A stretch of DNA of 64,000 nucleotides. It comes from an uncultured Bacilli bacterium. Its GTDB lineage: Bacteria; Bacillota_I; Bacilli_A; RFN20; CAG-631. Where the stretch lies: positions 1 to 64,000 of the forward strand of contig CANQFQ010000005.1 of NCBI GenBank assembly GCA_947599835.1, in the 5' to 3' direction. Positions 1 to 64,000 of the stretch are shown piece by piece (within the stretch, counting starts at the first letter, position 1; each line of letters opens with the position of its first letter). The position numbers were made by a program, and so were the translations under genes. The notes under the pieces were generated by a model. That model saw only the letters and a list, made by a program, of their open reading frames with translations. It did not search any database and was not told the DNA's origin.

Positions 1-63
1 AGTTTTATCGTTCTAACTCGTAGACTTTTTTGACTCCATCTAGATAAAGATTGCAATTCAACA

Positions 64-465
64 TTAAAACCAACTATCTTTTTCATAAGTAATTTTCAAA
101 GCTTTACAAAGATTATAAAACTTTTGATCACTAAAATTTTTGCCTAATTCATGGATAAGACCTTCTTTCAGATCCAAAAACCCCATTTCCTTAAAATAAG
201 TTCTCAATTTTTGCGTATCCATTGCATTTATGTTATAAAAACATTCATAATCATTTCCACCAAAAGCACTAACATTATAATCAACATAGCCTAAACGAAT
301 GCTACCATCCTGATTTTCTTCTAATAATAATCCCGATGTTTCTAACATATGAACCTCCGTTTTTATATTCTTCATTATTGTATCGTATTTTAGATATGAA
401 TGCAATCTTTCACAACGATTAAAAACGCTTTCGTTTGGATTCAAAAAAAAGAAAACATTTTCCAT
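64..465 (-). CDS. hypothetical protein (133 aa)
   Basis: Intact ORF with no recognisable motif, divergent from the lysC-like gene downstream on the other strand. Confidence 0.4.
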   Translation of the reverse strand: MENVFFFLNPNESVFNRCERLHSYLKYDTIMKNIKTEVHMLETSGLLLEENQDGSIRLGYVDYNVSAFGGNDYECFYNINAMDTQKLRTYFKEMGFLDLKEGLIHELGKNFSDQKFYNLCKALKITYEKDSWF

Positions 466-540
466 TGATATCGATGTATTTTTTTGTCAACAATTCAACT
501 TTTTTTTCATATAGTGAATTGATGTAGGTGGTGGCCCATA

Positions 541-1467
541 ATGAAAATTTATAAATATGGTGGCAATATTTTAAAAGATCAATCAACTAGAAATAGTATC
601 TATAAACAATTAAAAAAAGAACAAGAACCCATTCTTTTAGTGGTTTCAGCATTTAAAGAAACACCTTATTCTACCGACAGTTTAACCCATTTATTAGCCA
701 ATCAAGAGGATTTTTATTTAACCCAAAGAATGCAAACTACGGGCGAACTGATTAGTGCAATAATCATTTGTAGCGAACTTAAAAATTTATATTTTAATTG
801 TGATATTTTATATCCAGAGGAATTAGGAATACAAATTAATAAAACCCAAGATAAAATTGAAATAGAAAATTTAGATGCCACTCAATTAAATGCAAAATTA
901 AAAGGCCGTGATATTCTCGTTTGTCCTGGTTTTACCGGAAAAGATAAAAGTCAACAAATCGTCTCTTTGAATCGTGGTGGGAGCGATTTAACTGCCATTT
1001 TATTGGCTCAAATGACACAAACAAAAGAAGTTACTTTTTTTAAAGATGTTCCGGGCGTTGGACTATGCGATCCTAAATATTATACCCATCATAAAATTCT
1101 AGAAAATGTAAGCTACGATAAAATGATTTTATTTGCAAAACATGGTTCCAATTTGATTCAATTAGAGGCTCTTAAAATGGCCAAAGAATATCAAATAGAA
1201 CTAAGAATAAAGCATTTTGCTATACAAAATACAGGAACTTTAATTAACGATAAAAAGGGAGATAGTTCTTTAGGAATTCATATCAAAGATCAAAAAATCT
1301 ATATTGATGGATTCAATAATGCAACCTATATCAAAAAAATTCTTTTTGAAAATGAATTGCCTTATGATTTATTAATTACAATTCAAGATAGTATAGAAAT
1401 TACCACTCCCTACCATAACGAAAAAGAAATTCTTACTCTCATCTGTAAAAATTTATTAAGGAGCTAA
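541..1467 (+). CDS. aspartate kinase-like amino-acid kinase, short form without obvious ACT regulatory domains
   Basis: N-terminal 'IYKYGGNIL...LLVVSAF' matches the amino-acid kinase (aspartokinase) fold signature. It is followed directly by asd and dapF. At 308 aa it is much shorter than canonical LysC. Confidence 0.55.
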   Translation: MKIYKYGGNILKDQSTRNSIYKQLKKEQEPILLVVSAFKETPYSTDSLTHLLANQEDFYLTQRMQTTGELISAIIICSELKNLYFNCDILYPEELGIQINKTQDKIEIENLDATQLNAKLKGRDILVCPGFTGKDKSQQIVSLNRGGSDLTAILLAQMTQTKEVTFFKDVPGVGLCDPKYYTHHKILENVSYDKMILFAKHGSNLIQLEALKMAKEYQIELRIKHFAIQNTGTLINDKKGDSSLGIHIKDQKIYIDGFNNATYIKKILFENELPYDLLITIQDSIEITTPYHNEKEILTLICKNLLRS

Positions 1468-1471
1468 TCAT

Positions 1472-2491
1472 ATGAAAAAATATGCAATCGCAATTGTAGG
1501 TGCTACTGGTGCCGTCGGACAGCAAGTTTTAAAATGGCTTCATGAATTACATTTCCCGTTTTCATCGATAGAAACATTTGCATCTAAACGAAGTTCCGGA
1601 AGATTCATTCACTATAATCGACATTCATATCTCGTTCAAGAATTAAACGAAAATAGTTTTAAAAATAAAAATATTTGTTTCTTTTGCACTGATGAATCGA
1701 TTTCTAAAAAATATATTCCTTATGCATTAAAAGAAAAATGTTTTGTCATTGATAATAGTTCTTTTTTCCGATTATATCATGATGTTCCTTTAATTATTCC
1801 ATCGATCAATGGACACTTGTTTCATCCAAAACATCATTTGATTGCAAATCCAAATTGTGCGACAAGTATTTTATGTAGTGTTTTAAAACCATTAAGCGAT
1901 TTATATTCCATTCAAACGGTCATCGTAAGTACTTATCAATCCATGTCAGGTATGGGTTTAAATGCTATGGAAGAGTTAAAATATCAATCTTTAGCTGAAT
2001 TCAATGGAAAATATAAACGAGAAAGGAAAAATCATTTTCATCTTTCAAAGGATACATTCAAATATAAAATTGCTTTTAATTGTTTACCTCTCGTTGGTAC
2101 TTTATTAGATGATAGTTGGACAACTGAAGAACATAAAATCATTAATGAAACGAAAAAAATTTTAAACCAAGATTTTAAAATAATTCCTAACTGTGTGCGT
2201 GTTCCTACCTTTCACTGTCATGGTGAAACGGTAGTTGTAAAATTTCATCAGAAAATTGATTTAAACGTGATTATCAAACATCTAAAAAAACAAAAAGAAT
2301 TAAAAATATGTCATAAAATTTTACCGATAAATTCAAATTGTGCTCAACGATTAGAAGTCTTTGTAAGTCGAATAAGAAAGGTAGATAACGATACCTTAAC
2401 TTTTTATATCGTCAGTGATAATTTACTGAAAGGCGCGGCGACAAATGCGATTGATATCGCTTTTCTTGCCATTGGAGGTTGTAAGGAATGA
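1472..2491 (+). CDS. asd: aspartate-semialdehyde dehydrogenase
   Basis: N-terminal Rossmann 'IAIVGATGAVGQ'; length and operon context with the aspartokinase-like gene and dapF. Confidence 0.8.
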   Translation: MKKYAIAIVGATGAVGQQVLKWLHELHFPFSSIETFASKRSSGRFIHYNRHSYLVQELNENSFKNKNICFFCTDESISKKYIPYALKEKCFVIDNSSFFRLYHDVPLIIPSINGHLFHPKHHLIANPNCATSILCSVLKPLSDLYSIQTVIVSTYQSMSGMGLNAMEELKYQSLAEFNGKYKRERKNHFHLSKDTFKYKIAFNCLPLVGTLLDDSWTTEEHKIINETKKILNQDFKIIPNCVRVPTFHCHGETVVVKFHQKIDLNVIIKHLKKQKELKICHKILPINSNCAQRLEVFVSRIRKVDNDTLTFYIVSDNLLKGAATNAIDIAFLAIGGCKE

Positions 2492-3213
2492 AATTTTATA
2501 AATATGAAGCAACACAAAATGATTTTATTTTAACATTAAATCAAACCTTTACTAGCGAAGAAATTCAAAAATTATGTGATGTTCATCAAAAAATTGGTGC
2601 GGATGGTGTAATTAATATTACCCATCTAAGAGAAATTACAATTTATAACCAAGATGGCAGTCCTGCCCATATGTGTGGCAATGGATTGCGTTGCGTCAGT
2701 CATTTACTTTACGAATTAACTGCTCAAAAAAAACATATCGTGACGATTAACAATCATGAATACGCCTTAAATTACTTAAGTCCAGATACAGCGGAAGTCA
2801 TCCTTCCTATTCCATCAATGGTAAAAAAGAAAAGTTCCTTGCTCAATGGATATTTTATTGATGTAAAAAACTTGCATTATGTTATCCTTGTTGATGACAT
2901 TAAAAATTTCATTTTTGACGATCAAATCAAAAACTTTTCTACGGAAAATCATTGTAACATAGAAATTGTTTCTATCCAAGATGCCAATACTTTAAACATG
3001 CGTGTATATGAATATGGTGTTGGTGAAACGCGATCTTGTGGTAGCGGAGCCATTGCCGCATTTTATTTGCTTAGACAATTTCACATGCTCGATGCTATCG
3101 CAAACATCCATTTGCCCGGTGGAACTTTAAAAATTGCCGATAAAAACGATTTTTATGTTTTAACTGGACCCGTTCATTACCTTTATACAGGAGAATTACA
3201 ACATGAAGCTTGA
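2488..3213 (+). CDS. dapF: diaminopimelate epimerase
   Basis: 'NDFIL' N-terminus and two catalytic Cys motifs ('CGNGLRC', 'SCGSGA') typical of DapF. Its start overlaps the asd stop by 4 nt. Confidence 0.8.
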   Translation: MKFYKYEATQNDFILTLNQTFTSEEIQKLCDVHQKIGADGVINITHLREITIYNQDGSPAHMCGNGLRCVSHLLYELTAQKKHIVTINNHEYALNYLSPDTAEVILPIPSMVKKKSSLLNGYFIDVKNLHYVILVDDIKNFIFDDQIKNFSTENHCNIEIVSIQDANTLNMRVYEYGVGETRSCGSGAIAAFYLLRQFHMLDAIANIHLPGGTLKIADKNDFYVLTGPVHYLYTGELQHEA

Positions 3214-4417
3214 TGAAATCATTTCAACCCGTTTAGGGGGAAAAAACTTTTTTAAAACAAGTTATTATAAATTTGAAAAATGTAACCAATTGAAACAAAA
3301 GTACCTTAAAGAAAAAAAATTACCTTTAATCAATTTTGGCATTGGTGAAAGTGATCAAATGCCAGATTTAACGATTTTGGATGAACTTACAAAACAATCT
3401 TATGTTTATGAAAATAGAATCTATGCAGATAATGGCATCGATGCTTTTAAAATAGCGGCTAAAAAACATTTAAAAGCAATTTATAATGTCGATTGCGAAA
3501 AAAAGCATTTAAAAATTAATCATGTAATGGGAGCAAAAAGTGGATTAGTCATCATTCCTTTTTCTTTTATTAGTCCGGGGGATTACGTTATTTATACCAC
3601 TCCAGGATATCAAGTTTTACCCACGATAGCTCAATGGTTACAAGCCAAATTATACGAAGTACCTTTGTTAGAAGAAAATAATTATTTGCCAGATTTAGAA
3701 GCTATTCCTGAAGAAATTTATAAAAAAGCAAAAATTTTCTTAGTAAACTACCCTAATTCACCTACAGGAGCTATCGCAAATGTTGCTTTTTATCGAAAGT
3801 TAATAAAAAAAGCTTTAACTTATCATTTTTTGATTGTGAACGATTGTGTTTATGGCCCTTTAACTTATCATCAAAAGCCATTAAGTATTTTCAATTTAGC
3901 AAAAAGTGAAAAATGTTGCATTGAAATCCATAGTTTATCTAAAGCTTTCCATATGACAGGATTTAGAATTGGTTTTGTCGTAGCTAATGCAGCGCTGATG
4001 CATATACTCAAAGAAATTAAAGATAATATGGATTCTGGTCAATATATTCCCATCCAATATGCAGCCATTAAAGCCTATGAAAACGAAAAAAATATCATTG
4101 AAAAAAACAAAGCCTTTTTTTATGATCGATTGCTAAAAGTAAGTCAAATTTTAAATCGATATCATTTAACCTGTAAAGTCCCAGAAGCCACTTTTTATCT
4201 TTATGTAAAGGCTCCCAAAAATTTTAAAACCGGAGAAGAATTTTTTCTTTATTTATTGAATGAAGGTGGAATTTATACCATTCCGTGGGATGAAGTCGGC
4301 CCTTATGTGCGATTTGCGATGACTTATCATATCGAAGAAAATGAAGAAATATTTTATCAAACATTAGAAAATCGTTTAAAATTATTAACAAAAATAAAGG
4401 ATAATGACAATAATTAA
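3203..4417 (+). CDS. class I/II PLP aminotransferase, probable LL-diaminopimelate aminotransferase
   Basis: PLP-lysine motif 'SLSKAFHMTGFRIGF' and its position in a lysC-asd-dapF cluster. The DapL assignment is by context and inference. Confidence 0.5.
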   Translation: MKLDEIISTRLGGKNFFKTSYYKFEKCNQLKQKYLKEKKLPLINFGIGESDQMPDLTILDELTKQSYVYENRIYADNGIDAFKIAAKKHLKAIYNVDCEKKHLKINHVMGAKSGLVIIPFSFISPGDYVIYTTPGYQVLPTIAQWLQAKLYEVPLLEENNYLPDLEAIPEEIYKKAKIFLVNYPNSPTGAIANVAFYRKLIKKALTYHFLIVNDCVYGPLTYHQKPLSIFNLAKSEKCCIEIHSLSKAFHMTGFRIGFVVANAALMHILKEIKDNMDSGQYIPIQYAAIKAYENEKNIIEKNKAFFYDRLLKVSQILNRYHLTCKVPEATFYLYVKAPKNFKTGEEFFLYLLNEGGIYTIPWDEVGPYVRFAMTYHIEENEEIFYQTLENRLKLLTKIKDNDNN

Positions 4418-4433
4418 TATTGTCATTTTTTTT
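4404..4433 (+). terminator. rho-independent terminator after the dapL-like gene
   Basis: Perfect 8-bp stem atgacaat/attgtcat spanning the stop codon, followed by T8. Confidence 0.5.
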
Positions 4434-4454
4434 GAAAAATGGTACAATCAAAAC

Positions 4455-4640
4455 GCAATGAAACGAAGAAGTACTATCTAAATTCTTTATAGAGAGTCAT
4501 CGCTTGCTGGAAGATGATAAGAATATTTAGGAAATTAATCGTGGAGCAACAAGTTTTAATATAAAGGGCATGCTAAATGCATGAACTAAGGTGGTACCGC
4601 GCAATTTAGCGTCCTTAGATAAAGGGCGCTTTTTATTTAA
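4455..4640 (+). promoter_or_regulatory. T-box riboswitch leader controlling leuS
   Basis: Conserved T-box sequence 'AAGGTGGTACCGCG' at 4587-4600, then a terminator hairpin agcgtcc...gggcgct + TTTTT at 4606-4636. An AGAGA-containing stem I region lies upstream. An extended -10 'TGgTACAAT' sits at 4440-4448. Confidence 0.75.
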
Positions 4641-4656
4641 TAAGAGGTGAAATAGA

Positions 4657-7059
4657 ATGCAATATAATCATTTAAAAATTGAAAAAAAATGGCAAGAAAG
4701 ATGGGAAAAAGAAAAAATCTTCAAAACCGATGTGTATGATTTTTCTAAACCAAAATATTATATTTTAGATATGTTTCCTTATCCATCAGGTGCCGGTTTA
4801 CATGTCGGTCATCCTGAAGGCTATACTGCTACGGATATCCTTGCACGAATGAAACGCATGCAAGGTTTTAATGTTCTTCATCCAATGGGATGGGATGCCT
4901 TTGGTTTACCTGCTGAACAATATGCAATTAAAACAAATCATCATCCTGGAGATTTTACTTATAAAAATATTGCGACTTTCAAAAAACAAATTCAATCTTT
5001 AGGATTAAGTTATGATTGGGATAGAGAAATTGCTACCACCGATCCTAGTTATTATAAATGGACCCAATGGATTTTTACTAAACTTTATGAAAAAGGATTA
5101 GCCTATATTGAAGAAAAACCGGTCAATTGGTGTGAAGAATTAGGTACTGTCTTAGCCAACGAAGAGGTAATTAATGGGGTTTCTGAACGGGGTGGATATC
5201 CTGTCGTTCGTAAACCTATGAAACAATGGGTTTTAAAAATTACCGATTATGCTGAACGTTTATTAAATGATTTAGATGAATTAGATTGGCCTGCTGCCAC
5301 CATTGAAATGCAAAAAAACTGGATTGGTAAAAGTGAAGGTGCCATTGTGACTTTTAAAGTAGATCAAACCAATGACTCCTTCGATATCTTTACAACTCGA
5401 GTAGATACCTTATTTGGTGCTAGTTATTGTGTATTAGCACCCGAACATCCCTTAGTACAAAAAATCACAACAAAAGATTACCAAGAAAAAGTAGATGCTT
5501 ATCTTCAATTCTGTTCTAGCAAATCGGATATGGAAAGAACTGAATTAAATAAAGATAAAACTGGTGTTTTTATTGGAGCTTATGCCATCAATCCAGTGAA
5601 TAATAAAAAAATCCCAATTTACATTGGAGATTATGTTTTAGCCTCCTATGGCTGTGGAGCGGTTATGGCGGTTCCTTGTCATGATCAAAGAGATTATGAA
5701 TTTGCTAAAAAATATAACTTAGAAATGATTCAAGTTTTAGAAGGAGATGTAAGTACTCAAGCTTATGTGGATGATGGTGTTCATATCCATTCTTCTTTTA
5801 TCAACGGCATGCATATTAAAGAAGCCAAAGAAGCTATGATTCAATATCTAGAAAAAAATAAACTAGGTTATCGCAAAGTCAATTATAAATTGCGAGATTG
5901 GTTATTTTCTAGACAACGTTATTGGGGAGAACCTATTCCTGTAGTACATATGGAAGATGGAACGATTCATTGCTTAAGTGAAGATGAATTACCACTTGAA
6001 TTACCGGTGCTGGATGCATACAAACCTTCTGGAAATGGCGAATCACCTTTGGCTAATGCTACAGAGTGGTTAAAAGTTGAAATCAATGGTAAAGTCGGAC
6101 GTAGAGAAACAAATACGATGCCACAATGGGCCGGTTCATGCTGGTATTACTTACGTTATATAGATCCACATAACGATAAAATGATTGCGGATCCAGCGCT
6201 ATTAAAACATTGGCTCCCTGTCGATTTGTATGTTGGAGGAGCCGAACATGCAGTTCTTCATTTACTCTATGCACGTTTCTGGCATAAAGTTTTATTTGAT
6301 TTAGGCATTGTCGATACAAAAGAACCTTTTAAAAAGTTATTCCATCAAGGAATGATTTTAGGTGAAAATAATGAGAAAATGTCTAAATCTAGAGGAAATG
6401 TGATTAATCCAGATGATATCGTGAATGAATATGGTGCGGACACTTTGAGAATGTATGAAATGTTTATGGGACCATTAGAAGCTTCTTTGCCATGGTCAAC
6501 GAAAAATCTAGAAGGAAGTCGAAGATTTATAGAACGGGTTTATCGATTATTCACAGATCCTGAATATAGTTGTAAAATTACCGATGAAAACGATGGTTCT
6601 TTAGACAAAATCTATCATCGAACAGTAAAAAAAGTCACAACAGACTTTGAACATTTACAATTCAATACTGCCATTGCTCAAATGATGATTTTTATTAATG
6701 AAGCTTATAAAGCAAAAACGATTTATAAAGAATATGTTCTAGGCTTTATTAAATTAATGTATCCTGTTACCCCTCACATCTGTGAAGAAATGTGGGAATA
6801 TTATGGTCATACAACTTCCATAACTTATGCCGCATGGCCAACTTATGATGAAGATAAAACGGTCGACAATTTGGTCACAATCGCGGTTCAAGTTAACGGA
6901 AAATTAAGAACAACTTTACAAGTAGAAAAAGATACTCCATCCAATACTTTACAAAACTTAGCTTTGCATTGTGACGAAATTCAACGACATATTGATGGAA
7001 AACAAATCATCAAAGTCATTGCTATAGTGAATAAAATTGTCAATATTGTGGTGAAATAA
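4657..7059 (+). CDS. leuS: leucine--tRNA ligase
   Basis: HIGH-type motif '[12 protein letters not shown]', 'KMSKS' motif and an 800-aa length typical of bacterial LeuRS. Confidence 0.95.
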
Positions 7060-7061
7060 CA

Positions 7062-7715
7062 ATGGAACATTTACCTTTTCAAGCCAGTCCTTATTGGGTT
7101 GAGCATTTAATGGAATTTTATAAAGAAAACTTAGGACAAGTGGATGTTGTTTTTTTGGGAGATTCTAATACACAATTATTTCCGATTCATGAATACTTTA
7201 AAGATTTTACTTGTGCAAATCGTGGAATTCAAGGAGATTTATCTGTAGGTATCAATATCACCATGGAAGAGCGTGTATGTAAATTGCAACCTAAAGTGTT
7301 ATATTTAATGATTGGTGGAAATGATATTGCTTATTGGGGATACAATGATGACATTACCATTCAAAATATACATGACGGCTTAAATTATGTTAGACAACTC
7401 AATAAAGGATGTAAAATTATTTTATGCAGCGTAGCGCCTTGTTGTTATTATCAAGCCAAACATATTGTAAATGACCAAAATATTTATCGACCAAAACATC
7501 GTATTTTAGAGTTAAACCAAAAAATTAAACAATATGCTGAGGCACACGACGATATTACGTTTTTTGATTTACACGCTTTGGTTCGTGATGAAAATAATTC
7601 ATTACCTTTAGATTATACGATAGATGGTTTGCATTTAAGTAAAAAAGCTTATGATATCATTGCAGCAGCATTACATCCAATCATTCTCTCTTTGCTTAAA
7701 GAAAATAAATCATAA
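7062..7715 (+). CDS. SGNH/GDSL-family hydrolase
   Basis: GDSL block 'VVFLGDSNT' near the N-terminus and a 'DGLH' catalytic block near the C-terminus. Confidence 0.6.
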   Translation: MEHLPFQASPYWVEHLMEFYKENLGQVDVVFLGDSNTQLFPIHEYFKDFTCANRGIQGDLSVGINITMEERVCKLQPKVLYLMIGGNDIAYWGYNDDITIQNIHDGLNYVRQLNKGCKIILCSVAPCCYYQAKHIVNDQNIYRPKHRILELNQKIKQYAEAHDDITFFDLHALVRDENNSLPLDYTIDGLHLSKKAYDIIAAALHPIILSLLKENKS

Positions 7716-7761
7716 AAAAAATATGGGTTTCACAATCCATATTTTTTTATCTTATTTGAAT

Positions 7762-8193
7762 TTATTCGTCATCCTCTTCTGCATCCACTAAATCATCGAA
7801 TTCATCATATGTTTTAGGTTTTTCATCTTCTGTATCATCTTCAAGATTATACATCATATCACGATCATTTTCTTTTTCTTCAATTGAATCATCCGATAAA
7901 TCATATTCATCATCGGTTTCTTCATCATCTTGATAAATTTCATTCATATCGATGTGGACTCTTTCATAAGGAACACGTTCACGTAAATCCCACTTATTTT
8001 CACCTACATTGACAAAACGACCATCAATCGTTATATTTGTATAGAAAAATGAAATTAACGTATCTATTTCTTCTTGTGATGCCACTTGTAATTGTTCTAA
8101 TACTCGATCCCATAAATCATAAAATAACATTTCTTTTCCATTTGCTTTCATAATTTCATAAGCGATGTCTGTCATTGATTCTTTTCCTATCAT
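7762..8193 (-). CDS. rpoE: DNA-directed RNA polymerase delta subunit
   Basis: N-terminal HARE-HTH-like region 'FYTNITIDGRFVNVGENKWDLRERVPYE' closely resembles Bacillus RpoE. The C-terminal half is a highly acidic D/E-rich tail. Confidence 0.7.
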   Translation of the reverse strand: MIGKESMTDIAYEIMKANGKEMLFYDLWDRVLEQLQVASQEEIDTLISFFYTNITIDGRFVNVGENKWDLRERVPYERVHIDMNEIYQDDEETDDEYDLSDDSIEEKENDRDMMYNLEDDTEDEKPKTYDEFDDLVDAEEDDE

Positions 8194-8211
8194 AATTTTC
8201 CCTCTTTTTCT

Positions 8212-9843
8212 TTACATTTGATTTAAGGCTTCTACGCCTATTAATTCTAAACCATTTTTGATCACAATTCTAGTAATTTTTACAAGCATTAACCGTTGCT
8301 TGCTAGTTTCCATATCTTCTTCATCTATTACCTTACATTCATTATAGAATGCATGGAAATATTGTGCAAGTGTATATAAATAATTTGTCAGCTTATATGG
8401 AGACATCGTTAAAGCCGCATCTAAAACAACTTTTTCATACAAACTAATGTGCTTTAAGAGTTGTATTTCTTTTCCATGAGTTAATTTTGAACTTTCACAA
8501 AGAAATTCAATCTTTCTATCTGCGGCAGTATTTAATATGGATACACATCGAGCATGCGCATATTCAATATAATATAATGGATTTTCATTACTTTTCTTTA
8601 CCGCATCATCAATATTTAAATCCATATGCGTTGCTATACTTTTACTTGCAAAGGAATACCGCGTAGCATCGACACCAATTTCATCACAAAGATCTTTTAA
8701 AGTATACGCTTTTCCAGTACGTTTGGACATTTTTACTTCTTTTCCATCCTTCATTAAACGAACCATTTGATGAATGATGACTTGGATTTGTTCTTTATGA
8801 TATCCTAAGGCTTCAATAGCGGCTTCTAATCTTTTAATATAACCATGATGATCGGCACCTAAAATATCGACTAAATAATCAAATCCGCGTTCTAATTTAT
8901 ATCGATGATAGGCAATATCGGGTAAGAGGTAAGTATAACTACCATCTGATTTTTGAAGCACCCGATCTTTATCATCTTCAAAGGCAGTGGTTTTAAACCA
9001 TGTTGCTCCATCTTTTTGATAAATGTATCCTTTTTTATCAAGATAAGGAATGATTTCATCTACCCAGCCTTTTTGATAAAGCATTCTTTCACTGGTAAAC
9101 ACATCAAATTTAACCCTAAATTGTTCGAGAACTTTAATGATTTTATCTAATTCTGTTTGAATACCAATTTCTTTAAAATCATCCAATGGTCGATTCAATA
9201 AACGATCTTGATATTTTTCTTTTAATGTATTGGCAATGGCAATAATATCTTGTCCATGATATCCATCATCTGGAAAATCAACATGAATTCCAAGTGCTTG
9301 TTGATATCGAACATAGATAGATTTAGCTAAATTATGAATTTGATTTCCTGCATCATTTACATAATATTCACGTGTTACTTGAAATCCGACCGCAGTAAGT
9401 AAACGACAAATACAATCTCCCACAGCGGCTTGACGGGCATGGCCTAAATGCAAATCTCCGGTTGGATTTGCCGAAACAAATTCAACATCATATTTTTGAT
9501 TTTGCCCATAATTGCATGTCCCAAATCGATCGTTTTCTTGTTCAATTTTGCGCATTAAATCTTTAAATGAATTTTGAGATACAAAAAAGTTTAAAAAACC
9601 TGGTGCTGCAATTTCAATTTTATTAATTTCCGTATTTTTTTTTTCAAATTGTTCCAAAATCAATTTTGCAATTTCCATTGGGTTTCTTTTTACCATACGA
9701 GCAAGTTGCATTGCAATATTACTTGCATAATCACCTTTTGAAGTATCTTTTGGAATTTCTACCACAAAATCCACATCAGTAGGTAAATTGGCCCTAACTA
9801 ATGCTTTTTGTAATTCGCTTTTTATAACTTCATTGATGTTCAT
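8212..9843 (-). CDS. argS: arginine--tRNA ligase
   Basis: Class I 'HLGHAR' motif, a C-terminal anticodon-binding DALR-like region and 543 aa. Confidence 0.9.
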   Translation of the reverse strand: MNINEVIKSELQKALVRANLPTDVDFVVEIPKDTSKGDYASNIAMQLARMVKRNPMEIAKLILEQFEKKNTEINKIEIAAPGFLNFFVSQNSFKDLMRKIEQENDRFGTCNYGQNQKYDVEFVSANPTGDLHLGHARQAAVGDCICRLLTAVGFQVTREYYVNDAGNQIHNLAKSIYVRYQQALGIHVDFPDDGYHGQDIIAIANTLKEKYQDRLLNRPLDDFKEIGIQTELDKIIKVLEQFRVKFDVFTSERMLYQKGWVDEIIPYLDKKGYIYQKDGATWFKTTAFEDDKDRVLQKSDGSYTYLLPDIAYHRYKLERGFDYLVDILGADHHGYIKRLEAAIEALGYHKEQIQVIIHQMVRLMKDGKEVKMSKRTGKAYTLKDLCDEIGVDATRYSFASKSIATHMDLNIDDAVKKSNENPLYYIEYAHARCVSILNTAADRKIEFLCESSKLTHGKEIQLLKHISLYEKVVLDAALTMSPYKLTNYLYTLAQYFHAFYNECKVIDEEDMETSKQRLMLVKITRIVIKNGLELIGVEALNQM

Positions 9844-9942
9844 TTTATCACCATACCTATAAAATCTTTATTATTATAACAAAATAATAATAAAATTTGT
9901 ATTATTTTTTTACATAGGGGAAAACTTTTTTTAGGTGAGCAT

Positions 9943-11799
9943 ATGAAAAAAGGAATAAAAATCATATTAATACTTGTTTTTATCGACATTTTTATTGGTT
10001 TATACTATTCAATTTGCTTTATTTTACCCAAAATTTCGCTTTATAGAAATAATGATATTACCGTTTATGATAGTCAAAATGAAATCATCTTTGAAACACA
10101 TCACGATATCCCCGGACATTATGTTGGATTAAATGAGATGAGTCCTTATCTTCCGGTTGCTTTTATTGCGGCTGAAGATCAAAATTTTTATCACCATTAC
10201 GGTTATGATTTGAAAGGCATGTTAAGAGCAACTTGGAATACGCTTTTCAAAGGAAAGCCACAAGGAGGCTCAACCATTACGCAACAACTAGCAAGAAGTT
10301 TATTTTTAACGAATGAAAAAAGTTTTTCTAGAAAAATACATGAAGCCATCCTTACTGCTCGTATCGAGACTAATTATTCAAAAAAGCAAATATTAGAACA
10401 ATATTTAAATACGATTTATTTGGGCCATGATTTATATGGAGTCAGTGTGGGTGCGCAATATTATTTCAATAAGGATTGTAAAAATTTAACATTAGATGAA
10501 GCGGCATTATTAGCGGGTATTGCAAATGCTCCAGCTTATAATGATCCAAATCTTCATTATGATAATGCCATTTATCGACGCAATTATGTTTTAAAAAATT
10601 TATATCATTCTAAAATCATTACCACAAGGGAATATAACGAAAATATCCATAAAACAACACAAATTCATCTTTGTGAACCCGCATTTACGGATGCCAATTT
10701 ATTTTATCATCGTGCCATTGTAAAAGAATTAGAAGAATTAAACTTATATAATAAAAAAAATCTTGCCATAGGTTTAGATGTTTATGTTTCATTACAACAA
10801 AATATTTCTCAACAATTATATCAAATTTTGAAAAAACATCAGCCCAATACAAACACACAAGTGGCTGTGCTGATTCTCAAGCCCTACACGAATCAAATTC
10901 TTGCCATGGCGGGAAGCTTTGATGTTCATGATGAATTTAATCGTTCGATGATGGCCCTTCGTCCCATTGGTTCAACGATAAAGCCTATGATCTATTATAT
11001 GGCCTTGGACTATGGCTTAACCCCGGTAAGTAAATTTATGAGTGAAGAAACTCTTTTTTATATCGATGGGATTGGGGAATATGCACCAAAAAATAGTCAT
11101 CATCAATATCCAAATAAAAAAATAACGATGATTGAAGCTTTAGCGGTCAGTGATAATATTTATGCTACGAAAACTTTATTGTTTATTGGCAGTAAAAATT
11201 TAAATCAATTTTTAAATTTATTTGGCATAAACTACGATAAATCCGTTCCTTCTATGGCATTAGGGGTCAGCGAGATGTCCTTGTTAGATCTAGCTAGTAT
11301 TTACAACACTTTTGCCTCAGAAGGAAAATATTATCAACCCCATTTCATTCAAAAAGTTGTCGATAAAAAAGGAAAAGTTTTATATAAGGCCCCTACCAAA
11401 GGAAAACAAATACTCAATCCAACATCGACGCTGATTTTAAATCAATTATTGCGAGCTCCTTTTGATGAAAAAGCTTATGGTTATGCAAAACCGACCTTAC
11501 TAAATTATCAACCAAAAGCGATCTTTGCGGCAAAAACCGGGACAACGAATTCAGATGCCTATACCATTGGATATAATCCAAATTACACGATTGCGATTTG
11601 GGTGGGTAAAGATGACAATTCACCCCTCTATGAAACGCAGTTATCTAAAACGATTTTTGTGGATTTGGCAAATCAAATTACTTCAGATAATCAATTACAA
11701 ACATGGTATGATCATGGATATTTTATCTATTCTGCCAAAATCAATCCTTTAACGGGAAATAAAGACGCAAATGGCTCTTTTTATTGGTTTAAAAGTTAA
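9943..11799 (+). CDS. class A penicillin-binding protein (transglycosylase/transpeptidase)
   Basis: N-terminal TM anchor. GT51 motifs 'FIAAEDQNFYHHYG' and 'QGGSTITQQLAR'. Transpeptidase motifs 'STIKP', 'SDN' and 'KTGT'. Confidence 0.8.
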   Translation: MKKGIKIILILVFIDIFIGLYYSICFILPKISLYRNNDITVYDSQNEIIFETHHDIPGHYVGLNEMSPYLPVAFIAAEDQNFYHHYGYDLKGMLRATWNTLFKGKPQGGSTITQQLARSLFLTNEKSFSRKIHEAILTARIETNYSKKQILEQYLNTIYLGHDLYGVSVGAQYYFNKDCKNLTLDEAALLAGIANAPAYNDPNLHYDNAIYRRNYVLKNLYHSKIITTREYNENIHKTTQIHLCEPAFTDANLFYHRAIVKELEELNLYNKKNLAIGLDVYVSLQQNISQQLYQILKKHQPNTNTQVAVLILKPYTNQILAMAGSFDVHDEFNRSMMALRPIGSTIKPMIYYMALDYGLTPVSKFMSEETLFYIDGIGEYAPKNSHHQYPNKKITMIEALAVSDNIYATKTLLFIGSKNLNQFLNLFGINYDKSVPSMALGVSEMSLLDLASIYNTFASEGKYYQPHFIQKVVDKKGKVLYKAPTKGKQILNPTSTLILNQLLRAPFDEKAYGYAKPTLLNYQPKAIFAAKTGTTNSDAYTIGYNPNYTIAIWVGKDDNSPLYETQLSKTIFVDLANQITSDNQLQTWYDHGYFIYSAKINPLTGNKDANGSFYWFKS

Positions 11800-11866
11800 T
11801 ATTCATATTGACTTTTAGTTTAAGAATAATCATAATTATTTTGTAATTTATAAAGGTAGTGAGTTC

Positions 11867-12829
11867 ATGTCTAAAGATACAATTGTAAATAGCAAATTTT
11901 ATCATCGAATGATGATGATACGTCATAATAAAGTTTTTGATTGGATTTTTTCAATTGTTTGCGTTGCCATTTGTGCAGCTTTTTATGCCCTTGCTGTCAA
12001 AGTTTTTGTATCTCCAAAACGATTACTTGCTGGAGGCGTTTCTGGGATTTCTTTACTTTTAGGTCGATTTATTGAAGCCACGGGTTGGTTAAAATTTAGT
12101 GAAACCAATATTGCAGGGGTTTTAACTTTAATATTTAATATTCCATTGTTAATTCTTGCTTGGAAAAAATTAAATTTAAAATTTGCAATTCTATCTTCTG
12201 TGCATGTTCTTACCGTTTCTACTTTAGTTGCTTTTTTACCTAATAATATCAGTGAAATCATCTTTCAAAAAGCTTGGAATGATATCGGCATTCTAGATGC
12301 AGCATTATTTGCTGGAGCTATTGTTGGCATTTCAACTGGTATTTGTTTTCATCTTGGTGGAAGTAGTGGGGGCATGGATATCGTAGCTTACTATTTTAGT
12401 AGTCGAAAGCAAATTACCGTCGGTAAATTAAATTCGATTATCAATGCTTCCATCATTATTTTTAGTATTCTTTTATTCCCTAAAGATGGTATTGATAAAG
12501 CATTATATACCTTACTTTATATCTTTACAAATTCTTTAACTTTGGATGCTGTATTTAATAGAAATAAGAAAAACATGATTCATATTATTACCAATAATGG
12601 GGAAGCCGTTTCTAAATTTGTTATGGCAAATTTTTATCGAGGAGTGACGCAAATTGATGCCAAGGGGGCTTATACTGGAAACCATAAAGATTTCTTATAT
12701 GTTGTCGCTACAGCCTTTGAATCCTTAGAAATTGCTAAAGAAGTTAAAAAATTTGATCCCGATTGCTTTATCACAATTATTCCTGTAAGTAAAGTTTATG
12801 GTCGTTTTATTAACAAAGATATTCATTAA
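11867..12829 (+). CDS. YitT-family membrane protein (DUF161 + DUF2179)
   Basis: Multi-TM N-terminal domain with 'GGSSGGMD' and a C-terminal soluble domain, matching the YitT architecture. Confidence 0.55.
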   Translation: MSKDTIVNSKFYHRMMMIRHNKVFDWIFSIVCVAICAAFYALAVKVFVSPKRLLAGGVSGISLLLGRFIEATGWLKFSETNIAGVLTLIFNIPLLILAWKKLNLKFAILSSVHVLTVSTLVAFLPNNISEIIFQKAWNDIGILDAALFAGAIVGISTGICFHLGGSSGGMDIVAYYFSSRKQITVGKLNSIINASIIIFSILLFPKDGIDKALYTLLYIFTNSLTLDAVFNRNKKNMIHIITNNGEAVSKFVMANFYRGVTQIDAKGAYTGNHKDFLYVVATAFESLEIAKEVKKFDPDCFITIIPVSKVYGRFINKDIH

Positions 12830-12838
12830 AGAACTACT

Positions 12839-13549
12839 ATGAATTACTCGAAATTAATGGATTATTATCACACGCTTTCAAGTGGGGAAAAATTTATACA
12901 ATTTAGTTATAAAATGATACCAACCCATTTAAAAATAATGGGGGTTAAAACGCCTTGGATAAAAAAAACGGCAAAAACCATTGCTAAACTTGATAAAGAT
13001 TGTATTTTTACTTATCCGTTGAATCAATATTATGAAATTAATTATACTTTTTTATTGGTTTTAATTTATCAAAAACAAGCGATTGAAGAAAAATTGGCCA
13101 CCTTATGGAAATATTTAGATTATCTAGATAATTGGGCCATTTGTGATGGTTGTGTTTTAGCTTTTCATTTGGATAATAAAGATAAAGATCTTGCTTATCA
13201 TTGGATTGTTAAATGTTTACAAACAAATAAAGAATTTGTCGTTCGATTTGGATTAGTGATGTTATTGAAGTTTTATGTTAATCATGAATATATGGATAAA
13301 ATTTTTAATTTACTAAAAAACTTGAATTATAGCGATTATTATGTAAGTATGGGCTGTGCTTGGTTACTCAGTGTTTGCTATTTAAATTTTGCAGATGCGG
13401 TCGAAAAATTTCTTTTTATCGATAAAATATTACCTCATAATGTAACGTGTATGACGATTCAAAAATGCCTTGATTCTTATCGAGTACCAAAAGATAGAAA
13501 AAATAGCCTTAAAAAGTTAAAAAAATTATACTTGAATCAAGAATTATAA
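12839..13549 (+). CDS. DNA alkylation repair protein (AlkD/AlkC-like HEAT-repeat family)
   Basis: Helical-repeat protein carrying the 'NWAICDGC' motif characteristic of the DNA_alkylation family. Confidence 0.45.
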   Translation: MNYSKLMDYYHTLSSGEKFIQFSYKMIPTHLKIMGVKTPWIKKTAKTIAKLDKDCIFTYPLNQYYEINYTFLLVLIYQKQAIEEKLATLWKYLDYLDNWAICDGCVLAFHLDNKDKDLAYHWIVKCLQTNKEFVVRFGLVMLLKFYVNHEYMDKIFNLLKNLNYSDYYVSMGCAWLLSVCYLNFADAVEKFLFIDKILPHNVTCMTIQKCLDSYRVPKDRKNSLKKLKKLYLNQEL

Positions 13550-13581
13550 AATGATAATATTATTTTGCTTAAAGCAAAAAT

Positions 13582-13655
13582 AGGGACATAGTTAAATGGC
13601 TTAACAATGGTCTCCAAAACCATCAATGTGGGTTCGATTCCTACTGTCCCTGCCA
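13582..13655 (+). tRNA. trnW: tRNA-Trp (anticodon CCA)
   Basis: 7-bp acceptor stem AGGGACA/TGTCCCT, T-loop GGTTCGATTCC, anticodon loop CTCCAAA and encoded 3' CCA. Confidence 0.85.
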
Positions 13656-13762
13656 TCGACGAATAAAGCCCGATTTTTAGGGCTTTTTTATTTTTCATTA
13701 TAGTCATTTAAAAACAGATCTTAGGTAATGTAACAAAGCATTTTTCTAAACCCTTTTTGATG
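13655..13762 (+). repeat. direct repeat, left copy (~107 bp, ~95% identical to 16562-16668)
   Basis: I aligned it by eye with the copy starting at 16562. Both copies begin 'atcgacgaataaagcc' and run through 'ccctttttgatg'. The left copy starts exactly at the tRNA-Trp 3' end. Confidence 0.8.
13665..13690 (+). terminator. rho-independent terminator downstream of tRNA-Trp
   Basis: Stem aaagccc/gggcttt with an 8-nt loop followed by a T-run. Confidence 0.5.
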
Positions 13763-14031
13763 CGTTAAATCATGTCCGTTTCCTCGGTGGCTACAAAATA
13801 TCTTAGTTTTAAGACATTTTCAAATACTAACACTTAAGACATTATCATAGGCTAATCATATGACAAACCATATTTTTTTGTTGTGAATTTGCATTATTCG
13901 ATATTTTTTAATATAATTTAAATAGACAATGTTTTAAATTAAAATCGGAGGTTACAATTTTATTTTGGTAATCATATCATTGTTTATACTTTCTTTATTA
14001 AAAACAAAATATAATTTAGGAGACTTTAGCA

Positions 14032-14469
14032 ATGTATAAAAAAATATCAGTATTTACATTATTTATATCAATGATTTTTCTTTTTTCGGCTTGTACTAGT
14101 AATACTAATTCCAAATATTCTAGTAGTATTGGCGATCGTTTGGATGATAAACCAATGTTGGTCGCTTCAATTCCACAAGAATTTATGTGTTTTGGAAAGA
14201 TTTATATCGATAATAATGAGGAAATTGAAACTTTAGGATCCGGAACAATGATAGGATACTTGGTTAATGAAAATGAATTAGATTTTTGGAAAAGTAAGGA
14301 TAATAACAATAATCTTGTTTACGCTACAGGTAATGATGTGTTTAGAAAAACGGATGAAGGTCAAGAAAACTTAAAAGACAGGTATGAATTATATTCCTTA
14401 GATGAAACGTATGATTGCTTGGCAATAAAAGAATATACAGGTAAGTTTAAGCTGTACTCTAAACAATGA
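14032..14469 (+). CDS. small lipoprotein (145 aa)
   Basis: Signal peptide with lipobox 'LFSAC' (Cys21). Preceded by the RBS 'aggagac'. Confidence 0.5.
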   Translation: MYKKISVFTLFISMIFLFSACTSNTNSKYSSSIGDRLDDKPMLVASIPQEFMCFGKIYIDNNEEIETLGSGTMIGYLVNENELDFWKSKDNNNNLVYATGNDVFRKTDEGQENLKDRYELYSLDETYDCLAIKEYTGKFKLYSKQ

Positions 14470-14488
14470 AAAAAACAAAAATTTAATT

Positions 14489-14791
14489 ATGTTATGTATT
14501 CTTTTGTTATCAATATTTACTATGAATTTAACGGTTAGTAACTATGATACGAAAAGAAATTCCGCTGATACTATTAACCAATTGGAATTCGTGGCTGAAG
14601 AGTTAAGTGATGTACAAGAAAGAATTGATATAACTAATGGTTTTAGCAAATTGGCTGTTAGCCATAGTTATGATGATTTTACATACAAAGCAGCCAATAT
14701 GATTAATTATAATTTATCTACAAAAAATATTTCTTATGAAAATTTCAATATGGATTCATATCAGAATAGACATAATAGTGTAAATATTTAA
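14489..14791 (+). CDS. hypothetical small protein (100 aa)
   Basis: ORF with a hydrophobic N-terminus located inside the islet. No recognisable motif. Confidence 0.3.
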   Translation: MLCILLLSIFTMNLTVSNYDTKRNSADTINQLEFVAEELSDVQERIDITNGFSKLAVSHSYDDFTYKAANMINYNLSTKNISYENFNMDSYQNRHNSVNI

Positions 14792-14830
14792 GATACAACT
14801 TCTACTTATTCGAATGTTAATTTAGATAAT

Positions 14831-16037
14831 TTGGACTATAAAAATATTGAAAAAAGTGAATCTTATATGCCAGAAGATATACAATTTGCGATTTCTCCAA
14901 CTTCAATAATTGGATCTGTTAATAGAACTCAAGTTTTACAAACTAGAGATTGGCCTTATCGTGGCATAGTGAAAATGTATATGACCTTTAACAATGTGTT
15001 AAATCAAATTGATGGAAAATATCATGATCGCATTTTTATTGGGACTGGATTTATAGAAGGACCAAATTTAATGGTCACCACTGAACACTGTGGATATAAT
15101 GATGTAACTAATGATGAAAATTACGAAGATGGCATATCAAATCCTAGATTTCCCGATAAGATTGAAGTGTATGCAGGAATAAATGGTTATAGCGAACGTT
15201 CAACATCCTATATTTATTATGCAGAAGTTTCTGTAATTAATATTCAAAAAGAATATTTTAAAACTACTTCGACAAATTATGATTGGTGTGCTATGCAACT
15301 AGACCGTGACTTGGGAGTACAAACTGGTTATTATGGTAAAATCAGTAATTTGTATGAGAGTAAGGCATCTGTCTACTCTTATGGATATCCAGGAGATAAA
15401 CCAACTAATACAATGTGGGAAACTCATGGGACACTTATTGAAAAAAAATGATTATAAATATAGTTATGATTTTGACACTTATGGCGGTCAAAGTGGTTCA
15501 CCTGTTTTCATGACCGCTACTGATGGAGCTATTTATGTGTGTGGAATACACACGTCTGGTAGTTCATCTGCTAATTATGCAACTAGAATAAATTCATTTA
15601 TTTTTCATTATTTAAATAGCTTTGTGTCTTATCATAATTATGAGCATCTTGCTGCAACAATTGTCCCAACTGATTATGGCTTTGCTGATGCTTATCCAAC
15701 TGATGACTATACAAAAACAAATTATGCCACACATACTTTATCTTCTGGATTCCAATTTCAAACAAGGAGATATCGTACTGGTTATATTCAAAATGAATAT
15801 ATTGTTATGTCGCCATTTAGAAATGGCATTACAGAAGCGTTTATCGAATATAAATTTGATGTACCAGTAACAAAAATTGAGGTTGATTTAGCACATTGGA
15901 GATCTTTATCTAATGAGTGGACGTATAGTGATTATCTCAGTGCTGTTCTTAGAATACCTGATGGTAATGGATATAATAATGTATCGATTTATTATCTTCA
16001 TCAACTAATTTTCCAACAGATAGAACTAATCCGATGA
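14831..16037 (+). pseudogene. V8/glutamyl-endopeptidase-like S1B serine protease, interrupted by a +1 frameshift in an A8 tract (15441-15448)
   Basis: Catalytic His in 'LMVTTEHCG', Asp in 'NYDWCAMQLD' and Ser in 'GGQSGSPVF' are split across two overlapping frames (14831-15451 and 15306-16037). Deleting one A restores the continuous protein '...THGTLIEKNDYKYSYDFDTYGGQSGSPVF...'. Confidence 0.65.
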
Positions 16038-16279
16038 CCTACACAATTGAATTTTCAACACCAGTTTATATATTCCAATTCTATATGCAAAGTAAACGTA
16101 TAAACACAAATGATAATAATCGGGGGAGAATTTGTATTGGCAATCTAAATATTTTTACTAAAGAGGGGTGGTATTGATTCTTAAATTGTTTTAATAAAAT
16201 ATTAGTTCAATTTTTGTTGAAATAGTTAATGAATTTTATAAAAAAGCGTTAAATATAGCATTAATAATTCAAAATATTT

Positions 16280-16310
16280 ACTCACTCATTAAATTGGGTG
16301 AGTTTTTTTA
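16280..16310 (+). terminator. rho-independent terminator at the end of the islet genes
   Basis: Stem actcac/gtgagt followed by T7. Confidence 0.4.
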
Positions 16311-16561
16311 TTATTTAAAATTTGTTGAATATAATACTAGTCATAAATAACCAATAAACGTCCTTAGAGCGAAGGTAGTTAGAATAATGGTTTTAGAAGA
16401 AAAGGCAAAAGAAATTGATTTAAATCAAAAGAACATTAAAGTTAAAAACTTTTTATAATTAAACTATTATAATCTAAAATCGTATTTGAGACGTTTTAGA
16501 TTATGTATTATCGCGTTTTAGTTTTTTAAAAAAATTTGTATTATTTGCGTTTTCATTAGAT

Positions 16562-16668
16562 ATCGACGAATAAAGCCTGATTTTTAGGTTTTTTTATTTT
16601 TCATTATAGTCATTTAAAAACAGATTTTAGGTAATGTAACAAGGCATTTTTCTAAACCCTTTTTGATG
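16562..16668 (+). repeat. direct repeat, right copy (partner of 13655-13762)
   Basis: ~95% identical to the left copy. The terminator hairpin inside it is degenerated (cct..aggttt). Confidence 0.8.
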
Positions 16669-16920
16669 TATTAATTTAGAGTGGAGACGCAAAGATACAC
16701 TTTTGATTTTACTTAGTTTTTGAAATTTAAATTTTAATTAAACCTTATAAAATAAATGCTGCGTTCCATTTATTTTCATTTTTATCGATTTTACCGATAA
16801 AAATGAACATAAATTAGAGGATCAAAAACATTTTTTACACTCATTTTTAATCGTTTTATTCATATATCATTTTTTAGCTTTTGAAATTTTATTCTTAAAA
16901 TTTTGAATTTATGATTTTAT

Positions 16921-16955
16921 AAAAATTGTGCAGCCACCAGCTGCACAATTTCAAT
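16921..16955 (-). terminator. bidirectional rho-independent terminator ending the minus-strand nine-gene operon
   Basis: 9-bp perfect stem ttgtgcagc/gctgcacaa with a 5-nt loop. T-rich tracts flank it on both strands. Confidence 0.55.
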
Positions 16956-17078
16956 TTTAAAATATTCTCGATAAAATTTAATCCTGTTTTAAAGATGAAA
17001 ATTCTTTATGAATTTCAAAAGATAAATTATTAAAAGTACATTAAATAAAATTAAAAGCAACCTTTTTAATTTATTATA

Positions 17079-19805
17079 TTACTTTAACAATAGAACTGCT
17101 AACCAAATTACAGCAATTATCGAAATTATAAAATAAATTATATAAAAAATTTTAAATTCAATATTAACTTCGTCAACACCATCTTCAACATTACATCTTA
17201 CCATGTAATATCCTCTTATAGTATTAGGAATACAACCTACAAAAAAAATCGTAAGAGGTAGAAGAGATTCGTTGTCAATCTTGCATACGAGCCAAACAAT
17301 CATAACATCTAATGCCAAAGTAAAAATAATATCAAATATCACATTAAAAACATTTATTGTTTTTATTTTGGCTCTTGTTTTTCTATCTTGTACATTTACT
17401 ACTTTTCCAAATTGATCTTCTAATTCTCTATCGTTACAAAATTCAATCACGTATCTCATTTTGCCATATAAAGAATGCTTATTTACACTTGCAGGCAGTT
17501 GACTCACTGTTTTAACTTTGTAATATTCAAATAATTCATTTAAATACATATCAAATAATTTCTTACATAAATTTAATGAATTTTTTTTAATAATTTCTAC
17601 GCAATTGTCCTTAAATAAAACTGATTTATCAATAAATACATTATCTAATATTTCTTGTTTAATTTGACATTCAGCTAAAAATTCTTTTACTTTTTTCAAT
17701 TTATCAGGTAAAAATTGAAAAATGTTTTCCGAATTAGGATGTTTTTCAAAATAACAAGTTGTCGCAGAAATGTAATTCTCATCTTCAAAAAGTACACTAG
17801 CATCATCTGCTAAAGACAAATAATTACTATATTTTCGATTAATCATGTATCGAACGATATATGCATTATAATTATATTTATCAATTGATAATAACATATT
17901 ATTATATTTTGTTAATAATTCCCATTTATCTTGACAATTAGAAATTAACAATTTTTTATCTATAAAAGTTTCAATATATTCAATAAATAAATCGTTTTCG
18001 TAACTAGGAATTAACCCTAAAATAAAATCAAAAAGAGGAATAGCTTTAGTAATATCATCATTAGGCACACTTACAATTACATTAAATAACAGATTTTCAG
18101 CTTCTTCATTGAAACTATATGAAAAAAGTTCATTTTCAATCGTTTTGAAATTATTTTGATTAAAGAAATAAGCAGATTTTTGCTTATGATCAAGCAAATT
18201 ATGAACATATAAAAAGTTATTTAACAAAGCAATACTGCATGAAGGATCCACTTCTAATATATTTTTATAATATTTGCTGGAAACAGATAATGACGGAAAT
18301 AAACTAGCAAAGGTTATATTCATATCAATATATTTTTTTGTATCATCTATAGTTTTAATTAATGAATCAAAAAGTTGTGTGTCACAGGTTTCTTTTGCAT
18401 GAGCGTACATTATATTTGTTAATTCATCTATTTTTTTATCGTCTGATTCAGATAAAGTGATATATTCTTCATAGCATATTCTATCTTGTGTATTGTAAAC
18501 TCTCATATAGAGCAAATTATAATATTTACTTCTTTCCTCAAAATTAGAAGTGGCAAGTGCTTTTTCAAAATAATCAATGTAGCCAATAGAACTACTGACA
18601 AGAGTAAAGGTTTTTTCACTATCAATTGCATTTGATGCTAAGAACAATAGCCAATAAACTTTCCCAACATTTGGATTATTCTTAATGAATTCGTTTGCAA
18701 AACGAATGGCTAAATCATATTTTTTAGAAGTTAAAAAATCTTCTATCATTTTTATTTTCGATGTATCAGAAGCGGTTACTTTAGATAATGCATTATTGCT
18801 AGTATCAATATTTCTTTTTTTGATAACTTGTTTAATGGTATCTTTTTTACTAACTTTTACTTTTGAATAATCCTTTCTATCAATATGAAAATCAATGTCG
18901 TTGACTTTGTATTTTTCAATAAATGATTTAATGATATCAAATGCATATGCATTATTATATTGAACACCTTGAATTTTTCCATTTATTTTTGGCAGCTTTT
19001 CAATAATTTGGTTGGTAAACACAATGGTAACGCTATCATTTTCTTTCGATTTATCATTAATCATTTGAATAAATCTAGTATATTCGTTTTGAACCCAAGG
19101 AGTTCTTAAATAATTTTCATCAAGACAAACGATTAACATACATTTCGCTGAGTATAAAGCATATAAAATTCTGGCTTCATATTTTGCACCAGCTTGATTT
19201 TTAATTTCAACTTCAGAATAGAAAGGCTTATAGCCCTCTTCTTTTAATCGGTAATATAAATCTTGAGCAATGCGACTATCTTCAGTAAATCCTTTGTTTT
19301 CATCACGAACTTTAACACAAATAAAACAATCATAAGATAATCCACTTTGTTTTAAATTATAAAATTCATCTTTAATTTCGTCTATTTCCACTGCTTTTTC
19401 TTGATAAATTTTTCTTTGTTCAACATTAGCATATTTTAAAGCGAGTTGATAATCCTTATCAGCAATGAATTTTTTGTTATTAATATCGTGACATATAGGT
19501 TGAAGATGTTTGTTGGCTACATCTTTTAAATATTGTATTTTATGACTTGCTAAGGCCATCCCAAAATAGGCTTCGGGTTCTGTTTCATCTTCTTCAAGAA
19601 CATTTTTAAAAGTTTCATAGGCATTATCAAATTCACACAAATCTAAATGATGTTTAGCTAATTGAATATCATTTAGATTTTCTTTTTTTATTGGTAATGT
19701 ATATGAATTGAAACATCTTTTACATTGAATTACACCATTTTTAGCCGTTGAAATATCTAAGGGTTCCCCACATGTTTCACACGTAAATTTAATTAATCCA
19801 TCCAT
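17079..19805 (-). CDS. zinc-ribbon + TIR-like domain protein with long alpha-helical region and C-terminal transmembrane tail anchor
   Basis: N-terminal C-x2-C...C-x2-C ribbon 'CETCG...CKRC'. Residues ~150-260 'YDCFICVKV...IAQDLYYRLKEEGYKPFYSE...CMLIVCLDENYLRTPWVQNEY' match the TIR fold pattern (compare plant 'DVFLSYRG...LSENYASSSWCLDEL'). The last ~25 aa 'FYIIYFIISIIAVIWLAVLLL' form a hydrophobic helix. Confidence 0.6.
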   Translation of the reverse strand: MDGLIKFTCETCGEPLDISTAKNGVIQCKRCFNSYTLPIKKENLNDIQLAKHHLDLCEFDNAYETFKNVLEEDETEPEAYFGMALASHKIQYLKDVANKHLQPICHDINNKKFIADKDYQLALKYANVEQRKIYQEKAVEIDEIKDEFYNLKQSGLSYDCFICVKVRDENKGFTEDSRIAQDLYYRLKEEGYKPFYSEVEIKNQAGAKYEARILYALYSAKCMLIVCLDENYLRTPWVQNEYTRFIQMINDKSKENDSVTIVFTNQIIEKLPKINGKIQGVQYNNAYAFDIIKSFIEKYKVNDIDFHIDRKDYSKVKVSKKDTIKQVIKKRNIDTSNNALSKVTASDTSKIKMIEDFLTSKKYDLAIRFANEFIKNNPNVGKVYWLLFLASNAIDSEKTFTLVSSSIGYIDYFEKALATSNFEERSKYYNLLYMRVYNTQDRICYEEYITLSESDDKKIDELTNIMYAHAKETCDTQLFDSLIKTIDDTKKYIDMNITFASLFPSLSVSSKYYKNILEVDPSCSIALLNNFLYVHNLLDHKQKSAYFFNQNNFKTIENELFSYSFNEEAENLLFNVIVSVPNDDITKAIPLFDFILGLIPSYENDLFIEYIETFIDKKLLISNCQDKWELLTKYNNMLLSIDKYNYNAYIVRYMINRKYSNYLSLADDASVLFEDENYISATTCYFEKHPNSENIFQFLPDKLKKVKEFLAECQIKQEILDNVFIDKSVLFKDNCVEIIKKNSLNLCKKLFDMYLNELFEYYKVKTVSQLPASVNKHSLYGKMRYVIEFCNDRELEDQFGKVVNVQDRKTRAKIKTINVFNVIFDIIFTLALDVMIVWLVCKIDNESLLPLTIFFVGCIPNTIRGYYMVRCNVEDGVDEVNIEFKIFYIIYFIISIIAVIWLAVLLLK

Positions 19806-19826
19806 ATTATTTCTTCCTTTCGCAAG

Positions 19827-20570
19827 TTATTTTTTAATATTTACTTTACACTCTTCAATAAATTTTTGAATTGTGTTTGATGGGATTGCAAAATTCATAC
19901 CTTCGGCATCCGTTATTCCTGAAACTACCATGCCAATAACTTTTCCATTAGCATCGAACAATGGACCTCCTGAATTTCCACCATTAATAGCACAATCCGT
20001 CATTATTAAAGATTTTCCATTAACATTTCTTAATTTGTCACTAACAATACCTTCAGTGATACATGTTCCATACCCTAATGAATTACCAACAGCAAACACT
20101 TTTTGACCATTCTTTATTAAGTTTGAATCTGCAAAAGTTATATGATTTGTTTTCATTGATACATCCATTAATTTTAATAATGCAAGGTCTACACCAGACC
20201 CTCTACCCCCTTGATCATCGCCAATCGCAATCACTTTAGTTGTTATTTTTTTATTATTTAAAATAACAACAACTGTTTCTGCAATGTTGCTATTAAATGT
20301 GACAACATGGGTATTCGTAATTGCATATCCATCACTTGAAATCAAAAATCCTGAACCAGCAGCAGCTTCGCCATTACTCGATTGTGTAAAGATTTCTAAA
20401 ATGGCATCACAATTTTTTTCATAAACCATAGCGCCACTATCTAATTTTTCATTTTTAAATGATGGATTTTCATCATAATTATCTTTATCAATGGTGGAAC
20501 CACAAAAGTTACAAATATATTTATTATTAACTAGTTTCATTGTGCCACCACAAACTTTACAAATTGCCAT
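19827..20570 (-). CDS. zinc-ribbon + trypsin-like (HtrA/S1C-type) serine protease
   Basis: N-terminal 'CKVCGG...CNFCG' ribbon. Catalytic triad in 'TNTHVV', 'DLALLKL' and 'GNSGGPL'. No PDZ domain. Confidence 0.65.
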   Translation of the reverse strand: MAICKVCGGTMKLVNNKYICNFCGSTIDKDNYDENPSFKNEKLDSGAMVYEKNCDAILEIFTQSSNGEAAAGSGFLISSDGYAITNTHVVTFNSNIAETVVVILNNKKITTKVIAIGDDQGGRGSGVDLALLKLMDVSMKTNHITFADSNLIKNGQKVFAVGNSLGYGTCITEGIVSDKLRNVNGKSLIMTDCAINGGNSGGPLFDANGKVIGMVVSGITDAEGMNFAIPSNTIQKFIEECKVNIKK

Positions 20571-20591
20571 AACTCTTACTCCTTTAAAAAA

Positions 20592-23372
20592 TTATTTTTC
20601 ATTTTTATAATCCCAGATTAGTTGTGATTTATGACTCCCATACCACTGTTTATCCCAATTAGATGGAGTCAATCCCAAAAATGGTTTTTTGCGTTCTAAT
20701 TTAACAATTAAGGAACTAGGGCATAATGAAAATATATCATATCCAATTTTTGAAACACTACTTGGGATAACTATACTTTTTAAAGAATCGCAATTATAAA
20801 ATGCATGAGAACCTATGCTTGATAATTTACTATTTGATTCAAAATTAATAGTTTGTAATGAGAAGCAATTAGAAAATGCAGATTCTCCGATACTTGTTAC
20901 ACTACTTGGAATAACTATGTTGGCTAATGAACTACAAACATTAAATACAGTTTTTCCGATACTTGTTAATTTACTATTTGATTCAAAATTAACAATTTTT
21001 AATGATTTGCAATTAGAAAATGCAGATTCTCCGATACTTGTTACACTACTTGGAATAACTATGTTGGCTAATGAACTACAATCATTAAATACAGTTTTTC
21101 CGATACTTGTTAATTTACTATTTGATTCAAAATTAACAATTTTTAATGATTTGCAATTAGAAAATGCAGATTCTCCGATACTTGTTACACTACTTGGGAT
21201 AACTATACTTTTTAAAGAATCGCAATTATAAAATGCATGAGAACCTATGCTTGATAATTTACTATTTGATTCAAAATTAATAGTTTGTAATGATTCACAA
21301 TTACAAAATGCATATTCTCCGATACTTGTTACACTACTTGGGATAACTATGTTTGTTATTGAAGTACAATCCCTAAAAGCCTTTTTATCTATAACTGCCA
21401 CATCATATTGCTTTCCATTAATAGTAATTGTTGATGGAATGACTACATCATTTCCTAACTGACTTGTATATTTACTTATTACTGCTTTCCCTTCTATAAT
21501 TAAATAATGTATTCCTGCTTGCTCTAAATAATTATTATCATTGATTCCCCAGTAAACAGCTTGATTATCTGGATTCCAATCATTATCCCAACCTTCTGGT
21601 TTTGATAAAGCTGCACAATAGATTGTTAAAGAATAGCAATCGTCAAATACCTCGTATCTTATACTTGTTACACTACTTGGTATTACTATGCTTTCTAAAC
21701 AATAACAATTCACAAAAGCGCGTATTCCTATACTAGTAACATCATATTGTTTTCCATTAATAGTAATTTGTGATGGTATTACCACATCATTTTTTAATTT
21801 ATTTGTATGCCCAGTTACTACTGCTTTGTTATCTATAATTACATAAATTATTCCATTTTGTTCTAAAAAATTATTTTTATTAATTTCAAAATAAACAGGG
21901 TTATGACCATAATTACATATTTTATCCCAATCTCTAGGTTTTGATGTTACTTCACAATATATTGTTAATGTACTACAATCACGAAATACAGAATCTCCAA
22001 TACTTGTTACACTACTTGGTATAACTATACTTGGTAAATATTCACATTTAGAAAAAGCCTCATCACCAATTTCTTTGACGCTACTTGGTATAATTATACT
22101 TTCCAATTTGCTTTTTCTAAATGCATTTTCTTCAATATAAATAAGACTCTTAGGTAGTTCAACACTGGTAACATCAGCATTTTCAAATGCAGATTTTTCA
22201 ATTGTTTCAATAAAATCAGGAATTTTAACTACTGTATCATGACCAATATATTTGATTAATGAAGACCCTTTTATATTGAATTTTCCTTCATCATACATTG
22301 GTTTACTAGAATGACTATTAATAATTATTTGCTTTTGAGCATTACTTAATTCACTGATTTGCTCTTGCATTTTTTTAGTTGCATTTTCTTGCTCTTTATT
22401 TTTTTCTAATTCTTTTTGCTTTTGTTCTTCTTTTCTTTTTTTACTTTCTGGAGTGTGACTCTCTACATACTGAACTATTTTATCTAAGCAACTTAAAGTA
22501 TGACTTCTATCAATACCTTGAAGTTTTTGGTTTCTTCCCGGTATTTTTTCGATAACTTCTCTATTATATATAATGACAATACTATCTGTATCTTTAGTAT
22601 CCTCGTTAATCATTTGCAAAAAACGTGAATATTCATTTTTAACCCATTTCGTCCGTAGATATTCTTCTTTGGAACAGACAATTAACATACATTCACTTTC
22701 ATATAAAGCATATAAAATTCTTGCTTCATAATCTGCACCTGTCGCATTTCTTAATTCTCTTTCTGATAAAAATGGTCTATAGCCTTTGCCTTTTAATTCA
22801 TAATACAATTCATCGGCAAATTGATAATCCTCAGTTTTATTTTGTTGATTCTCATCACTAACTTTTACACAAATAAAACAATCATAGGCCAATCCACTTT
22901 CTTTTAATTGATAGAATTCTTGTTGAATTGTATCAATTTCAGATGCTTTTTCTAAATATATTTTCTTTTGATTTTCTGTTGCATATAAAGTGGCTTTTAA
23001 ATAATTGATATCATCACTCATTTTTTTATTATTAATTTCGTGACATATAGGTTGTAAACGATTGTTTACCTCATCTTTTAGATATTGTATTTTATGGGTT
23101 GCTAAAGCCATACCAAAATAGGCTTCGGGTTCTGTATTATCTTCTTCTAATACTTTATTAAATGAATCATAGGCTTTATCAAATTCACACAAATCTAATT
23201 GATTGTTTGCTATTTGTAGTAATGTTTTTGTATTATTACTAGCATTTTCTTTAGGTAAAGTAAAAATACTATGGCAATATTTACATTCAATTATACCATT
23301 ATGGGCATTAGTTACATCTAAAGTATTTCCACAATTTTTACATACAAAATCATTTAATTGTGCACTCATCAT
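20592..23372 (-). CDS. zinc-ribbon + TIR-like domain + coiled coil + BspA-type leucine-rich-repeat protein
   Basis: Paralog of 17079-19805 in its first ~270 aa ('CKNCG...CKYCH' ribbon, TIR-like 'YDCFICVKVSDEN...CMLIVCSKEEYLRTKWVKNEY'). Then a K/E-rich coiled coil. The C-terminal half is 'IVIPSSVTSIGESAFSNC' BspA-like LRR units. Confidence 0.6.
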   Translation of the reverse strand: MMSAQLNDFVCKNCGNTLDVTNAHNGIIECKYCHSIFTLPKENASNNTKTLLQIANNQLDLCEFDKAYDSFNKVLEEDNTEPEAYFGMALATHKIQYLKDEVNNRLQPICHEINNKKMSDDINYLKATLYATENQKKIYLEKASEIDTIQQEFYQLKESGLAYDCFICVKVSDENQQNKTEDYQFADELYYELKGKGYRPFLSERELRNATGADYEARILYALYESECMLIVCSKEEYLRTKWVKNEYSRFLQMINEDTKDTDSIVIIYNREVIEKIPGRNQKLQGIDRSHTLSCLDKIVQYVESHTPESKKRKEEQKQKELEKNKEQENATKKMQEQISELSNAQKQIIINSHSSKPMYDEGKFNIKGSSLIKYIGHDTVVKIPDFIETIEKSAFENADVTSVELPKSLIYIEENAFRKSKLESIIIPSSVKEIGDEAFSKCEYLPSIVIPSSVTSIGDSVFRDCSTLTIYCEVTSKPRDWDKICNYGHNPVYFEINKNNFLEQNGIIYVIIDNKAVVTGHTNKLKNDVVIPSQITINGKQYDVTSIGIRAFVNCYCLESIVIPSSVTSIRYEVFDDCYSLTIYCAALSKPEGWDNDWNPDNQAVYWGINDNNYLEQAGIHYLIIEGKAVISKYTSQLGNDVVIPSTITINGKQYDVAVIDKKAFRDCTSITNIVIPSSVTSIGEYAFCNCESLQTINFESNSKLSSIGSHAFYNCDSLKSIVIPSSVTSIGESAFSNCKSLKIVNFESNSKLTSIGKTVFNDCSSLANIVIPSSVTSIGESAFSNCKSLKIVNFESNSKLTSIGKTVFNVCSSLANIVIPSSVTSIGESAFSNCFSLQTINFESNSKLSSIGSHAFYNCDSLKSIVIPSSVSKIGYDIFSLCPSSLIVKLERKKPFLGLTPSNWDKQWYGSHKSQLIWDYKNEK
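20760..21310. repeat. near-perfect ~144-bp tandem DNA repeats inside the LRR coding region
   Basis: Units starting at 20878, 21022 and 21166 are essentially identical (48-aa unit 'NFESNSKLTSIGKTVFNDCSSLANIVIPSSVTSIGESAFSNCKSLKIV'). The flanking segments 20761-20877 and 21195-21310 are also mutually identical. Confidence 0.7.
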
Positions 23373-23389
23373 TTTTCCTCCCCTATGAA

Positions 23390-25462
23390 TTAATTTCCAC
23401 TGCGATCATTCATTTGCTTCCATTCTAATAACTTTTCGATATCTTCTTTTTGAACAGAGGATGAAAAAGTTTCAAGAATAGAAGTAAAATCATTCATATT
23501 GATATATTTTTTAGTTCCACCAATTGCTCTTAAGGCAGAACGTTCTTCCACTTGATCTAAGAAGTTTGAAATATCAGAACCATTAAATCCATTCATTCTT
23601 TCAACTAAAGCATCAATATCGATATCATCTATGACTTCAACAATACCTTTTGCCTTCAATTTTTTAAGTCGTAATTCTAACATATATTTTCTAGCATCAT
23701 TATCCGGCAAACCCACATAAACGCGATTTCCAAAACGACCCGGACGAATAAATGCACTATCCACATCCCATGGTTTATTCGTTGCAGCGATGCAAAATAA
23801 GATGTTATTGCTTTTTTTACCATATTCTTCAATGCCTTGAAGTTGTGCTAATAATTCTGATCTTAATTGCTTTGCATATTGGGATTTAGTGTTTTTAGGT
23901 GAAATGGCGTCCATTTCATCAAAATAAATCACAGCACATGGAAATTCCCTTGCTTGACTGAATAAAGCTCTAACTGCTTTTTCCGTATTTCCTGCACCTT
24001 GATTTAATAAATCGGAAGGTTTAACCGAACAAAACTTAGCATGAATTTCATTAGCAATGGCAGCAGCAATCATTGTTTTTCCTGTTCCTGGAGGACCATA
24101 TAAAAATAAACCTCCTCCACTTTTACGAACATAACCTTCAAAGGCCTTCGGCTCTTGTAAAGGTAATAACACTTTAACTTTTACAACATTTTTAACCTCT
24201 TCAAGCCCAGCAATATCATCAAACTTAATGGTGGGCAATTGATCCCAATTAAATTTAAATAAACTATTGTCAGTATTATAATTTTCATCTAACACTTTAT
24301 CTTCTGGTTTACTATTTTTATCATTATGATCAACACGTTCCTCACGAGGTATATTATTATCTTTACGAGATATATTAATATTTAAATCTTGAACACGGAT
24401 AAGGGCGATTTCTTCATTAGATATTTCTTTTAATCTAGCAATGCGTTTGGATTGATTCGTTATTATATTTTCAAACAGATTTCTAACATCTCGGCCATTA
24501 CCAAAATTTCTATCTCGATTTTGGTACAAATCATCAAAATATTGTTTTAAAACTGCTTTTGCTGCAGGTTCTAAAACATATTGATTTTTATCGCATAAAT
24601 TGATGAAAATTTGATATAAATCATCGCCATTATAATCTTCAAAATGAATATAATTCTTAAATCTTGAACGTAATCCTGGATTAGATTGAATAAACTTTTC
24701 CATCAAGTTTTCATAACCAGCAATAATAACAACGAGATTATCTCTTTTGTCTTCCATGTCTTTTAAAATTGTATCGATGGCTTCATTTCCAAAATCTGTA
24801 GCGCCTTTATTGGCTAAAGAATAAGCTTCATCAATAAATAAAACACCCCCATATGCTTTATCTAAAACCGCTTGCGTTTTAAGTGCCGTTTGTCCCACAT
24901 AACCAGCAACTAATTCTTGGCGGTCTACTTCAACTAATTGACCTTCACTTAAAATTCCAAGTGCTGCATAAATTGAAGCCATTAAACGGGCTACAGTTGT
25001 TTTTCCTGTTCCAGGATTTCCAGTAAATACTAGATGATAAGACATATCCGGAATTGACATGTTTCTTTCTTTTCTCATCTTAAAAACTTTGATTTGGTCA
25101 ATCCAGTCGTGAACTTGATTTTTAACTTTTTCAAGACCTATTAATTCATCTAATTGTTTTAAGGCTTCTTCTAATGAAACCTTTTCGTTTTTGATGACTT
25201 TTATATCGTTTGTAACTTCTTTATTTTTTTCTACCGGCTTTGGTTCTTTTTGGATACTATCCGCAAATTGAATGATGCTTTTCGCTCTTTCGTATCTTGC
25301 TTTTTGAAGTTCACCTTTCGTTTCTTTTGCCATATTTAACATTTGTTCTGCGGCTAATAAATAATATCTTTTAGCAAGCATCTTATCGCCTTTTTCTAAA
25401 CATTCTTTGGCTTTTTTATAATATAAATTAAAGGTCTCGTTAAGTATACTAATGTCTTTCAT
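23390..25462 (-). CDS. MIT-domain protein with two AAA+ ATPase domains (Vps4/SpoVK-like)
   Basis: N-terminal three-helix MIT-like region 'YYKKAKECLEKGDKMLAKRYYLLAAEQMLNMAKE'. First AAA of CbbX/SpoVK type 'FTGNPGTGKTTVARL'. Second classical AAA 'LYGPPGTGKTMIAAAIANE...YFDEMDAI'. Confidence 0.7.
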   Translation of the reverse strand: MKDISILNETFNLYYKKAKECLEKGDKMLAKRYYLLAAEQMLNMAKETKGELQKARYERAKSIIQFADSIQKEPKPVEKNKEVTNDIKVIKNEKVSLEEALKQLDELIGLEKVKNQVHDWIDQIKVFKMRKERNMSIPDMSYHLVFTGNPGTGKTTVARLMASIYAALGILSEGQLVEVDRQELVAGYVGQTALKTQAVLDKAYGGVLFIDEAYSLANKGATDFGNEAIDTILKDMEDKRDNLVVIIAGYENLMEKFIQSNPGLRSRFKNYIHFEDYNGDDLYQIFINLCDKNQYVLEPAAKAVLKQYFDDLYQNRDRNFGNGRDVRNLFENIITNQSKRIARLKEISNEEIALIRVQDLNINISRKDNNIPREERVDHNDKNSKPEDKVLDENYNTDNSLFKFNWDQLPTIKFDDIAGLEEVKNVVKVKVLLPLQEPKAFEGYVRKSGGGLFLYGPPGTGKTMIAAAIANEIHAKFCSVKPSDLLNQGAGNTEKAVRALFSQAREFPCAVIYFDEMDAISPKNTKSQYAKQLRSELLAQLQGIEEYGKKSNNILFCIAATNKPWDVDSAFIRPGRFGNRVYVGLPDNDARKYMLELRLKKLKAKGIVEVIDDIDIDALVERMNGFNGSDISNFLDQVEERSALRAIGGTKKYINMNDFTSILETFSSSVQKEDIEKLLEWKQMNDRSGN

Positions 25463-25531
25463 GATGTTATCCCCTTTAAAATTCTTTGTTATATTTCATT
25501 ATTTTAGGTATAAATAAAACGCAAAAAGAAA

Positions 25532-26104
25532 TTAGTTTCCCATTTTCTTTTTTAGTTCAGCTAATTCCTTTTCAATCATTGTGTCTGTCATATTATCTGA
25601 AGTAACTTCATTACCAATAAGGTGCTCTAATTCTTCTTTTTCCTCTGGTGATGAACTAGCATTTGTTTCAAATGCAGATGAAGTTTCTTCCATGAAGTTT
25701 TCCATTTGCGTTGCTTGAATTTCAGCACCAATCATGGCTTCAGAGAATTGTTTTTGAACTTTATCAAATTCTTTTTCTTTTGTCAGTTTTAACATATCTT
25801 TACTTAAAATACTCATTCCCTTTAGAAATTCTTTCGTCATTTGTGTCATATCTTTCATTTGCGAAGTAATTTCAAAATTTAATTTCATTTCATAAATTCT
25901 TCTTTGCTGAGTAATGACCATTTTAAGTCCAGAAATCGCTAAATTATATTGCGCAGTTAAACCTTTTTCTTTTGCTTGTTTTCCAGCATCAATATAGGTT
26001 TGCTTTTGCTTTTCTAACTGTTCGATTTGTTTATTCATCGCATTAATGGTTTGTTTTATTTGCATTCTTTTGGCAATTTCTTTTCTATGATTCATAGCTA
26101 GCAT
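25532..26104 (-). CDS. Snf7/ESCRT-III-family protein with C-terminal MIM1-like motif
   Basis: Helical hairpin pattern 'GLKMVITQQRRIYEMKLNFE...KEFLKGMSILSKDM...FDKVQKQFSEAM' matches the Snf7 core. Acidic linker. C-terminus 'DTMIEKELAELKKK' fits the MIM1 consensus (D/E)xxLxxRLxxL(K/R). Its start overlaps the upstream stop (TAATG). Confidence 0.55.
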   Translation of the reverse strand: MLAMNHRKEIAKRMQIKQTINAMNKQIEQLEKQKQTYIDAGKQAKEKGLTAQYNLAISGLKMVITQQRRIYEMKLNFEITSQMKDMTQMTKEFLKGMSILSKDMLKLTKEKEFDKVQKQFSEAMIGAEIQATQMENFMEETSSAFETNASSSPEEKEELEHLIGNEVTSDNMTDTMIEKELAELKKKMGN

Positions 26105-26709
26105 TACTCCTTCTTCGTTTCAACATTTTTTTGTTTTTCATTAACTTCATATAATTCTTGTTCACTAGCTACTTGGTCTTCTTGTTCAAGCATAGCAAGT
26201 AAAGCATTATCTTGTTCATTCATACCATAAATGGTTTCATTCTTTTCATAACTTTCTTCAATAGCGTTAAATAATTCATCAGAATCAGTTAATATATCTT
26301 CTGCGGCGATTCTAATATTTAATGCTTGATTTAAAAATTTGGCCAAGCCTTTTTGATCACTTAATAGCTTATTTAAAGGCATTTTCGTGTTATTTTTAAA
26401 GAATTGATTATCATCAATTGCATTTTTTAAACGGTTTAATAATTGCGAATTATAAAGTAAATACAAAATTCTTTGTACATCTTGTTCGCGTTCTTTTTTT
26501 AAAACATTAATTTTCTTTGCATATAAAAGTTTAATGGCTTTATCGGTTTCTTTACGACCTTTTTCCATTAATTCATTGACTTTATTTTGTTTTTCCAATA
26601 ATCCATCTTCAAGTTCTTGAGATTGCTTATCTAGTTGACAAATGGCATCGACAACCTCTTCACGTGTTAATTTTTGATATTTGCTTTTAAATGGCCACAT
26701 ATCCATCAC
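26104..26709 (-). CDS. Snf7/ESCRT-III-family protein (second paralog)
   Basis: N-terminal 'MWPFKSK' resembles CHMP N-termini. 'VVDAICQLDKQSQELEDGLLEKQNKVNELMEKGRKETDKAIKLLYAKKINVLKKEREQ' matches the Snf7 alpha1-alpha2 hairpin. Acidic C-terminal region. Confidence 0.5.
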   Translation of the reverse strand: MMDMWPFKSKYQKLTREEVVDAICQLDKQSQELEDGLLEKQNKVNELMEKGRKETDKAIKLLYAKKINVLKKEREQDVQRILYLLYNSQLLNRLKNAIDDNQFFKNNTKMPLNKLLSDQKGLAKFLNQALNIRIAAEDILTDSDELFNAIEESYEKNETIYGMNEQDNALLAMLEQEDQVASEQELYEVNEKQKNVETKKE

Positions 26710-27036
26710 CTATAATTTTGAATTTCTTTCTGCTATTAATACATAAAGTTCTTTGATCATTTTAGCTGTTTTTTCAGCATCATCTTTTTCTTTATATAAC
26801 CATTGCTTGAAGTCATCAATTGCGTTGGCGATTTTTTTATCTCCATCATAAACTTTAGATAAATCAGAAGCCGTTAAATATTGAAGTTTTTCTTGAAGTT
26901 TTTTTAATTCTTCTTTGCAAGTTGCATTACTAGTTAAACTAATTAAAACATCAATCATGACCGCATTTTTTGAAATAAGTTGTTGATCTTCACTTCTTTG
27001 CGTACTTTTTAATTGTTTCTTTTGAAAATAATTCAT
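26710..27036 (-). CDS. small alpha-helical protein of unknown function (operon member)
   Basis: ORF 26710-27069. I prefer the ATG at 27034-27036 (protein starts 'MNYFQKK'), which overlaps the stop of the upstream gene by 4 nt. Predicted helical. Confidence 0.4.
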   Translation of the reverse strand: MNYFQKKQLKSTQRSEDQQLISKNAVMIDVLISLTSNATCKEELKKLQEKLQYLTASDLSKVYDGDKKIANAIDDFKQWLYKEKDDAEKTAKMIKELYVLIAERNSKL

Positions 27037-28106
27037 TTTTTGTCCTCCTCTGTTAATTTTGCTCCACATTCACTACAAAAAATTGCACCGGCATCATTTT
27101 TATGTTTACATTTTGGACATACAATCGGCTCTTTAGATACTCTAAAGCCACATTTAGGACAGAATTTATCACTTGCTTTATAAGTGGCACCGCATTTAGG
27201 ACAAACGTTATGGTGTGCACTCATTTCTTTTTGATTACCCATGATTTTTAAAACTTCATAATAAGCTTGTTTATCTCTAAGTTCTAATTCTCTTAAATAT
27301 TTTTGCTTTTCCCATTCTTTATCATTTAAGCGTTCTATTTCTTTTAAATATTCTTTTAATTGTTCTTGTTTTCTTTTTTCAGCCGCTTCTAATTCTTCTT
27401 GTTTTTTCTTTTCAGCAGCTGCAGTTTCGATTGCTGCCATTTCATCATCTTGTAAATGAATATCTTCAATAATAAAGTTAACAAGACTAATGCCCCATTC
27501 TTGGATAAATTTGTCGCTTAAAAGTTTGCCAATTTCTTCAGCAATTCTTTTCTTATTTAAGGCAAATTTGTCATAAGTCATTTTTTCACTTGTAACTACT
27601 TTTAAGAAGCAATCCGCAAATTCATTGATAACTTCACCAGAAAAACGTCTTTGGAAATCTTCAAGATTAAATTCTTTTTTAGATCCAACTACTTTTCTAA
27701 AAAATTGTTCATGATTAGAAATACTAATACCAAATTGTCCTCTCGCACCAATGGTGATGACTTTATTCGAAACTTCATCGCGATATCTAAACCGATTAGG
27801 CGTTCCCCATAAAATAATCACATTAGTTTCTTTAGGCATATAAACAACTTCCACTGAAATGCCTTTTTTCCAGTTTTTTATTTCGTTTTTACTTTCAAAA
27901 ATAGCATATGTACCACTTTCATAACTCTTAGCATTGCCACCGCCAAGGATGAGCATTGCCTTATGCGTATAAGGAACTTCTAATAAAGCCTTTTTATCGT
28001 TGACAACGCCATTTACACGCACAAATAAAATGTTATTATCATCCACACTAGCCTTACATAAATTTTGTTCAAATTTGATAACTTGGACTTTTTTATTAAA
28101 TATCAT
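27033..28106 (-). CDS. SPFH/band-7-like (YdjI-like) domain protein with C-terminal triple zinc ribbon
   Basis: C-terminus has three CxxC...CxxC pairs ('CPKCG...CPKCG...CPKCK...CSECG'). The middle is a K/E coiled coil. The N-terminal ~200 aa beta-rich domain resembles the Band_7_1/YdjI family found next to pspA in Bacillus; that assignment is inference. RBS AAAGGAG upstream. Confidence 0.45.
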   Translation of the reverse strand: MIFNKKVQVIKFEQNLCKASVDDNNILFVRVNGVVNDKKALLEVPYTHKAMLILGGGNAKSYESGTYAIFESKNEIKNWKKGISVEVVYMPKETNVIILWGTPNRFRYRDEVSNKVITIGARGQFGISISNHEQFFRKVVGSKKEFNLEDFQRRFSGEVINEFADCFLKVVTSEKMTYDKFALNKKRIAEEIGKLLSDKFIQEWGISLVNFIIEDIHLQDDEMAAIETAAAEKKKQEELEAAEKRKQEQLKEYLKEIERLNDKEWEKQKYLRELELRDKQAYYEVLKIMGNQKEMSAHHNVCPKCGATYKASDKFCPKCGFRVSKEPIVCPKCKHKNDAGAIFCSECGAKLTEEDKK

Positions 28107-28687
28107 AATGCACTGTACTCCTTTAGATAAATAGTATATTTCGCCTTTATAATAACCCCCCCCGCTTTATGTCAACTTAAAATTACATTTTTCGACATTG
28201 GTGTTACAAAAAGCATTCAAAGACCTTATATAGACTACATTTGGAAGCTATTCCATCCTCATTATTTTTAGAAAAAGCAACACAAAAAACGGAACTTTGG
28301 ATTCAAAAAGTGAATGCTTAGAACTCTATTTAATCATTAAAAAAATGACACTCATTGGCCTAGAATTGAGCGTATCATGGCTAGTGAAAGTATAGGTAAT
28401 CGCCTATAATCAAACGTAAGATTCTTATCAAAAAGCAAGTTTATTTTGTCTTATGATTTCTATTTAAATATACGATTATATCGGTAATTTTAAAAGTTTT
28501 CAAAATAACGTGTGCCTCATTTTTATGCATCAAAGAGGTCTATTCAAAACAATGATGAAATTCCTTCATCATAACCGCTATTTCCTTTTTTTTGAAGCAA
28601 TTTAATATCATGTTTTCCTTTTTTTTGAAGTTTTTTAGGCGTCTACTTGCCACTTTTTTGAAATTGTGATATTATTTCATTGTAAGG

Positions 28688-30004
28688 ATGGTGCTATTTA
28701 TGGAACGACAAGCTATGGAAAATCTAATCGATTGGAAACAAAATCATAAAGGAAAACCATTAATTATTTATGGCCCTAGGCAAGTAGGAAAAACTTATTT
28801 GGTTAGAGAATTTGCTAAAAAATTTTATGATAATATTTTTGAAATCAATTTTGAAATTGATGATAATGCTAATAAAATATTTGAAGATAATTTAACTATC
28901 AAACAACTTCTAAAGCGGTTATCGGCCTACGATGTTGATAATATCATCATTCCTAAAAGAACGCTTATATTTTTAGATGAAGTTCAAAAATGCCCAAGAG
29001 CAATAACAGCCTTAAAATCATTTGCACAAGATGGTAATTATGATGTCATTGCCTCTGGTTCCATGCTTGGTGTTACTTTAAATAGTGTATCATCCTATCC
29101 AGTAGGTTATGTTGAAACAATCTATTTAAAACCTTTGTCATTTAAAGAATTCTTATGGGCTAATAAATATAGTGATAGTCATGTTCAAGACCTCAAAGAA
29201 TATTATAAAAACGAACAAAAGGTACCCGAAGGATTACATAATATTTATAATAATTTATTTTTACAATATATTGTTGTTGGCGGTATGCCAGAAGTCGTAC
29301 AAACCTTTATAGAAACGAATAATATTGGATTAGTAGTTAAAAAACAACAATCTATTATTGATAGCTACAGCAAAGATATTGCTAAATATTCAACAAACTT
29401 AATCAAAGAAAGAGTTAGAGAATGTTATCATTCGATTCCTGATCAATTAGCAATGGATAATAAAAAATTCCAATATAAATTGCTTCAATCTGGAGGTAAA
29501 TCAAGTCGTTTTTATTCTAGTATCCAATGGATTGAAGATGCTGGGCTAATTAATAAAATATATCGTTTGAAAACATTTGATATTCCTTTAAGAGCCTATC
29601 AAGATAAGTCTTGTTTCAAATTATATTTCATGGATACAGGTTTATTACTAGCTATGTATGGTGGTAAAAATCTCCAAGGAAAGATATTAGCGGGTGAAAT
29701 AGGAATCTTTAAAGGAGCTTTGTTTGAAAATGTAATTGCTCAAATTCTTGTTGGTAATGGCTTAGTCCCTTATTATTATCGTCGTGATGATCGGTTAGAA
29801 ATTGATTTTGTAATTACACTAGATGATAAAATTGTACCAATTGAAGTAAAAGCAGGAACAAATACCAAATCAAAAAGTTTCATAAATATTATCGAGAAAC
29901 AAAACTTAGAATATGGAATCAAATTATCCATGAACAATGTGAATTGTACTAATCCAAAATATAAATGTTTTCCATTATATATGACCATGTTTATTAAAGA
30001 TTAA
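28688..30004 (+). CDS. AAA+ ATPase of the AAA_14/DUF4143 family
   Basis: Walker A 'IIYGPRQVGKTYL' and Walker B 'LIFLDEVQ', with a C-terminal DUF4143-like region. The true start may be the ATG at 28700 ('MERQAMENL'). Confidence 0.55.
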   Translation: MVLFMERQAMENLIDWKQNHKGKPLIIYGPRQVGKTYLVREFAKKFYDNIFEINFEIDDNANKIFEDNLTIKQLLKRLSAYDVDNIIIPKRTLIFLDEVQKCPRAITALKSFAQDGNYDVIASGSMLGVTLNSVSSYPVGYVETIYLKPLSFKEFLWANKYSDSHVQDLKEYYKNEQKVPEGLHNIYNNLFLQYIVVGGMPEVVQTFIETNNIGLVVKKQQSIIDSYSKDIAKYSTNLIKERVRECYHSIPDQLAMDNKKFQYKLLQSGGKSSRFYSSIQWIEDAGLINKIYRLKTFDIPLRAYQDKSCFKLYFMDTGLLLAMYGGKNLQGKILAGEIGIFKGALFENVIAQILVGNGLVPYYYRRDDRLEIDFVITLDDKIVPIEVKAGTNTKSKSFINIIEKQNLEYGIKLSMNNVNCTNPKYKCFPLYMTMFIKD

Positions 30005-30130
30005 ATATTTAAACTAAAGATGTATAATACAATATAAAAACCCATCGATTAAAAATGGGTTAATATCTAATGGTTCTTCTTTAATTAAGCCCAATGGCAA
30101 TCATCATTTGATGGTTATAATATAAAATTA

Positions 30131-30162
30131 AAACCAAGAGGTAGATATAGTGACCTCTTGGT
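30131..30162. terminator. bidirectional terminator between the AAA ATPase gene and the GH16 gene
   Basis: 10-bp perfect stem accaagaggt/acctcttggt with T-rich flanks on both strands. Confidence 0.55.
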
Positions 30163-30198
30163 TTTAATAAAAAGATTTGTCTAGTTAAATTCTTATTT

Positions 30199-31104
30199 TT
30201 ATTGGTAAACTCGCAAATAATCCACTTCCATCGTTTGGATGGAAAAATTCGCATCGATATTAAATCCTGGCCAATTTCCACCCACAGCAACATTAAATAT
30301 GAAATAAAAATCTCTCGTGAAAATGGGATTTGTATTGTTTTCAGTCATAATGTTTGCAGATACGGTAAGATGATCATCTACATAAAATTCCATTTTTTCA
30401 CTGGTCCATAACATTCCATAAGTGTGATATTCTTGTCGATTATCCACTATATAATAACTTTCATTCGTTCCTGGATAAAAGGCTTGTCCATCATTACTTT
30501 GCCAATGAATCGTGGAATAAACTTTATTTTCTGTATTAATGGCTTCCATAATATCAATTTCACCACAGGTAGGCCAATTCACTTCATCAATATTTGCACC
30601 AAGCATCCAAAATGCAGGCCAAATACCTGAAATGGACGGCAATTTTAAACGAGCTTCAACATAACCATAATGAAATTCATATTTATCTTTAGTGATAATT
30701 CTTGCCGATGTATAACTGCTATTTTGATAAAATTCTTTCTTGGCATTAATTTTTAAAGTGCCATCACTTACGCAAACATTTTCTTTTCGATAATATTGTT
30801 GCTCGTTATTTCCCCAACCCCAGTCGCCTGTTCCAATTTGATAAGACCATTTGCTTTCATCTAAATGATCCCCATCAAATTCATCCTGCCAAACTAATTG
30901 TTTTCCATGAGAAGTTAGGATGACATCACTACTTGAACTAGAACGACTCGAATCGTCAACAATACTTGAATCACTCGAAATATTTATACTACTTTCCTGT
31001 GTGGAAGATTGTGCTTTTTGAGATGAACTAATATGATTTTCTAAACGATTACAAGAAGATAAAGTTAAGAACATCAAAAGAAAGAATAAAGTTCTATGTT
31101 TCAT
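30199..31104 (-). CDS. GH16 beta-glucanase (laminarinase-like) lipoprotein
   Basis: Lipoprotein signal 'LTLSSC'. S-rich linker. GH16 catalytic motif 'GEIDIMEA' and 'WPAFWML'. Confidence 0.7.
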   Translation of the reverse strand: MKHRTLFFLLMFLTLSSCNRLENHISSSQKAQSSTQESSINISSDSSIVDDSSRSSSSSDVILTSHGKQLVWQDEFDGDHLDESKWSYQIGTGDWGWGNNEQQYYRKENVCVSDGTLKINAKKEFYQNSSYTSARIITKDKYEFHYGYVEARLKLPSISGIWPAFWMLGANIDEVNWPTCGEIDIMEAINTENKVYSTIHWQSNDGQAFYPGTNESYYIVDNRQEYHTYGMLWTSEKMEFYVDDHLTVSANIMTENNTNPIFTRDFYFIFNVAVGGNWPGFNIDANFSIQTMEVDYLRVYQ

Positions 31105-31115
31105 TTGATACTCCT

Positions 31116-32471
31116 TTAAAAGATAATTTTGCCATCTTCATCATCTGCATCAAAAAGATGGATTTTATTTAAATCAAAAGCAATTTTTATGGATTGTTGA
31201 TTCGTCGCATCTTTATCAGCATGAACTTTTGCAATGATTTCTTGATTTTCAAAAATTAAATGCAAATAATATTCATTTCCTAATAATTCAGCCACCTTGA
31301 TTTGGGCTGTGGCAAGATTACTTTTATTTTTTAAAGTATTCGCATCATTGCCACGAACAATATTTTCTGGGCGAATACCAAATAAAATATCATGTGGATT
31401 ATGAAGATAATGACGATAAGTTTCAATGCGTTCTTCTTGTTCTTTATTTTTATTTTCTAATTTTTTAAGCACTGCGATTTTTTTCTTATAATAGGTATCA
31501 TGTGCTCGAATAATTTTAGCAGGTAAAGTAATTTTAAAATTATTATTAAATACAAGCATACCATTTAAATAAGTGACTTTCATAATGTTCATCGCAGGGC
31601 TTCCAATAAACGTAGCCACAAAAACATTACTAGGATGATTATAAATGTCTTTAGGTGTACCAATTTGTTGGATATAACCCTTTTTCATTACCACAATTCG
31701 AGTAGCCATTGTCATCGCTTCGGTTTGGTCGTGTGTCACATAAATTGTCGTGGCTCCTAATTCATTATGAAGATTTACGATTTCACTACGCATTTGCACT
31801 CTTAATTTAGCATCAAGATTACTGAGAGGTTCATCCATTAAAAAGACTTTAGCATTTCTAACAATGGCCCTACCTAAAGCAACACGTTGACATTGTCCCC
31901 CTGACAAAGCCTTGGGTTTACGATCCAAGTATTCTTCAATTTGTAAGATTTTAGCTGCTTTTTGAATTCGTTGCTTAATTTCGGCCTTCGGTACATGTCG
32001 TACTTCAAGACCAAAAGCTAAATTATCATATACCGTCATATGTGGATATAATGCATAACTTTGAAAGACCATTGCGACATCTCGATCTTTGGGCTCTTTA
32101 TCATTTGCATACATGCCATCAATATAAAGATCCCCTGAAGTAATGTCTTCAAGACCAGCAATCATTCGAAGGGTCGTTGATTTACCACAACCTGAAGGAC
32201 CAACAAAGACAATAAATTCTTTTTCTTTAATTTCCAAATTAAAATCAAAAACAGCTTGCACATGATTAGAATAAATCTTATTTAAATGTTGTAAAGAAAT
32301 AAATGAGTCCGTAGGTGCTATTTTTTCTTCTTTTTTATGTTCTTTTTCATAAGCTACAACATTTTTGTAATGTAATTCTCTTTCTTTTTCTTTTCTTTTT
32401 TCTTCAATTGCCGCTGCTTTTCTTTTTTCTTTTGTCAATTTCTTTTCTTCTTTTGTTAATTTGTTTTTCAT
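31116..32471 (-). CDS. sugar ABC transporter ATP-binding protein (MsmK/MalK-like) with K/E-rich N-terminal extension
   Basis: Walker A 'GPSGCGKST', signature '[10 protein letters not shown]', Walker B '[11 protein letters not shown]' and a C-terminal MalK-type regulatory domain. Start chosen at the ATG at 32469-32471 with GGAGG 7 nt upstream. It is preceded by a ~60-aa K/E-rich segment. Confidence 0.8.
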
Positions 32472-32472
32472 G

Positions 32473-33348
32473 TTAATCCTCCTCGATTTTATGATAAATG
32501 CGTACATATTCAACTTGCATCTTTGCTTCAGTAAAATCATCTGGTGGTAAAATATTACCATCAAAATTACCACCGACTGCCATATTTAGTAAAATATGAA
32601 AATCCCAATCAAAAGGTGCAGTTAAAGAATCTTCATCAGCCATAGAAAACCATTTTGGGCCTCGCGTAGTTTCATGATTATCCATGGTAAAAAATAATTC
32701 ATCATCCACATACCATCGCATTTCAAGTTCTTCCCATTCCAAAGCATAAATATGAAATTTTTCGATAGAATCATTATTATCTCTTATAATATGACTTCGT
32801 GTTTGATAGGTTGAAGAACCTATGGCTCCATAATGCAATGCAGCACTAGTCATATCTTTGACTCTGCCTCTAGCTTCCATAATATCAATTTCGCCTGAAC
32901 TTGCCCAACTACCATAAGGCGTATCGCTTTCAGGTAACATCCAAAAAGCTGGCCACATTCCTTGAATGGCAGGTAGTGCAATCATCGCTTCTATTCTACC
33001 ATATTTGGTATGCACTTTATTCGCCGTTGAAATTCTAGCTGAGGTGTAATTTTTTCCTTCTACCGTTTCTTTTTTTGCTTGGATAATCAATTTACCATCT
33101 TTTAAATAAAGATTTTCTTTTTGATAGTATTGCGCTTCATTATTTCCCCAACCAGGATTATTGTATGAAGACCCATCGCCTAACATATAATTCCAATATT
33201 CTTCATTCAGCGTTTCACCATCAAACTCATCTTCAAAAACAATTTCGTATCCTTCAGGAATCGGATGATTTTGATTTGAAGATTGTTTTTTATTTGTACA
33301 AGAAACAAGTAATAATCCAATACTTAATAAATAGAAATACTTTTTCAT
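32473..33348 (-). CDS. GH16 beta-glucanase lipoprotein (second copy)
   Basis: Lipobox 'LLVSC'. GH16 'GEIDIMEA' and 'WPAFWML'. Confidence 0.7.
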
Positions 33349-36300
33349 TTGCTAACCATCACATCAATTCTATGAATTTTGCCTTCTCGAATATCACTTG
33401 CTATATGAGAAGGAATGACTTCGTACACTTGTTGGTTGATTTGATAAGTTAATTTAATTTTATGATGATAGAAAACATCTAACATCTCTTCATTATGATA
33501 AACAATCGTACAAGTATTAAATAATTTAAAGCTCACTGTCTTATTTTCATCAAATAAATTTTTAGCTAAGGTAGGTTCTAAGACAAAACTTAATTGATGA
33601 TTTATCATCCTAAAAGGTTGCTTACCCACAAATAAATAACATAATATTTGCATAAATTCAGCATTTGCTCCAGTAAGTCTTGCAAAAAATCCTTGACCAT
33701 GTAATTTTGAATCTGGATTACAAGTAGGAACAATGAAAGAACTATTTTCTAATGGATTACGTCCATAAACTTTAGGATCCATAAAACAAGGTAAATTCGT
33801 TTTTATTTCTTGATAAAATTCCTTATCATAACCCGCACTGAGCAAACCTAACAAATATTTAAATGTCATGTGCAAGAAATTACATTCTCTTTCAAGCCAG
33901 CCCTTGGTGAAAGCATGGATTCTACCAATTTCAAAATTCGTATTTTCTAAAGATGCACATGTTTTATAAATTTTCAATCTTTTATCGAATAAATCGCTAT
34001 TTTTAATGGCGATATAATCTTTTTTAGAAAAGTATGCTTTACCTAATTTTAATAATCTAGCTGAAGCTTCTAAAAAAGGTGGAACTTGCTTCAACTGAAA
34101 AGCTTTCGGTTGAATGGTATGATGAGAAATATCATAATCGCTCATTTCATAATATAAATAGGTAGGAAGAATGCCATCTACACGATTTTCTTTTAATGTT
34201 TGAATTGATTTTTTCAGTAATTGAATAAATCGATGAAGCAACATTTGAATCTCAACGATAGAAATGGCGATTTTAGTTCCTTCAATACCCTCATAAATTT
34301 TTTTACGATATTTTTCTTTACTTGTAGCAACAAGATCCCAATAAGTAAAAGCATCGATTTTATTTTTTTCTTTTAAATTTAATGCTTTTTTAATTTCTTC
34401 AAGTAATTCAAATTGTTCTTCAAATAAGAAAATACTTTCTTTATCATAATTGCCTAACAATTGTAAAGTAAATTGAATCAATCTAAATAATTCGATAGTT
34501 TCAGATATTCCTGAACCAAATAAACCAGGAAGCCCGTTCATAGCATCATTCCAACCCGGTTTATCACATTCCATTTCGATACCTAATTGTAATGAATCTA
34601 AACTAGCAAAATTGATTAAAATAAGCCCTATGATTTTACTAATTAAAGGTAATTTTAAAATTTCATTTTGACTATTTCTTTGCCAATCTGTACCTGTTTT
34701 GACTTTTGGAAATTTAAGTGCATTATATTGCCTAATGCCATTATTTGCGGTTTTTACATATTTATCTTTTCTTGCTAGGATTTGTACATGACTATTAAAA
34801 TAAGGATATTCCTTATTTAATAAATCATTGATTTTATCGGGATAAATCGCATAATAATTTTGCAACAAATCCACATTATAAGTCCAATGATCAATCCAAT
34901 AGCCTTCAGAAAAATCAGCACAGATTTCTTGATAGCAATAGCTTAAAATTTGATTAAAATACGTATTCACTAAATGATTTTCTAAATCTTTAGCATCTTT
35001 TAATAAGGTATATAATTCACTTGGTTCAAAGCCCTTATGGAATAAAGAAATAATTTGATCCTTTAAGGAACTATCGATATTTTTTAATACTTCATCAAGA
35101 TTTACATTGTTTTTTAAGTAAAATTTCGGTGGTCTAACCGTTAGTGGATTTTTTCCATCTAAGCCAATTAATGAAAAGAAAATATCAATATTATATTCCT
35201 TTACAAAAGGATAAAAATATAAATCACTTCTACGATTTTGATTGACATCACGAAAGTTTCCACAACCGGATGAATAATATTTGGATGGAATTTCAAAAGA
35301 ATTGTAATCTCTTTCCATATCCCCATGTTTTCTTGAAAAAACATAGTAAATTTCTTGTTGACTTAATTGAATAGGAAAACCGCCCCTTAAATTATTATCT
35401 AAAAAACATTGTTTAGCATATAAATCAAATAAAGGATTACTAGTTTTCACATTTAAGGGTTGTAATAATGCATCTAATAAAGTTTCATTTTCCTTAAATG
35501 CAGCAGATAAACGAGCATAAGTGCTTTGCTTTGTTACATCTAAAAAGATATCCAAAGTATCAAACATTCCATACACAGTAATAAAAGAATAACTTTCATT
35601 AGGTTTTAATGTTTTCTTAACATAATTAAAAGCACATGGTAGTTTATTTTCATCTTGTTGTGCATAATTTAAAAAATCTGATTCTGCTAAATTTTTGAAT
35701 CTTAAAGGTTCAAGTAACGATTTGTCATTTCCAAAAATCATTTCTAAATCGACAATCGGATATAACTTATGATTGTCTTTATCTAGACTAATAAAACCGT
35801 TTCCAACGATTGTTTTACTTACTTCACTATGATCTGCAGTTGAAGTTTTAAATTTTACAAAGGGTGCCATGTTTGAACGATTAAAAATTTCACAATAAGC
35901 ACTCATTAATGAAACTAATTCTTTATAACAATAATTAGATAGTCCATGTGGAAAAAAGATAGGTAATCCATCTAAAACGGTAAAAGTTTCAGAATTGATC
36001 GATAAATTCTTAATCGTAACTTGACGAATTAATCCTGCATAATTTTGATGAGGAACGGTAGTATAACTCACTTCATAAGAAAACAAAGCATTCTTTTCTT
36101 GAATCGTTAGATAAGTATTCGTAAAACGCATTTTTTGCGTTTTATTTTTTTTAAAGAAAGGAGTATAAACTTTATTATTGACTTTAATAAAACTGCGAAA
36201 AGATTTGATTGGAATGTTTTGATAAGCTAAATTAGCACTATCAAAAGGAGTTATCGGTGTTTCTTTAGAATTAACCCCAAAGCCACCTAAGCATTGCCCA

Positions 36301-36431
36301 ACATTTGCATAAAATGCCCACAATGGTTTGCCATCGATACCTGCGATTGCAGGTAAAAAACTTGCAAATGTTTTAGCGTTTTGATAATCCTCAATCACAA
36401 ATTCTTTATTTTGAAAACTATAACTACTCAT
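33345..36431 (-). CDS. large cytoplasmic glycoside hydrolase/phosphorylase-like protein (possible beta-1,3-glucan phosphorylase of the GH94-related families)
   Basis: 1028 aa with no signal peptide, embedded between GH16 genes and the ABC transporter. The function is assigned by size and context only. Confidence 0.3.
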   Translation of the reverse strand: MSSYSFQNKEFVIEDYQNAKTFASFLPAIAGIDGKPLWAFYANVGQCLGGFGVNSKETPITPFDSANLAYQNIPIKSFRSFIKVNNKVYTPFFKKNKTQKMRFTNTYLTIQEKNALFSYEVSYTTVPHQNYAGLIRQVTIKNLSINSETFTVLDGLPIFFPHGLSNYCYKELVSLMSAYCEIFNRSNMAPFVKFKTSTADHSEVSKTIVGNGFISLDKDNHKLYPIVDLEMIFGNDKSLLEPLRFKNLAESDFLNYAQQDENKLPCAFNYVKKTLKPNESYSFITVYGMFDTLDIFLDVTKQSTYARLSAAFKENETLLDALLQPLNVKTSNPLFDLYAKQCFLDNNLRGGFPIQLSQQEIYYVFSRKHGDMERDYNSFEIPSKYYSSGCGNFRDVNQNRRSDLYFYPFVKEYNIDIFFSLIGLDGKNPLTVRPPKFYLKNNVNLDEVLKNIDSSLKDQIISLFHKGFEPSELYTLLKDAKDLENHLVNTYFNQILSYCYQEICADFSEGYWIDHWTYNVDLLQNYYAIYPDKINDLLNKEYPYFNSHVQILARKDKYVKTANNGIRQYNALKFPKVKTGTDWQRNSQNEILKLPLISKIIGLILINFASLDSLQLGIEMECDKPGWNDAMNGLPGLFGSGISETIELFRLIQFTLQLLGNYDKESIFLFEEQFELLEEIKKALNLKEKNKIDAFTYWDLVATSKEKYRKKIYEGIEGTKIAISIVEIQMLLHRFIQLLKKSIQTLKENRVDGILPTYLYYEMSDYDISHHTIQPKAFQLKQVPPFLEASARLLKLGKAYFSKKDYIAIKNSDLFDKRLKIYKTCASLENTNFEIGRIHAFTKGWLERECNFLHMTFKYLLGLLSAGYDKEFYQEIKTNLPCFMDPKVYGRNPLENSSFIVPTCNPDSKLHGQGFFARLTGANAEFMQILCYLFVGKQPFRMINHQLSFVLEPTLAKNLFDENKTVSFKLFNTCTIVYHNEEMLDVFYHHKIKLTYQINQQVYEVIPSHIASDIREGKIHRIDVMVSK

Positions 36432-36446
36432 TTTCGAATACCTTAA

Positions 36447-37874
36447 TTATTCTTTAATTGATGTAGCAATTAATGGATATTTTAAAGTTGGATAAGCATT
36501 TGCAGCTACATTCCAAATGGTTGTATCAAATGAAGCATAAGTAGCAACATCCTTTAATTCATCTGCCGTTTTTGTAAAACAATTGGTAACGCTTCCTAAA
36601 GGTGTTTCCCCACTTGATTGTTTAAGTTCTGGTAAATGTGTTTGCGTGAAATAAACTTCTCTTGCACTACTTTCATATGGTGTTTGTTCAAATTTAATAG
36701 CTAAACTATCTGCAATGGTTCCCCAAGTTTTTCCAGCAAAAGCATAAACACCATTGGTTTGACTTTGATTACTATCGATTTCTTTGCTTGATGTAGCAGA
36801 TACACTACCATCATCATTATATTGTTGAAGAATACGATCCACATTTGCAAATTTCCACCAAGGTTGATTGTTATCCGGAGCCGTTGCAGGATGATCCCAA
36901 CCATTTCCACTTTTACCAATATAATTTTCTGAATAATCCGTAAATTCATTAGGTACGAAAAGATTACTTGTTAGAGAAACAACATTTCGAATAACTCCGC
37001 TGCCAGCAACGATTCCAGCAACAGCACCCATATTGCAATCATTATCATAGAAATGTGTGCCCATTTGTGCACTACAAGTTTCAGTAACAATACAATTTTC
37101 AATCAAACCACTGCAATTACCGGCAATCACGCCAACAATGGTTCTTCCTCTAACTTTAATATTATCAAAACGCACATTACGAACAATGCCACTACTACCA
37201 ATAATTTGGAATAAACCAATATTATCTCCGTTTTGATGGCATTCTTCCTTAAATAAGCCATTATGATTGTAAACATCTTCAGATGAAATCGTTGAATTAC
37301 AATAATAAACTTGTGCATTTTTTACGGTATAACCATTTCCTTCTAAAATGCCATGGAAATAATCATTTCTAATATCTGTTTCTTCATAATATTTGCCTAG
37401 AGGTTCAAAATTAGAAATAGAGGATAAGTCAATATCATTACCTAACACATAAATTCCTTTAAGATTATTATTAATATCTTGAAATTCTTGTGCCGTTTTG
37501 ATTACTTTGGTTGCGATAATGGCAGGAATTTGCGTCCTTGAATTATCACTAAAAGTGACTTGAATCGTTTTTTCACCACTACCAATACTGGAAAAGAAAT
37601 CTTTAGAAATCGTTAAAATTCCATTTTTAAAATTAAAACTATCCTCTTCTGATTTTGCTCTACCACAACTTAATAAAGTAATTTTTTTGGATTTTTGATT
37701 TTCTAATTTTACCGAAACATTGCTAGGATTTGAAGTATCAAAAACGAGTTTTTCTTCATAAATGATATCCCCGCTATGAATGGTTGGCTTGTTATCATTT
37801 TTACTTTTATTACAACTTGCCATAGTTGTTAATAAAAATAAAGACATTATAATTGTAGATAATCTTTTTTTCAT
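36447..37874 (-). CDS. surface lipoprotein with parallel beta-helix-like repeats
   Basis: Lipobox 'TMASC'. Motif 'FHGILEGNGYTVKN' and G/N/V-rich repeats 'GIVAGSGVIRNV' suggest a right-handed beta-helix. Shares the 'DGNGYTI' motif with 41277-43718. Confidence 0.4.
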   Translation of the reverse strand: MKKRLSTIIMSLFLLTTMASCNKSKNDNKPTIHSGDIIYEEKLVFDTSNPSNVSVKLENQKSKKITLLSCGRAKSEEDSFNFKNGILTISKDFFSSIGSGEKTIQVTFSDNSRTQIPAIIATKVIKTAQEFQDINNNLKGIYVLGNDIDLSSISNFEPLGKYYEETDIRNDYFHGILEGNGYTVKNAQVYYCNSTISSEDVYNHNGLFKEECHQNGDNIGLFQIIGSSGIVRNVRFDNIKVRGRTIVGVIAGNCSGLIENCIVTETCSAQMGTHFYDNDCNMGAVAGIVAGSGVIRNVVSLTSNLFVPNEFTDYSENYIGKSGNGWDHPATAPDNNQPWWKFANVDRILQQYNDDGSVSATSSKEIDSNQSQTNGVYAFAGKTWGTIADSLAIKFEQTPYESSAREVYFTQTHLPELKQSSGETPLGSVTNCFTKTADELKDVATYASFDTTIWNVAANAYPTLKYPLIATSIKE

Positions 37875-37902
37875 ATTAAATATTTCCTCCTTATCCTTAT
37901 GA

Positions 37903-38838
37903 TTAACCTTTTAATCCGCCCACTGATGTGTTTTCCATAATGGTCTTAGAAAACATACAAAAGAGCAGCATAATTGGCAATAAAGTTAAAATAATCGTTG
38001 CAAATAACAAAGTATAGGTTCCTCTTTGTGTCATCGTATCGGTCATATATTTTAATCCGACAGCAATCGTAGGTTGTTCAGGCAAATAAATGGAAGGTGT
38101 TAAATAATCGTTCCATAACCCAATTAATTGAATAATCGAAATCGCAATAATGGGTCCTTTTGCCATGGGAACGATGATTCTAAAGAAAATTTTAAAATCA
38201 CTAGCCCCATCTACTTTAGCTGCTTCAACATAAGTCCACGAAAGATTCTTAAAGAAACTATACAGTAATAAAAAGTTCATGCCAAAGCCACCAGAATACA
38301 AAAATATACATCCTATGACTGTATCCGATAAGCCAAGCGCATCCATTAATTGAATTTGACTTGGTAAAGAGCCTACGATAGGTACAATTAAAGAAAAGAT
38401 GACAACACCAAAAATAATGTTTCTACCGAAAAATTTATATTTCGCAACGACATAAGCCGCAGCAGAACTGGTAAATACAGTCACAATTGTACCCACACCT
38501 GCAATAATAATACTCATTCCCATCATTTCGAAAATATTATAGTAACGCGTCGCAGCACTATTATAAGTAAAAGCATTTTCAAAATTTTCTAACGTCCAGG
38601 TTTCAGGAAGTCCAATAAAGTTTGTAGAAAATTCTGTTTGACTCTTTAAAGAGTTAATTAATATCCAAACAAATGGGAAAATAAATGAAATCGCAAAAAT
38701 GACAAAGATGATAAACATAATCAAAAATAGAACTTTTTCTGTCTTATGCCGTTTATATAAAATATCATGTTGCTTTTCATATTTTTCTTGTCTTTTTCTG
38801 GCTTTATAATTTATAAATTTCTCTTTGATCAAGTTCAT
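37903..38838 (-). CDS. carbohydrate ABC transporter permease (MalG/UgpE-like)
   Basis: Six TM segments and the EAA loop 'AAKVDGASDFKIFFRIIVPMAKGPI'. Confidence 0.8.
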   Translation of the reverse strand: MNLIKEKFINYKARKRQEKYEKQHDILYKRHKTEKVLFLIMFIIFVIFAISFIFPFVWILINSLKSQTEFSTNFIGLPETWTLENFENAFTYNSAATRYYNIFEMMGMSIIIAGVGTIVTVFTSSAAAYVVAKYKFFGRNIIFGVVIFSLIVPIVGSLPSQIQLMDALGLSDTVIGCIFLYSGGFGMNFLLLYSFFKNLSWTYVEAAKVDGASDFKIFFRIIVPMAKGPIIAISIIQLIGLWNDYLTPSIYLPEQPTIAVGLKYMTDTMTQRGTYTLLFATIILTLLPIMLLFCMFSKTIMENTSVGGLKG

Positions 38839-39761
38839 TAGAAGCTCACATCCTCATATTTTTTATTAAGTAAATAACGGACCAAAACAATAATAGGCGC
38901 ACCAACTAATGAACAAAATAGACCTAAAGTGGCAGGTTCTTGCAAACCACTCCCCCTACTTTGTTGATAAATTTGTAACCCAATGGTCATGGTATTATAT
39001 CGTCCTTCAATAATAAACATCGGTTGCATAAAGACATTAAATACGGACATCATGCCTAAAACAAATAAAGTCGTAATCGTAGGCCAAGTTAATGGAACGA
39101 TAATTCTTAAAAATTCTTTCATTGGCTTTACTCCGTCCATTTTACAAGACTCTAAAATATCTCTAGGAATTCTTGCCATTCCGGAAGTAAGTAAAATAAC
39201 ATCGTAACCAATACCAGCCCATATACAAAAGATCCAAACCATCCATTGGGCATTATCCCCTACAAATAAATCCGCCGCATTGACTCCCATTTTTACGAGT
39301 AAGTTCCCTAAAAAGCCACTACTAGCATTTAAACTCATTTTATAAACGAAAGTTAAAACAACTAAAGGTAAAATACTTGGAATAAAGAAAATGACCTTAA
39401 AGAAACCATTCCATGCAATTTTTTTGAAAATAAAATAGGAAAAAAACATGGCAATAGGTAAAGTAATAAAACACGAAATAATAAAATAAGCGCCACTTGC
39501 CATAAACATTCTTTGATAGGATTCTAATTTTAAAGATGAAAGTAATGTTTGATAATTATAAAATAATTCATTAAATTTTAAAAATTGTAATTGATTTCTC
39601 ACCGGTGTTTTAAAAGTCAATAAAATGGAATTGATATTCACACCAAACCACATCAATAAAAAATGGGCGACGGGATAAAATAGCATAACGATAATAAAGA
39701 TCGTAGTCCCCTTGATAATTCTCTTTTTTCGTTTTTCTTTTTTATCAATTGTTTTTTCCAT
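38838..39761 (-). CDS. carbohydrate ABC transporter permease (MalF/UgpA-like)
   Basis: EAA loop 'CKMDGVKPMKEFLRIIVPLTWPT'. Start chosen at the internal ATG ('MEKTIDKK'), just downstream of the SBP stop, because the longer ORF would overlap the SBP gene. Confidence 0.75.
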   Translation of the reverse strand: MEKTIDKKEKRKKRIIKGTTIFIIVMLFYPVAHFLLMWFGVNINSILLTFKTPVRNQLQFLKFNELFYNYQTLLSSLKLESYQRMFMASGAYFIISCFITLPIAMFFSYFIFKKIAWNGFFKVIFFIPSILPLVVLTFVYKMSLNASSGFLGNLLVKMGVNAADLFVGDNAQWMVWIFCIWAGIGYDVILLTSGMARIPRDILESCKMDGVKPMKEFLRIIVPLTWPTITTLFVLGMMSVFNVFMQPMFIIEGRYNTMTIGLQIYQQSRGSGLQEPATLGLFCSLVGAPIIVLVRYLLNKKYEDVSF

Positions 39762-39766
39762 AACAA

Positions 39767-41203
39767 CTACCTGACTCCGGCTGTACGCATCCAAGTACTC
39801 CAACTATTTTTAGCTGTATTATAGATTTTTTGACTTAAGATTGCAGAGGTGTTTTCACTAGGTTTAGAACATGCAAGAGCATAATAGTAATTATTTTCAA
39901 TCCAAGGCATTAATTTGTTTACATTGAAATAACTCATAGGATTTTGACTTGCTAAATGGAAACATGTAGAATTCGATAATTTTTCATGAATGGATTTAAC
40001 ATAAGTATCGCTATTTTCAATGCTAGATAAATCGATATCACTATAATCAAAAGCAAGGAAAGGTCCTTCAGCCTTTTCAACGAAAGTTTTGCAAGCTTCT
40101 TCAGTAGCCATATAGGCTAAGAAATCTTTAGCAAGGTCTTTATTTGGTGTGTTTTCTGGAATAATCATAGAATCTCCAAAACCGACCATATAATTGAAAG
40201 GTTGACTTTCTGCTGTGGCTTTTGGTGTTGGCATCATTGCTACATCAAAATCTAATTTTCGATTGATTGCATTTTCAATTTCATGTTTGGCCCATTGACC
40301 ATAAGGAATCATTGCAGCTTCTTTATTTGCAAAGGCAGATTGTGCAATTAATAAATTGTTTCCATAAGCATTTTCAATGGAATAATCTCTATTTTGAGCA
40401 ATTAAATCATACCACATATCATAAGCTGTCCAGAAATCTTTATAAACTCCATTTGGATTATAAACTTCATAACCTGTAGCAATTTTACCATCATCAGGAT
40501 TGACAAAAGCTCTGAATTTATCGATGGTTTCTTGACCTGCAAGTTGTGCCCACCATTCAAATACTAAATAATCCCAATAATATTGTCTATCATCACCGGC
40601 CCAAGCAAAAGGCACTACCGTTTTTCGATTACCGGCATCTATTTTTGCATTTTTAATGGTTTCACATAAAGTTTTTAATTCATCATAAGTTGTTGGCACT
40701 TGCCAACCATTTTCTTCAAACATATCTATATTATAAACGATGCCACCCGCACCTTGCGTATAACATACTTTATAATAATGCATGTCTCCATTTTCATCTT
40801 CAGCTTTAGACATTTCTTCTGCTGCAGGAACTAAACGATCTTTGAATTTTACGCCATCAACATCTTTTTCATAAAGATCGTCCAAATTAGCCAATAATCC
40901 TTGAGCAGCAAAGTTTTGCCAGTTGATATCTTGTGACATATAGATATCATAATCACTCACATTTGTTAATTGATCTTCGATACGATCTAATAAACTCGTA
41001 TCTGCCGTCCATTGAACAGATATTCCTGTTTTTTGTTCGTAATCTTCAGCTAAAGTTTTAATCCAATCGGTACCATAGCCACCATCAAAAACACAAATAA
41101 GAAGTTCATTTTCGTTTCGTCTAACTTTCTTTTTGCCACAACCTGTTAAGCTTAACGCACTTAAACAAGCTACCGTTGCTAATAAATATTTGTTTAGTTT
41201 CAT
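39767..41203 (-). CDS. extracellular solute-binding lipoprotein of the sugar ABC transporter
   Basis: Start at M8 'MKLNKYLLATVACLSALSLTGC' (lipobox) with GGAGGG 8 nt upstream. Family-1 SBP size (478 aa). Confidence 0.75.
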   Translation of the reverse strand: MKLNKYLLATVACLSALSLTGCGKKKVRRNENELLICVFDGGYGTDWIKTLAEDYEQKTGISVQWTADTSLLDRIEDQLTNVSDYDIYMSQDINWQNFAAQGLLANLDDLYEKDVDGVKFKDRLVPAAEEMSKAEDENGDMHYYKVCYTQGAGGIVYNIDMFEENGWQVPTTYDELKTLCETIKNAKIDAGNRKTVVPFAWAGDDRQYYWDYLVFEWWAQLAGQETIDKFRAFVNPDDGKIATGYEVYNPNGVYKDFWTAYDMWYDLIAQNRDYSIENAYGNNLLIAQSAFANKEAAMIPYGQWAKHEIENAINRKLDFDVAMMPTPKATAESQPFNYMVGFGDSMIIPENTPNKDLAKDFLAYMATEEACKTFVEKAEGPFLAFDYSDIDLSSIENSDTYVKSIHEKLSNSTCFHLASQNPMSYFNVNKLMPWIENNYYYALACSKPSENTSAILSQKIYNTAKNSWSTWMRTAGVR

Positions 41204-41223
41204 ATCTATCCCTCCAATTTTCA

Positions 41224-41262
41224 AGTTTTAAAAAAGGCTCTTTGATTTGGCAAAGAGCCTTT
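41224..41262 (-). terminator. rho-independent terminator after the 820-aa lipoprotein gene
   Basis: 12-bp perfect stem aaaggctctttg/caaagagccttt with a 6-nt loop, and a T-run on the minus strand. Confidence 0.55.
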
Positions 41263-41276
41263 AACAATTGTCTTAA

Positions 41277-43718
41277 TTATGCAGCTTCGTCGCCATTAAT
41301 TAATTCTACTTGATCAGCATAAGGAGCAGGGTTGATTGTGCTTCCAGAAGCTGTAGCATTATGATAAGTTACAGTAACATTTTCGATTGTTGCACCCGCA
41401 CCTGCTTGAACTGCAAAGTAATTTGTACAAGCTTTTCCAGTTACAAATGTAACATCAGCTTCACAATCTCTAATAGTTCCATTTCCTGCTTGAGCAAAAG
41501 GAGCATTAGGAGTTCCACCTAAAGCGGTATCAATGCTAATTTTTAATGTTACATCATGAATTAAACCATTATTGCTATAACATAAATAAGCAAAACCTGC
41601 GGTACCTGTATAGGTTCCTTCAAGTGTTAAATCAAATACACTTCCACTTGTACCAATAATATTAAATAAAGTGCTTTTAATGGTTAAATTATATAATCTG
41701 TGACCAGCGCCATCAAACTTAGCAGAAAATTCACCAGCCATGCAGATATCGTGAACATCCCAACCTGCACAATCGATATCCGCACTTAAATAAGCATCTT
41801 TACCTGAATTTGCACCTGTACCATCGAAAAAGGCTTTTAAATCATCAAGATTTTTAATTTCTTGACCGGTATGTTCAGGAGCATCTTCGGATTGAACTGT
41901 AATTGCAAATGGAGCAGAGGTATATTCTTGACCTTCATAAGTCATTGTACAAGTAATGTTTGTAGTGCCTTCTTCTGCGCCAGTAACTGTGGCAACGGCA
42001 CCTTCATTACTAATATTTACTTTTCCTTGTTCACTAGAAGCAAAGGAATAAGTCACTGCTTTACTTGAATCAACAAATGTTGGAACAGCAGTTAAAGTAA
42101 TTGATTGTCCTACTTTAACAGAAGCTGTTTCACCCGTAATTTCAACGGATGGTGACATGGTAACAAAGTTATCACCATCATGAGCTAATTTAGGTAATTG
42201 ATGATCTGCTAATGTCCAAACTGTAGAATCTAAAGTATAATCAGAAGCTAATTTTGTTGTATAATCCCATGCATTGTGGAATTCTTCGACTTCAATTGTA
42301 GAACACCATGCTTGTCCTGGATCTGGATCAAATGGTTTTGATAAATCGTTTGAACCATCCACAATACCATTGGTGTAAACATTGTACATAAAGCCACGAC
42401 CTTCTTCTGGATTTTGTTTATTATTTAATCCATAAGGAGCCGTTGTAATTGTACGATCATTTCTATCGCCATCAGGATTTTCCATTAAAACACTATCCAT
42501 GATAAGACCTTTAGCAAGTGCTGCGATCGTACCATTTCTTTGCCATGTCCAATCTGAAGGAATCGTTGGTGTAATATCTTTCGTAATCACAATAACATCT
42601 TGAACTACTGAATGCGCTAATAATTCTTTAGCTAAAACGCCAGAAAAACCAATAGCTGAATCAATATTTCCTTCTAAACGAATATTTCTTAAAATACCAT
42701 CAAATGTTAAGAAGAAACCACCATCTTGTTCAGAATTTGAAGCAGTTTTAGGTTTTTGCGTAAATCCTTTAATGGTATATCCATTACCATCAATGGTACC
42801 TGTAAATGCATCTCCTTCTTTTCCACCTTCATTTACATAACCTGTTAAATCGAGGTTAGCGCCTAATAAATATTTACCACTATCACCCGTATCTTTTTCA
42901 ACGAGATCGATAAATTGTTTAGGTGTAGTAATGACTGTGTAATCCGCATCTTTTCTAGTGATAGGGAAATTGAAAACTTGAGTGTATTCTTTATCACCAG
43001 CCACATTTACTTTGATTTCTAAGCGATCACGGCCAGCACCTACTGGAACATAACCTTTTATAAATTTATTACTTTGTAAAGCTGTAGCAGCATCTACAAT
43101 GGTATGCATAGCATTATTTAAAGGCCATGTAATTGTAACATCATTTTCTGTTTTTCCACTTGGAAGATTTTCAAGACTTACTTTAATAGAATAAGCACCA
43201 GAGCCTTCTTCCAGTGTATTTACAGGAGTTTCAGCTGTTTCAAAATCTAAAATCGCAACATTAATTTCTAAACTTTGATTTGCTACTACTGTAATTGCAA
43301 TGGTTGCTTTCTTCGTTGCATCTTCTTTAGAAGTTGCAGTGATTGTTGCTTGACCAGCAGCAATTCCTCGAACTGTAGCCGTATTTCCTTCACCAGCAGT
43401 AACTGTAGCATATTCTTCATGATCAGAAGACCAATCCACACCTTGAGTTGAATTTTGTACCGTAGCTGTTAAAGTAATTGTACTATTAACATTAACATTT
43501 TGTTCACCACTAATTGCTACAGAAATTTCTTCTACTTGTGAACTTGAACTACTAGAAGAACTTGAGTTTGAACCATCAACGATAGAGGATGAACTTGATA
43601 ATGAAGAACTTCCAACTTTAGAAGAACTATTTTCTTTATTTGTGTCATCACAACTAGCGAGAGTTAAACCTACGAATAACGTAAACGCAAGAATGGAAAA
43701 AAACTTATTTTTTTTCAT
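41277..43718 (-). CDS. large surface lipoprotein with Big_2 Ig-like domains and a beta-helix-like core
   Basis: Start at ATG 43716-43718 (RBS AAGGGGGA). Lipobox 'LTLASC' and S-rich linker. Big_2-like segments 'ITLTATVQNS...ATVTAGEGNTATVRGIAAGQATITA' and 'ITLTAVPTFVD...ATVTGAEEGTTNITC'. Motif 'FTGTIDGNGYTIKGF'. Confidence 0.5.
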   Translation of the reverse strand: MKKNKFFSILAFTLFVGLTLASCDDTNKENSSSKVGSSSLSSSSSIVDGSNSSSSSSSSSQVEEISVAISGEQNVNVNSTITLTATVQNSTQGVDWSSDHEEYATVTAGEGNTATVRGIAAGQATITATSKEDATKKATIAITVVANQSLEINVAILDFETAETPVNTLEEGSGAYSIKVSLENLPSGKTENDVTITWPLNNAMHTIVDAATALQSNKFIKGYVPVGAGRDRLEIKVNVAGDKEYTQVFNFPITRKDADYTVITTPKQFIDLVEKDTGDSGKYLLGANLDLTGYVNEGGKEGDAFTGTIDGNGYTIKGFTQKPKTASNSEQDGGFFLTFDGILRNIRLEGNIDSAIGFSGVLAKELLAHSVVQDVIVITKDITPTIPSDWTWQRNGTIAALAKGLIMDSVLMENPDGDRNDRTITTAPYGLNNKQNPEEGRGFMYNVYTNGIVDGSNDLSKPFDPDPGQAWCSTIEVEEFHNAWDYTTKLASDYTLDSTVWTLADHQLPKLAHDGDNFVTMSPSVEITGETASVKVGQSITLTAVPTFVDSSKAVTYSFASSEQGKVNISNEGAVATVTGAEEGTTNITCTMTYEGQEYTSAPFAITVQSEDAPEHTGQEIKNLDDLKAFFDGTGANSGKDAYLSADIDCAGWDVHDICMAGEFSAKFDGAGHRLYNLTIKSTLFNIIGTSGSVFDLTLEGTYTGTAGFAYLCYSNNGLIHDVTLKISIDTALGGTPNAPFAQAGNGTIRDCEADVTFVTGKACTNYFAVQAGAGATIENVTVTYHNATASGSTINPAPYADQVELINGDEAA

Positions 43719-43923
43719 AATTGTATTTCCCCCTTTCAATAATACAAAGCGAAAAAATTTAAGAAATCGGTTTCCTTATTCGCAATTCCATTATATACCC
43801 CCCCCGATTTTTTTGTCAACAAGAATGTGAAAGCGGTTACATTTTCTGAATAAATTATTGAAAACTATTAAAAGATATGCTAAATTGATTTTAGGAAAGC
43901 GATTTCCTAAAGGAGAAATTAAG

Positions 43924-45390
43924 ATGAAAACGAATAAAATTCTTTTTTCCATGTTAGCTATAAGTGTTTGTTTTGTTAGTGTGGGCTGTGGCAATAAGAA
44001 AAATTCTCATTCCTCATCCACCTCATCCAATAAACCCATAGACATAGAACACTATTATGAAACAGTTGAAGATAGAGCATTATATGACAATGAAAACCCA
44101 AACAATTTTGTGCAAACGTTTGATAATGGCCTAGATGATAATCTTTTTTATGCTCTGGAAGGTGCATGGCATAACACTACTTTAGGAGCAGAACATGGGG
44201 GCATGAAACATCGAAACTTATTTTATGCCCAAGATGATGAAGATACTTATCTTGCAATCAAAGCTCGGGGGTATTATTCTAAAGAAGATCCAACTACCAT
44301 CGGTCTTCCTGAAGGCGGTTGCATCATCACTAAAAATCATTTGGGTCCAGGTCGATATGAAATTGAAATGGCAGCCATGCCTCGTGAAGGCGGCGTAAGT
44401 ACCATGTGGACCTATTGTACGTTGACTGGTAGTGAAGAAACAAGTCAAAATGAAATCGATATTGAAATTGGTGGCACTACCAATGGAACGAATTTTGAAA
44501 ATATATGGTATACTACTTGGACCAAGAAAACGGTCAAAGATACTGACACAGTCGATGTCACTAATGATCTTTACTTAAATGATGGTAGAATTCATAAATA
44601 TACTTTTGACTGGTATACGGATTATAATTCACAAGGAATTAAAAGAGTTGATTGGTTTATTGATGGTAAATTTTATAAATCTTTAGAAGGCAATGTCGTT
44701 CCTGAACATGAAATGCCTTTATGGATCGGTGTTTGGTTTCCACCTTTATGGGCGGGAAATGCTGCATTTGAAGAAGACTATCTTTTAATTAAATCGATTT
44801 CTTATAAGGCTTTTGATCCAATAAGTCAATTCTATGAAACATGTAGAACACAACCTGGTTATTCAAAAGTTGCTCCATCTAGTTTAAATATTCAAACCAT
44901 CGATCTAGCTACCGTTAGAAATGTCAATAAACTTTCTAATGGTGGTATGGAAAGTTTAGATGTTTCCAGCCGCAATGGTTCTTATTTTGGTTGGAGTGTT
45001 CATAGTGCATCAAAAGGTAGTATCGAACTTACACAAGGAAATCAAAGTGAACATGGATTTTTATTAAAAGCTGCAACGGATAGTAGTGACCGATATCATG
45101 GTGAATATTTAGTTCAAACTTTAACCAATGCCTTTCATGGTTATCACTATAATTTTTCTATCGATGCGAAAAAAATGACTGCAGATACCGATGCAGCCAT
45201 TGAAATACAATATCTAGATGCGAGTGGACGTTATTTTGATAAAATGGTCATTCCAGTTGATTCACTCGAATATAAGACTTATACTCAAAGTTTAATCTGT
45301 CCTGAAAATACCACAAAAATAGAAATCACTTTAGCCGTTGAAGATGGTAGTGCTAGTTATGATAACGCTTCGCTTATTTATGTTCTTTAA
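43924..45390 (+). CDS. GH16-family lipoprotein with additional C-terminal (CBM-like) domain
   Basis: Start at ATG 43924 with AAGGAG 7 nt upstream. Lipobox 'VSVGC'. GH16-type 'EIDIEIGG' catalytic motif and a ~170-aa C-terminal beta-rich extension. Confidence 0.5.
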   Translation: MKTNKILFSMLAISVCFVSVGCGNKKNSHSSSTSSNKPIDIEHYYETVEDRALYDNENPNNFVQTFDNGLDDNLFYALEGAWHNTTLGAEHGGMKHRNLFYAQDDEDTYLAIKARGYYSKEDPTTIGLPEGGCIITKNHLGPGRYEIEMAAMPREGGVSTMWTYCTLTGSEETSQNEIDIEIGGTTNGTNFENIWYTTWTKKTVKDTDTVDVTNDLYLNDGRIHKYTFDWYTDYNSQGIKRVDWFIDGKFYKSLEGNVVPEHEMPLWIGVWFPPLWAGNAAFEEDYLLIKSISYKAFDPISQFYETCRTQPGYSKVAPSSLNIQTIDLATVRNVNKLSNGGMESLDVSSRNGSYFGWSVHSASKGSIELTQGNQSEHGFLLKAATDSSDRYHGEYLVQTLTNAFHGYHYNFSIDAKKMTADTDAAIEIQYLDASGRYFDKMVIPVDSLEYKTYTQSLICPENTTKIEITLAVEDGSASYDNASLIYVL

Positions 45391-46387
45391 GCGGTGCTGT
45401 TGATGTTCCAATTACAATCGATCCCGGAACAATAATTTGTTCCTCGATCGATTTTTTATTTTTCATTTCTAATAAAAGTTGTTTTGCAAGTAAGGTACCA
45501 ATTTTTTTGATATCTTGTTTTGCAGTCGTTAATCTAGGAAAATAAATTTGTCCAACTTCAATACCATCAAATCCAGTAACGGAAATATCTTTAGGACAAT
45601 CTAAGCCGGCTTTTCTTATTGTATCAATTCCTCGCATAGCACTATAATCATCAGGATACATAATTACCGTTGGCTTATTTTTTCTTTTTAAAAGTTCATT
45701 CGTAAGGAGTTCAATGTCTTCTAAATCAACATATCTAGATTGAATAATAGCATTTTCGTAAGCAAGGCCATGTTTTTGTAACGTATCTTTAAATCCTTGA
45801 ATTCGTTGGGCGGTAATATCACTATTTTCACCTGCAATATACACAATATTTTTATGTCCCAAAGAAATAACATGTTCCGTTAATTGAGCCATTAATTCAT
45901 AGTTATTTGAAGATACACCACCCATTAATTCGCCAACATAATCGAATCCTACGCCAGGAATTTTACTACGGATGACTTCGACCATTTCTTTGTTTTTCAT
46001 ATCGCCAAGCATTAAGACACCATCAATGTGTCTAGAAATACAATTTTTATAAAAAGTTTCTGTGTTTCCTGCTACCATTCTAGAAACGAATAAAAGTTCA
46101 TATTTATTTTTATTCATTTCTATTTGAAAAGCATTTAATATTTCCATGAAAAATGGATGTGTAAATGGCGTAATAGAATCTCTAAAATAAGCTAAGATCC
46201 CCACATTATTGGATACGCCTTTAGATAAATATTTTGCACTATTATTTGGAATATAATCTAATTCTTTCATTGCATTCATGACTTTTTGTTTCGTATTCAC
46301 TGAAATCGTTTCATAATTGTTGATAACTTTAGACACCGTTGCAGGAGATACCTTACAATGTTTAGCAATATCGTAGATAGTAATCAT
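45374..46387 (-). CDS. LacI-family transcriptional regulator
   Basis: N-terminal HTH 'ITIYDIAKHCKVSPATVSKVINN' and a periplasmic-binding-protein-like sugar-binding domain. Confidence 0.8.
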   Translation of the reverse strand: MITIYDIAKHCKVSPATVSKVINNYETISVNTKQKVMNAMKELDYIPNNSAKYLSKGVSNNVGILAYFRDSITPFTHPFFMEILNAFQIEMNKNKYELLFVSRMVAGNTETFYKNCISRHIDGVLMLGDMKNKEMVEVIRSKIPGVGFDYVGELMGGVSSNNYELMAQLTEHVISLGHKNIVYIAGENSDITAQRIQGFKDTLQKHGLAYENAIIQSRYVDLEDIELLTNELLKRKNKPTVIMYPDDYSAMRGIDTIRKAGLDCPKDISVTGFDGIEVGQIYFPRLTTAKQDIKKIGTLLAKQLLLEMKNKKSIEEQIIVPGSIVIGTSTAPLKEHK

Positions 46388-46400
46388 AAAACTTCCCCCT

Positions 46401-47720
46401 TTAGATGTTTATCACCATGGTGGAAATCGAACATGGCTTTAAACAAATTTGAATGTTTTGCGATTCAATCTCTATATTTATATTACGTTTCTTATCAGCC
46501 AAATTCAAATAAATTATTACAATCGAATGATCTGGATTTATAAATCCAGAAATTAAAAAATTTTTTCTTCGATGCTGAATTTTAATATTTTTCGCTCCTT
46601 TTTTAATAAAATGAGCAAAATGATAAATAATGTAATAAGAAGCATTAAAAATCAGTTGTTGCTTATCTTGGTGATATAAAATGGGGGCTTCACAATAATT
46701 TCCTACATGATTAGGGCCTCCATTTTTATCGAGTAAAACGTTCCAATCGATAAATCCATTAGAATAATTATTGCAATCATTTAAGTAGTTAATGGCATAA
46801 ACGAGTCCATTTTTAAATTTACCAATTTGACGGGTTGGATCTTTGCTATCAAGTACTAATAATTCAATGCAACCCTCACTAAAAAGAAGATTTTTTTCAG
46901 CAAATCGATGCTTTACTTTGCTTAATTCCTTAAATTGATCACGATCATAAAAATGATAAGCAATACCCTCCACAATTTTTCTAACTTTTTGATTTTTAAA
47001 GCAGGCTATTGCTCTTTTTAAAATCGTATCTCGATTATGATCAAAAAGATATAATTTTACATCATTTATCCGATAATTTTTAAATTCTTCATACACTTTT
47101 AAAAGTAATTTATTTTCTTGTTCTGGACTATATAAACAACTTTCCCAAATTTGATTGGCTTCAGGTTCATTTTGCATCGTCAAATATTGAATGAGATAGC
47201 CTCGTTTTTTCATCATTAAAACATAATTTACTAAATAGTCAGCATATTTTTGATAACAATCTTCTTTTAAATGACCTCCATGATAGTAGTCATTATTGTC
47301 TTTATATTGTTTTGGTGGTGTCCAAGGAGAAGCCATAAGTTTTAATTTTTTATATTGATAAATATCATCCAAAAAAGGAAATAATAGGGTTTCTTCCATG
47401 GCATAATTAAAACTACCATCCTCGTTTAGATAATCATAACTTGAAACAGAAAAATCGGAAGAACCAATACATACTCGGCCCAAATTATAATTTAATCCTT
47501 GTTTGGAATAGACCGCTTTTAAAAATTTTTGTTTATTTTCTTTACTCATTTGATGGTAAACATAAGCAGAAGCCGGTGTTAAAGCGCCGCCAAAGCCAAA
47601 CATCATCTGTCTTTGCTCCTTAAGATTAACTTTTAGACTAGTTTTCTTATGTATACCATATTTATAAGTTAAAGGTGCAAGCTTATGATCTTTATCACTA
47701 TAAATCAATTTAATTTTCAT
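46401..47720 (-). CDS. GH30-family glycosidase (beta-1,6-glucanase/glucosylceramidase-like), cytoplasmic
   Basis: 'MFGFGGALTPASA...GRVCIGSSDFS' N-terminal block and the 'LTMQNEPE' catalytic acid/base block typical of GH30. Confidence 0.6.
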   Translation of the reverse strand: MKIKLIYSDKDHKLAPLTYKYGIHKKTSLKVNLKEQRQMMFGFGGALTPASAYVYHQMSKENKQKFLKAVYSKQGLNYNLGRVCIGSSDFSVSSYDYLNEDGSFNYAMEETLLFPFLDDIYQYKKLKLMASPWTPPKQYKDNNDYYHGGHLKEDCYQKYADYLVNYVLMMKKRGYLIQYLTMQNEPEANQIWESCLYSPEQENKLLLKVYEEFKNYRINDVKLYLFDHNRDTILKRAIACFKNQKVRKIVEGIAYHFYDRDQFKELSKVKHRFAEKNLLFSEGCIELLVLDSKDPTRQIGKFKNGLVYAINYLNDCNNYSNGFIDWNVLLDKNGGPNHVGNYCEAPILYHQDKQQLIFNASYYIIYHFAHFIKKGAKNIKIQHRRKNFLISGFINPDHSIVIIYLNLADKKRNINIEIESQNIQICLKPCSISTMVINI

Positions 47721-48498
47721 CTTTTTTAAGTCCTTTCTTAATCAGGTCTGGATATTGTCTTGCATTAATCGTATGATCAAATAGTTCATGAGAAATCAAA
47801 GTAAAACAGATAACAAACAAACCAAATAAAAGAAAAACAAGAAGGCAAAATGAAAACAAGAAAATGATTTCATTATTAAAAAACTCGATGAGTAAAAAAG
47901 GAAATAAAAGCAATAAACAAAGCAATGTTTTAAGTCCGTTTCCTAAGCAAAATTTTAACCCATTGGCCCATAAGTGAAAAAAGCGATCTTCATAAATCAT
48001 ACATTGAGTTAAAACATAAAAAATAGCGCCACTCATTAAAAGAAAGAAAGCATAACTAATGCCTAAAAAAACAAATTCTGTTTGATTAGAAAATACATTT
48101 GAAACACTAAAAAAATCGCCTAATAAATGAATCCCACCATAAATAAATCCTAAAATAAAGCCGCTCAAAACGGTCTTTTTTGCATTTTTAAACACACCTT
48201 CAAAAAAATCTCGACGAAGATTGCTACCTTCACTCCACACTAATTTCTTAGCAAAAAAGAAAGCGCCCCCTAAGCCAAGGAAAAACAGGATAAATGAAAT
48301 AATATTTAAAACGTATTTCACAAGTCCATTAAATAAATTGATTTCACTAAAAAAAGTACTTTCTGCAAAAAAAATCAAAACAATACGAATGAGAAAAAAC
48401 AATCCCATAAGTAAACTCAAAACCACAACATCTAAAAAACGATATTTCAAAATGTCTTTTAATAATTCTTTTCTTGTACTTGGTAGTTTAGTTTCCAT
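47710..48498 (-). CDS. polytopic membrane protein (YesL/DUF624-like)
   Basis: ~6 predicted TM helices in a sugar-utilisation operon. The family call is by analogy with Bacillus YesL. Confidence 0.35.
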   Translation of the reverse strand: METKLPSTRKELLKDILKYRFLDVVVLSLLMGLFFLIRIVLIFFAESTFFSEINLFNGLVKYVLNIISFILFFLGLGGAFFFAKKLVWSEGSNLRRDFFEGVFKNAKKTVLSGFILGFIYGGIHLLGDFFSVSNVFSNQTEFVFLGISYAFFLLMSGAIFYVLTQCMIYEDRFFHLWANGLKFCLGNGLKTLLCLLLLFPFLLIEFFNNEIIFLFSFCLLVFLLFGLFVICFTLISHELFDHTINARQYPDLIKKGLKKDEN

Positions 48499-48510
48499 AA
48501 AAATTACCTC

Positions 48511-49137
48511 TTAATTTAATAAAGCATTGATAACTTCATAACCAACACTCGTTTTTTTAGAAAAATGAACACTTTTATGATTGATTAAAAGATAATAATC
48601 TTCCTGATTTTGACTTGTAAAATTAAGTACTGTTGTTAATGTAATTTTTTGATTGTAGACGTCATCATTTTTTGAAAATACTTTTAAAGCATAATGATGA
48701 CTCTCATAAGAATAGTATTCATAATTTGCATAGGACGCATCTAATACATCATTTAAAATCATAAAATGATCCATAATTGTATCCTCCATTTCAAGTAAAT
48801 CTTTTTCTTTTAGGATAACAATATCACTTTCAACACCGAATCGACTATAATAACTAGCAATGTCTTTATCTTCTGGTGAATAGAGATAATATTGAAATGA
48901 AGGTACTTTTTTTTCATTTAACATTTGATCGATGGAATCAAAAGTTTCTTGATTTTTTACCCCGTAACACTCGGCAAAAATACTGAATTTTTCCTCTGGT
49001 TTATAGGCATTTATTGCATGCAACACCCAATAAAATGAAACAAAAGTGAAAAGAAAAATCAGTAAAATTAGCCACATCCGATATTGTAAAAAAGTTTTTA
49101 TTTTTTCTGTAGTTTTAGTCATCGCTGATTTCCCCAC
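48511..49137 (-). CDS. membrane-anchored hypothetical protein (208 aa)
   Basis: Single N-terminal TM 'MWLILLIFLFTFVSFYWVL' followed by a soluble domain. Confidence 0.35.
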   Translation of the reverse strand: MGKSAMTKTTEKIKTFLQYRMWLILLIFLFTFVSFYWVLHAINAYKPEEKFSIFAECYGVKNQETFDSIDQMLNEKKVPSFQYYLYSPEDKDIASYYSRFGVESDIVILKEKDLLEMEDTIMDHFMILNDVLDASYANYEYYSYESHHYALKVFSKNDDVYNQKITLTTVLNFTSQNQEDYYLLINHKSVHFSKKTSVGYEVINALLN

Positions 49138-49579
49138 TCATAACGACTTGATGCACTAATTTTAACTGATAATTTTGCCCCACCTCTAAAGCGTTATTTT
49201 CGTCTACTAAAATTTGATATATTTTTTCATTGAGTTGACCTTGATAACCGATAAAACTAACGCCATCATAAGATACAGGTCCTATTTTTTGAACGATTTG
49301 ATAATTATTTTCTTTCATCGGTAAACTTAATAATTTCGTATATAATTTTATTTTTCTTTGATTAGGCAAATAATCCATTAAAAGATAATAACTAAAGATA
49401 CATAAAAAAATGCCACCAAAAAAGCCACCAAGCAAGAAGAAAAGTTTTTCATTTTTTCTTGATTGTAATAATAAAACGAAAACAATAAGTGCAACAAATA
49501 AAAAAAGTGTCATTAACATTTTAAAAAGAATTGTTTTATTGCATTTTTTTATGATTGTGATACGACTTTCATTAATCAT
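49115..49579 (-). CDS. membrane hypothetical protein (154 aa)
   Basis: Two predicted TM helices followed by a small soluble domain. First gene of the minus-strand operon. Confidence 0.35.
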   Translation of the reverse strand: MINESRITIIKKCNKTILFKMLMTLFLFVALIVFVLLLQSRKNEKLFFLLGGFFGGIFLCIFSYYLLMDYLPNQRKIKLYTKLLSLPMKENNYQIVQKIGPVSYDGVSFIGYQGQLNEKIYQILVDENNALEVGQNYQLKLVHQVVMSGEISDD

Positions 49580-49766
49580 TTATTTTTTCCTCATTTGCAG
49601 TAAAGCTTTTATTTGAAAAGCAAAATTATTATAAAAAAAATTATGATTTAAGTCAATGTATCTACTTATTTTAGCAAAAAAATGTAAAACAAAATACTGA
49701 CCTTGTTTTATTCTATTGATTGAGATAACCTCAAAAGAAGCAAGAGATAAATATTTGTTAAGATGA

Positions 49767-49795
49767 TTGTATTTTATAAATTTAAGGAATATAAT
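49767..49795 (+). promoter_or_regulatory. sigma-A-type promoter for adhE
   Basis: -35 TTGTAT (49767-49772), 17-nt spacer, -10 TATAAT (49790-49795). RBS AGGGAG at 49811-49816. Confidence 0.45.
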
Positions 49796-49826
49796 ATTGT
49801 AGGTTTTTTTAAAGGGAGATGTTTTT

Positions 49827-52400
49827 ATGATCGATCATAATGAAATTAATCAATTGGTAATGAATGCCAAGCAAGCATTAACAGAATTCGAAAATTTAAA
49901 TCAAGAACAAGTAGACTATATCGTAGCTAAATGTTCTGTTGCTGCTTTAGATCAACATGCCTTTCTTGCGATGGAAGCAATCAAAGAAACAAAAAGAGGC
50001 GTATTTGAAGATAAAGCTACCAAAAATTTATTTGCTTGCGAGTATGTGGTGAATAATATGAGACATTTAAAAACCGTAGGCATCATTAGTGAAAACCCTA
50101 TCACAGGAATTACAGAAATTGCTGATCCAATCGGTGTTATTTGTGGCATTACGCCTGTCACCAATCCAACTTCCACTGTCATTTTTAAATCATTAATTTG
50201 TTTAAAAACAAGAAATCCAATTATTTTTGCTTTCCATCCTTCAGCACAAGAATGTTCGAAAAAAACGGCTCAAATTCTTTATGAAGCTGCAGTTCATGCT
50301 GGTGCACCCAAAAATTGTATTCAATGGATTGAAAATCCTTCCATGGAAAAAACGAATTTACTTATGAATCATCCTGGTGTTGCGACCATTCTTGCAACCG
50401 GAGGAAATTCGATGGTAAAAGCGGCATATTCTTGTGGAAAGCCTGCAATGGGTGTGGGGGCTGGAAACGTTCCTGCTTATATTGAAAAAACAGCCGATAT
50501 TAAACAAACAGTTTATGATATTGTGATGTCTAAAACATTTGATAATGGAATGATTTGTGCTTCTGAACAAGCAGCAATTATCGATGATGAAATTTATAAT
50601 CAAACAATTGAAGAGTTTAAAAAATATCATGTTTATTTTTTAAATTCTCAAGAAAAAATGAAGCTTCAAGCCTATATGTTTGAAAATAATGGACAAAAAT
50701 TAAATAGTGCCGTGGTTGGACAATCGGCAAATTGGATTGCAATGCAAGCCGGAATTGAAATTCCAAAAAATACAACCATACTTGCAGTGCCTTGTTCAGT
50801 TGTCGGGGAAAATGAGCCTTTTACTCGTGAAAAATTATCTCCAGTCTTAGCCATTATCAAAGTTAAAAATAGTGAAGAAGGTTTAAAAATTGCCGAACAA
50901 ATGGTTGAATTTAACGGCCTTGGTCACTCAGCTGCCATTCATACAGCAAATAAAAATTTAGTTGAAACCTTTGGCAAAACATTGAAAGCAATTCGAATTA
51001 TTTGGAACTCTCCAGCTTCTTTTGGCGGCATCGGAAATATATATAATTCTTTTTTGCCTTCTTTAACTTTAGGATGTGGTTCTTATGGAAATAATTCGAT
51101 AGGGGACAACATCAGTGCAATGAATTTATTAAATATAAAGAAAATTGGAAAAAGGAGAAATAACATGCAATGGTTCAAAGTGCCTTCTAAAATTTATTTT
51201 GAACGCAATTCAATAGAATATTTAAAAACGTGTCGTGATATTCAAAAAGCATTTATCGTAACCGATAGAACGATGGTTGATTTAGGTTATGTAAATCGTG
51301 TTACCAGTCAATTAAATTTAAGAAGAAATCCTGTGCAAATCCAATTATTTTGTGATGTAGAGGCAGATCCGGATATTGAAACTGTAAAACAAGGGGTAGA
51401 ATTAATGAATGCTTTTAGACCCGATACGATTATTGCTTTAGGTGGTGGATCTGCGATGGATGCTGCTAAGGGAATGTGGTTATTTTATGAACATCCCGAA
51501 GTCGACTTTATAGATTTAAAGCAAAAATTTATGGATATCCGTAAACGGGCCTTTAAATATCCTCAATTAGGTAGAAAATCAAAATTAATTTGCATTCCAA
51601 CGACAAGTGGTACAGGATCCGAAGTCACGCCTTTTGCTGTGATTTCAAATAAAAAAGAAAACATAAAATATCCTTTAGCAGATTATTCCTTAACACCTAC
51701 CATTGCAATTATTGATGCTGAATTTACAACAAGTTTACCGGCTAGTGTTACTGCTGATACAGGAATGGATGTTTTAACACATGCCATTGAAGCCTATGTA
51801 TCTGTTCTTGCAAATGATTATACGGATGGTCTTGCTTTACAAGCGATTAAATTAGTTTTTGAATACCTACCTAGAGCCGTTAAAAATGGGGCAAATGATT
51901 TAGAAGCAAGAGAAAAAATGCATAATGCTTCAACGATCGCAGGAATGGCCTTTGCTAATGCTTTTTTAGGTATAAATCATGCGTTGGCACACAAAATAGG
52001 TGGTGTATTCCATGTTTCACATGGTAAGGCGAATGCGATTTTACTTCCTCATACTATTCGTTATAATGGCACGATTCCTGAAAGATTATCGACATGGCCA
52101 AAATATAATTATTATTGTGCGCATGAAAAATATCAACAAATCGCTAAATTGCTTGGTTTGAAAGCATCAACTTTTGAAGAAGGAGTGGAAAGTTTAGCCA
52201 AAGCTTGCAGTGATTTAGCCAAATCCATTGGCATCAAAATGAATTTTAAAGATTGTGGTATTGATCGAAAAACTTATTTTGAACAAATTGATAATATTGC
52301 ATTATTAGCCTATGAAGACCAATGTGCACCTGCAAATCCACGGGTTCCAGTCATTGAGGATATGAAACAAATTTTAATTGATGCTTACGAAAATAATTAG
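49827..52400 (+). CDS. adhE: bifunctional acetaldehyde-CoA/alcohol dehydrogenase
   Basis: N-terminal ALDH domain with catalytic Cys 'GMICASEQ'. C-terminal iron-ADH domain (GGGS, metal-binding His residues). 857 aa. Confidence 0.9.
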
Positions 52401-52496
52401 CAAAAAACTTTTCATAAAAAGTTTCATATGGAATACTAACACTTTACAAAAAGTAAAAATATTGTAAAATATTATCATGATAAAGGTGTAATAGAA

Positions 52497-54698
52497 ATGA
52501 AAGAAAATAAGCGTTATTTATTCCATAAATGGAATATTATTTTATTTGTTTTTAGTGCTCTTTTAATTGAGTGCTCCACTTTTTTATTTAATGGATTAGG
52601 TTTTTTACCCAAATATTTTTTAATTGATTTCGCTTGCATATTATTTTTTGTAGTTATTTTAATGATTATCCCTAACAATATCGCCGATATTGTCATCGCT
52701 TCCATCATTTTGATATTACAAATTGCCATTGCGATTGCGAATTCCAATTTACTTTTAATTACGGGTGAAGTGTTTGCTTGGGATATGCTCAGCGTGATTC
52801 ATGAAGCAACGCAGGCCGTTGGCGAAGGAATAGGATTTTCTATTGGATATGTGTTGATTTCTATTCCAATTTTAATTACTTATATTTTATTTTCCATTCG
52901 GTTACTCATTTATATGACGAAAGGCGAAGCAAAACCAAAAAGAAATTGGACACATTTCAAAAAACATTCTTTACTTACTGTCATTGTATGTTTAGTTAGT
53001 TTATTAATGTTCAATGGACAAAAAATATATATAGAAAATATACCTACGAGTGAAGATACGATGATTAACGATAAATATTTATATGATACCTTTTATTCGC
53101 ATCAAGAAGGCTTTAAAAAATTCGGTACTTTTGGGTATTATTTAATTTCCGGTATTCGTAGTATTAATGAGCATTTGATTTCTAAAAATTCACATCAAAG
53201 AAATTTAAGACAAAATTTAGATAAATATTTTCAAAAAAATAGTAACAAAAACAATCAGAATGATTTTACCGGCATATCTAATGGTAATAACTTAATTTAT
53301 ATCTTATGGGAAACTGGAGATTTTTCCGGTATAAACGAGGATTTAACGCCAAATTTATATTATTTATTCACCAATGGTTTAGCATTAAACGAATATTATG
53401 GTAAAGACCAAACGAATATTTCAGAAGGAAAATTTTTATTTGGTTCTTATCCTAGTGAAGGATTCTTAAATTATAATTTTTTGAAAAATAGTTATCCATT
53501 TACATTACCGAATCGTTTTCGTGATACTTATGGAGATAAATCGCAAATTGTTTCTTTCCATAACAATCGTGGAACTTATTATAAAAGAAATACTTCGCAT
53601 CTTCATTTTGGATTTGATGATCACGTTTCAATGGAAGATATGAAAATTGAACCTAATCCTGATTTTTGGATTAATCGGGATAGCGAAATGTTTAAAATCG
53701 CAACGGAAGAAACGGAAAACAATATTCCTTTAATGGTTCCTATGAATAGTGATGCTCCTTTTTTCACTTATGTTGCAACATTTTCAACTCATGGGCCTTT
53801 TGAAGGCAGACTTAACGAAGAAAAAGTAAGTGAAGATTATTATAATCATTATGCGCAATTAAAAGAAAAACTGGATGCTTATTTACTCACTCATCCAAAT
53901 CCAGTCAATTATCTTGGTTATCCTTTATTACTTGATGAAAATACAGATCCACAAATTGTGGAAATGGTAACAGATATAGATGAGAAATATAATGAACATG
54001 CGAAAGAATATCTTTTAGGTGCTATGGATTTAGACCAAGGAATAGGAAGTTTACTTGAAGCCTTAAGAAGAGAAGATCGTTTACATGATACTACAATTGC
54101 AATTTTATCCGATCATTACGGCTATTATCATGAATACGCTTTCACTTCGAAAGGATTAAACAAAAAAGAAAATGTGAATAATCCAGAGGCCTATCATATT
54201 CCTGGCATTCTTTATGATGAAAAATTAGTGGATGCCATTAAACAACTTCCAAGTGAAAAACTCAGTCAATATCATTTAAGTTATACTACTTATGAATATA
54301 CTCAAGATACGATTTTGGGCAGTGATAAATTCTTTACGAATATTGATATGGCACCCACATTAATGAATTTATTTGATATACCATATGATAGTGCCCTCTA
54401 TTTAGGAAATGATTTATTTAATGAAGATTACTCTTTTATCAATTCTAGAAAAGGCGGTATCTTTGATAATCAATTTTATACTGAAGATGGCACTGATATT
54501 ACTAATCTAGATCCTGACTACTTATTGTATGTAAATGGAGACAAGAAAAACGCGACTCCAGAAGAGTTAGCATATTACAACGAATATGAACAAGAACAAA
54601 AAGAATTCATAATGAAATGTAGTGATTTTATCATAAAATCTTATTACTTGAATACATTATATGAATGCGATTATTTTTCCTATCGTTCAATGATTTAA
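52497..54698 (+). CDS. LtaS-family sulfatase-domain membrane protein (lipoteichoic acid synthase/phosphoglycerol transferase-like)
   Basis: Five N-terminal TM helices, then an extracellular alkaline-phosphatase-superfamily domain with an 'AILSDHYGYY' block resembling the LtaS GDHYG motif. Confidence 0.5.
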   Translation: MKENKRYLFHKWNIILFVFSALLIECSTFLFNGLGFLPKYFLIDFACILFFVVILMIIPNNIADIVIASIILILQIAIAIANSNLLLITGEVFAWDMLSVIHEATQAVGEGIGFSIGYVLISIPILITYILFSIRLLIYMTKGEAKPKRNWTHFKKHSLLTVIVCLVSLLMFNGQKIYIENIPTSEDTMINDKYLYDTFYSHQEGFKKFGTFGYYLISGIRSINEHLISKNSHQRNLRQNLDKYFQKNSNKNNQNDFTGISNGNNLIYILWETGDFSGINEDLTPNLYYLFTNGLALNEYYGKDQTNISEGKFLFGSYPSEGFLNYNFLKNSYPFTLPNRFRDTYGDKSQIVSFHNNRGTYYKRNTSHLHFGFDDHVSMEDMKIEPNPDFWINRDSEMFKIATEETENNIPLMVPMNSDAPFFTYVATFSTHGPFEGRLNEEKVSEDYYNHYAQLKEKLDAYLLTHPNPVNYLGYPLLLDENTDPQIVEMVTDIDEKYNEHAKEYLLGAMDLDQGIGSLLEALRREDRLHDTTIAILSDHYGYYHEYAFTSKGLNKKENVNNPEAYHIPGILYDEKLVDAIKQLPSEKLSQYHLSYTTYEYTQDTILGSDKFFTNIDMAPTLMNLFDIPYDSALYLGNDLFNEDYSFINSRKGGIFDNQFYTEDGTDITNLDPDYLLYVNGDKKNATPEELAYYNEYEQEQKEFIMKCSDFIIKSYYLNTLYECDYFSYRSMI

Positions 54699-54706
54699 TG
54701 ATTATA

Positions 54707-54738
54707 GGTTATGTTTAAATAACATGACCTTTTTTTAT
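54707..54738 (+). terminator. rho-independent terminator after the LtaS-like gene
   Basis: 9-bp stem ggttatgtt/aacatgacc (one G-U pair) followed by T7. Confidence 0.45.
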
Positions 54739-54781
54739 GTTTGAATGCCTGTTAAATGGAAATAAAATGGGGCTGATGTCG

Positions 54782-54810
54782 CAAAAAAAACTTGAATATA
54801 TAAATATATT
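54782..54810 (+). promoter_or_regulatory. consensus sigma-A promoter for the rpsB-tsf operon
   Basis: -35 TTGAAT (54782-54787), 17-nt spacer, -10 TATAAT (54805-54810). A ~110-nt leader precedes the RBS AGGAGG. Confidence 0.5.
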
Positions 54811-54920
54811 CATGTATAATTAACTCGCTATGGAAAACACATAGTAAATTACACACACAGCGCATCCACTTAATGCATATGAATTAGCAGCTGTGGCGGA
54901 AAAAATTAGGAGGAAAATAA

Positions 54921-55982
54921 ATGGAAGAAGAAAAAGTAGTCGCAAATGAAGAAGCGACTGAAGTTGTACAAGAACAAGTACAAGAAGTAGAACAACCTAC
55001 AATGGTTGAGGTAGCACTTGATGAATCTGCACCGATTATTACAATGAAAAAATTGCTAGAAGCAGGATCACAATTTGGTCATCAAACAAAAAGATGGAAT
55101 CCAAAGATGAAACCTTATATCTATGCACCAAGAAATGGAATTTATATCATTGATTTAGCTAAAACTGTAGAATGTATCACAAATGCTTATCTCGCATTAA
55201 AAGAAATTACAAAGAATGGCGGAAAAGTGTTATTTGTTGGAACTAAAAAACAAATCAAAGATGTAATGATTGAAGAAGCAACACGTTCTGGATCATTTTA
55301 TGTAACACAAAGATGGTTGGGTGGTACATTAACAAACTTTAAAACCATTGTAAAAAGAATCAAAAAATTAAAAGATATTGAAAAAATGGAAGAAGATGGC
55401 TTGTTTATGAACCTTCCAAAAAAAGAAGTTTTATCTATTAAAAAAGAACAAGCACGTTTGGAAAAATTCTTTGGTGGCATTAAAGAAATGCGGAAATTAC
55501 CACAAGCTGTATTTGTTGTCGATCCACGCGTTGAACATAACGCTGTCGCAGAAGCTAGAAAATTAGGAATCCCTGTATTTGCAATTGTAGATACAAATTC
55601 TGATCCAGATGTTGTAGATTACGTAATCCCTGCAAATGATGATGCCGTTAAATCAGTAAAATTAATTACAACGGTAATCGCCGATGCTGTATGTGAAGCT
55701 AAAGGCGGCGTTGTTAGCATCGCACATACGAAAGACGAAGGTGAAGAAGTTTCAATGAATGAAGTTTTAAAGATCGCCGATCGTCAAGCAGAAGCCAAAA
55801 AACAAGCTAAATTACAAAAAGAAAAAGAAGAAGCTGAAAAACAAAAAGAACAAAAACGTCCTTATAATAGAACAAAAAAACCAGTTGAAAGAAAAACAAA
55901 ATCCGAAAAGACTGCTGAAACAACTCCAGTAGAAGAAAAGGAAGAAAGTATTGAAACTGAAGTTGAAACTAAGGAGGAATAA
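54921..55982 (+). CDS. rpsB: 30S ribosomal protein S2 with acidic N-terminal and K/E-rich C-terminal extensions
   Basis: Core '[22 protein letters not shown]...IYIIDL'. Strong RBS AGGAGG 8 nt before the ATG at 54921, so the ~40-aa acidic N-terminal extension is supported. ~80-aa K/E-rich C-terminal tail. Confidence 0.85.
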
Positions 55983-55984
55983 AA

Positions 55985-56857
55985 ATGGCTGTTAATGCAA
56001 GTTTAATCAAAGAATTACGTGAAAGAACTAGTGCAGGAATGTTAGATTGCAAAAAAGCACTAGAACAAACAAATAATGATTTAGAAAAAGCAATTGATTG
56101 GTTACGTGAAAATGGTATTGTCAAAGCGGCTAAAAAATCTGGTAGAATCGCAGCCGAAGGAATGGCTGATATTGCAGTTTTAGGTAATGTCGCTGCCATT
56201 GTAGAAGTCAATTCTGAAACAGATTTTGTTGCAAGAAATAGTACTTTTCAAGCATTAGTTAAAGAAATTGCAAAAACTATTGCTAAAAACGCTCCAAAAA
56301 CGTTAGATGATGCTTTAGCATTAGATTGTAATGGCGAAACAATTAACGATAAAATCGTGAATGCTACCGCTACGATCGGAGAAAAGATTAGTTTAAGAAG
56401 ATTTGAAGTTTTGACAAAAAATGAAAATGAAATTTTTGGAACATATCTTCACATGGGTGGAAAAAAAGCCTCTGTTGTTGTTTTAGAAGGAAATAATCCT
56501 GATGTTGCTTTTGATATTGCTATGCAAGTAGTTGCTACATTACCTAGTTATATCAATAAAGAAGATGTTCCTGCTGAATATATTGAAAAAGAATTAAAAG
56601 TTCGTCTTGATGCAAGTAAAGCTAATGGTAGAGAACTTACAAATCCAAAAGCAATTGAAGGTTTAAAATTAAAAATTGCTGATGAAGTTGCATTGGTACA
56701 ACAAGAATATATCAAAGAAGAAAAACTTAAAGTCGGACAATTTTTAAAACAAAACAATTCAACTGTAAAACAAATGGTTTACTATATTGTTGGTGAAGGT
56801 TTAGAAAAGAAAGAAGAAAATTTCGTAGAAGAAGTTATGAGTCAACTCAAAAAATAA
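55985..56857 (+). CDS. tsf: elongation factor Ts
   Basis: N-terminal UBA-like 'ASLIKELRERTSAGMLDCKKAL'. Follows rpsB directly. Confidence 0.9.
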   Translation: MAVNASLIKELRERTSAGMLDCKKALEQTNNDLEKAIDWLRENGIVKAAKKSGRIAAEGMADIAVLGNVAAIVEVNSETDFVARNSTFQALVKEIAKTIAKNAPKTLDDALALDCNGETINDKIVNATATIGEKISLRRFEVLTKNENEIFGTYLHMGGKKASVVVLEGNNPDVAFDIAMQVVATLPSYINKEDVPAEYIEKELKVRLDASKANGRELTNPKAIEGLKLKIADEVALVQQEYIKEEKLKVGQFLKQNNSTVKQMVYYIVGEGLEKKEENFVEEVMSQLKK

Positions 56858-56902
56858 GGACACTATTTTTAGTGTTCTTTTTTTAAAAGGAGGAAGATAC
56901 CC

Positions 56903-57610
56903 ATGTACAAAAGAGTTTTATTAAAATTAAGTGGTGAGGCTTTAAAAGATGAAAAAAGCAATGCCCCTATTGATGTGAAAAAATTAAATGCCCTAGCCAA
57001 AGAAATTAAAGAAATCCATCACTTAGGAGTTCAAATAGCGATCGTGATTGGCGCCGGAAATATTTGGCGTGGTAAATATGGCGAACAAATGGGCATTGAA
57101 CGTGCTGCAGCAGATTATATGGGTATGCTCGCCACGATTTTAAATGCACTTGCAATTCAAAATGCTTTAGAATCTATCGGGGTAGAAACAAGAGTTCAAA
57201 CTTCTTTAACCATTAGTCAAGTCGCAGAACCTTATATTCGCAGAAAGGCGATGACTCATTTAGAAAAAAATCGTGTTTTAATTCTTGGAGGCGGCACAGG
57301 TAATCCATATTTTTCAACAGATACAGCTGCTGCATTGCGGGCAATTGAATTGGATGTGGATGCAATTTTAATGGCCAAAAATGGAGTGGACGGAATTTAC
57401 TCCGCTGATCCTTTCAAAGATCAAAAAGCGAAGAAATTTGATAAGATTTCCTATATGGAAATTTTATCCAAAAAATTAGAAGTCATGGACTTAACAGCAG
57501 TTTCATTATGTATGGGAAACAAAATGAAATTAGTGGTATTTAATATGAATGAAAGCGGAAATATTTTAAAAGTTTGCCAAGGTGAAAAACTTGGAACCAT
57601 CGTAGAATAA
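56903..57610 (+). CDS. pyrH: UMP kinase
   Basis: '[11 protein letters not shown]' and '[10 protein letters not shown]' amino-acid-kinase-fold motifs. Conserved position after tsf. Confidence 0.9.
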
Positions 57611-57625
57611 AAGGAGGACGAGGGT

Positions 57626-58177
57626 ATGGAACAAGAAAATATTATTATACTTGATTGTGAAGAAAGAATGGAAAAATCAATTCAAAATTACAAAGCAGAT
57701 TTACTTAAAGTAAAAACAGGACGTGCAAATGCTAATTTAGTTCGTGATGTTGAAGTGGATTATTGGGGTGCAATGACGCCGCTCTACCAAATTGCTAATA
57801 TTTCAATTCCAGAAGCTTCACAAATTATCATTAAGCCTTATGATAAAAATCAATTAAAAGAAGTCGAAAGAGCCTTAATTAATGCCGATCTTGGTTTTAC
57901 ACCTGTAAATGATGGTGCAGTAATCCGTTGTAATATTCCCCAATTAACCGGAGAAACACGGGCAAAACTAGTTAAAGAATGCTATAAAATGGCTGAAGAA
58001 ACGAAAGTCGCAATTCGTAATATCCGGAGAGATGCCATTTCTGAATTAAAAAAGGAAAAATTACCTGAAGATACAGAAAAAGACCTTGAAGAAGAAGTTC
58101 AAAAAATAACGGACAAATCGACAAAAAAGATCGATGAATTGGCAAAAGAAAAAGAAAAAGAATTAATGATTGTTTAA
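57626..58177 (+). CDS. frr: ribosome recycling factor
   Basis: 183 aa. 'LLKVKTGRANANLV' and 'IRNIRRDA' motifs. Confidence 0.9.
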   Translation: MEQENIIILDCEERMEKSIQNYKADLLKVKTGRANANLVRDVEVDYWGAMTPLYQIANISIPEASQIIIKPYDKNQLKEVERALINADLGFTPVNDGAVIRCNIPQLTGETRAKLVKECYKMAEETKVAIRNIRRDAISELKKEKLPEDTEKDLEEEVQKITDKSTKKIDELAKEKEKELMIV

Positions 58178-58263
58178 TTTAATACTATTAAAAAAATAAT
58201 AAACAAAAAGTAAACACAAAAATTCATTGAAGTAAAACCAAATTGTTAAACAAGGAGGATTCA

Positions 58264-58290
58264 GTAAACATTTGTTGTTTACTTTTTTTT
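58264..58290 (+). terminator. rho-independent terminator downstream of frr
   Basis: Stem gtaaaca/tgtttac followed by T8. Confidence 0.4.
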
Positions 58291-58476
58291 AATAAAATCG
58301 ACGTTCAAAAATGAAGTTTCAAGCTTCATTAAAAAAATAAAAATATTTCTAACTTTAATTGATAAATCTGTTGTTTTTTGCTACACTAATGTGTGTAACA
58401 CATTAAAATCATTTTAATGTTTATATTTCTATTATCAAGAATACTACATATTGAAAATAGGCTGGAGGTTTTTTGA

Positions 58477-59427
58477 ATGAAGCAAAGATTGATTACAGCT
58501 GCAGTGTTACTTGCAATCTGTGTACCTTTATTAATTCTCGGTGGATATTTTTTAGCCATCGCAGTAGCAATTATTGGATGTTATGCTGGATATGAATTGG
58601 TATCTTTAAAAACAAAAAGTTTTGAAAAACAACTTTATCCTGTTGGGGTTTATGTCATTGTTTTTATCGGAATTTTCACTTTATTATTTTTAAATTATAC
58701 TTTTGAAGGAAACACGGTTGTTTTAAATTTTGATTTTAAGCAAGGAATCATGACAAATATTGGCTTTTCCATTGGTAATTTGGCTTTATTTTTTATTTTA
58801 TTACTTTGTAGTTGTGTGATTTCAAAAGATTGTAAAATTATGGATGCTTGTTATTTATTTACCATGGTTGTTGTACTCACATTAGGATTACAAAGTTTTC
58901 TTTATATTAGAAGTTTACCTTTAAATGAAAATTTAATCGGTCTAGTGCAATATCAAGGATATGGTTATGAAAAATTAAATGGCATTTTTATTACAATTTA
59001 TCTTCTAGTGACGACTATGATGACCGATACAGGCGCAATGCTTGGGGGTATGCTTTTTAGAAAATCAAAAAGACCCGTTCATCCATTAATTGAACGTGTA
59101 TCCCCTAAAAAAACCGTCGAAGGTGCGATTACTGGAAGTGTTTGTGGCACTTTATTTGGATCGTTAATTTTTGGCCTTTTAGTGCAACGTTTTGAACTTT
59201 CTTTGCCTATCTATGTGTATATTCTTTTAACTTTTCTTTTAACTATCATGGCTCAATTTGGTGATTTAATTTTTAGTTGTGTGAAAAGACATTATCAAAT
59301 CAAAGATTTTAGTAATTTATTACCTGGACATGGTGGTGTTTTAGACCGCATTGATTCCTTAATTTTTAATAGTATTTTTCTAGGTGTCTTTCTATGTGTT
59401 TGTATTCAAGGATTTGGATGGTTTTAA
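58477..59427 (+). CDS. cdsA: phosphatidate cytidylyltransferase
   Basis: Polytopic membrane protein with the C-terminal CTP-transferase signature '[25 protein letters not shown]'. Confidence 0.8.
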
Positions 59428-59433
59428 AAATAT

Positions 59434-60570
59434 ATGAAAAAAATCGCAATTTTAGGAGCAAGTGGCTCCATTGGAACAACAACTTTAGCTATTATAAAAG
59501 AAAATCCTAAAAAATTTAAAGTTGTCGCTATTAGTGTTTATTCAAACACGAGTTTGTTAAAACAACTTTTAAATGATTTTCCATCGATTCAACTTGTCGG
59601 TGTCAAATCCTTACAAGAAATTTCTTCGTATATTTTAGATTATCCTAACGTAAAATTTTATGAAGGAAATGAAGGATTAAACCAAGTGGCTACTTGTGAT
59701 TGTGACATCGTTGTCAATGCATTGGTAGGTTTTGTAGGTTTACTTCCTACGATTCAAGCCTTAAATGCCAAAAAAGATGTGGCTTTAGCAAATAAAGAAA
59801 CATTAGTTGTAGCCGGAAAAATGGTAATGGATTTAGCAAAGCAAAACAACGTGCATATCTATCCTATGGATAGTGAACATTCTGCTATTTTTCAATGCTT
59901 AGAAAAAAATAATCCTATTCGAAAAGTGATTTTAACGGCAAGTGGTGGACCTTTTTTTCATTATAGTTTAAAAGAAGTGGAAAACGTTCCTGTAGAAAAG
60001 GCACTCGCACATCCAAATTGGAAAATGGGCAAAAAAATAACCATTGATTGTGCAACCATGATGAATAAGGCTTTTGAAATCGTTGAAGCCAAATGGTTAT
60101 TTAACTTGGAGTTAGATCAAATCGAAGTTGTCATTCATCCGCAAAGCAAAATTCATTCAATGATTGAATTTGAAGATGGATCGATAAAAGCTCAACTTGG
60201 AATTTCTAGTATGAGAATTCCAATTAGCTATGCACTTTCTTATCCTAAAAGAATTAAAAATGTTTGTGCTTCTTTATCTTTTTTAGAAAAACAAACATTT
60301 GAATTTTATCCTGTAGATAAACATCGTTTTGAGGCTATTGAATTAGCTTACGAAGGTTTAAAAAGACAAGGAACCTATTTTGCGATAATGAATGCAGCAA
60401 ACGAAGAAGCCGTACAAATGTATTTAAATCATGAAATTCATTTTGGAAGAATTATTGAAATTGTAAAAGAAACTTTAAATGCTTGTCCATTTGAAAATAA
60501 ACTTACACTTGAAAATGTGATCAAAGCAGATGATTTAGCAAGAACGTATGTAAAGGGGTTGAAAAAATGA
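59434..60570 (+). CDS. dxr: 1-deoxy-D-xylulose-5-phosphate reductoisomerase
   Basis: 'KIAILGASGSIGTTTL' Rossmann motif, 'LANKETLV' and 'MDSEHSAIFQCL' motifs. Confidence 0.9.
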   Translation: MKKIAILGASGSIGTTTLAIIKENPKKFKVVAISVYSNTSLLKQLLNDFPSIQLVGVKSLQEISSYILDYPNVKFYEGNEGLNQVATCDCDIVVNALVGFVGLLPTIQALNAKKDVALANKETLVVAGKMVMDLAKQNNVHIYPMDSEHSAIFQCLEKNNPIRKVILTASGGPFFHYSLKEVENVPVEKALAHPNWKMGKKITIDCATMMNKAFEIVEAKWLFNLELDQIEVVIHPQSKIHSMIEFEDGSIKAQLGISSMRIPISYALSYPKRIKNVCASLSFLEKQTFEFYPVDKHRFEAIELAYEGLKRQGTYFAIMNAANEEAVQMYLNHEIHFGRIIEIVKETLNACPFENKLTLENVIKADDLARTYVKGLKK

Positions 60571-61775
60571 TTATCTTTGCGTTTGGTTTTTCAACAATAT
60601 TAAACATTTTAATTTTTTTAATTATTTTATGCTTAACCATTTCGATTCATGAATTAGGTCATCTAACTTTTGCTAAAAATTTTAATGTTTATTGTTATGA
60701 ATATTCCATTGGTTTTGGTAAAGCAATTTATAAAAATAAAAAAGGCGAAACGCATTTTTGTATTCGTTTAATTCCTCTAGGTGGCTTTGTTAGGATGGCG
60801 GGGGAAGAGGGCGTTGAAGACAATGAAGTCCTTTTAGATAACAATGAAAAACCTATCCCAAAAGAAAGAATTTTTGGAAATATTAAAAAAGGCCCTAAAA
60901 TCATGATTTTAGCGGCTGGTGGATTATTTAATATGATTTTGGCCTATATTTGTTTTTTTGTTGTTTTAGTATTTAATGGGGTTCCCATCACCAATCAACC
61001 GATCGTTTCATTAGTTTCTAATCAACCTTTGGTTCAAGAAATTCAAAAAGAAATACAAAATGGAAATCTTGCATTAAAAGAAGTACCGAATCAAATTTAC
61101 ATTCATGAAATGAATATATCTTATACAACCGAACAATCCTTTGATGAAGTAATCATTACCCATAAAGTAAAAAATTGGGAAGATATTAACACCTTATTAA
61201 ATCAATCTCAAGAAAATGCAAAAAAAGAAAGTATCCGGCATTTAGAAATTATTTTTAGTGCTTCGAAAAAAAGTGAAAAATTTTCTATCGATTTATATTC
61301 TAAAACCCATTTAGTAGAAGAAAGTCAAAGTGAATTGTATAATTTTGATACGATTGGCATCACTATGATGAATAAAAAATATAACCTTTTAGAAGCTATT
61401 CCACAAACTTATAAATTTATGTTTGACTATTTTATTGAAGTATGCAAGGCTTTTGGCCGATTATTTGTCGGACATACGGAACAATTATCTGGTCTTGTGG
61501 GCATATATAAAACGGTCGATGCTTCTGCAAGTTCTGGTGCCGGTCTAATTGGAATGATTTATATTGCAGGGGCGATTTCATTTAGTTTAGGATTTTTTAA
61601 TTTAATGCCTATTCCTGCATTAGATGGAGGAAGAATCGTATTTGTTTTAATTGAAGCGATCACACATAAAAAAGTAAATCCGAAAGTTGAAGGATGGATT
61701 CATAGCATTGGCTTCATTCTTTTATTTGGATTAATGATTGTAATTAATCTTAGAGATATTATTAGATTGTTTTAA
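60567..61775 (+). CDS. rseP: RIP zinc metalloprotease RseP/site-2 protease family
   Basis: 'HELGH' zinc motif in the first TM. Central PDZ-like region. 'LDGG' motif near the C-terminus. Confidence 0.8.
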   Translation: MIIFAFGFSTILNILIFLIILCLTISIHELGHLTFAKNFNVYCYEYSIGFGKAIYKNKKGETHFCIRLIPLGGFVRMAGEEGVEDNEVLLDNNEKPIPKERIFGNIKKGPKIMILAAGGLFNMILAYICFFVVLVFNGVPITNQPIVSLVSNQPLVQEIQKEIQNGNLALKEVPNQIYIHEMNISYTTEQSFDEVIITHKVKNWEDINTLLNQSQENAKKESIRHLEIIFSASKKSEKFSIDLYSKTHLVEESQSELYNFDTIGITMMNKKYNLLEAIPQTYKFMFDYFIEVCKAFGRLFVGHTEQLSGLVGIYKTVDASASSGAGLIGMIYIAGAISFSLGFFNLMPIPALDGGRIVFVLIEAITHKKVNPKVEGWIHSIGFILLFGLMIVINLRDIIRLF

Positions 61776-61802
61776 TTTTTAAGTAAATGATGAGGTGGTA
61801 AA

Positions 61803-64000
61803 ATGGAATTAATCGAATTATTAAAAATAGCAAAAATATCGGATACCACTAAGTTTAATGATGGAAAGATTTTAGATGTTTCGTTATATAATGCAAAGTC
61901 TAACAAACCCTATTATGAAATTAAATTACACTTAAAAGATTTTATTCCGGTGGAGTTATATATTGCTCTCGTAGAAGGATTAAAAAATGCCTTAAAAGCT
62001 TCTATTGCATTATATCTTGAAATTGAAAATCAAACGATGGATTCTAAGAAAATTCAAGAATATATTAATCAATACATCGAATTAAAAGAAAATAATCTTC
62101 CCCAACTACAATTTTTAAAAGAACAAACATTAGTTGTTCGAAATAATACTATTCGTTTGTCTTATGATAGTATGCTAAAAGAAAATATTTTAAAAGAAAT
62201 ACAACCAAAGTTACAAAAATTTTTAAATGCGGCTGGGTTTAATCTTAAAATTGAATTTGTGTTTGTTGAACCTGATGGAGTAAAATTCAATTATGAAGAA
62301 GATCTACAAGAAATATTTTCTAAACAAATCGTCGTTGAACCCACCTATAATAATTCAAATGAAAAATTTCGTTATAGAGGTTTTAAAAAACGCCGATTAA
62401 ATATTAATTTTAGAGGAAAAACTTTTATTCCTACGGCGTTAGAGCTTATTGGAGATAATGCAGATATTCTTACTCAAGGGAAAGTTTTTGAAGTGAAACC
62501 TGTAGATTCAGAAAAAGTGATTTATCGAATCTATATTACAAATAATAAAGCCTCTTTTATCACTTTAATTGAAAAAAGTCAAAAATATCCTTCCTCATTA
62601 TTCGAAAGTTTAATTGGAAAATGGATTGAAATTACCGGCACTTATGCCTATGATTCTTATGAAAAAGAAAATGTTATTTATTTAAATACTTTAGATGTTA
62701 TCGATAACAAAGATGAAGTTATCCTAGATACTGCTCCTGTTAAAAGAGTGGAATTACATGCGCATACAGATATGTCGGCAATGGATGGCATTAGTTCAGT
62801 AGAAGAATTAGTGGCTCAAGCCGCTGCTTTTGGACATCCAGCAATTGCCATTACCGACCATAATTCTGTTCAATCTTTTCCTAATGCGCAAAAAATTCAA
62901 AAAGAATTAAAGAAACAAGGTAAAGAAATTAAAATTATTTATGGATTAGAAACCAATGTAGTCAATAGTAAATTAGATACAATTAAAAATCCTAGTGATG
63001 TTTCTTTATTAGATGCTACCTATGTCGCCTTCGATATTGAAACCACTGGATTATCCTCACAATTTGATACAATTATTGAATTTGGGGCCATTAAATTTAA
63101 AAACAATCAAGAAATTGATGCTTTAGATATATTGATTAATCCTGGATTTAAACTATCAGAATTTACAAAATCTTTAACACATATTACAGATGATTTATTG
63201 CAAAATCAACCTACTTTAAATCAAGTTTTACCAAAAATTAAAAAATTTATCGATGGTTGTGTTTTGATTGCGCATAATGCCACATTTGATGTAGGGTTTA
63301 TTGAAGCCGCCTTGGGTTATCCATTAGACAATCCAATTATTGATACACTTTCTTTATCTAGAGCCTTAAATCCAGAAGAAAGCAAACATAATTTGGGTGC
63401 CGTGGCAAGACGTAGTTTTGTCGATTATAACGAGGAAAGTGCACATAGAGCAGATTATGATGCGGATGTTTTACGACAAGTTTACGATATCTTATTATCG
63501 AAAGCAATGGAAGATGAAAGAATCCGGTGTCATAAAGATTTAGACTTATTACAATCGGATGCTGCCATCAAACGAACAAGATCTTATCATATGAATATTT
63601 TAGTAAAAAATCAAAGCGGACTAAAAGACTTATTTAAACTAGTCAGTGTAGCCAACACGGCCTATTTTTCAGAAACTCCTTTAATTCCAAAATCTGTAGT
63701 TGATCAATATCGCAAAGATTTTCTCATTGGAAGTAGCTGTGCTCGAGGAGAAATTTTTGAAATTGCTAGCACTAAAACGATTAATGAATTAAAAGAAATT
63801 ATGAAATTTTATGATTACATTGAAATTCAACCCATTGATCAATACGAACTTTTAGTTGAAACAAATAAAGTTGAATCCATGGAAAAAGTCAACAAGATCT
63901 TAAGAAATATCATTACTGCGGCAAATGAATTAAAATTGCCTATTGTAGCTACAGGCGATGTTCACTATACATATAAATATCAAGCAATTGCTCGAGAAAT
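61803..64000 (+). CDS. polC: DNA polymerase III PolC-type, N-terminal ~730 aa (continues beyond the window)
   Basis: ATG at 61803 with an open frame to the window end. PHP motif 'VELHAHTDMSAMDG' and 3'-5' exonuclease motif 'VAFDIETTGLS'. Confidence 0.85.
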   Translation, partial: MELIELLKIAKISDTTKFNDGKILDVSLYNAKSNKPYYEIKLHLKDFIPVELYIALVEGLKNALKASIALYLEIENQTMDSKKIQEYINQYIELKENNLPQLQFLKEQTLVVRNNTIRLSYDSMLKENILKEIQPKLQKFLNAAGFNLKIEFVFVEPDGVKFNYEEDLQEIFSKQIVVEPTYNNSNEKFRYRGFKKRRLNINFRGKTFIPTALELIGDNADILTQGKVFEVKPVDSEKVIYRIYITNNKASFITLIEKSQKYPSSLFESLIGKWIEITGTYAYDSYEKENVIYLNTLDVIDNKDEVILDTAPVKRVELHAHTDMSAMDGISSVEELVAQAAAFGHPAIAITDHNSVQSFPNAQKIQKELKKQGKEIKIIYGLETNVVNSKLDTIKNPSDVSLLDATYVAFDIETTGLSSQFDTIIEFGAIKFKNNQEIDALDILINPGFKLSEFTKSLTHITDDLLQNQPTLNQVLPKIKKFIDGCVLIAHNATFDVGFIEAALGYPLDNPIIDTLSLSRALNPEESKHNLGAVARRSFVDYNEESAHRADYDADVLRQVYDILLSKAMEDERIRCHKDLDLLQSDAAIKRTRSYHMNILVKNQSGLKDLFKLVSVANTAYFSETPLIPKSVVDQYRKDFLIGSSCARGEIFEIASTKTINELKEIMKFYDYIEIQPIDQYELLVETNKVESMEKVNKILRNIITAANELKLPIVATGDVHYTYKYQAIARE

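Follow-up and report, generated by a model that had tools for sequence, protein, structure and literature searches.

Mobile Elements and Remnants at tRNA Genes

A phage "moron" is a piece of cargo that is transcribed autonomously and sits inserted among the genes of a phage. In bacterial chromosomes, canonical islands and prophages at tRNA genes have an intact tRNA at one end, repeats at both ends, foreign cargo and a variable location, together with a displaced tRNA fragment and an internal tyrosine integrase (Islander, PMC4383910). Shorter structures, the CIMEs, are integrase-less, bounded by direct repeats and found with decayed cargo at tRNA-linked hotspots (2004 work, as reviewed in PMC5704250); tandem accretion at one site is a concept of the same review.

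The 2.9-kb segment adjacent to tRNA-Trp that is described here (hereafter the islet), located in a window of 64 kb (the whole stretch of DNA analyzed), is most likely an ordinary leftover of a decayed mobile element and not a novel type of system. It resembles the CIMEs (PMC5704250) in all of the features listed above, and a tandem order of repeat, islet, repeat and prophage is present in a related locus (L016). A CIME is further defined as a decayed integrative element that keeps direct repeats derived from attL and attR and that a related element using the same site can mobilize in cis. The repeats of the islet, however, are only putative att sites, neither a cognate autonomous element nor an integrase having been found, and instead of the target gene's 3' end they occupy only the 3' flank of the tRNA gene. 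With the canonical islands it shares the intact tRNA at one end, the two repeats, the foreign cargo and the variable locus; unlike them, it displays neither a displaced tRNA fragment (the overlap is 1 nt only) nor an internal tyrosine integrase, and the flank DNA that makes up its 114-nt identity block is poorly conserved. The closest fit would, at best, be the "asymmetric 3' end" sublocation (Williams 2002, as summarized in bioRxiv 10.1101/2020.11.02.365908).

Regarding morons, the islet unit likewise shows a promoter-like site and a predicted terminator of its own, both from consensus scans only. Homologous units are variably present in or beside phage or prophage genomes (L016/L017, L018/L019; the protease alone in L032 and PV036447), and related phages differ in having the unit at one and the same position (L016 versus L035). 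In contrast to a moron, the islet unit is isolated in the chromosome, is not surrounded by any phage gene, and has a dead main gene.

Table 1. Features of the tRNA-Trp locus (positions in the 64-kb window).
Feature	Position	Strand	Basis and details
tRNA-Trp (anticodon CCA, CCA end encoded)	13582..13655	+	ARAGORN; Rfam tRNA, 63.6 bits
Direct repeat copy 1, tRNA-Trp 3' flank	13655..13768	+	114 nt; terminator hairpin intact at 13665-13686
Promoter-like site (TTTGCA, 18-nt spacer, TATAAT)	13888..13917	+	Consensus scan and sequence; pattern match only
Lipoprotein gene, intact, 145 aa, lipobox FSAC	14032..14469	+	Stop codon overlaps the protease start (ATGA)
Pseudogene of a V8-like (glutamyl-endopeptidase-like, S1B) secreted serine protease	14466..16177	+	Three-frame translation; tblastn
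Intrinsic terminator of the lipoprotein-protease unit	16280..16303	+	9-pair stem followed by a T run
Non-coding spacer within the islet, 258 nt	16304..16561	.	No gene remnant detected
Direct repeat copy 2	16562..16674	+	113 nt; a deleted G and a C-to-T change weaken the hairpin
Right flank with a 47-nt palindrome (16768-16814)	16675..17078	.	Sequence
First gene of the TIR/AAA/SPFH block, convergent with the islet and outside it	17079..19805	-	Pfam TIR_2

Gene Content and State of the Islet

The islet contains a single self-contained unit made up of a promoter-like site, an intact lipoprotein gene, a protease pseudogene and a terminator (Table 1). The small lipoprotein gene, with an AGGAG located 8 nt ahead of its ATG, is the sole intact gene left. 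Its product has no match in Pfam, PHROG, NCBIfam or PADLOC, and is 64% identical to the partner of an intact protease in the relative L018. The stop codon of the lipoprotein gene and the start codon of the protease gene overlap as ATGA, and the frame opened by the protease ATG (14466) differs from that of the gene body.

The "small ORF" (14489-14791) and the "protease gene" that the first-pass annotation listed separately are fragments of one disrupted gene. The present analysis is of value mainly for annotation, through the recognition of this one dead gene and, as described below, of the core boundary and of the recurring cargo pair. The reading frame is interrupted by an in-frame TAA (14792-14794), by a frameshift near 15429-15445 and by a further frameshift near 15980-15983, and a tblastn comparison with the intact homologue P0001 gives a match in the window that is split across three frames and a stop. 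The decayed state that had been suspected for the islet is thus borne out by the protease, of whose lesions the stop at 14792 and the frameshift near 15440 are reproduced by independent assemblies. These assemblies (L001-L004) jointly match positions 12800-15509, which cover both lesions, at 99.9-100% identity, and on these grounds the broken frame was not put down to a sequencing error. Recoding of TGA was also rejected, since the stop codon is TAA.

Intact homologues of the protease are 566-578 aa long. P0001 matches glutamyl endopeptidases and the V8 protease in the PDB with an E-value of about 1e-10, and both the His and the GGQSGSP Ser motif are conserved in it. The PDB match and the Ser motif relate this intact homologue to the staphylococcal V8 family (S1B), whose catalytic domain has the chymotrypsin fold and a His/Asp/Ser triad. 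In contrast to that family, the protease of the present pair is much longer (~570 aa), adds an N-terminal region of ~120 aa and a C-terminal domain of ~180 aa of unknown fold, and is translationally coupled to a lipoprotein; the copy in the source genome is, moreover, inactivated, with a stop and at least two frameshifts in what would otherwise be an intact S1B protease gene.

As only the lipoprotein gene and the protease pseudogene are present, the genes for integration and transfer have been lost. In agreement with the first-pass annotation, which had reported no integrase, domain searches found no recombinase, integrase or transposase in any ORF of the 13.6-48 kb region, and no integrase occurs anywhere in the 64-kb window. 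Phage-gene remnants were not found in the non-coding DNA of the islet when compared by tblastx and blastn with all of the comparison loci, and tRNA is the only Rfam family matched in the region, the spacer giving no match. The islet is probably immobile at present, unless a matching recombinase acts in trans.

Base composition is uninformative: in G+C content, di- and tetranucleotide profiles, GC3 and codon usage, the islet stays within the range covered by other segments of the window. By the criterion set in the first-pass annotation, this counts against a mobile origin, although donors of similarly low G+C would leave no signal.

Genomic Context and Relatives

The tRNA-Trp gene, which is intact and the sole tRNA gene of the 64-kb window (ARAGORN, Rfam), is the last element of a conserved core: synteny with L005 (77% nucleotide identity) and L007 (73%) extends from 1288 to 13706 and then ends, just past the terminator of the tRNA. 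The same tRNA is found after a YitT or DNA_alkylation gene in L005-L008, L020 and L022. Beyond it, L005, L006, L008 and L022 each have different DNA, the contigs of four relatives end just past the tRNA, and the islet genes are missing from the syntenic position in 5/5 related species. The 3' flank of tRNA-Trp can accordingly be seen as the boundary between a conserved core and a strain-variable region which includes a TIR-rich, defence-like block.

Within the species, the junction between copy 1 and the lipoprotein gene is present in all four strain-level contigs that cover the region, two of which (L001 and L004) extend into the tRNA as well. A search for a strain with an empty site gave none, the exact-protein matches being short contigs of ~2.5x coverage with the same arrangement, so the polarity of the insertion is putative. 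Like the missing tRNA fragment before copy 2, this result argues against a canonical tRNA island. In a sibling strain identified by a flank protein (P0253, 99% identical), a contig of 9,189 nt is nearly filled by the genes of 4657-13549; since these account for almost all of its length, it must end near the tRNA.

The constancy of the junction among the strain-level contigs, together with the core-like composition and GC3, would suit a native arrangement, in which copy 2 arose by the duplication of a terminator or regulatory module, with no mobile origin, and the genes in between are resident chromosomal genes. Copy 1 is indeed predicted to be a working terminator. Such an arrangement is nevertheless very improbable, given that the hairpin of copy 2 is degraded, that 62 nt past the terminator are duplicated as well, and that the genes are missing at the syntenic position in all five related species and occur elsewhere as phage or island cargo. 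Moreover, no gene lies within the 258 nt upstream of copy 2 for it to terminate, since the protease has its own terminator at 16280-16303.

The Direct Repeat

The repeat at the 3' end of the tRNA, including its terminator, had been noticed in the first-pass annotation, and it proves slightly longer than was stated there: 13655-13768 (114 nt) and 16562-16674 (113 nt) are 93.9% identical, or 95.4% over the first 108 nt. The copies differ by six substitutions, all of them transitions, and by one 1-nt indel. The first base of copy 1 is the last A of the encoded CCA, which is the only base shared with the tRNA, and the duplication extends 62 nt past the terminator. Its sub-patterns (32 and 41 nt) have exactly two occurrences in the window and none in 100 shuffles; no third copy is present in the 64-kb window, whose non-coding DNA contains no other direct repeat of 50 nt or more.

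The edges of the repeat are sharp, as the 260-400 nt beyond either edge align no better than shuffles. No displaced tRNA fragment precedes copy 2, the preceding 26 nt matching the tRNA 3' end at 8/26 positions (manual count), and a degraded second tRNA ahead of copy 2 was rejected. Exact-pattern scans of IMG/VR and of JGI metagenomes gave no match to the repeat, and hence no attP-like match. That no phage or JGI metagenome contig contains it argues against reading the copies as att sites; this earlier proposal finds no support, in view also of the missing displaced tRNA fragment and cognate integrase.

The first 52 nt of copy 1 are common to the nearest species (L005, L020), and the remainder is not. 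At a position where L005 and L020 have G, both copies have T, which indicates that the two copies are each other's closest relatives. These observations bear on a homology-driven or illegitimate insertion that needed no dedicated recombinase. In this scenario, a circularized fragment, for instance DNA of a sibling strain or prophage that was set free by lysis or moved by transduction, happened to carry the tRNA-Trp 3' flank and integrated by a RecA-type single crossover (Campbell-type); alternatively, a local segmental duplication could have made the second copy. An identity block of 114 nt is long for an att site and adequate for homologous recombination, and its size thus suits homology-driven insertion better. 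The repeat is local host sequence, as its first 52 nt show, and not a conserved element end, since it has no motif in common with the repeats of L015 or L016 (see below); the close relationship of the two copies and the lack of an integrase or attP-like match in the searches point the same way. Even so, this scenario is judged rather unlikely, because it requires an ad hoc circular intermediate whose homology begins exactly at the tRNA end, and because the same architecture at the tRNA-Thr of L016, followed by a prophage, resembles repeated use of one site. As for local duplication, a simple tandem form was rejected, as it would have doubled the genes too and no second gene copy is seen.

The Lipoprotein-Protease Module in Other Bacilli and Their Phages

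The DNA identity between the lipoprotein-protease pair and the copies of relatives is 75-82% and is confined to 14139-16182. In L018 and L019, the pair adjoins SHOCT and a large serine integrase (phrog_95), and in L016 and L017 it occupies the left end of a prophage that encodes PolA, D5 primase and an exonuclease. A phage 90% related to the L016 prophage (L035) has other genes at the position of the module and lacks the unit. The protease is also found between methylases and the terminase in an IMG/VR phage (L032), where the upstream ORF is not homologous to the lipoprotein, and between the holin and a serine recombinase in the Anaeroplasmataceae phage NatCom_34063 (PV036447); in both phage genomes its upstream partner is unrelated or absent. 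One protease-carrying phage belongs to Ca. Heliusvirales. These gene neighborhoods, seen for the pair in other Bacilli and for the protease in two phage genomes, support a mobile origin of the islet's cargo, as had first been proposed from its surroundings. The pair can therefore be described as cargo recurring beside prophage and integrase genes in poorly known gut Bacilli and in their temperate phages.

Repeats comparable to that of the window are found at two further loci. In L016, another islet that lacks an integrase lies between two copies of ~180 nt of the tRNA-Thr 3' flank, and ~220 nt past the second copy begins the prophage carrying the protease module, an arrangement that fits the pattern expected of tandem accretion at one site (PMC5704250). 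In L015, a repeat containing a terminator hairpin flanks the same lipoprotein-protease module. The three repeat pairs have no common motif, and the L016 repeat has no match in viral contigs.

Taken together with the recombinase-free content and the variable location of the islet, the chances are about even that it is what remains, without an integrase, of a phage-type integrative element at a variable hotspot in a tRNA flank, or the cargo ("moron") cassette of that element alone, the repeat being a duplicated recombination site. Under this reading, an incoming circular DNA would have carried a segment of ~114 bp matching the tRNA-Trp 3' flank, and its recombination with that flank would have doubled the segment, leaving an attL-like copy 1 and an attR-like copy 2. 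The entry point would be the place at which gene order ceases to be conserved among these uncultured low-G+C gut Bacilli. The recombinase gene and every other gene of the element would later have been deleted, after which the stop codon and the frameshifts would have built up in the protease gene; copy 2 would have drifted (six transitions and one indel), with a weakening of its hairpin, and copy 1 would still serve as the terminator of the tRNA. We infer that recombination at the repeat gave rise to the structure of the islet, and that the agent was presumably a site-specific recombinase and not RecA. Serine recombinases are not known to make long repeats; as the integrases found beside the module elsewhere are serine recombinases, this speaks against the integrative-remnant reading.

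The recurrence at two loci (tRNA-Trp in the window and tRNA-Thr in L016), with the similar repeat of L015, suggests a further idea, which must be considered improbable: that in this clade of uncultured gut Bacilli cargo is inserted beside tRNA genes with the duplication of 110-180 nt of the tRNA's 3' flank, starting at the tRNA end or at the terminator, and not of part of the tRNA itself. Some lineage of integrases, or else a non-canonical process that acts in trans, would then target tRNA trailers or terminators and leave long target-derived repeats around integrase-less islets. If such a flank-only repeat architecture were general, island-finding software keyed to displaced tRNA fragments would miss these islets.

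The Right-Hand Flank

Downstream of copy 2, the TIR/AAA/SPFH block is defence-like, with an IetA-like AAA protein, two TIR proteins and PDC-S01; the label "ESCRT" previously given to this operon has no support in Pfam. The best homologue of the TIR protein, with the source genome's own copy set aside, is only 38% identical, and the TIR homologues provide no orthologue for a comparison of the right flank. It had been suggested that the whole stretch from 13.6 to 30 kb was acquired. That variable, acquired DNA reaches as far as about 30 kb is plausible, since synteny ends after tRNA-Trp and the TIR homologues, the source genome's own copy aside, do not exceed 38% identity.

The same block could also account for copy 2 in another way. 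If the DNA from 16562 to about 30000 once lay directly after tRNA-Trp in a sibling strain, it could have been imported with its own copy of the flank and have landed downstream of a resident lipoprotein-protease unit. The defence-like nature of the block, the lack of any TIR homologue above 38% identity (own copy aside) and the different DNA after tRNA-Trp in every relative are all compatible with such an import, and the 6% divergence of the copies could equal that between donor and recipient. It has, however, little chance of being correct: an illegitimate left junction exactly at the boundary of the tRNA end would be needed, the location of a phage-cargo unit between the copies is left unaccounted for, and the window contains neither a third copy nor a right-hand repeat. 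Between copy 2 and the block, a minus-strand hairpin at ~16926-16948 is read from the sequence as the probable terminator of the TIR operon.

The direct repeat beside tRNA-Trp

Only one tRNA gene, tRNA-Trp(CCA), is found in the window by ARAGORN, with which Rfam concurs, and its 3' flank recurs at the far end of the islet (coordinates are collected in the table below). This tRNA-adjacent direct repeat, proposed in the first-pass annotation, is real, and alignment gives it slightly longer coordinates than first stated. By global alignment the two copies are 93.9% identical, with six substitutions, all of them transitions, and a 1-nt deletion in copy 2 relative to copy 1; by BLAST, the first 108 nt are 95.4% identical. 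A repeat search of the whole window returns no other non-coding direct repeat of 50 nt or more, the remaining ones all being coding (LRR, TIR or GH16 paralogues), and 32- and 41-nt sub-patterns of this one, found exactly twice in the 64 kb, are absent from all 100 shuffles. Its edges are sharp: neither the left nor the right flanks of the two copies align better than shuffled controls do, and 8/26 positions match, as counted from the sequence, between the 26 nt preceding copy 2 and the tRNA 3' end. The hairpin of copy 2 is weakened and fails the terminator scan that copy 1 passes.

Content of the islet and decay of the protease gene

Between the repeats lies a single transcription unit composed of a promoter-like site, a lipoprotein gene, a protease gene and a terminator; neither the 263 nt following copy 1 nor the 258-nt stretch from the terminator to copy 2 shows detectable gene remnants. 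Searches of Pfam, PHROGs, NCBIfam and PADLOC assign the lipoprotein to no family. Upstream of the promoter-like site, two adjacent 22-nt copies may form an operator.

Three-frame translation and tblastn with P0001, an intact V8-like protease homologue, show that the protease gene is dead, with four defects, and the "small ORF" (14489-14791) previously taken for a separate gene is actually its N-terminal piece. Intact homologues of 566-578 aa share 76-83% identity with the reconstructed islet protein, and P0001 matches solved structures of glutamyl endopeptidases and V8 protease. Since four independent ENA assemblies of the strain jointly reproduce 12800-15509 at 99.9-100% identity, the in-frame stop and the first frameshift are not assembly errors; coverage by these assemblies stops short of the lesion near 15980. 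One of their contigs (L002:1824-2163, ERZ27060145) matches the window to 15467, inside the pseudogene, and continues into a vWA-like coding sequence that is unrelated to the window and missing from it, a junction due either to chimeric assembly at low coverage or to another rearrangement in the sample's strain.

Features of the islet and of its flanks in the window
Feature	Position	Details
DNA_alkylation repair gene	12839-13549	between YitT and tRNA-Trp
tRNA-Trp(CCA)	13582-13655	+ strand; CCA end encoded in gene
Repeat copy 1	13655-13768	114 nt; begins at final A of tRNA-Trp CCA
tRNA terminator in copy 1	13665-13686	7 pairs (4 G-C), then T run
Two adjacent 22-nt copies	13809-13855	TTAAGACATT.TCA..., 25 nt apart
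Promoter-like site	13888-13917	predicted; AGGAG ribosome-binding site also present
Lipoprotein gene	14032-14469	145 aa
Protease start, defect 1	14466	ATG out of frame with gene body; overlaps lipoprotein stop as ATGA
Protease defect 2	14792-14794	in-frame TAA
Protease defect 3	near 15429-15445	frameshift
Protease defect 4	near 15980-15983	second frameshift
Strong predicted terminator	16280-16303
Repeat copy 2	16562-16674	113 nt
Near-perfect palindrome	16768-16814	47 nt; 20-nt arms, 95% complementary; 7-nt spacer
Putative TIR-operon terminator hairpin	~16926-16948	minus strand
Defence-like gene block	17079-30004
Two TIR proteins, common N-terminal coding repeat	19297-19664 and 22849-23216	~350 nt
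Trypsin-like protease
Double-AAA, IetA-like ATPase
Three unannotated ORFs	25532-27069
SPFH/zinc-ribbon protein
DUF4143 ATPase		PADLOC PDC-S01, E 5e-154
Beta-glucan utilisation locus	30-48 kb

Chromosomal surroundings

The organism is represented by an uncultured low-G+C Bacilli MAG, with relatives in Candidatus Caccosoma and among MAGs labelled "Anaeroplasmataceae." The genome of the nearest GTDB species (L005) is collinear with window 1288-13706 at 77-78% nucleotide identity and another relative (L007) with 1829-12828 at 73%, and collinearity with related genomes breaks off just past the tRNA-Trp terminator. For L005 and a further relative, L020, the match to the window repeat is limited to its first 52 nt, the terminator, beyond which they diverge; in three others (L006, L008, and L022), tRNA-Trp is followed by a terminator and genes of their own. 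The contigs of L005, L020, and L007 stop 46-600 nt past the tRNA, and a 9,189-nt Logan contig of a sibling strain (P0253/P0266/P0273/P0280, with the flank protein P0253 99% identical) stops at most ~300 nt from the DNA_alkylation gene just upstream of tRNA-Trp. These breaks in four related genomes suggest a repeat or strain-level heterogeneity at the site across the clade. The window, L005/L020 and L022 carry the DNA_alkylation gene, which L006, L007, and L008 lack; in L008, the tRNA is instead followed by MGMT-like and Tag-like repair genes.

At one position, both repeat copies read T and L005 and L020 read G; against L005, there is one private change in copy 1 and there are two in copy 2. 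Neither copy therefore has a closer relative than the other one. Comparison of these sequences points to a duplication that arose within the lineage or to incoming DNA that brought a flank from the same species. That the structure is an ordinary native duplication is quite improbable.

To the right of the islet lies a defence-like gene block, whose first TIR protein has a closest homologue only 38% identical, the source genome's own copy excepted. The label "ESCRT" given earlier to three of its ORFs finds no Pfam match, even at E ≤ 1. The absence of an integrase from the islet holds true and extends to the whole of 13.6-48 kb, where recombinases and transposases are likewise absent. The expectation of a foreign composition is not borne out: G+C, dinucleotides, tetranucleotides, GC3, and codon usage all fail to distinguish the islet within the window, and 15-21 kb is only slightly more A+T-rich than the rest. 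A right-hand island, in which copy 2 would have arrived together with the TIR block, is unlikely. A near-perfect palindrome separates copy 2 from the putative TIR-operon terminator hairpin.

Relatives of the cargo in prophages and phages

Other uncultured Bacilli carry the lipoprotein-protease pair, 75-82% identical in DNA, among mobile neighbours, and as this similarity is confined to 14139-16182, the flanks are unrelated. In two loci (L018 and L019), a SHOCT protein and a large serine recombinase come after the pair, the recombinase matching the PHROG integrase family phrog_95. In two others (L016 and L017), the pair has an IS66 transposase fragment on one side and, on the other, a prophage early/replication block (exonuclease, ssDNA-binding protein, HNH, PolA, D5-type primase, and SNF2 helicase). 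A phage contig (L035) 85-90% related to this prophage has other genes at the position of the pair, which is therefore swappable cargo. In L015, KilA-N and HNH-like genes precede the pair, which occurs ~4 kb downstream of tRNA-Glu.

More distant protease homologues are found in genuine phage genomes. In an IMG/VR contig (L032), one is flanked by DNA methylases/ParB on one side and by the large terminase and portal genes on the other, and the ORF upstream of it has no detectable relation to the islet lipoprotein. In Anaeroplasmataceae phage NatCom_34063 (PV036447), of the Ca. Heliusvirales, another directly follows the holin, upstream of a serine recombinase, a position raising the possibility that the protease family may have a lysis-associated role. 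This homologue has 732 aa (L034, PV036447.1 55180-57378). Nearly all Heliusvirales are reportedly temperate (PMC11283538). These prophage and phage contexts mark the islet genes as moron-type phage or island cargo (morons being autonomous phage cargo units) rather than core genes.

Parallel repeats near other tRNA genes

An independent parallel of the window architecture is found at another tRNA. In L016, a ~180-nt repeat (~82% identical) of the tRNA-Thr 3' flank, from the terminator onward (4450-4629 and 9149-9327; tRNA-Thr at L016:4331-4406), brackets a 4.6-kb integrase-less islet running from PadR through the IS66 fragment, and the prophage with the lipoprotein-protease pair begins ~220 nt after the second copy. 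Such a layout is what one would predict for elements accreting in tandem at a single attachment site, a process described for CIMEs, decayed integrative elements keeping att sites (PMC5704250). In L015, a ~120-nt repeat (~80% identical; L015:8318-8440 and 12450-12565) includes a terminator hairpin with conserved stem and divergent loop, and flanks an HTH regulator, a 109-aa ORF, the lipoprotein, and an intact protease, with tRNA-Glu 2.7 kb upstream. No motif is common to the repeat pairs of the window, L015, and L016, so each pair is local target DNA. A clade-specific mechanism targeting tRNA 3' flanks or terminators and leaving long target-derived repeats is a doubtful reading; if true, it would be moderately interesting, since standard island finders would miss such islets.

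Origin of the islet

In canonical tRNA islands, a displaced tRNA fragment is left behind and the gene is restored by the island (PMC4383910). Unlike in these, no displaced fragment is present in the window, where repeat and tRNA have one base in common, and an integrase, the second defining feature, is absent as well. At most, the repeat resembles the "asymmetric 3' end" sublocation (as summarised in bioRxiv 10.1101/2020.11.02.365908). With phage cargo, in contrast, the islet does agree. It belongs to an already known kind of element, and in functional terms the locus resembles a CIME-like or prophage-remnant islet with a moron, the repeats being putative att sites.

The integrases beside the lipoprotein-protease module in other genomes are serine recombinases, which recombine at a 2-bp core and are not known to leave long repeats. 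Owing to this misfit, the 1-base tRNA overlap, the lack of a common motif, and the absence of the window repeat from every phage or metagenome contig searched, recombinase-independent insertion, namely RecA-type Campbell integration of a fragment chancing to carry the flank, is still a serious rival; it is rather improbable in itself, and stronger than the right-hand island. A decayed integrative element is the leading account of the islet's origin, at roughly even odds. In the simplest model, a circular element with a ~114-bp block of the same sequence as the tRNA-Trp 3' flank would have recombined there, duplicating the block, later deletions would have taken out the recombination genes and the remainder of the element, and the cargo unit at one end would have persisted. 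The ~6% divergence since duplication fits the advanced decay of the protease gene.

Follow-up and report, generated by a model that had tools for sequence, protein, structure and literature searches.

The operon at positions 17079-28106 of the window (the whole stretch of 64,000 nucleotides that was analysed) is best read, with a probability of about one half, as a bacterial membrane-remodelling module of the ESCRT-III/Vps4 type that is united with zinc-ribbon-tagged immune-type proteins. The identity of the module itself is highly probable, and its output is tentatively assigned to a membrane-linked immune or abortive-infection response. The operon would pair membrane-cutting proteins in the style of eukaryotes and archaea (ESCRT-III) and the ATPase that recycles them with a protease and TIR proteins of the immune type. 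A preliminary description of this DNA had already proposed an operon of ESCRT-III proteins and a MIT-AAA ATPase, a reading that is supported by profile searches, structure matches and co-conservation. No published description of such an operon was found in the literature.

Organization and conservation of the operon

The region contains eight open reading frames of at least 80 amino acids, designated g1 to g8 (Table 1), and no extra reading frame fits into the gaps. The cluster that had been described is real, with all genes on the minus strand, whereas the original count of nine genes was wrong. Junction distances were computed from starts backed by orthologues and metagenome gene calls. They comprise a 4-nt overlap of g1 and g2 and spacings of 9 nt (g2/g3), 8 nt (g3/g4), 69 nt (g4/g5, the largest in the operon), 17 nt (g5/g6) and 21 nt (both g6/g7 and g7/g8), in agreement with the overlaps or 0-70-nt gaps given before. 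The single upstream intergenic region (28107-28687) carries the top site of the whole promoter scan, in which promoter-like sites overall were not enriched (85 observed versus 83 expected). The downstream terminator, formerly placed at 16921-16955, corresponds to a 14-bp hairpin with a predicted fold of -19.1 kcal/mol (z = -3.9 versus shuffles), which was equalled by 1 of 200 shuffled sequences and was not picked up by a simple terminator scan. Within the window, the operon is flanked by housekeeping genes.

Table 1. Features of the operon and its flanking signals
Feature	Coordinates	Strand	Basis
Sigma-70-like promoter candidate, TTGAAA-17-TATAAT, 11/12 consensus matches	28475..28503	-	Consensus match only
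g1: SPFH (Band_7_1, YdjI-like), coiled coil, 2-3 C-terminal zinc ribbons	27033..28106	-	Pfam
g2: small core member without family	26710..27036	-	Co-conservation
g3: probable ESCRT-III paralogue	26104..26700	-	hhalign versus g4 family
g4: divergent Snf7-type ESCRT-III protein, C-terminal MIM1-like helix	25532..26095	-	Family profile, AF2, Foldseek
g5, residues 1-69: MIT-like three-helix bundle	25256..25462	-	Predicted structure
g5, residues ~96-364: AAA D1 of SpoVK/CbbX/EccA type with AAA_lid_6	24371..25177	-	Pfam
g5, residues ~407-690: classical AAA D2	23390..24244	-	Pfam AAA 4e-33
g6: zinc ribbon, TPR-like helices, TIR (WVKNE), coiled coil, BspA-type LRR array	20592..23372	-	Pfam
g7: N-terminal zinc ribbon, HtrA/DegP-like trypsin-fold serine protease	19827..20570	-	Pfam
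g8: zinc ribbon, TPR-like helices, TIR (WVQNE), long helical region, 2 TM	17079..19805	-	Pfam, hydropathy
Intrinsic terminator hairpin followed by T run	16922..16952	-	Sequence and fold

The genetic composition of the operon was compared across 49 Christensenellales-type species-level genomes or loci. Since the five-gene core g1-g5 recurs complete and with unchanged gene order in 34 of them, the gene cluster exceeds chance, and the co-conservation that the preliminary description had named as a test of its reading turned out to be strong. The core proteins are 55-72% identical among relatives; g1 with C-terminal ribbons is present in 37 of the 49 loci, g2 orthologues in 38, zinc-ribbon TIR proteins akin to g8 in 33 and the trypsin protease of the g7 type in 20. 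A TIR gene and/or a trypsin protease gene accompanies 30 of the 34 full cores, the other four carrying neither in the retrieved region. These accessory genes lie on the same strand as the core and are separated by short gaps, and the outer flanks are never conserved. In at least seven loci a TIR gene is inserted between g4 and g5, and in one locus (L016) g1 is preceded by TIR and protease genes. The number and the architecture of the TIR-LRR genes differ between loci, and these genes include young tandem repeats. Distant clusters of Snf7-like, SPFH and MIT-AAA genes are likewise accompanied by a trypsin protease. No relatives were found on viral contigs, and the operon was not recognised as a system by PADLOC.

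Every operon-linked accessory protein carries an N-terminal zinc ribbon (CxxC..CxxC), irrespective of its other domains, and the subtype of these ribbons differs from that of the g1 ribbons. Most accessory proteins contain 2-4 transmembrane segments, in several cases followed by BspA-type LRR arrays; most of the TIR proteins are membrane-spanning and several end in a BspA-type LRR domain. One further accessory protein (L010) combines Listeria-Bacteroides repeats (Flg_new) with GLUG motifs. BspA-type LRR, Flg_new and GLUG are typical cell-surface modules.

Composition of the encoded machinery

The g4 protein (187 amino acids, or 190 from an upstream ATG) is a divergent Snf7-type ESCRT-III subunit. 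Searched directly against Pfam and the PDB, the sequences of g3 and g4 had no significant match (Snf7 E = 8.4 for g4), and the assignment comes from the g4 family profile, which reached 381 relatives. Among 86 diverse relatives, 13 matched Pfam Snf7 (best 1.4e-9), and each other Pfam family was matched by at most one member; one g4 relative reached the Snf7 gathering score with 27.3 bits. In the PDB, the profile gave just 16 hits, among them five ESCRT-III proteins over their full length and in colinear order, namely CHMP2A (E = 5.2e-5, with a high composition-bias term), CHMP1A, CHMP1B, Vps24 and CHMP3; a designed helical repeat protein was matched at E = 1.4e-4 in the same search. The AF2 model, of moderate quality (pLDDT 64), comprises helices at 2-47, 50-107, 110-147, 154-164 and 172-189, and its top Foldseek matches were CHMP1B, CHMP2A-CHMP3, Vipp1, CdvB and Asgard ESCRT-IIIB with E-values of 0.1-0.6. 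In the C-terminal MIM1-like helix (IEKELaELKKKM), I177 and E180 are invariant and conservation of L181, L184 and K185 reaches at least 90%; the MIM1-like spacing is clearer still in the g4 homologue of locus L055 (ISERLEKLK). Elsewhere, relatives of g4 occur as fusions with NERD or TnsA-like nucleases or with RuvB- or FtsK-like ATPases, and a BrxL-like ATPase adjoins some of them.

The g3 protein (198 amino acids, with its start at M4 backed by 28 orthologues) has MWPFKSKY as a conserved motif at its N-terminus, and its C-terminal tail is acidic. Its comparison with the g4 family by hhalign yielded P = 7.4e-5 over 161 colinear columns and values of 7e-5 to 3e-4 in all runs, versus 0.14-0.18 for reversed controls; HMM-sequence searches with g3 gave nothing significant. 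Judged by sequence, g3 is probably a paralogue of g4 and an ESCRT-III protein, so that of the two Snf7-type members claimed originally g4 is well founded and g3 has a moderate case. A lack of Snf7/ESCRT-III or MIT signals had been named as evidence against the reading; profile and structure searches found such signals, and the reading is not refuted.

The MIT-like N-terminus and two AAA domains that had been noted in g5 were both recovered. The N-terminal domain is predicted to have a MIT fold: the three-helix bundle was modelled confidently and its best structural matches are MIT domains, with Foldseek E-values that, as for g4, all exceed 0.05; in the domain alignment, TPR_8 was matched by 7 of 26 members versus 2 for MIT. 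Walker A, Walker B and the YVG pore loop of D1 are intact. D1 scored 295, 283 and 242 bits with the NCBIfam models spore_V_K, EccA and CbbX, each below cut-off, and matched CbbX in the PDB at 2.6e-57. The D2 domain retains Walker A, Walker B and SRH and has a degenerate pore loop (LLNQGAGNTEK) that has lost the aromatic residue. Its C-terminus is weakly Vps4_C-like (19.4 bits, cut-off 21.3), its NCBIfam scores are 195 bits for CDC48 and 190 bits for CdvC, and it matches IetA, an anti-phage ATPase, at 9e-41. Divergent sister loci carry the same MIT domain on a single AAA domain with a KW[VQ]GE pore loop. Examples are the canonical MIT-AAA-Vps4_C protein that replaces g5 in locus L051 (SKWVGESEK; Vps4_C 23.9 bits, cut-off 21.3) and the MIT-AAA protein of locus L055 (SKWQGEAVR).

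The first gene, previously likened to YdjI and YdjG, is classified by its domain matches (Band_7_1 1.3e-15, Zn_Ribbon_1 1e-13, DZR 1.6e-11) as encoding an SPFH/YdjI-like scaffold that ends in zinc ribbons, and a hydropathy scan revealed no hydrophobic stretch that could span the membrane. The g2 protein comprises 108 amino acids from M12, the start used by metagenome gene calls, or 119 from an upstream ATG; it matched nothing in Pfam, NCBIfam or PADLOC, and hhalign did not connect it with g3, g4 or the MIT domain. The two TIR-like proteins and the protease of the preliminary description were identified as g6, g8 and g7. Pfam matches (TIR_2 7.4e-11 for g6, 1.7e-9 for g8) mark g6 and g8 as TIR proteins with a conserved WxxxE motif, the one in which TIR NADases have their catalytic glutamate; the Cys, yD.Fi..K and WV.NE..Rf motifs show at least 90% conservation in a set of 38 proteins. 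Both share 57% identity across their first 300 residues. The hydropathy scan predicted no transmembrane segment in g6, which carries LRR repeats in tandem (LRR_5 4e-99), and two in g8 (residues 817-835 and 880-898). By its matches (Trypsin_2 1e-28, Zn_Ribbon_TF 1.4e-5, and the NCBIfam DegP/HtrA subfamily at 5e-40, below cut-off), g7 is classified as an HtrA-like protease with His (TNTHV), Asp (DLALL) and Ser (GNSGGP) motifs and with neither a PDZ domain nor a signal peptide.

Proposed function and alternative explanations

In the preferred model, the polymer would assemble in response to damage of the envelope or to a ligand that the LRR domains perceive. The SPFH protein g1 may mark an area on the inner side of the membrane, by analogy with YdjI, which is required to place PspA at the membrane in B. 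subtilis (Scholz et al. 2021, as cited in PMC10936438). Co-polymerization of g3 and g4 on the lipid would start from the MWPFKSK N-terminus of g3, the g5 MIT domain would dock onto the C-terminal helix of g4, and the AAA ring would extract subunits via the D1 pore loop (YVG), so that the polymer is remodelled or reset. That zinc ribbons would recruit the protease and the membrane-anchored TIR proteins to such a platform is a guess, because of the different ribbon subtype of g1. Clustering of the TIR domains by the polymer might then activate NAD+ cleavage, with the ATPase and the protease tuning or resetting the system. The variable TIR-LRR genes, the nuclease-fused g4 relatives, the BrxL-like neighbour and the IetA match lend the system a conflict-system flavour. 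The housekeeping flanks, core identities unusually high for a defence system, the absence of relatives from viral contigs and the negative PADLOC result count against an immune output.

Of all readings, a membrane-linked immune system ranks as the most likely, and its main rival, itself unlikely, is a machine for vesicle budding or cargo sorting. Here, the ESCRT-III polymer would act with the MIT-AAA ATPase to bud the membrane away from the cytoplasm, which is their canonical job in archaea and eukaryotes. The cytoplasmic N-terminal ribbon shared by all accessory proteins would be the tag by which membrane proteins with surface domains (TIR-TM-LRR, Flg_new/GLUG) are either loaded into extracellular vesicles or taken out of the membrane, and the protease would trim cargo or ESCRT-III tails. 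The transmembrane segments and cell-surface modules of the accessory proteins suit such cargo, the high conservation of the core is expected of cell-biology machinery, and cargo sorting by contacts between proteins has been predicted for archaeal ESCRT loci with an SPFH-coiled-coil-zinc-ribbon protein (PMC10936438). However, this explanation does not account for a near-universal cargo TIR domain with conserved WxxxE or for the nuclease and ATPase fusions of g4 relatives, and g6 of the window has no predicted transmembrane segment.

Even less probable is housekeeping membrane repair by a Snf7-type counterpart of the B. subtilis pspA-ydjGHI system with TIR and protease genes as mere neighbours. 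The domains of g1, the chromosomal flanks, the four cores without TIR and trypsin genes and the view of membrane repair as the ancestral ESCRT-III role (PMC7619361) would fit, but mere neighbours would not be expected to be so closely spaced on the same strand between unconserved flanks, to occur within or upstream of the core, to share a zinc ribbon or to reappear, in the case of the protease, beside distant clusters. It is very improbable that g3 and g4 are generic coiled coils and g5 a generic AAA+ chaperone with a TPR-like cap, their likeness to ESCRT proteins reflecting helical composition. The negative direct searches, the bias term and designed-repeat match, the TPR_8 count and the Foldseek E-values point that way, whereas Snf7 as the sole repeatedly matched Pfam family, the five colinear ESCRT-III matches, the canonical protein in place of g5 and the failure of the reversed controls argue against it.

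Compared with known systems, g1 joins a YdjI-type SPFH domain with YdjG-type zinc ribbons, which are encoded in the pspA-ydjGHI region of Bacillus subtilis. The classical AAA sequence of g5 is nearer to the VCP/Cdc48 D2 than to katanin; its best PDB relatives are VCP/VAT D2 domains, and Vps4 chains are absent among the matches listed. With its extra SpoVK/CbbX-type AAA domain and a D2 without the aromatic pore loop, g5 is not a strict Vps4 orthologue. Since current reviews hold bacteria to be without a Vps4-like ATPase, the combination of ESCRT-III, Vps4-like and TIR proteins in one operon is unexpected.

Organization of the operon and its genomic surroundings

The minus-strand operon of the window comprises the eight genes g1 to g8, numbered from the 5' end towards the terminator. 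A preliminary description had counted nine genes and was only partly confirmed on this point, since eight minus-strand ORFs of at least 80 amino acids were counted in the interval 17079-28106 and a ninth gene was ruled out, as no further ORF fits. The starts of g2, g3 and g4 were fixed by orthologue alignments along with independent metagenome gene calls.

Genes of the operon and features of the deduced proteins
Gene	Coordinates	Strand	Features
g1	27033-28106	minus	Band_7_1 SPFH domain and double zinc ribbons (Pfam)
g2	26710-27036	minus	No Pfam, PADLOC or NCBIfam match
g3	26104-26700	minus	Probable g4 paralogue, begins MWPFKSKY
g4	25532-26095	minus	Putative divergent Snf7-type protein, MIM1-like C-terminus
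g5	23390-25462	minus	MIT-like N-domain, AAA, AAA_lid_6 and AAA (Pfam)
g6	20592-23372	minus	TIR_2 and large BspA-type LRR array (Pfam)
g7	19827-20570	minus	Trypsin_2, N-terminal ribbon (Pfam)
g8	17079-19805	minus	TIR_2 (Pfam)

At the junctions of the operon, one pair of genes overlaps by 4 nt and the others are 8-69 nt apart. The upstream intergenic region of 580 nt holds the top promoter-like site of the scan (28503..28475), in which promoter-like sites overall were not enriched, and the terminator proposed at the 3' end forms a hairpin of 14 bp with an adjoining T run (-19.1 kcal/mol, z = -3.9). In view of the tight junctions, the promoter-like site upstream and the terminator hairpin, it is reasonable to read the operon as one transcription unit.

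The window has a G+C content of about 30%, and its flanks carry ordinary chromosomal genes encoding ArgRS, a class A PBP (PBP1), YitT, a GH16 protein and an ABC transporter, by which a prophage or defence-island setting in the window was ruled out. The upstream neighbour, adjoining the operon promoter region, is a divergently transcribed gene for an AAA_14/DUF4143 ATPase (28688-30004, plus strand) that is not kept beside the system in other species. Two overlapping plus-strand ORFs within 14831-16037 read like a frameshift-split serine protease of the trypsin/V8 type, with the His motif TTEHCG in 14831-15451 and the Ser motif GGQSGSPVF in 15306-16037; neither ORF matches Pfam at 1e-5.

Putative ESCRT-III subunits and the MIT-AAA ATPase

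Two Snf7-type proteins had been predicted in the operon. The prediction is upheld for g4 by family-level matches to Snf7/CHMP proteins, whereas g3 qualifies only as a probable member by means of hhalign comparisons. Direct scans of Pfam, PADLOC and NCBIfam with g2, g3 and g4 found nothing; the alignment of g4 itself with Pfam Snf7 is insignificant (E = 8.4) though full-length, and narrow-alignment profiles of g4 and of g3 had no match among the PDB sequences. The 445 close homologues of g4, none of them named, all derive from uncultured Clostridia. A g4 family of 381 relatives was collected by searching 1.84 billion representatives exhaustively with an HMM, and 86 diverse full-length relatives, taken from a list in which all entries match the g4 profile at E-values of 5e-15 or better, were aligned. 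Pfam Snf7 was matched by 13 of these 86 proteins (best value 1.4e-9) and any other family by at most one, and one fusion relative attains the Snf7 gathering score. The family profile matched human CHMP2A with E = 5.2e-5 (residues 7-149 against 4-142), and its only 16 PDB matches also include CHMP1A, CHMP1B, Vps24 and CHMP3, with no PspA or Vipp1 chain among them. Since the CHMP2A match carries a high composition-bias term and a designed helical repeat scores similarly, the case for g4 rests on specificity and colinearity and not on the E-value alone.

The helix boundaries of an AF2 model of g4 (pLDDT 64) fit the expected five/six-helix pattern of ESCRT-III proteins. The best Foldseek matches of this low-pLDDT model were CHMP1B, CHMP2A/3, Vipp1, CdvB and Asgard ESCRT-IIIB, with probabilities of 0.8-0.93 (0.60 for Vipp1) and weak E-values of 0.1-0.6. 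Moreover, the last 12 residues of g4 (IEKELxELKKKM) are conserved with MIM1 spacing: positions i, i+4 and i+7 are hydrophobic, a K comes next (IEKELxELKK), and these positions are conserved. With high confidence, g4 is regarded as a divergent Snf7-type ESCRT-III protein.

The g3 protein has the same size as g4, is encoded next to it and begins with a conserved MWPFKSKY, the consensus of the g4 family being MxxFKxK. Comparison of g3 with the g4 family by hhalign resulted in P values of 7e-5 to 3e-4 in local and 1e-5 to 2e-5 in global mode, with a colinear alignment across about 160-190 columns, against 0.14-0.18 for reversed controls and 0.02-0.06 for other helical proteins; under the stricter '-M first' setting the values were only 0.004-0.017. 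HMM-sequence searches with g3 returned nothing significant. A g3-g4 comparison from narrow alignments was discarded because Neff was below 2 in both, and hhalign comparison of g3 and the g4 family with a single CHMP4B sequence was uninformative. These comparisons suggest that g3 is probably a paralogue of g4. No relationship of g2 to the g3, g4 and MIT profiles was detected.

Both the MIT-like three-helix bundle and the two AAA domains attributed to g5 were recovered. Within the first 80 residues, sequence methods detected TPR_8 in 7 of 26 orthologues and MIT in two of 26, and a homologue search with the N-domain yielded only 7 fragments. Profile searches against PDB sequences and Pfam gave only weak TPR or MIT hints, so that a fold search was needed, which decided for the MIT-like bundle. 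The Walker A, Walker B and arginine-finger regions are kept in the first, SpoVK/CbbX-type domain (D1) as well as in the second, classical domain (D2). An aromatic pore loop (YVG) is found in D1 only, while D2 reads NQGAG (LLNQGAGNTEK); accordingly, the Vps4 hallmark of a single classical AAA domain with KW[ML]GE is absent from the window protein with its two AAA domains.

N-domains of the g5 type (HMM E-values of 1e-22 to 1e-40) head three ATPase architectures in the operon and its counterparts in other genomes. MIT-D1-D2 occurs in the window and in most loci, MIT-D1 alone in L021, L039, L042 and L043, and MIT with a single classical AAA domain in L051, L052 (where the gene is cut off by the contig end) and L055. 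This third arrangement is that of Vps4, and its pore loops read SKWVGESEK in L051 and SKWQGEAVR in L055. The Vps4_C domain (PF09336) scores 19.4 bits (E = 1e-3) in the window D2, under the cut-off of 21.3 bits, and 23.9 bits, over that cut-off, in the L051 orthologue. In NCBIfam, D1 groups with SpoVK, EccA and CbbX and D2 with CDC48 (195 bits), CdvC (190 bits, cut-off 650) and PAN (189 bits), in each case below the equivalog cut-offs. D2 also resembles IetA (9e-41) or TRIP13 in PADLOC, the NCBIfam IetA model giving 120 bits with a cut-off of 510. Because the nearest sequence relatives of the classical domain are VCP/VAT D2 domains, ranked first by phmmer, g5 is, as judged from its sequence, termed Vps4-like in design and not a demonstrated Vps4 orthologue. 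With this qualification, the original interpretation of the genes as an ESCRT-III/Vps4-like operon is supported.

Accessory proteins, conservation and proposed function

The similarity of g1 to the SPFH and zinc-ribbon proteins YdjI and YdjG, as noted from the sequence, was recovered in the form of a Band_7_1 match (1.3e-15) and DZR/Zn_Ribbon_1 matches fused in one protein. Likewise, the two suspected TIR-like proteins contain TIR_2 domains (7e-11 in g6 and 1.7e-9 in g8), and the expected protease is g7, a Trypsin_2 protein in Pfam and an HtrA/DegP protein in NCBIfam. The g6 and g8 proteins share 57% identity across their first 300 residues. In 38 related proteins with a zinc ribbon (Znr) and a TIR domain, the ribbon cysteines, the βA-strand motif and WV.NE..Rf are all at least 90% conserved. 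The WxxxE motif of TIR NADases contains the catalytic glutamate, and by analogy with this published motif the corresponding glutamate of g6 and g8 is predicted to be catalytic. PADLOC recognised no system in the operon and returned nothing for g6 or g8, nor any Thoeris component; the NCBIfam match to Thoeris ThcB4 attains only 21 bits with a cut-off of 220.

Most Znr-TIR proteins have 2-4 predicted transmembrane (TM) segments, and several end in a BspA-type LRR array, for instance in L014, L016, L022 and L053. In these four loci the proteins are 1150-1520 amino acids long and consist of ribbon, TIR domain, helical repeats, 3-4 TM segments and LRR array. Of the two window proteins, g8 lacks LRRs and contains two TM segments, and g6, which carries LRRs, is devoid of TM segments. 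The TIR-TM-LRR topology places the TIR domain inside and, probably, the LRRs outside, which resembles a Toll-like receptor in reversed order. The LRR region of g6 (20818-22032) contains young tandem DNA repeats, with a 144-nt unit present 3.8 times at 88% identity and a 339-nt unit present 1.9 times; the repeats also account for the plus-strand ORF 20815-21231 (138 amino acids), an antisense artefact.

When one genome per GTDB species was scanned, 49 loci were recovered, all in uncultured gut Clostridia, the host labels being almost all Christensenella, Christensenellaceae, Christensenellales, Clostridia and Clostridiales along with several Candidatus genera. The core genes g1-g5 occur in the same order in 34 of the 49 loci, which answers the question of co-conservation raised at the outset; g4 is present in all 49, g3 in 47 and g5 in 46. 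Znr-TIR and/or Znr-trypsin genes accompany 30 of the 34 full cores, with the accessory genes varying in number, size and position, which may be upstream of g1, downstream of g5 or in between g4 and g5. Different species never have their outer flanks in common, and a fixed chromosomal position of the locus was thereby ruled out. No g4 relatives were found on IMG/VR viral contigs.

Across the loci, every operon-linked accessory protein opens with a CxxC..CxxC ribbon, including TIR, protease, Flg_new/GLUG, multi-ribbon and Hint-domain proteins, and g1 always ends in C-terminal ribbons. As the ribbon is thus the common denominator, we infer that the N-terminal ribbon is the best candidate for a recruitment tag of the accessory proteins. 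Homotypic pairing of g1 ribbons with accessory ribbons was ruled out, since the ribbon subtypes differ.

Among the relatives of g4 are proteins fused to RuvB-like AAA domains with NERD or TnsA-like nucleases, or to FtsK/SpoIIIE-type ATPases (P0291, P0341, P0358, P0373, P0292 and P0297 belong to the Snf7 fusions). The nuclease and FtsK fusions seem to form a distinct class of Snf7-based systems that is so far undescribed. The locus L055/L056 (8001-15154) encodes a Snf7 fusion, a trypsin protease, a Band_7_1 protein, a second Snf7-like protein ending in ISERLEKLK and a MIT-AAA protein of 388 amino acids, and in L057 the genes downstream of a Snf7-FtsK fusion encode a Sel1-trypsin protein and one that is SPFH-like. 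In L054 (5097-14725), genes for Snf7-like and MIT-2xAAA proteins are followed by those for a Ser/Thr kinase, a PP2C phosphatase and a VWA protein, a set that recalls the kinase- and phosphatase-linked ESCRT loci of archaea (PMC10936438). The most divergent Christensenella locus, L051, encodes a BrxL-like Lon-type ATPase (12054-15588; BrxL_N and BrxL_ATPase, 5.8e-115) between the Vps4-like ATPase and a Znr-TPR-TIR protein, in place of the trypsin protease. From the combinations in L051, L054, L055/L056 and L057 it follows that Snf7-like, SPFH, MIT-AAA and trypsin proteins form a recurring bacterial module with exchangeable effector-like parts.

In the proposed mechanism, the SPFH protein would steer the assembly of a g3/g4 co-polymer onto the inner membrane face, the MIT domain of g5 would dock on the tail and extract subunits in an ATP-driven manner, probably via the D1 pore, and the ribbons would bring the membrane TIR proteins and the protease to this platform. 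The binding and membrane-remodelling activities ascribed to g3, g4 and g5 are predictions from motifs and protein identities. A reading in which the genes have nothing to do with ESCRT is highly improbable when set against the family matches of g4 and g3 and the MIT-AAA architecture of g5.

With respect to the output of the system, we tentatively favour a membrane-linked role in immunity or abortive infection, with a rough probability of 0.4, in which polymer assembly would cluster and thereby activate the TIR domains. This preference is based on the conservation of WxxxE in the TIR domains, on the young repeats of the diversifying LRR genes, and on the nuclease or BrxL-type parts of related loci. 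The main rival, an ESCRT-style budding or sorting of ribbon-tagged surface proteins, is rather unlikely. Less likely still is a Psp-like repair system with unrelated neighbour genes, against which the constant linkage to TIR and protease genes and the shared ribbon tag argue.

No description of a system consisting of SPFH-Znr, two Snf7-like, MIT-AAA, Znr-TIR and Znr-protease proteins was found by full-text literature searches, in agreement with the initial view that it is uncharacterised. A survey from 2024 placed ESCRT homologues in archaea "but not in bacteria" (PMC10936438), and according to a review from 2025 a Vps4-like ATPase "appears absent in bacteria" (PMC7619361). In the locus and its relatives (49 or more), abundant gut Clostridia have a bacterial system that is both compact and conserved, in which a pair of Snf7-type subunits together with an SPFH recruiter and a MIT-AAA protein would provide a minimal ESCRT-III/ATPase cycle in a bacterial setting. 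Its linkage with TIR domains, LRR ectodomains and a protease suggests a new coupling of membrane remodelling to immunity or surface-protein trafficking, and the nuclease, RuvB-like and FtsK-like fusions hint that bacteria contain a larger class of Snf7-based systems still to be explored. It is a speculative and somewhat doubtful proposition that bacteria own a Snf7-type ESCRT-III/Vps4-like machine tied to transmembrane TIR-LRR receptors, either controlling TIR signalling or sorting the receptors into vesicles. If true, innate-immune receptors under ESCRT control would have a precedent in prokaryotes and, depending on phylogeny, the system would speak for either a transfer from archaea to Clostridia in the gut or a pre-archaeal origin of the ESCRT-III/Vps4 pairing. 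The locus also bears on the time at which this partnership arose.

Comparison with known systems

The operon shares the conserved WxxxE motif with TIR-based anti-phage systems such as Thoeris and the TIR-domain effectors of CBASS, and it gives a weak match to ThcB4 of Thoeris type III, but no ThsA-like, SIR2, SLOG or cyclase partner was found. Similarly, the classical AAA domain matches IetA and a serine protease is present as in IetAS, whereas the protease has a trypsin/HtrA fold and does not match the IetS subtilase. The ESCRT-III and SPFH core is without counterpart in Thoeris, TIR-CBASS or IetAS.

A survey of PSP systems reported sporadic Snf7 homologues in bacteria, bacterial proteins with MIT and AAA domains, and pairs of an ESCRT-III-superfamily protein and a double AAA+ ATPase (PMC11237479, Text S2.2). 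The double AAA+ protein paired with PspA has an inactive N-terminal AAA domain, and bacterial Vps4-like ATPases of archaeal derivation occur without Snf7, a TPR-6TM protein being present in its place (PMC11237479). In the operon, Walker A and B are retained in D1 as well as in D2, and the ATPase is partnered by two Snf7-type proteins; the set of SPFH-Znr, TIR and protease proteins is not described in that survey (PMC11237479). The pspA-ydjGHI genes of Bacillus subtilis likewise combine an ESCRT-III-superfamily protein with Band_7_1 SPFH and zinc-ribbon proteins (YdjI, YdjG), and the SPFH protein is likely the membrane recruiter in both cases. In contrast to psp-ydj, the polymer subunits of the operon are two in number and of the Snf7 and not the PspA_IM30 type, g1 unites the SPFH domain with the ribbons, the operon has a MIT-AAA ATPase of its own, and TIR and protease genes are attached. 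PspA_IM30 (PF04012) matched neither g3 nor g4 and is absent from the 25 families listed as matches of the 86 g4 relatives, the likeness of g4 to Vipp1 being a fold match only.

The archaeal 'Meth_adaptin' ESCRT loci described by Makarova et al. (2024) encode ESCRT-III, a MIT-AAA ATPase and an SPFH-coiled-coil-zinc-ribbon protein (PMC10936438). The operon has this same combination, and zinc ribbons also occur on some accessory proteins of the archaeal loci. Their defining adaptin-appendage, GOLD and ProX proteins were not found in the operon, in which TIR, LRR and protease proteins are the accessory components, and the hosts belong to different domains of life.

One of the closest known systems is the ESCRT-III and Vps4/CdvC machinery of archaea and eukaryotes, as represented by CdvB/CdvC of Sulfolobus and by the two-subunit Asgard ESCRT-IIIA/B with Vps4. 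The differences from this machinery are that no ESCRT-I, ESCRT-II, CdvA or winged-helix partners were detected, that the ATPase of the window carries its sole aromatic pore loop in an additional AAA domain, of the SpoVK/CbbX type, and that the classical AAA domain appears by sequence nearer to D2 of VCP/Cdc48. The host is a bacterium, and the partners are the SPFH-Znr protein, the TIR proteins and an HtrA-like protease. In common with ESCRT-III/Vps4, one subunit has a C-terminal MIM1-like helix and the other a hydrophobic, basic N-terminus, and the ATPases of sister loci resemble Vps4 in that they contain one AAA domain only, whose pore loop reads KW[VQ]GE, and the L051 protein also matches Vps4_C.

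Follow-up and report, generated by a model that had tools for sequence, protein, structure and literature searches.

Two genes in a 64,000-nucleotide window of bacterial DNA (the whole stretch analysed), P1 and P2, encode proteins with genuine TIR domains and lie in an operon that also encodes a Snf7/ESCRT-III-like protein, an SPFH protein and a double AAA+ ATPase. With their relatives they define a multi-copy zinc-ribbon–TPR–TIR family of gut Christensenellales-like Clostridia whose C termini are highly variable. Because a conserved ESCRT-III-like operon carries this TIR family, a new membrane-linked sensor system is suggested. We regard it as an evenly balanced proposition that P1 and P2 are lineage-specific TIR receptor-like proteins, built into the ESCRT-III-like/SPFH/AAA operon and serving membrane-linked sensing or signalling.

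Both open reading frames are present on the minus strand where an initial, sequence-only reading had placed them, within one co-directional cluster with gaps of 17–69 nt (Table 1). That reading had called them paralogs with divergent C termini, and the alignment bears this out: the proteins are 57% identical between P1 residues 7–299 and P2 residues 9–306 (E 4e-110), and similarity is absent beyond residues 299 and 306, respectively. Each begins with a zinc ribbon, a TPR-like linker and the TIR domain. P1 then continues into a helical domain of ~510 aa and two to three transmembrane (TM) segments, and P2 into a charged coiled-coil spacer and BspA-type leucine-rich repeats (LRRs). P1, P2 and the double AAA ATPase are singletons in a protein-cluster look-up.

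Table 1 Features of the P1/P2 operon; coordinates are positions in the window.
Feature	Coordinates	Strand	Description
P1	17079–19805	−	908 aa; open reading frame, Pfam TIR_2 38.7 bits, AF2 model, hydrophobic segments
P1 C-terminal membrane region	17082–17369	−	aa 813–908; Kyte–Doolittle scan
P1 helical juxtamembrane domain	17370–18899	−	aa 303–812
P1 TIR domain	18900–19340	−	aa 156–302; E241 (WxxxE Glu), codon 19083–19085
P1 linker	19341–19697	−	aa 37–155
P1 zinc ribbon	19698–19787	−	aa 7–36; C9, C12, C28, C31
Zinc ribbon + HtrA-like trypsin-fold serine protease	19827–20570	−	247 aa; cytoplasmic, without PDZ domain
P2	20592–23372	−	926 aa; open reading frame, Pfam TIR_2 43.0 bits, TIR 29.3 bits, LRR_5 327.7 bits
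P2 LRR_5 (BspA-type) repeats	20595–22277	−	Pfam LRR_5, four stretches
P2 TIR domain	22449–22892	−	aa 161–308; E247 (WxxxE Glu), codon 22632–22634
Double AAA+ ATPase	23390–25462	−	690 aa; Pfam AAA (two) and AAA_lid_6
h190, Snf7/ESCRT-III-like	25532–26104	−	Conserved C-terminal MIM1-like helix; AF2 helical-hairpin layout
h201, conserved helical protein	26104–26709	−	60–70% identical orthologs in every related operon
h119, small helical protein	26710–27069	−	In most related operons
SPFH/Band_7_1 protein	27033–28106	−	357 aa; coiled coil and C-terminal zinc ribbons
Best promoter-like site upstream of operon	28475–28503	−	TTGAAA-17-TATAAT

The predicted CxxC...CxxC ribbon is well supported, as the four P1 cysteines are each at least 90% conserved among 51 relatives, and this region forms small beta elements in the AF2 model. 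The linker is longer than the ~70 aa first proposed. It extends over ~120 aa (residues ~37–155) and is composed of a TPR-like helical hairpin (helices 41–87), a beta-hairpin (90–105) and further helices (117–153). In the AF2 model of P1 residues 1–310 (pLDDT 92, pTM 0.86), the ribbon, the TPR-like/beta-hairpin module and the TIR domain are predicted to form one compact head unit of ~300 aa. When the N-terminal head alone was used as a query, only fragments were returned.

The TIR assignment is supported by both profiles and fold, the two points on which the initial reading had said it could fail. P1 and P2 each exceed the Pfam TIR_2 cut-off of 28 bits, P2 also exceeds that of Pfam TIR (21.3 bits), and the predicted fold is flavodoxin-like and matches solved TIR domains. 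The motifs that had been likened to canonical TIR domains fall where they should, with YDCFICVKV forming strand A, CMLIVC forming strand C and WV(Q/K)NEY containing the WxxxE motif. The region proposed as a TIR domain is therefore real, but spans ~145 aa rather than ~110 aa. When PDB sequences were searched with a profile of the whole module, TPR and LRR matches dominated the output; with a TIR-only profile, the WxxxE Glu aligns with the E of WCLDEL in RUN1, at a weak E-value of 0.09. The weakness of this sequence-only match is what would speak for a spurious resemblance, in which TIR had been confused with a generic domain of flavodoxin-like or nucleoside-deoxyribosyltransferase-like type, or the motifs were similar by chance. 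Such an error is scarcely credible, as TIR_2 is over its curated threshold not only in P1 and P2 but in most relatives, and the WxxxE motif is in register with that of RUN1.

The Glu at the catalytic position, flagged beforehand as a residue to look for, is both present and invariant. P1 W237/E241 and P2 W243/E247 are unchanged in 51 and in 26 aligned relatives, along with ~25 other residues, in a family that otherwise diverges to 42–55%. The catalytic Glu is necessary but not sufficient for NADase activity, and TIR groups for which no such activity has been reported conserve it as well (PMC7075850). The P1 and P2 TIR domains may cleave NAD(P)+ or produce a nucleotide signal.

Beyond the head, the two proteins show no similarity. 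The helical domain of P1 (aa 303–812) gave no Pfam or NCBIfam matches and has homologues of 31–40% identity in the same position at 14 loci. The single tail-anchor helix ascribed to P1 gives way to two to three TM segments: a Kyte–Doolittle scan shows strong hydrophobic segments at ~816–845 and ~879–908 with a weaker one between them (~848–866), and several relatives that share the helical domain have three. In P2, no TM segment or signal peptide was found and the hydrophobic segment scan was empty. Its C terminus proved to be the BspA-type LRR region expected, with a high Pfam LRR_5 score (Table 1). Tandem repeats within this region (144 bp × 3.8 copies with 88% match, and 339 bp × 1.9 copies) reflect recent internal duplications. 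Pfam describes BspA-type LRRs as modules found typically at the surface, which makes P2 unusual as a cytoplasmic LRR sensor.

Across the family, represented by 62 protein clusters and, in uncultured gut Clostridia, by 136 genomic matches, up to seven copies occur per genome in our sample, and identity is 63% within a genome versus 53% between genomes. The largest class of complete genes carries LRRs without a TM segment (38 of 93), nearly matched by TM segments with another or short tail (37 of 93); the remainder have TM segments followed by LRRs (9), interleaved LRR and TM predictions (2) or neither (7). About half of the members are anchored in the membrane, and other tails contain TPR, Sel1 or L7/L12_C domains. 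These variable binding-type or membrane modules are what sensors would have, in keeping with the sensor-like C termini first proposed. A scan of IMG/VR viral contigs found neither the TIR family nor h190. A phage-borne or prophage origin of the TIR genes was rejected, given that the window flanks encode a chromosomal PBP, YitT, an ABC transporter and a GH16 enzyme.

In some relatives, a cytoplasmic TIR domain is followed by one, three or five TM segments and a C-terminal LRR_5 array (for example, L049, 10001–12232; L041, 10001–14845; L008; and L006, 3080–5815), the topology being a prediction based solely on hydrophobicity and flanking charges. These relatives, the usual surface location of BspA-type LRRs and the fact that the organisms are gut commensals raise the alternative that the family consists of surface receptors or adhesins. 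The LRRs would then be displayed for host, mucus or microbe binding, with the TIR domain relaying or anchoring, and P2 (without TM) and P1 (without ectodomain) would be derived or partial forms that partner membrane-spanning paralogs. We consider this improbable: the LRRs of the largest class come without TM or signal peptide, the TPR, Sel1 and L7/L12_C tails are intracellular binding modules, and linkage to cytoplasmic AAA, protease and Snf7 genes would be left unexplained.

That linkage, proposed from the window as a fusion of P1 and P2 into an ESCRT-like operon, recurs. All four operons identified independently, by way of the Snf7-like gene, contain a TIR family gene, and a family member occurs in every operon examined. 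These operons contain genes for the SPFH–zinc-ribbon protein, the Snf7/ESCRT-III-like protein and the double AAA ATPase, usually with the zinc-ribbon trypsin-like protease. The same gene set is found at L012, L017, L050, L053, L062, L066, L067 and L068, and part of it at L075, L078, L081, L082 and L083; at L010, L031 and L041 an SPFH–zinc-ribbon paralog lies directly upstream of the family member. The operon core is about 60–70% identical across species and appears to be a single-copy lineage feature. Integrases flank two of the four operons found through the Snf7-like gene, some h190 relatives are fused to RuvB-like AAA domains and NERD or TnsA-like nucleases, and no synteny was detected between the genes flanking the operon in the window and the flanks of related operons.

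The assignments of the individual operon products vary in strength. h190 gave no direct Pfam match, but its profile relatives match Pfam Snf7 over threshold (P0299, 38.3 bits versus 27.3), and through them we assign it as an ESCRT-III (Snf7/PspA superfamily) subunit. Its best Foldseek matches are CHMP2A–CHMP3, CHMP1B, CdvB and Vipp1, with weak E-values and a model pLDDT of 67, and its conserved C-terminal helix fits an MIM1-like pattern by eye only. Comparison of the single sequences of h190 and h201, and of the h190 profile, with PDB sequences returned nothing useful. As hhalign and hmmsearch detected no relation among h190, h201 and h119, we do not call the latter two ESCRT-III-like. In the AAA ATPase, D1 is SpoVK/CbbX/EccA-like and D2 belongs to the classical AAA clade (CdvC/Vps4-like); NCBIfam gives 295 bits for spore_V_K and 190 bits for CdvC (cut-off 650), in each case below cut-off, with D2 scoring similarly against CDC48 and PAN. 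Vps4_C reaches 19.4 bits against a cut-off of 21.3, and a Pfam search of the helical domain at the N terminus did not detect MIT. The SPFH protein, encoded by the first operon gene in relatives, matches Pfam Band_7_1 (58 bits), Zn_Ribbon_1 and DZR. The protease, found in most related operons, matches Trypsin_2 (101 bits) and, below cut-off, Zn_Ribbon_TF (24.9 bits), with no TM segment. A consensus scan places a promoter-like site upstream of the operon that agrees at 11 of 12 consensus positions, as a pattern match only.

We propose a model in which the variable tails bind a trigger, which could be a phage or other foreign protein or a perturbation of the envelope or membrane. Binding would cluster the heads at the membrane on an SPFH/ESCRT-III-like platform, and clustering would activate the TIR domains to cleave NAD(P)+ or produce a nucleotide signal. 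The AAA ATPase might then reset or remodel the assembly, and the protease, which carries the same N-terminal ribbon type, might process a component. Docking of the heads through their zinc ribbons, the nature of the trigger and a role in immunity or stress response are all inferred. A defence role for the TIR proteins or the operon, as the initial reading suggested, is plausible. Published conflict systems likewise place effectors of TIR and trypsin-like type beside an AAA+ ATPase (PMC7159879), which speaks for a role of that kind, as do the nuclease fusions of h190 relatives and the integrases next to two of the four operons. Against it, a search of all operon proteins against PADLOC-DB 2.0 gave no matches for P1, P2, h190 or h201; the AAA ATPase matched only the generic models IetA and TRIP13, and the protease only RT-Protease. 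The missing ThsA-type effector and the absence of the family from IMG/VR viral contigs also count against it.

The absence of defence-model matches for the TIR proteins also favours an alternative, a housekeeping membrane-remodelling or sorting machine, in which the SPFH/ESCRT-III-like/AAA operon performs membrane repair, vesicle formation or protein sorting. The zinc-ribbon–TIR–X proteins would then be membrane or cargo adaptors, like upstream ESCRT adaptors, and the TIR domain mainly an oligomerisation scaffold or NAD-sensing regulator rather than an immune effector; assembly scaffolding is the role of many TIR domains (PMC7075850). The core genes are strongly conserved over hundreds of clusters (65–72% identity for h190, 65–70% for the AAA ATPase), and this conservation, with the single-copy appearance of the core, is more easily reconciled with a housekeeping role at the membrane than with a defence island of patchy distribution. 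SPFH–PspA coupling is known in B. subtilis (PMC8581546), SPFH–coiled-coil–zinc-ribbon proteins occur in archaeal ESCRT loci (PMC10936438), and the membrane anchoring of about half of the family is also consistent with such a machine. We nevertheless hold a housekeeping role to be possible rather than probable. The invariant WxxxE Glu and ~25 further residues in a divergent family point to an active site and not a mere interface, the lineage-specific expansion of paralogs and the shuffling of tail repeats are typical of recognition families, and trypsin-like proteases and TIR domains are common conflict-system effectors (PMC7159879). Tentatively, and in the spirit of the receptor-like model, the ESCRT-III/AAA/SPFH machine of this clade of gut Clostridia may take input from a multigene family of TIR receptors of two kinds, cytoplasmic TIR–LRR proteins and transmembrane, mirror-image Toll-like receptors that hold the LRRs outside the cell and the TIR domain inside.

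Innate immunity in plants and animals is built around TIR domains and LRR sensors, and in archaea and eukaryotes ESCRT-III/Vps4 is the core machine for membrane scission and repair. Here, Snf7-like, Vps4-clade-like AAA and SPFH proteins are encoded together with TIR receptor-like proteins, an arrangement that recurs across a clade of bacteria that are abundant in human and animal guts but mostly uncultured. If P1 and P2 do act as receptors for this machine, prokaryotes would have their first case of TIR signalling coupled directly to ESCRT-type membrane remodelling; its outputs might include membrane repair, shedding or suicide in response to damage or phage. An active TIR domain and a functional link to the operon would provide a tractable system for the control of TIR assembly at membranes, would mean that Toll-like-receptor-style layouts exist in bacteria, and would reveal a class of immune or stress modules missed by current defence-finder tools. 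Should the TIR domains prove to be scaffolds instead, they would represent a novel type of adaptor in a bacterial ESCRT-like machine. In the literature on ESCRT, PspA, Vps4 or SPFH with TIR, and on bacterial TLR-like LRR–TM–TIR proteins, which we covered incompletely, no account of the association came to light.

We then compared P1 and P2 with known systems. The enzymatic immune TIR proteins considered (SARM1; RUN1, RPP1 and RPS4; ThsB, AbTir, TIR-STING, TIR-SAVED and SPARTA) differ in that P1 and P2 lack an NB-ARC/STAND NTPase, SAM/ARM, STING, SAVED or Argonaute partner domain. Their TIR domain is instead preceded by the zinc ribbon and TPR-like/beta-hairpin module, and their genomic partner is the ESCRT-III-like/AAA/SPFH operon. 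Unlike TIR-NLR/STAND proteins, neither contains a P-loop NTPase (NB-ARC/NACHT), and the AAA ATPase is encoded by a separate gene.

As in Thoeris, the TIR gene adjoins other effector-like genes, and one Thoeris variant pairs TIR with a caspase-like protease. However, the protease here has a trypsin fold and a zinc ribbon, and no ThsA-type signal-activated effector (SIR2/SLOG, Macro or TM) is recognised in the operon. The TIR proteins have no PADLOC Thoeris match, and their NCBIfam matches are all far below threshold (ThcB4, 21.3 bits versus a cut-off of 220).

The combination of a zinc-ribbon Band_7_1/SPFH protein with an ESCRT-III superfamily protein resembles B. subtilis PspA–YdjI and archaeal ESCRT loci (PMC8581546; PMC10936438; PMC11237479), and an AAA ATPase that may belong to the Vps4/CdvC clade, which is represented in the archaeal loci, is also encoded. 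In contrast, descriptions of the PspA–SPFH and archaeal ESCRT systems mention neither Toll-type TIR proteins nor a trypsin-like protease, and the ATPase here has two AAA domains. Vps4-like ATPases appear to be absent from bacteria according to a 2025 review (PMC7619361), and another review describes bacteria as lacking ESCRT systems (PMC10936438).

The conflict systems described by Kaur, Burroughs, Iyer and Aravind in 2020 likewise combine TIR and trypsin-like peptidase genes with an AAA+ ATPase (PMC7159879), and share variable repeat modules and effectors with a common small N-terminal domain, a part played here by the same kind of zinc ribbon. The operon differs in lacking a vWA–MoxR, STAND/iSTAND or double-GTPase core; its core is SPFH, Snf7-like and double AAA, and its hosts are unicellular gut anaerobes.

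Finally, P2 and the TM-containing relatives L049, L041, L008 and L006 resemble Toll-like receptors in joining LRRs and TIR in one polypeptide. The order is reversed in the family, with the TIR domain N-terminal, the LRRs are of the BspA/LRR_5 type, and there is an additional zinc-ribbon/TPR head. P2 has no TM segment and P1 no LRRs; the Toll-like receptor layout is predicted, in reverse, for those four relatives. The resemblance is one of convergent architecture.

Eight genes lie in a tight run on the minus strand of the window (28106 to 17079, intergenic gaps 0-69 nt), including those for two paralogous zinc-ribbon TIR proteins, P1 and P2. Among promoter-like sites on the minus strand, the best match immediately precedes the first gene. 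The window has a GC content of ~30%, and the cluster neighbours are ordinary chromosomal genes, encoding a class A PBP, YitT, a DNA alkylation repair protein, a DUF4143 ATPase, a GH16 enzyme and an ABC transporter. The divergent AAA_14/DUF4143 gene showed no conserved adjacency at the related operons compared. On the other side, the very AT-rich stretch downstream of P1 holds no ORF of at least 50 aa and a single terminator-like hairpin. Two overlapping ORFs beyond it carry trypsin/V8-like motifs (TEHCG, GGQSGSPVF) and look like one frameshift-split serine protease gene; neither has a Pfam match at E 1e-3.

Features of the operon and its surroundings in the window
Feature	Coordinates	Strand	Remarks
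AAA_14/DUF4143 ATPase gene	28688-30004	+	divergent, immediately upstream of operon
Promoter-like site	28503-28475	-	consensus match only
SPFH protein	27033-28106	-	operon gene 1; Band_7_1/SPFH and C-terminal zinc ribbons
h119, helical protein	26710-27069	-	operon gene 2
h201, helical protein	26104-26709	-	operon gene 3
h190, helical protein	25532-26104	-	operon gene 4
Double AAA ATPase	23390-25462	-	operon gene 5
P2	20592-23372	-	operon gene 6; 926 aa
Antisense ORF	20815-21231	+	138 aa; opposite P2 LRR region; almost certainly no gene
Zinc-ribbon trypsin-like protease	19827-20570	-	operon gene 7
P1	17079-19805	-	operon gene 8; 908 aa
AT-rich stretch	16038-17078		~1 kb downstream of P1; bin 16001-18000 is 22.8% GC
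Terminator-like hairpin	16280-16303	+	downstream of P1
Two overlapping ORFs	14831-16037	+	206 and 243 aa

The first ~300 residues of P1 and P2, here called the head, are 57% identical (E 4e-110), and the remaining tails are unrelated. Both proteins open with CxxC...CxxC, each of its four cysteines reaching 90% conservation or more across 51 relatives, and a ribbon of the form CxxCG-x11-15-CxxC is common to the TIR proteins and the protease. The sequence-only reading of a cysteine ribbon and TIR domain in paralogous heads with divergent tails is confirmed, with three corrections of detail. The P2 tail is, as proposed there, a BspA-type leucine-rich repeat array (Pfam LRR_5, 327.7 bits), with recent internal duplications of 144 bp (3.8 copies, 88% match) and 339 bp (1.9 copies). 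Being repetitive and lying over the 144-bp tandem repeat, the ORF antisense to this region is almost certainly no gene. The P1 tail matches no Pfam or NCBIfam family. It had been described as a single-helix tail anchor; instead, its C terminus contains two strongly hydrophobic segments (~816-845 and ~879-908) with a weaker one in between. A hydrophobicity scan predicted no transmembrane (TM) segment in any other operon protein, P2 included.

Both proteins match Pfam TIR_2 (P1 38.7 bits, P2 43.0 bits; curated threshold 28 bits), and P2 also matches the classic Pfam TIR model. An AlphaFold2 model of P1 residues 1-310, built from a 51-sequence alignment (mean pLDDT 92, pTM 0.86), shows a small ribbon, three TPR-like helices (41-87), a beta-hairpin (90-105), two helices (117-153) and an alternating beta/alpha domain (157-301). 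Residues invariant in the family (P1 numbering) include F161, C163, K165 and V166 on strand A, then F195, S197, E198, Y209 and E210, and finally W237, E241, Y242 and R244. When a TIR-only profile was aligned to the solved RUN1 TIR, W237 and E241 fell on the W and E of WCLDEL, the latter being RUN1 E100 by residue count, reportedly the catalytic glutamate (Horsefield et al. 2019, as cited in PMC7075850). With TIR_2 above threshold in both proteins and the RUN1 motif in register, the TIR identity stands, a spurious assignment being highly improbable, and the catalytic-type glutamate that the sequence-only reading asked for is present and invariant as E241. TIR groups for which no NADase activity is reported often carry this glutamate as well (PMC7075850); its presence permits enzymatic activity, and is no proof of it.

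The cytoplasmic head is shared by 62 related protein clusters (42-55% identity), every one from metagenomes or MAGs, with tails that include LRR_5, TPR, Sel1, TM2, VIT1, a holin-like domain, zinc ribbons and the ribosomal L7/L12 C-terminal domain. The last (PF00542), described as a translational GTPase-binding module, ends P0007, P0009, P0011 and an operon-embedded copy at locus L087 (10577-12757). Searching GTDB contigs, one genome per species, gave 136 genomic matches. The best 80 of the 136 fall in 77 loci, nearly all from uncultured gut Clostridia, mostly labelled Christensenella, Christensenellaceae, Candidatus Coproplasma or Pumilibacter muris, with a few others such as Candidatus Pelethenecus, Lachnospiraceae and Bacillota. 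Among the matches listed, no relative is more than 57% identical to P1 or P2, which are singletons in protein clustering, and genomes carry several copies, up to 7. The best match lies in the same genome for 26 of 63 copies, and median identity is higher within genomes (63%) than between them (53%), which argues for ongoing lineage-specific expansion. Many other members are orphans in unrelated genomic contexts.

Four relatives in which TM segments precede the LRRs were verified by Pfam and ORF checks. One (L049 10001-12232) has a ribbon, TIR, a KYRRKRAK stretch, one TM segment and then LRR_5; two (L041 10001-14845, L008 10001-16006) have a P1-type helical domain, three TM segments and large LRR_5 arrays; the fourth (L006 3080-5815) has five TM segments ahead of its LRRs. 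A further gene, L049 925-9936, was grouped with these TM-then-LRR_5 proteins (1, 3 or 5 TM segments). The odd TM count, together with positive charges on the side of the TIR domain, predicts LRRs that face the outside of the cell. That the family serves primarily as surface receptors or adhesins is nonetheless unlikely in our estimation. Among 93 genes with complete 3′ ends, classified by motif and hydrophobicity counts, TM segments are followed by LRRs in 9, while 38 have LRRs and no TM segment, like P2. Another 18 resemble P1 in having TM segments and a short tail; in 19 the TM segments precede another domain, 2 have interleaved LRR and TM predictions, and 7 have neither element. The sensor-like architecture proposed earlier, with variable binding or membrane tails, holds.

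The operon's helical protein h190 has no direct Pfam match. Its model (pLDDT 67) is a long helical hairpin with three shorter helices, and the top PDB fold matches are CHMP2A-CHMP3, CHMP1B, CdvB, Vipp1 and Asgard ESCRT-IIIB (weak, E 0.1-2). An h190 profile searched against 1.84 billion protein representatives returned 380 relatives, and since some of the remoter ones reach or exceed the Pfam Snf7 cut-off of 27.3 bits (P0299, 38.3 bits; P0339, 27.3 bits), h190 belongs, by profile evidence, to the Snf7/ESCRT-III superfamily. The conserved helix at its C terminus, MIEKELxELKKKM, appears MIM1-like by eye, as does DDEITAKIERLKR, in which the 196-aa h190-like protein of loci L005 and L006 terminates instead. 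The second AAA domain scores with CdvC, CDC48 and PAN, all under the family cut-offs, and with Vps4_C (19.4 bits against 21.3), and may be called Vps4-clade-like at these sub-threshold scores. Pfam detected no MIT domain in the ATPase, and h201 and h119 have no detectable relation to h190. In P0243, P0296, P0303 and P0326 an h190-family Snf7-like domain is N-terminal to a RuvB-like AAA ATPase and a nuclease domain of the NERD or TnsA-like type, which sets an ESCRT-III-like domain in the kind of architecture that conflict systems typically have.

Comparing the window's operon proteins with the fetched family loci by tblastn recovered the same cassette at eight (L012, L017, L050, L053, L062, L066, L067, L068) and partial cassettes, either at the end of a contig or having a shorter ATPase, at L075, L078, L081, L082 and L083. 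The content is an SPFH-zinc-ribbon protein, h119 (sometimes absent), h201, h190, one to three head-TIR genes, the double AAA ATPase and the zinc-ribbon trypsin-like protease. Identity to the window's counterparts is 60-70% for the helical proteins and the ATPase, and only 44-50% for the TIR genes, whose position shifts between before and after the ATPase. Since these loci had been picked via the TIR gene, the linkage test was repeated independently: all four long contigs picked solely by an h190 homolog contain the cassette and a head-TIR gene, with divergent copies (26-27% identity) in two. Their tails differ, comprising Sel1 repeats, multi-TM regions (one, at L085, in a gene with no precomputed Pfam match at all) or two TM segments and L7/L12_C. 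In every operon examined, the cassette is co-encoded with a head-TIR gene, around an SPFH, Snf7-like and AAA core, usually with the cytoplasmic protease. In two of the four contigs it is bordered by recombinase genes of the serine and tyrosine types and by REP_ORF2-G2P replication genes (L084 1024-7765, L085 16766-20564), and it may occupy an integration hot spot or lie beside mobile elements.

A distant, higher-GC variant (L005 2546-5365, L006 6552-9338) has three or four TIR-LRR genes alongside genes for a 337-350-aa coiled-coil protein, the h190-like protein (29% identity) and a single AAA ATPase. At L010, L031 and L041 (~8600-9900 in each) an SPFH-zinc-ribbon paralog lies directly upstream of a family member, with a tail of a helical domain and 3-4 predicted TM segments (L010, L041) or of three TM segments (L031); the rest of the cassette, Snf7-like and AAA genes included, was not found within the fetched 10-kb flanks. 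Such an arrangement suggests that SPFH and TIR proteins are direct partners. The loci are most simply read as a hub and spokes, presumably one cassette per genome with several dispersed head-TIR genes.

We propose that the variable tails would recognise a trigger and a membrane-associated SPFH/ESCRT-III-like platform would concentrate the heads, leading to TIR-TIR assembly and NAD(P)+ cleavage or signal synthesis. The AAA ATPase could then disassemble or remodel the platform, and the protease could process a component, such as the charged TIR-LRR spacer. We give this sensor-effector reading of the TIR proteins about even odds. The interpretation in the sequence-only reading is partly supported, in its TIR identity and sensor-like architecture, while its defence function stays a plausible proposal. 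A conflict or defence role is favoured by the invariant glutamate, by paralog expansion with repeat shuffling, by the joint presence of TIR, a trypsin-like protease and an AAA ATPase, which is typical of conflict systems (PMC7159879), by the fusions of h190-type Snf7 domains with a RuvB-like ATPase and nucleases and by the integrases beside two of four cassettes. Against it count the lack of a PADLOC defence-model match for the TIR proteins, of a ThsA-type effector in the operon and of the TIR family and h190 in viral contigs (IMG/VR scans), as well as the strong conservation of the core. A housekeeping membrane machine using the TIR proteins as adaptors or scaffolds is a less likely alternative to the sensor-effector reading.

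Taken singly, TIR domains, TIR-LRR combinations and links between PspA and SPFH proteins are known. The literature searched gave no description of the family defined by the zinc-ribbon-TPR-TIR head, of transmembrane members that reverse the Toll-like-receptor layout, or of the family's obligate place in a bacterial operon of Snf7-like, AAA, SPFH and protease genes. A survey of PSP systems associates PspA with double-AAA and Band-7 proteins, and with no Toll-type TIR partner (PMC11237479), and a 2025 review states that Vps4-like ATPases appear absent from bacteria (PMC7619361). The SPFH first gene has a parallel in B. subtilis YdjI, through which PspA is linked to the membrane (PMC8581546), and another in the SPFH-coiled-coil-zinc-ribbon proteins encoded at archaeal ESCRT loci (PMC10936438). 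Compared with a Toll-like receptor, P1 and P2 each lack one element, whereas the TM-then-LRR relatives share, in their predicted topology, the external LRRs, membrane span and cytoplasmic TIR, with the domain order reversed.
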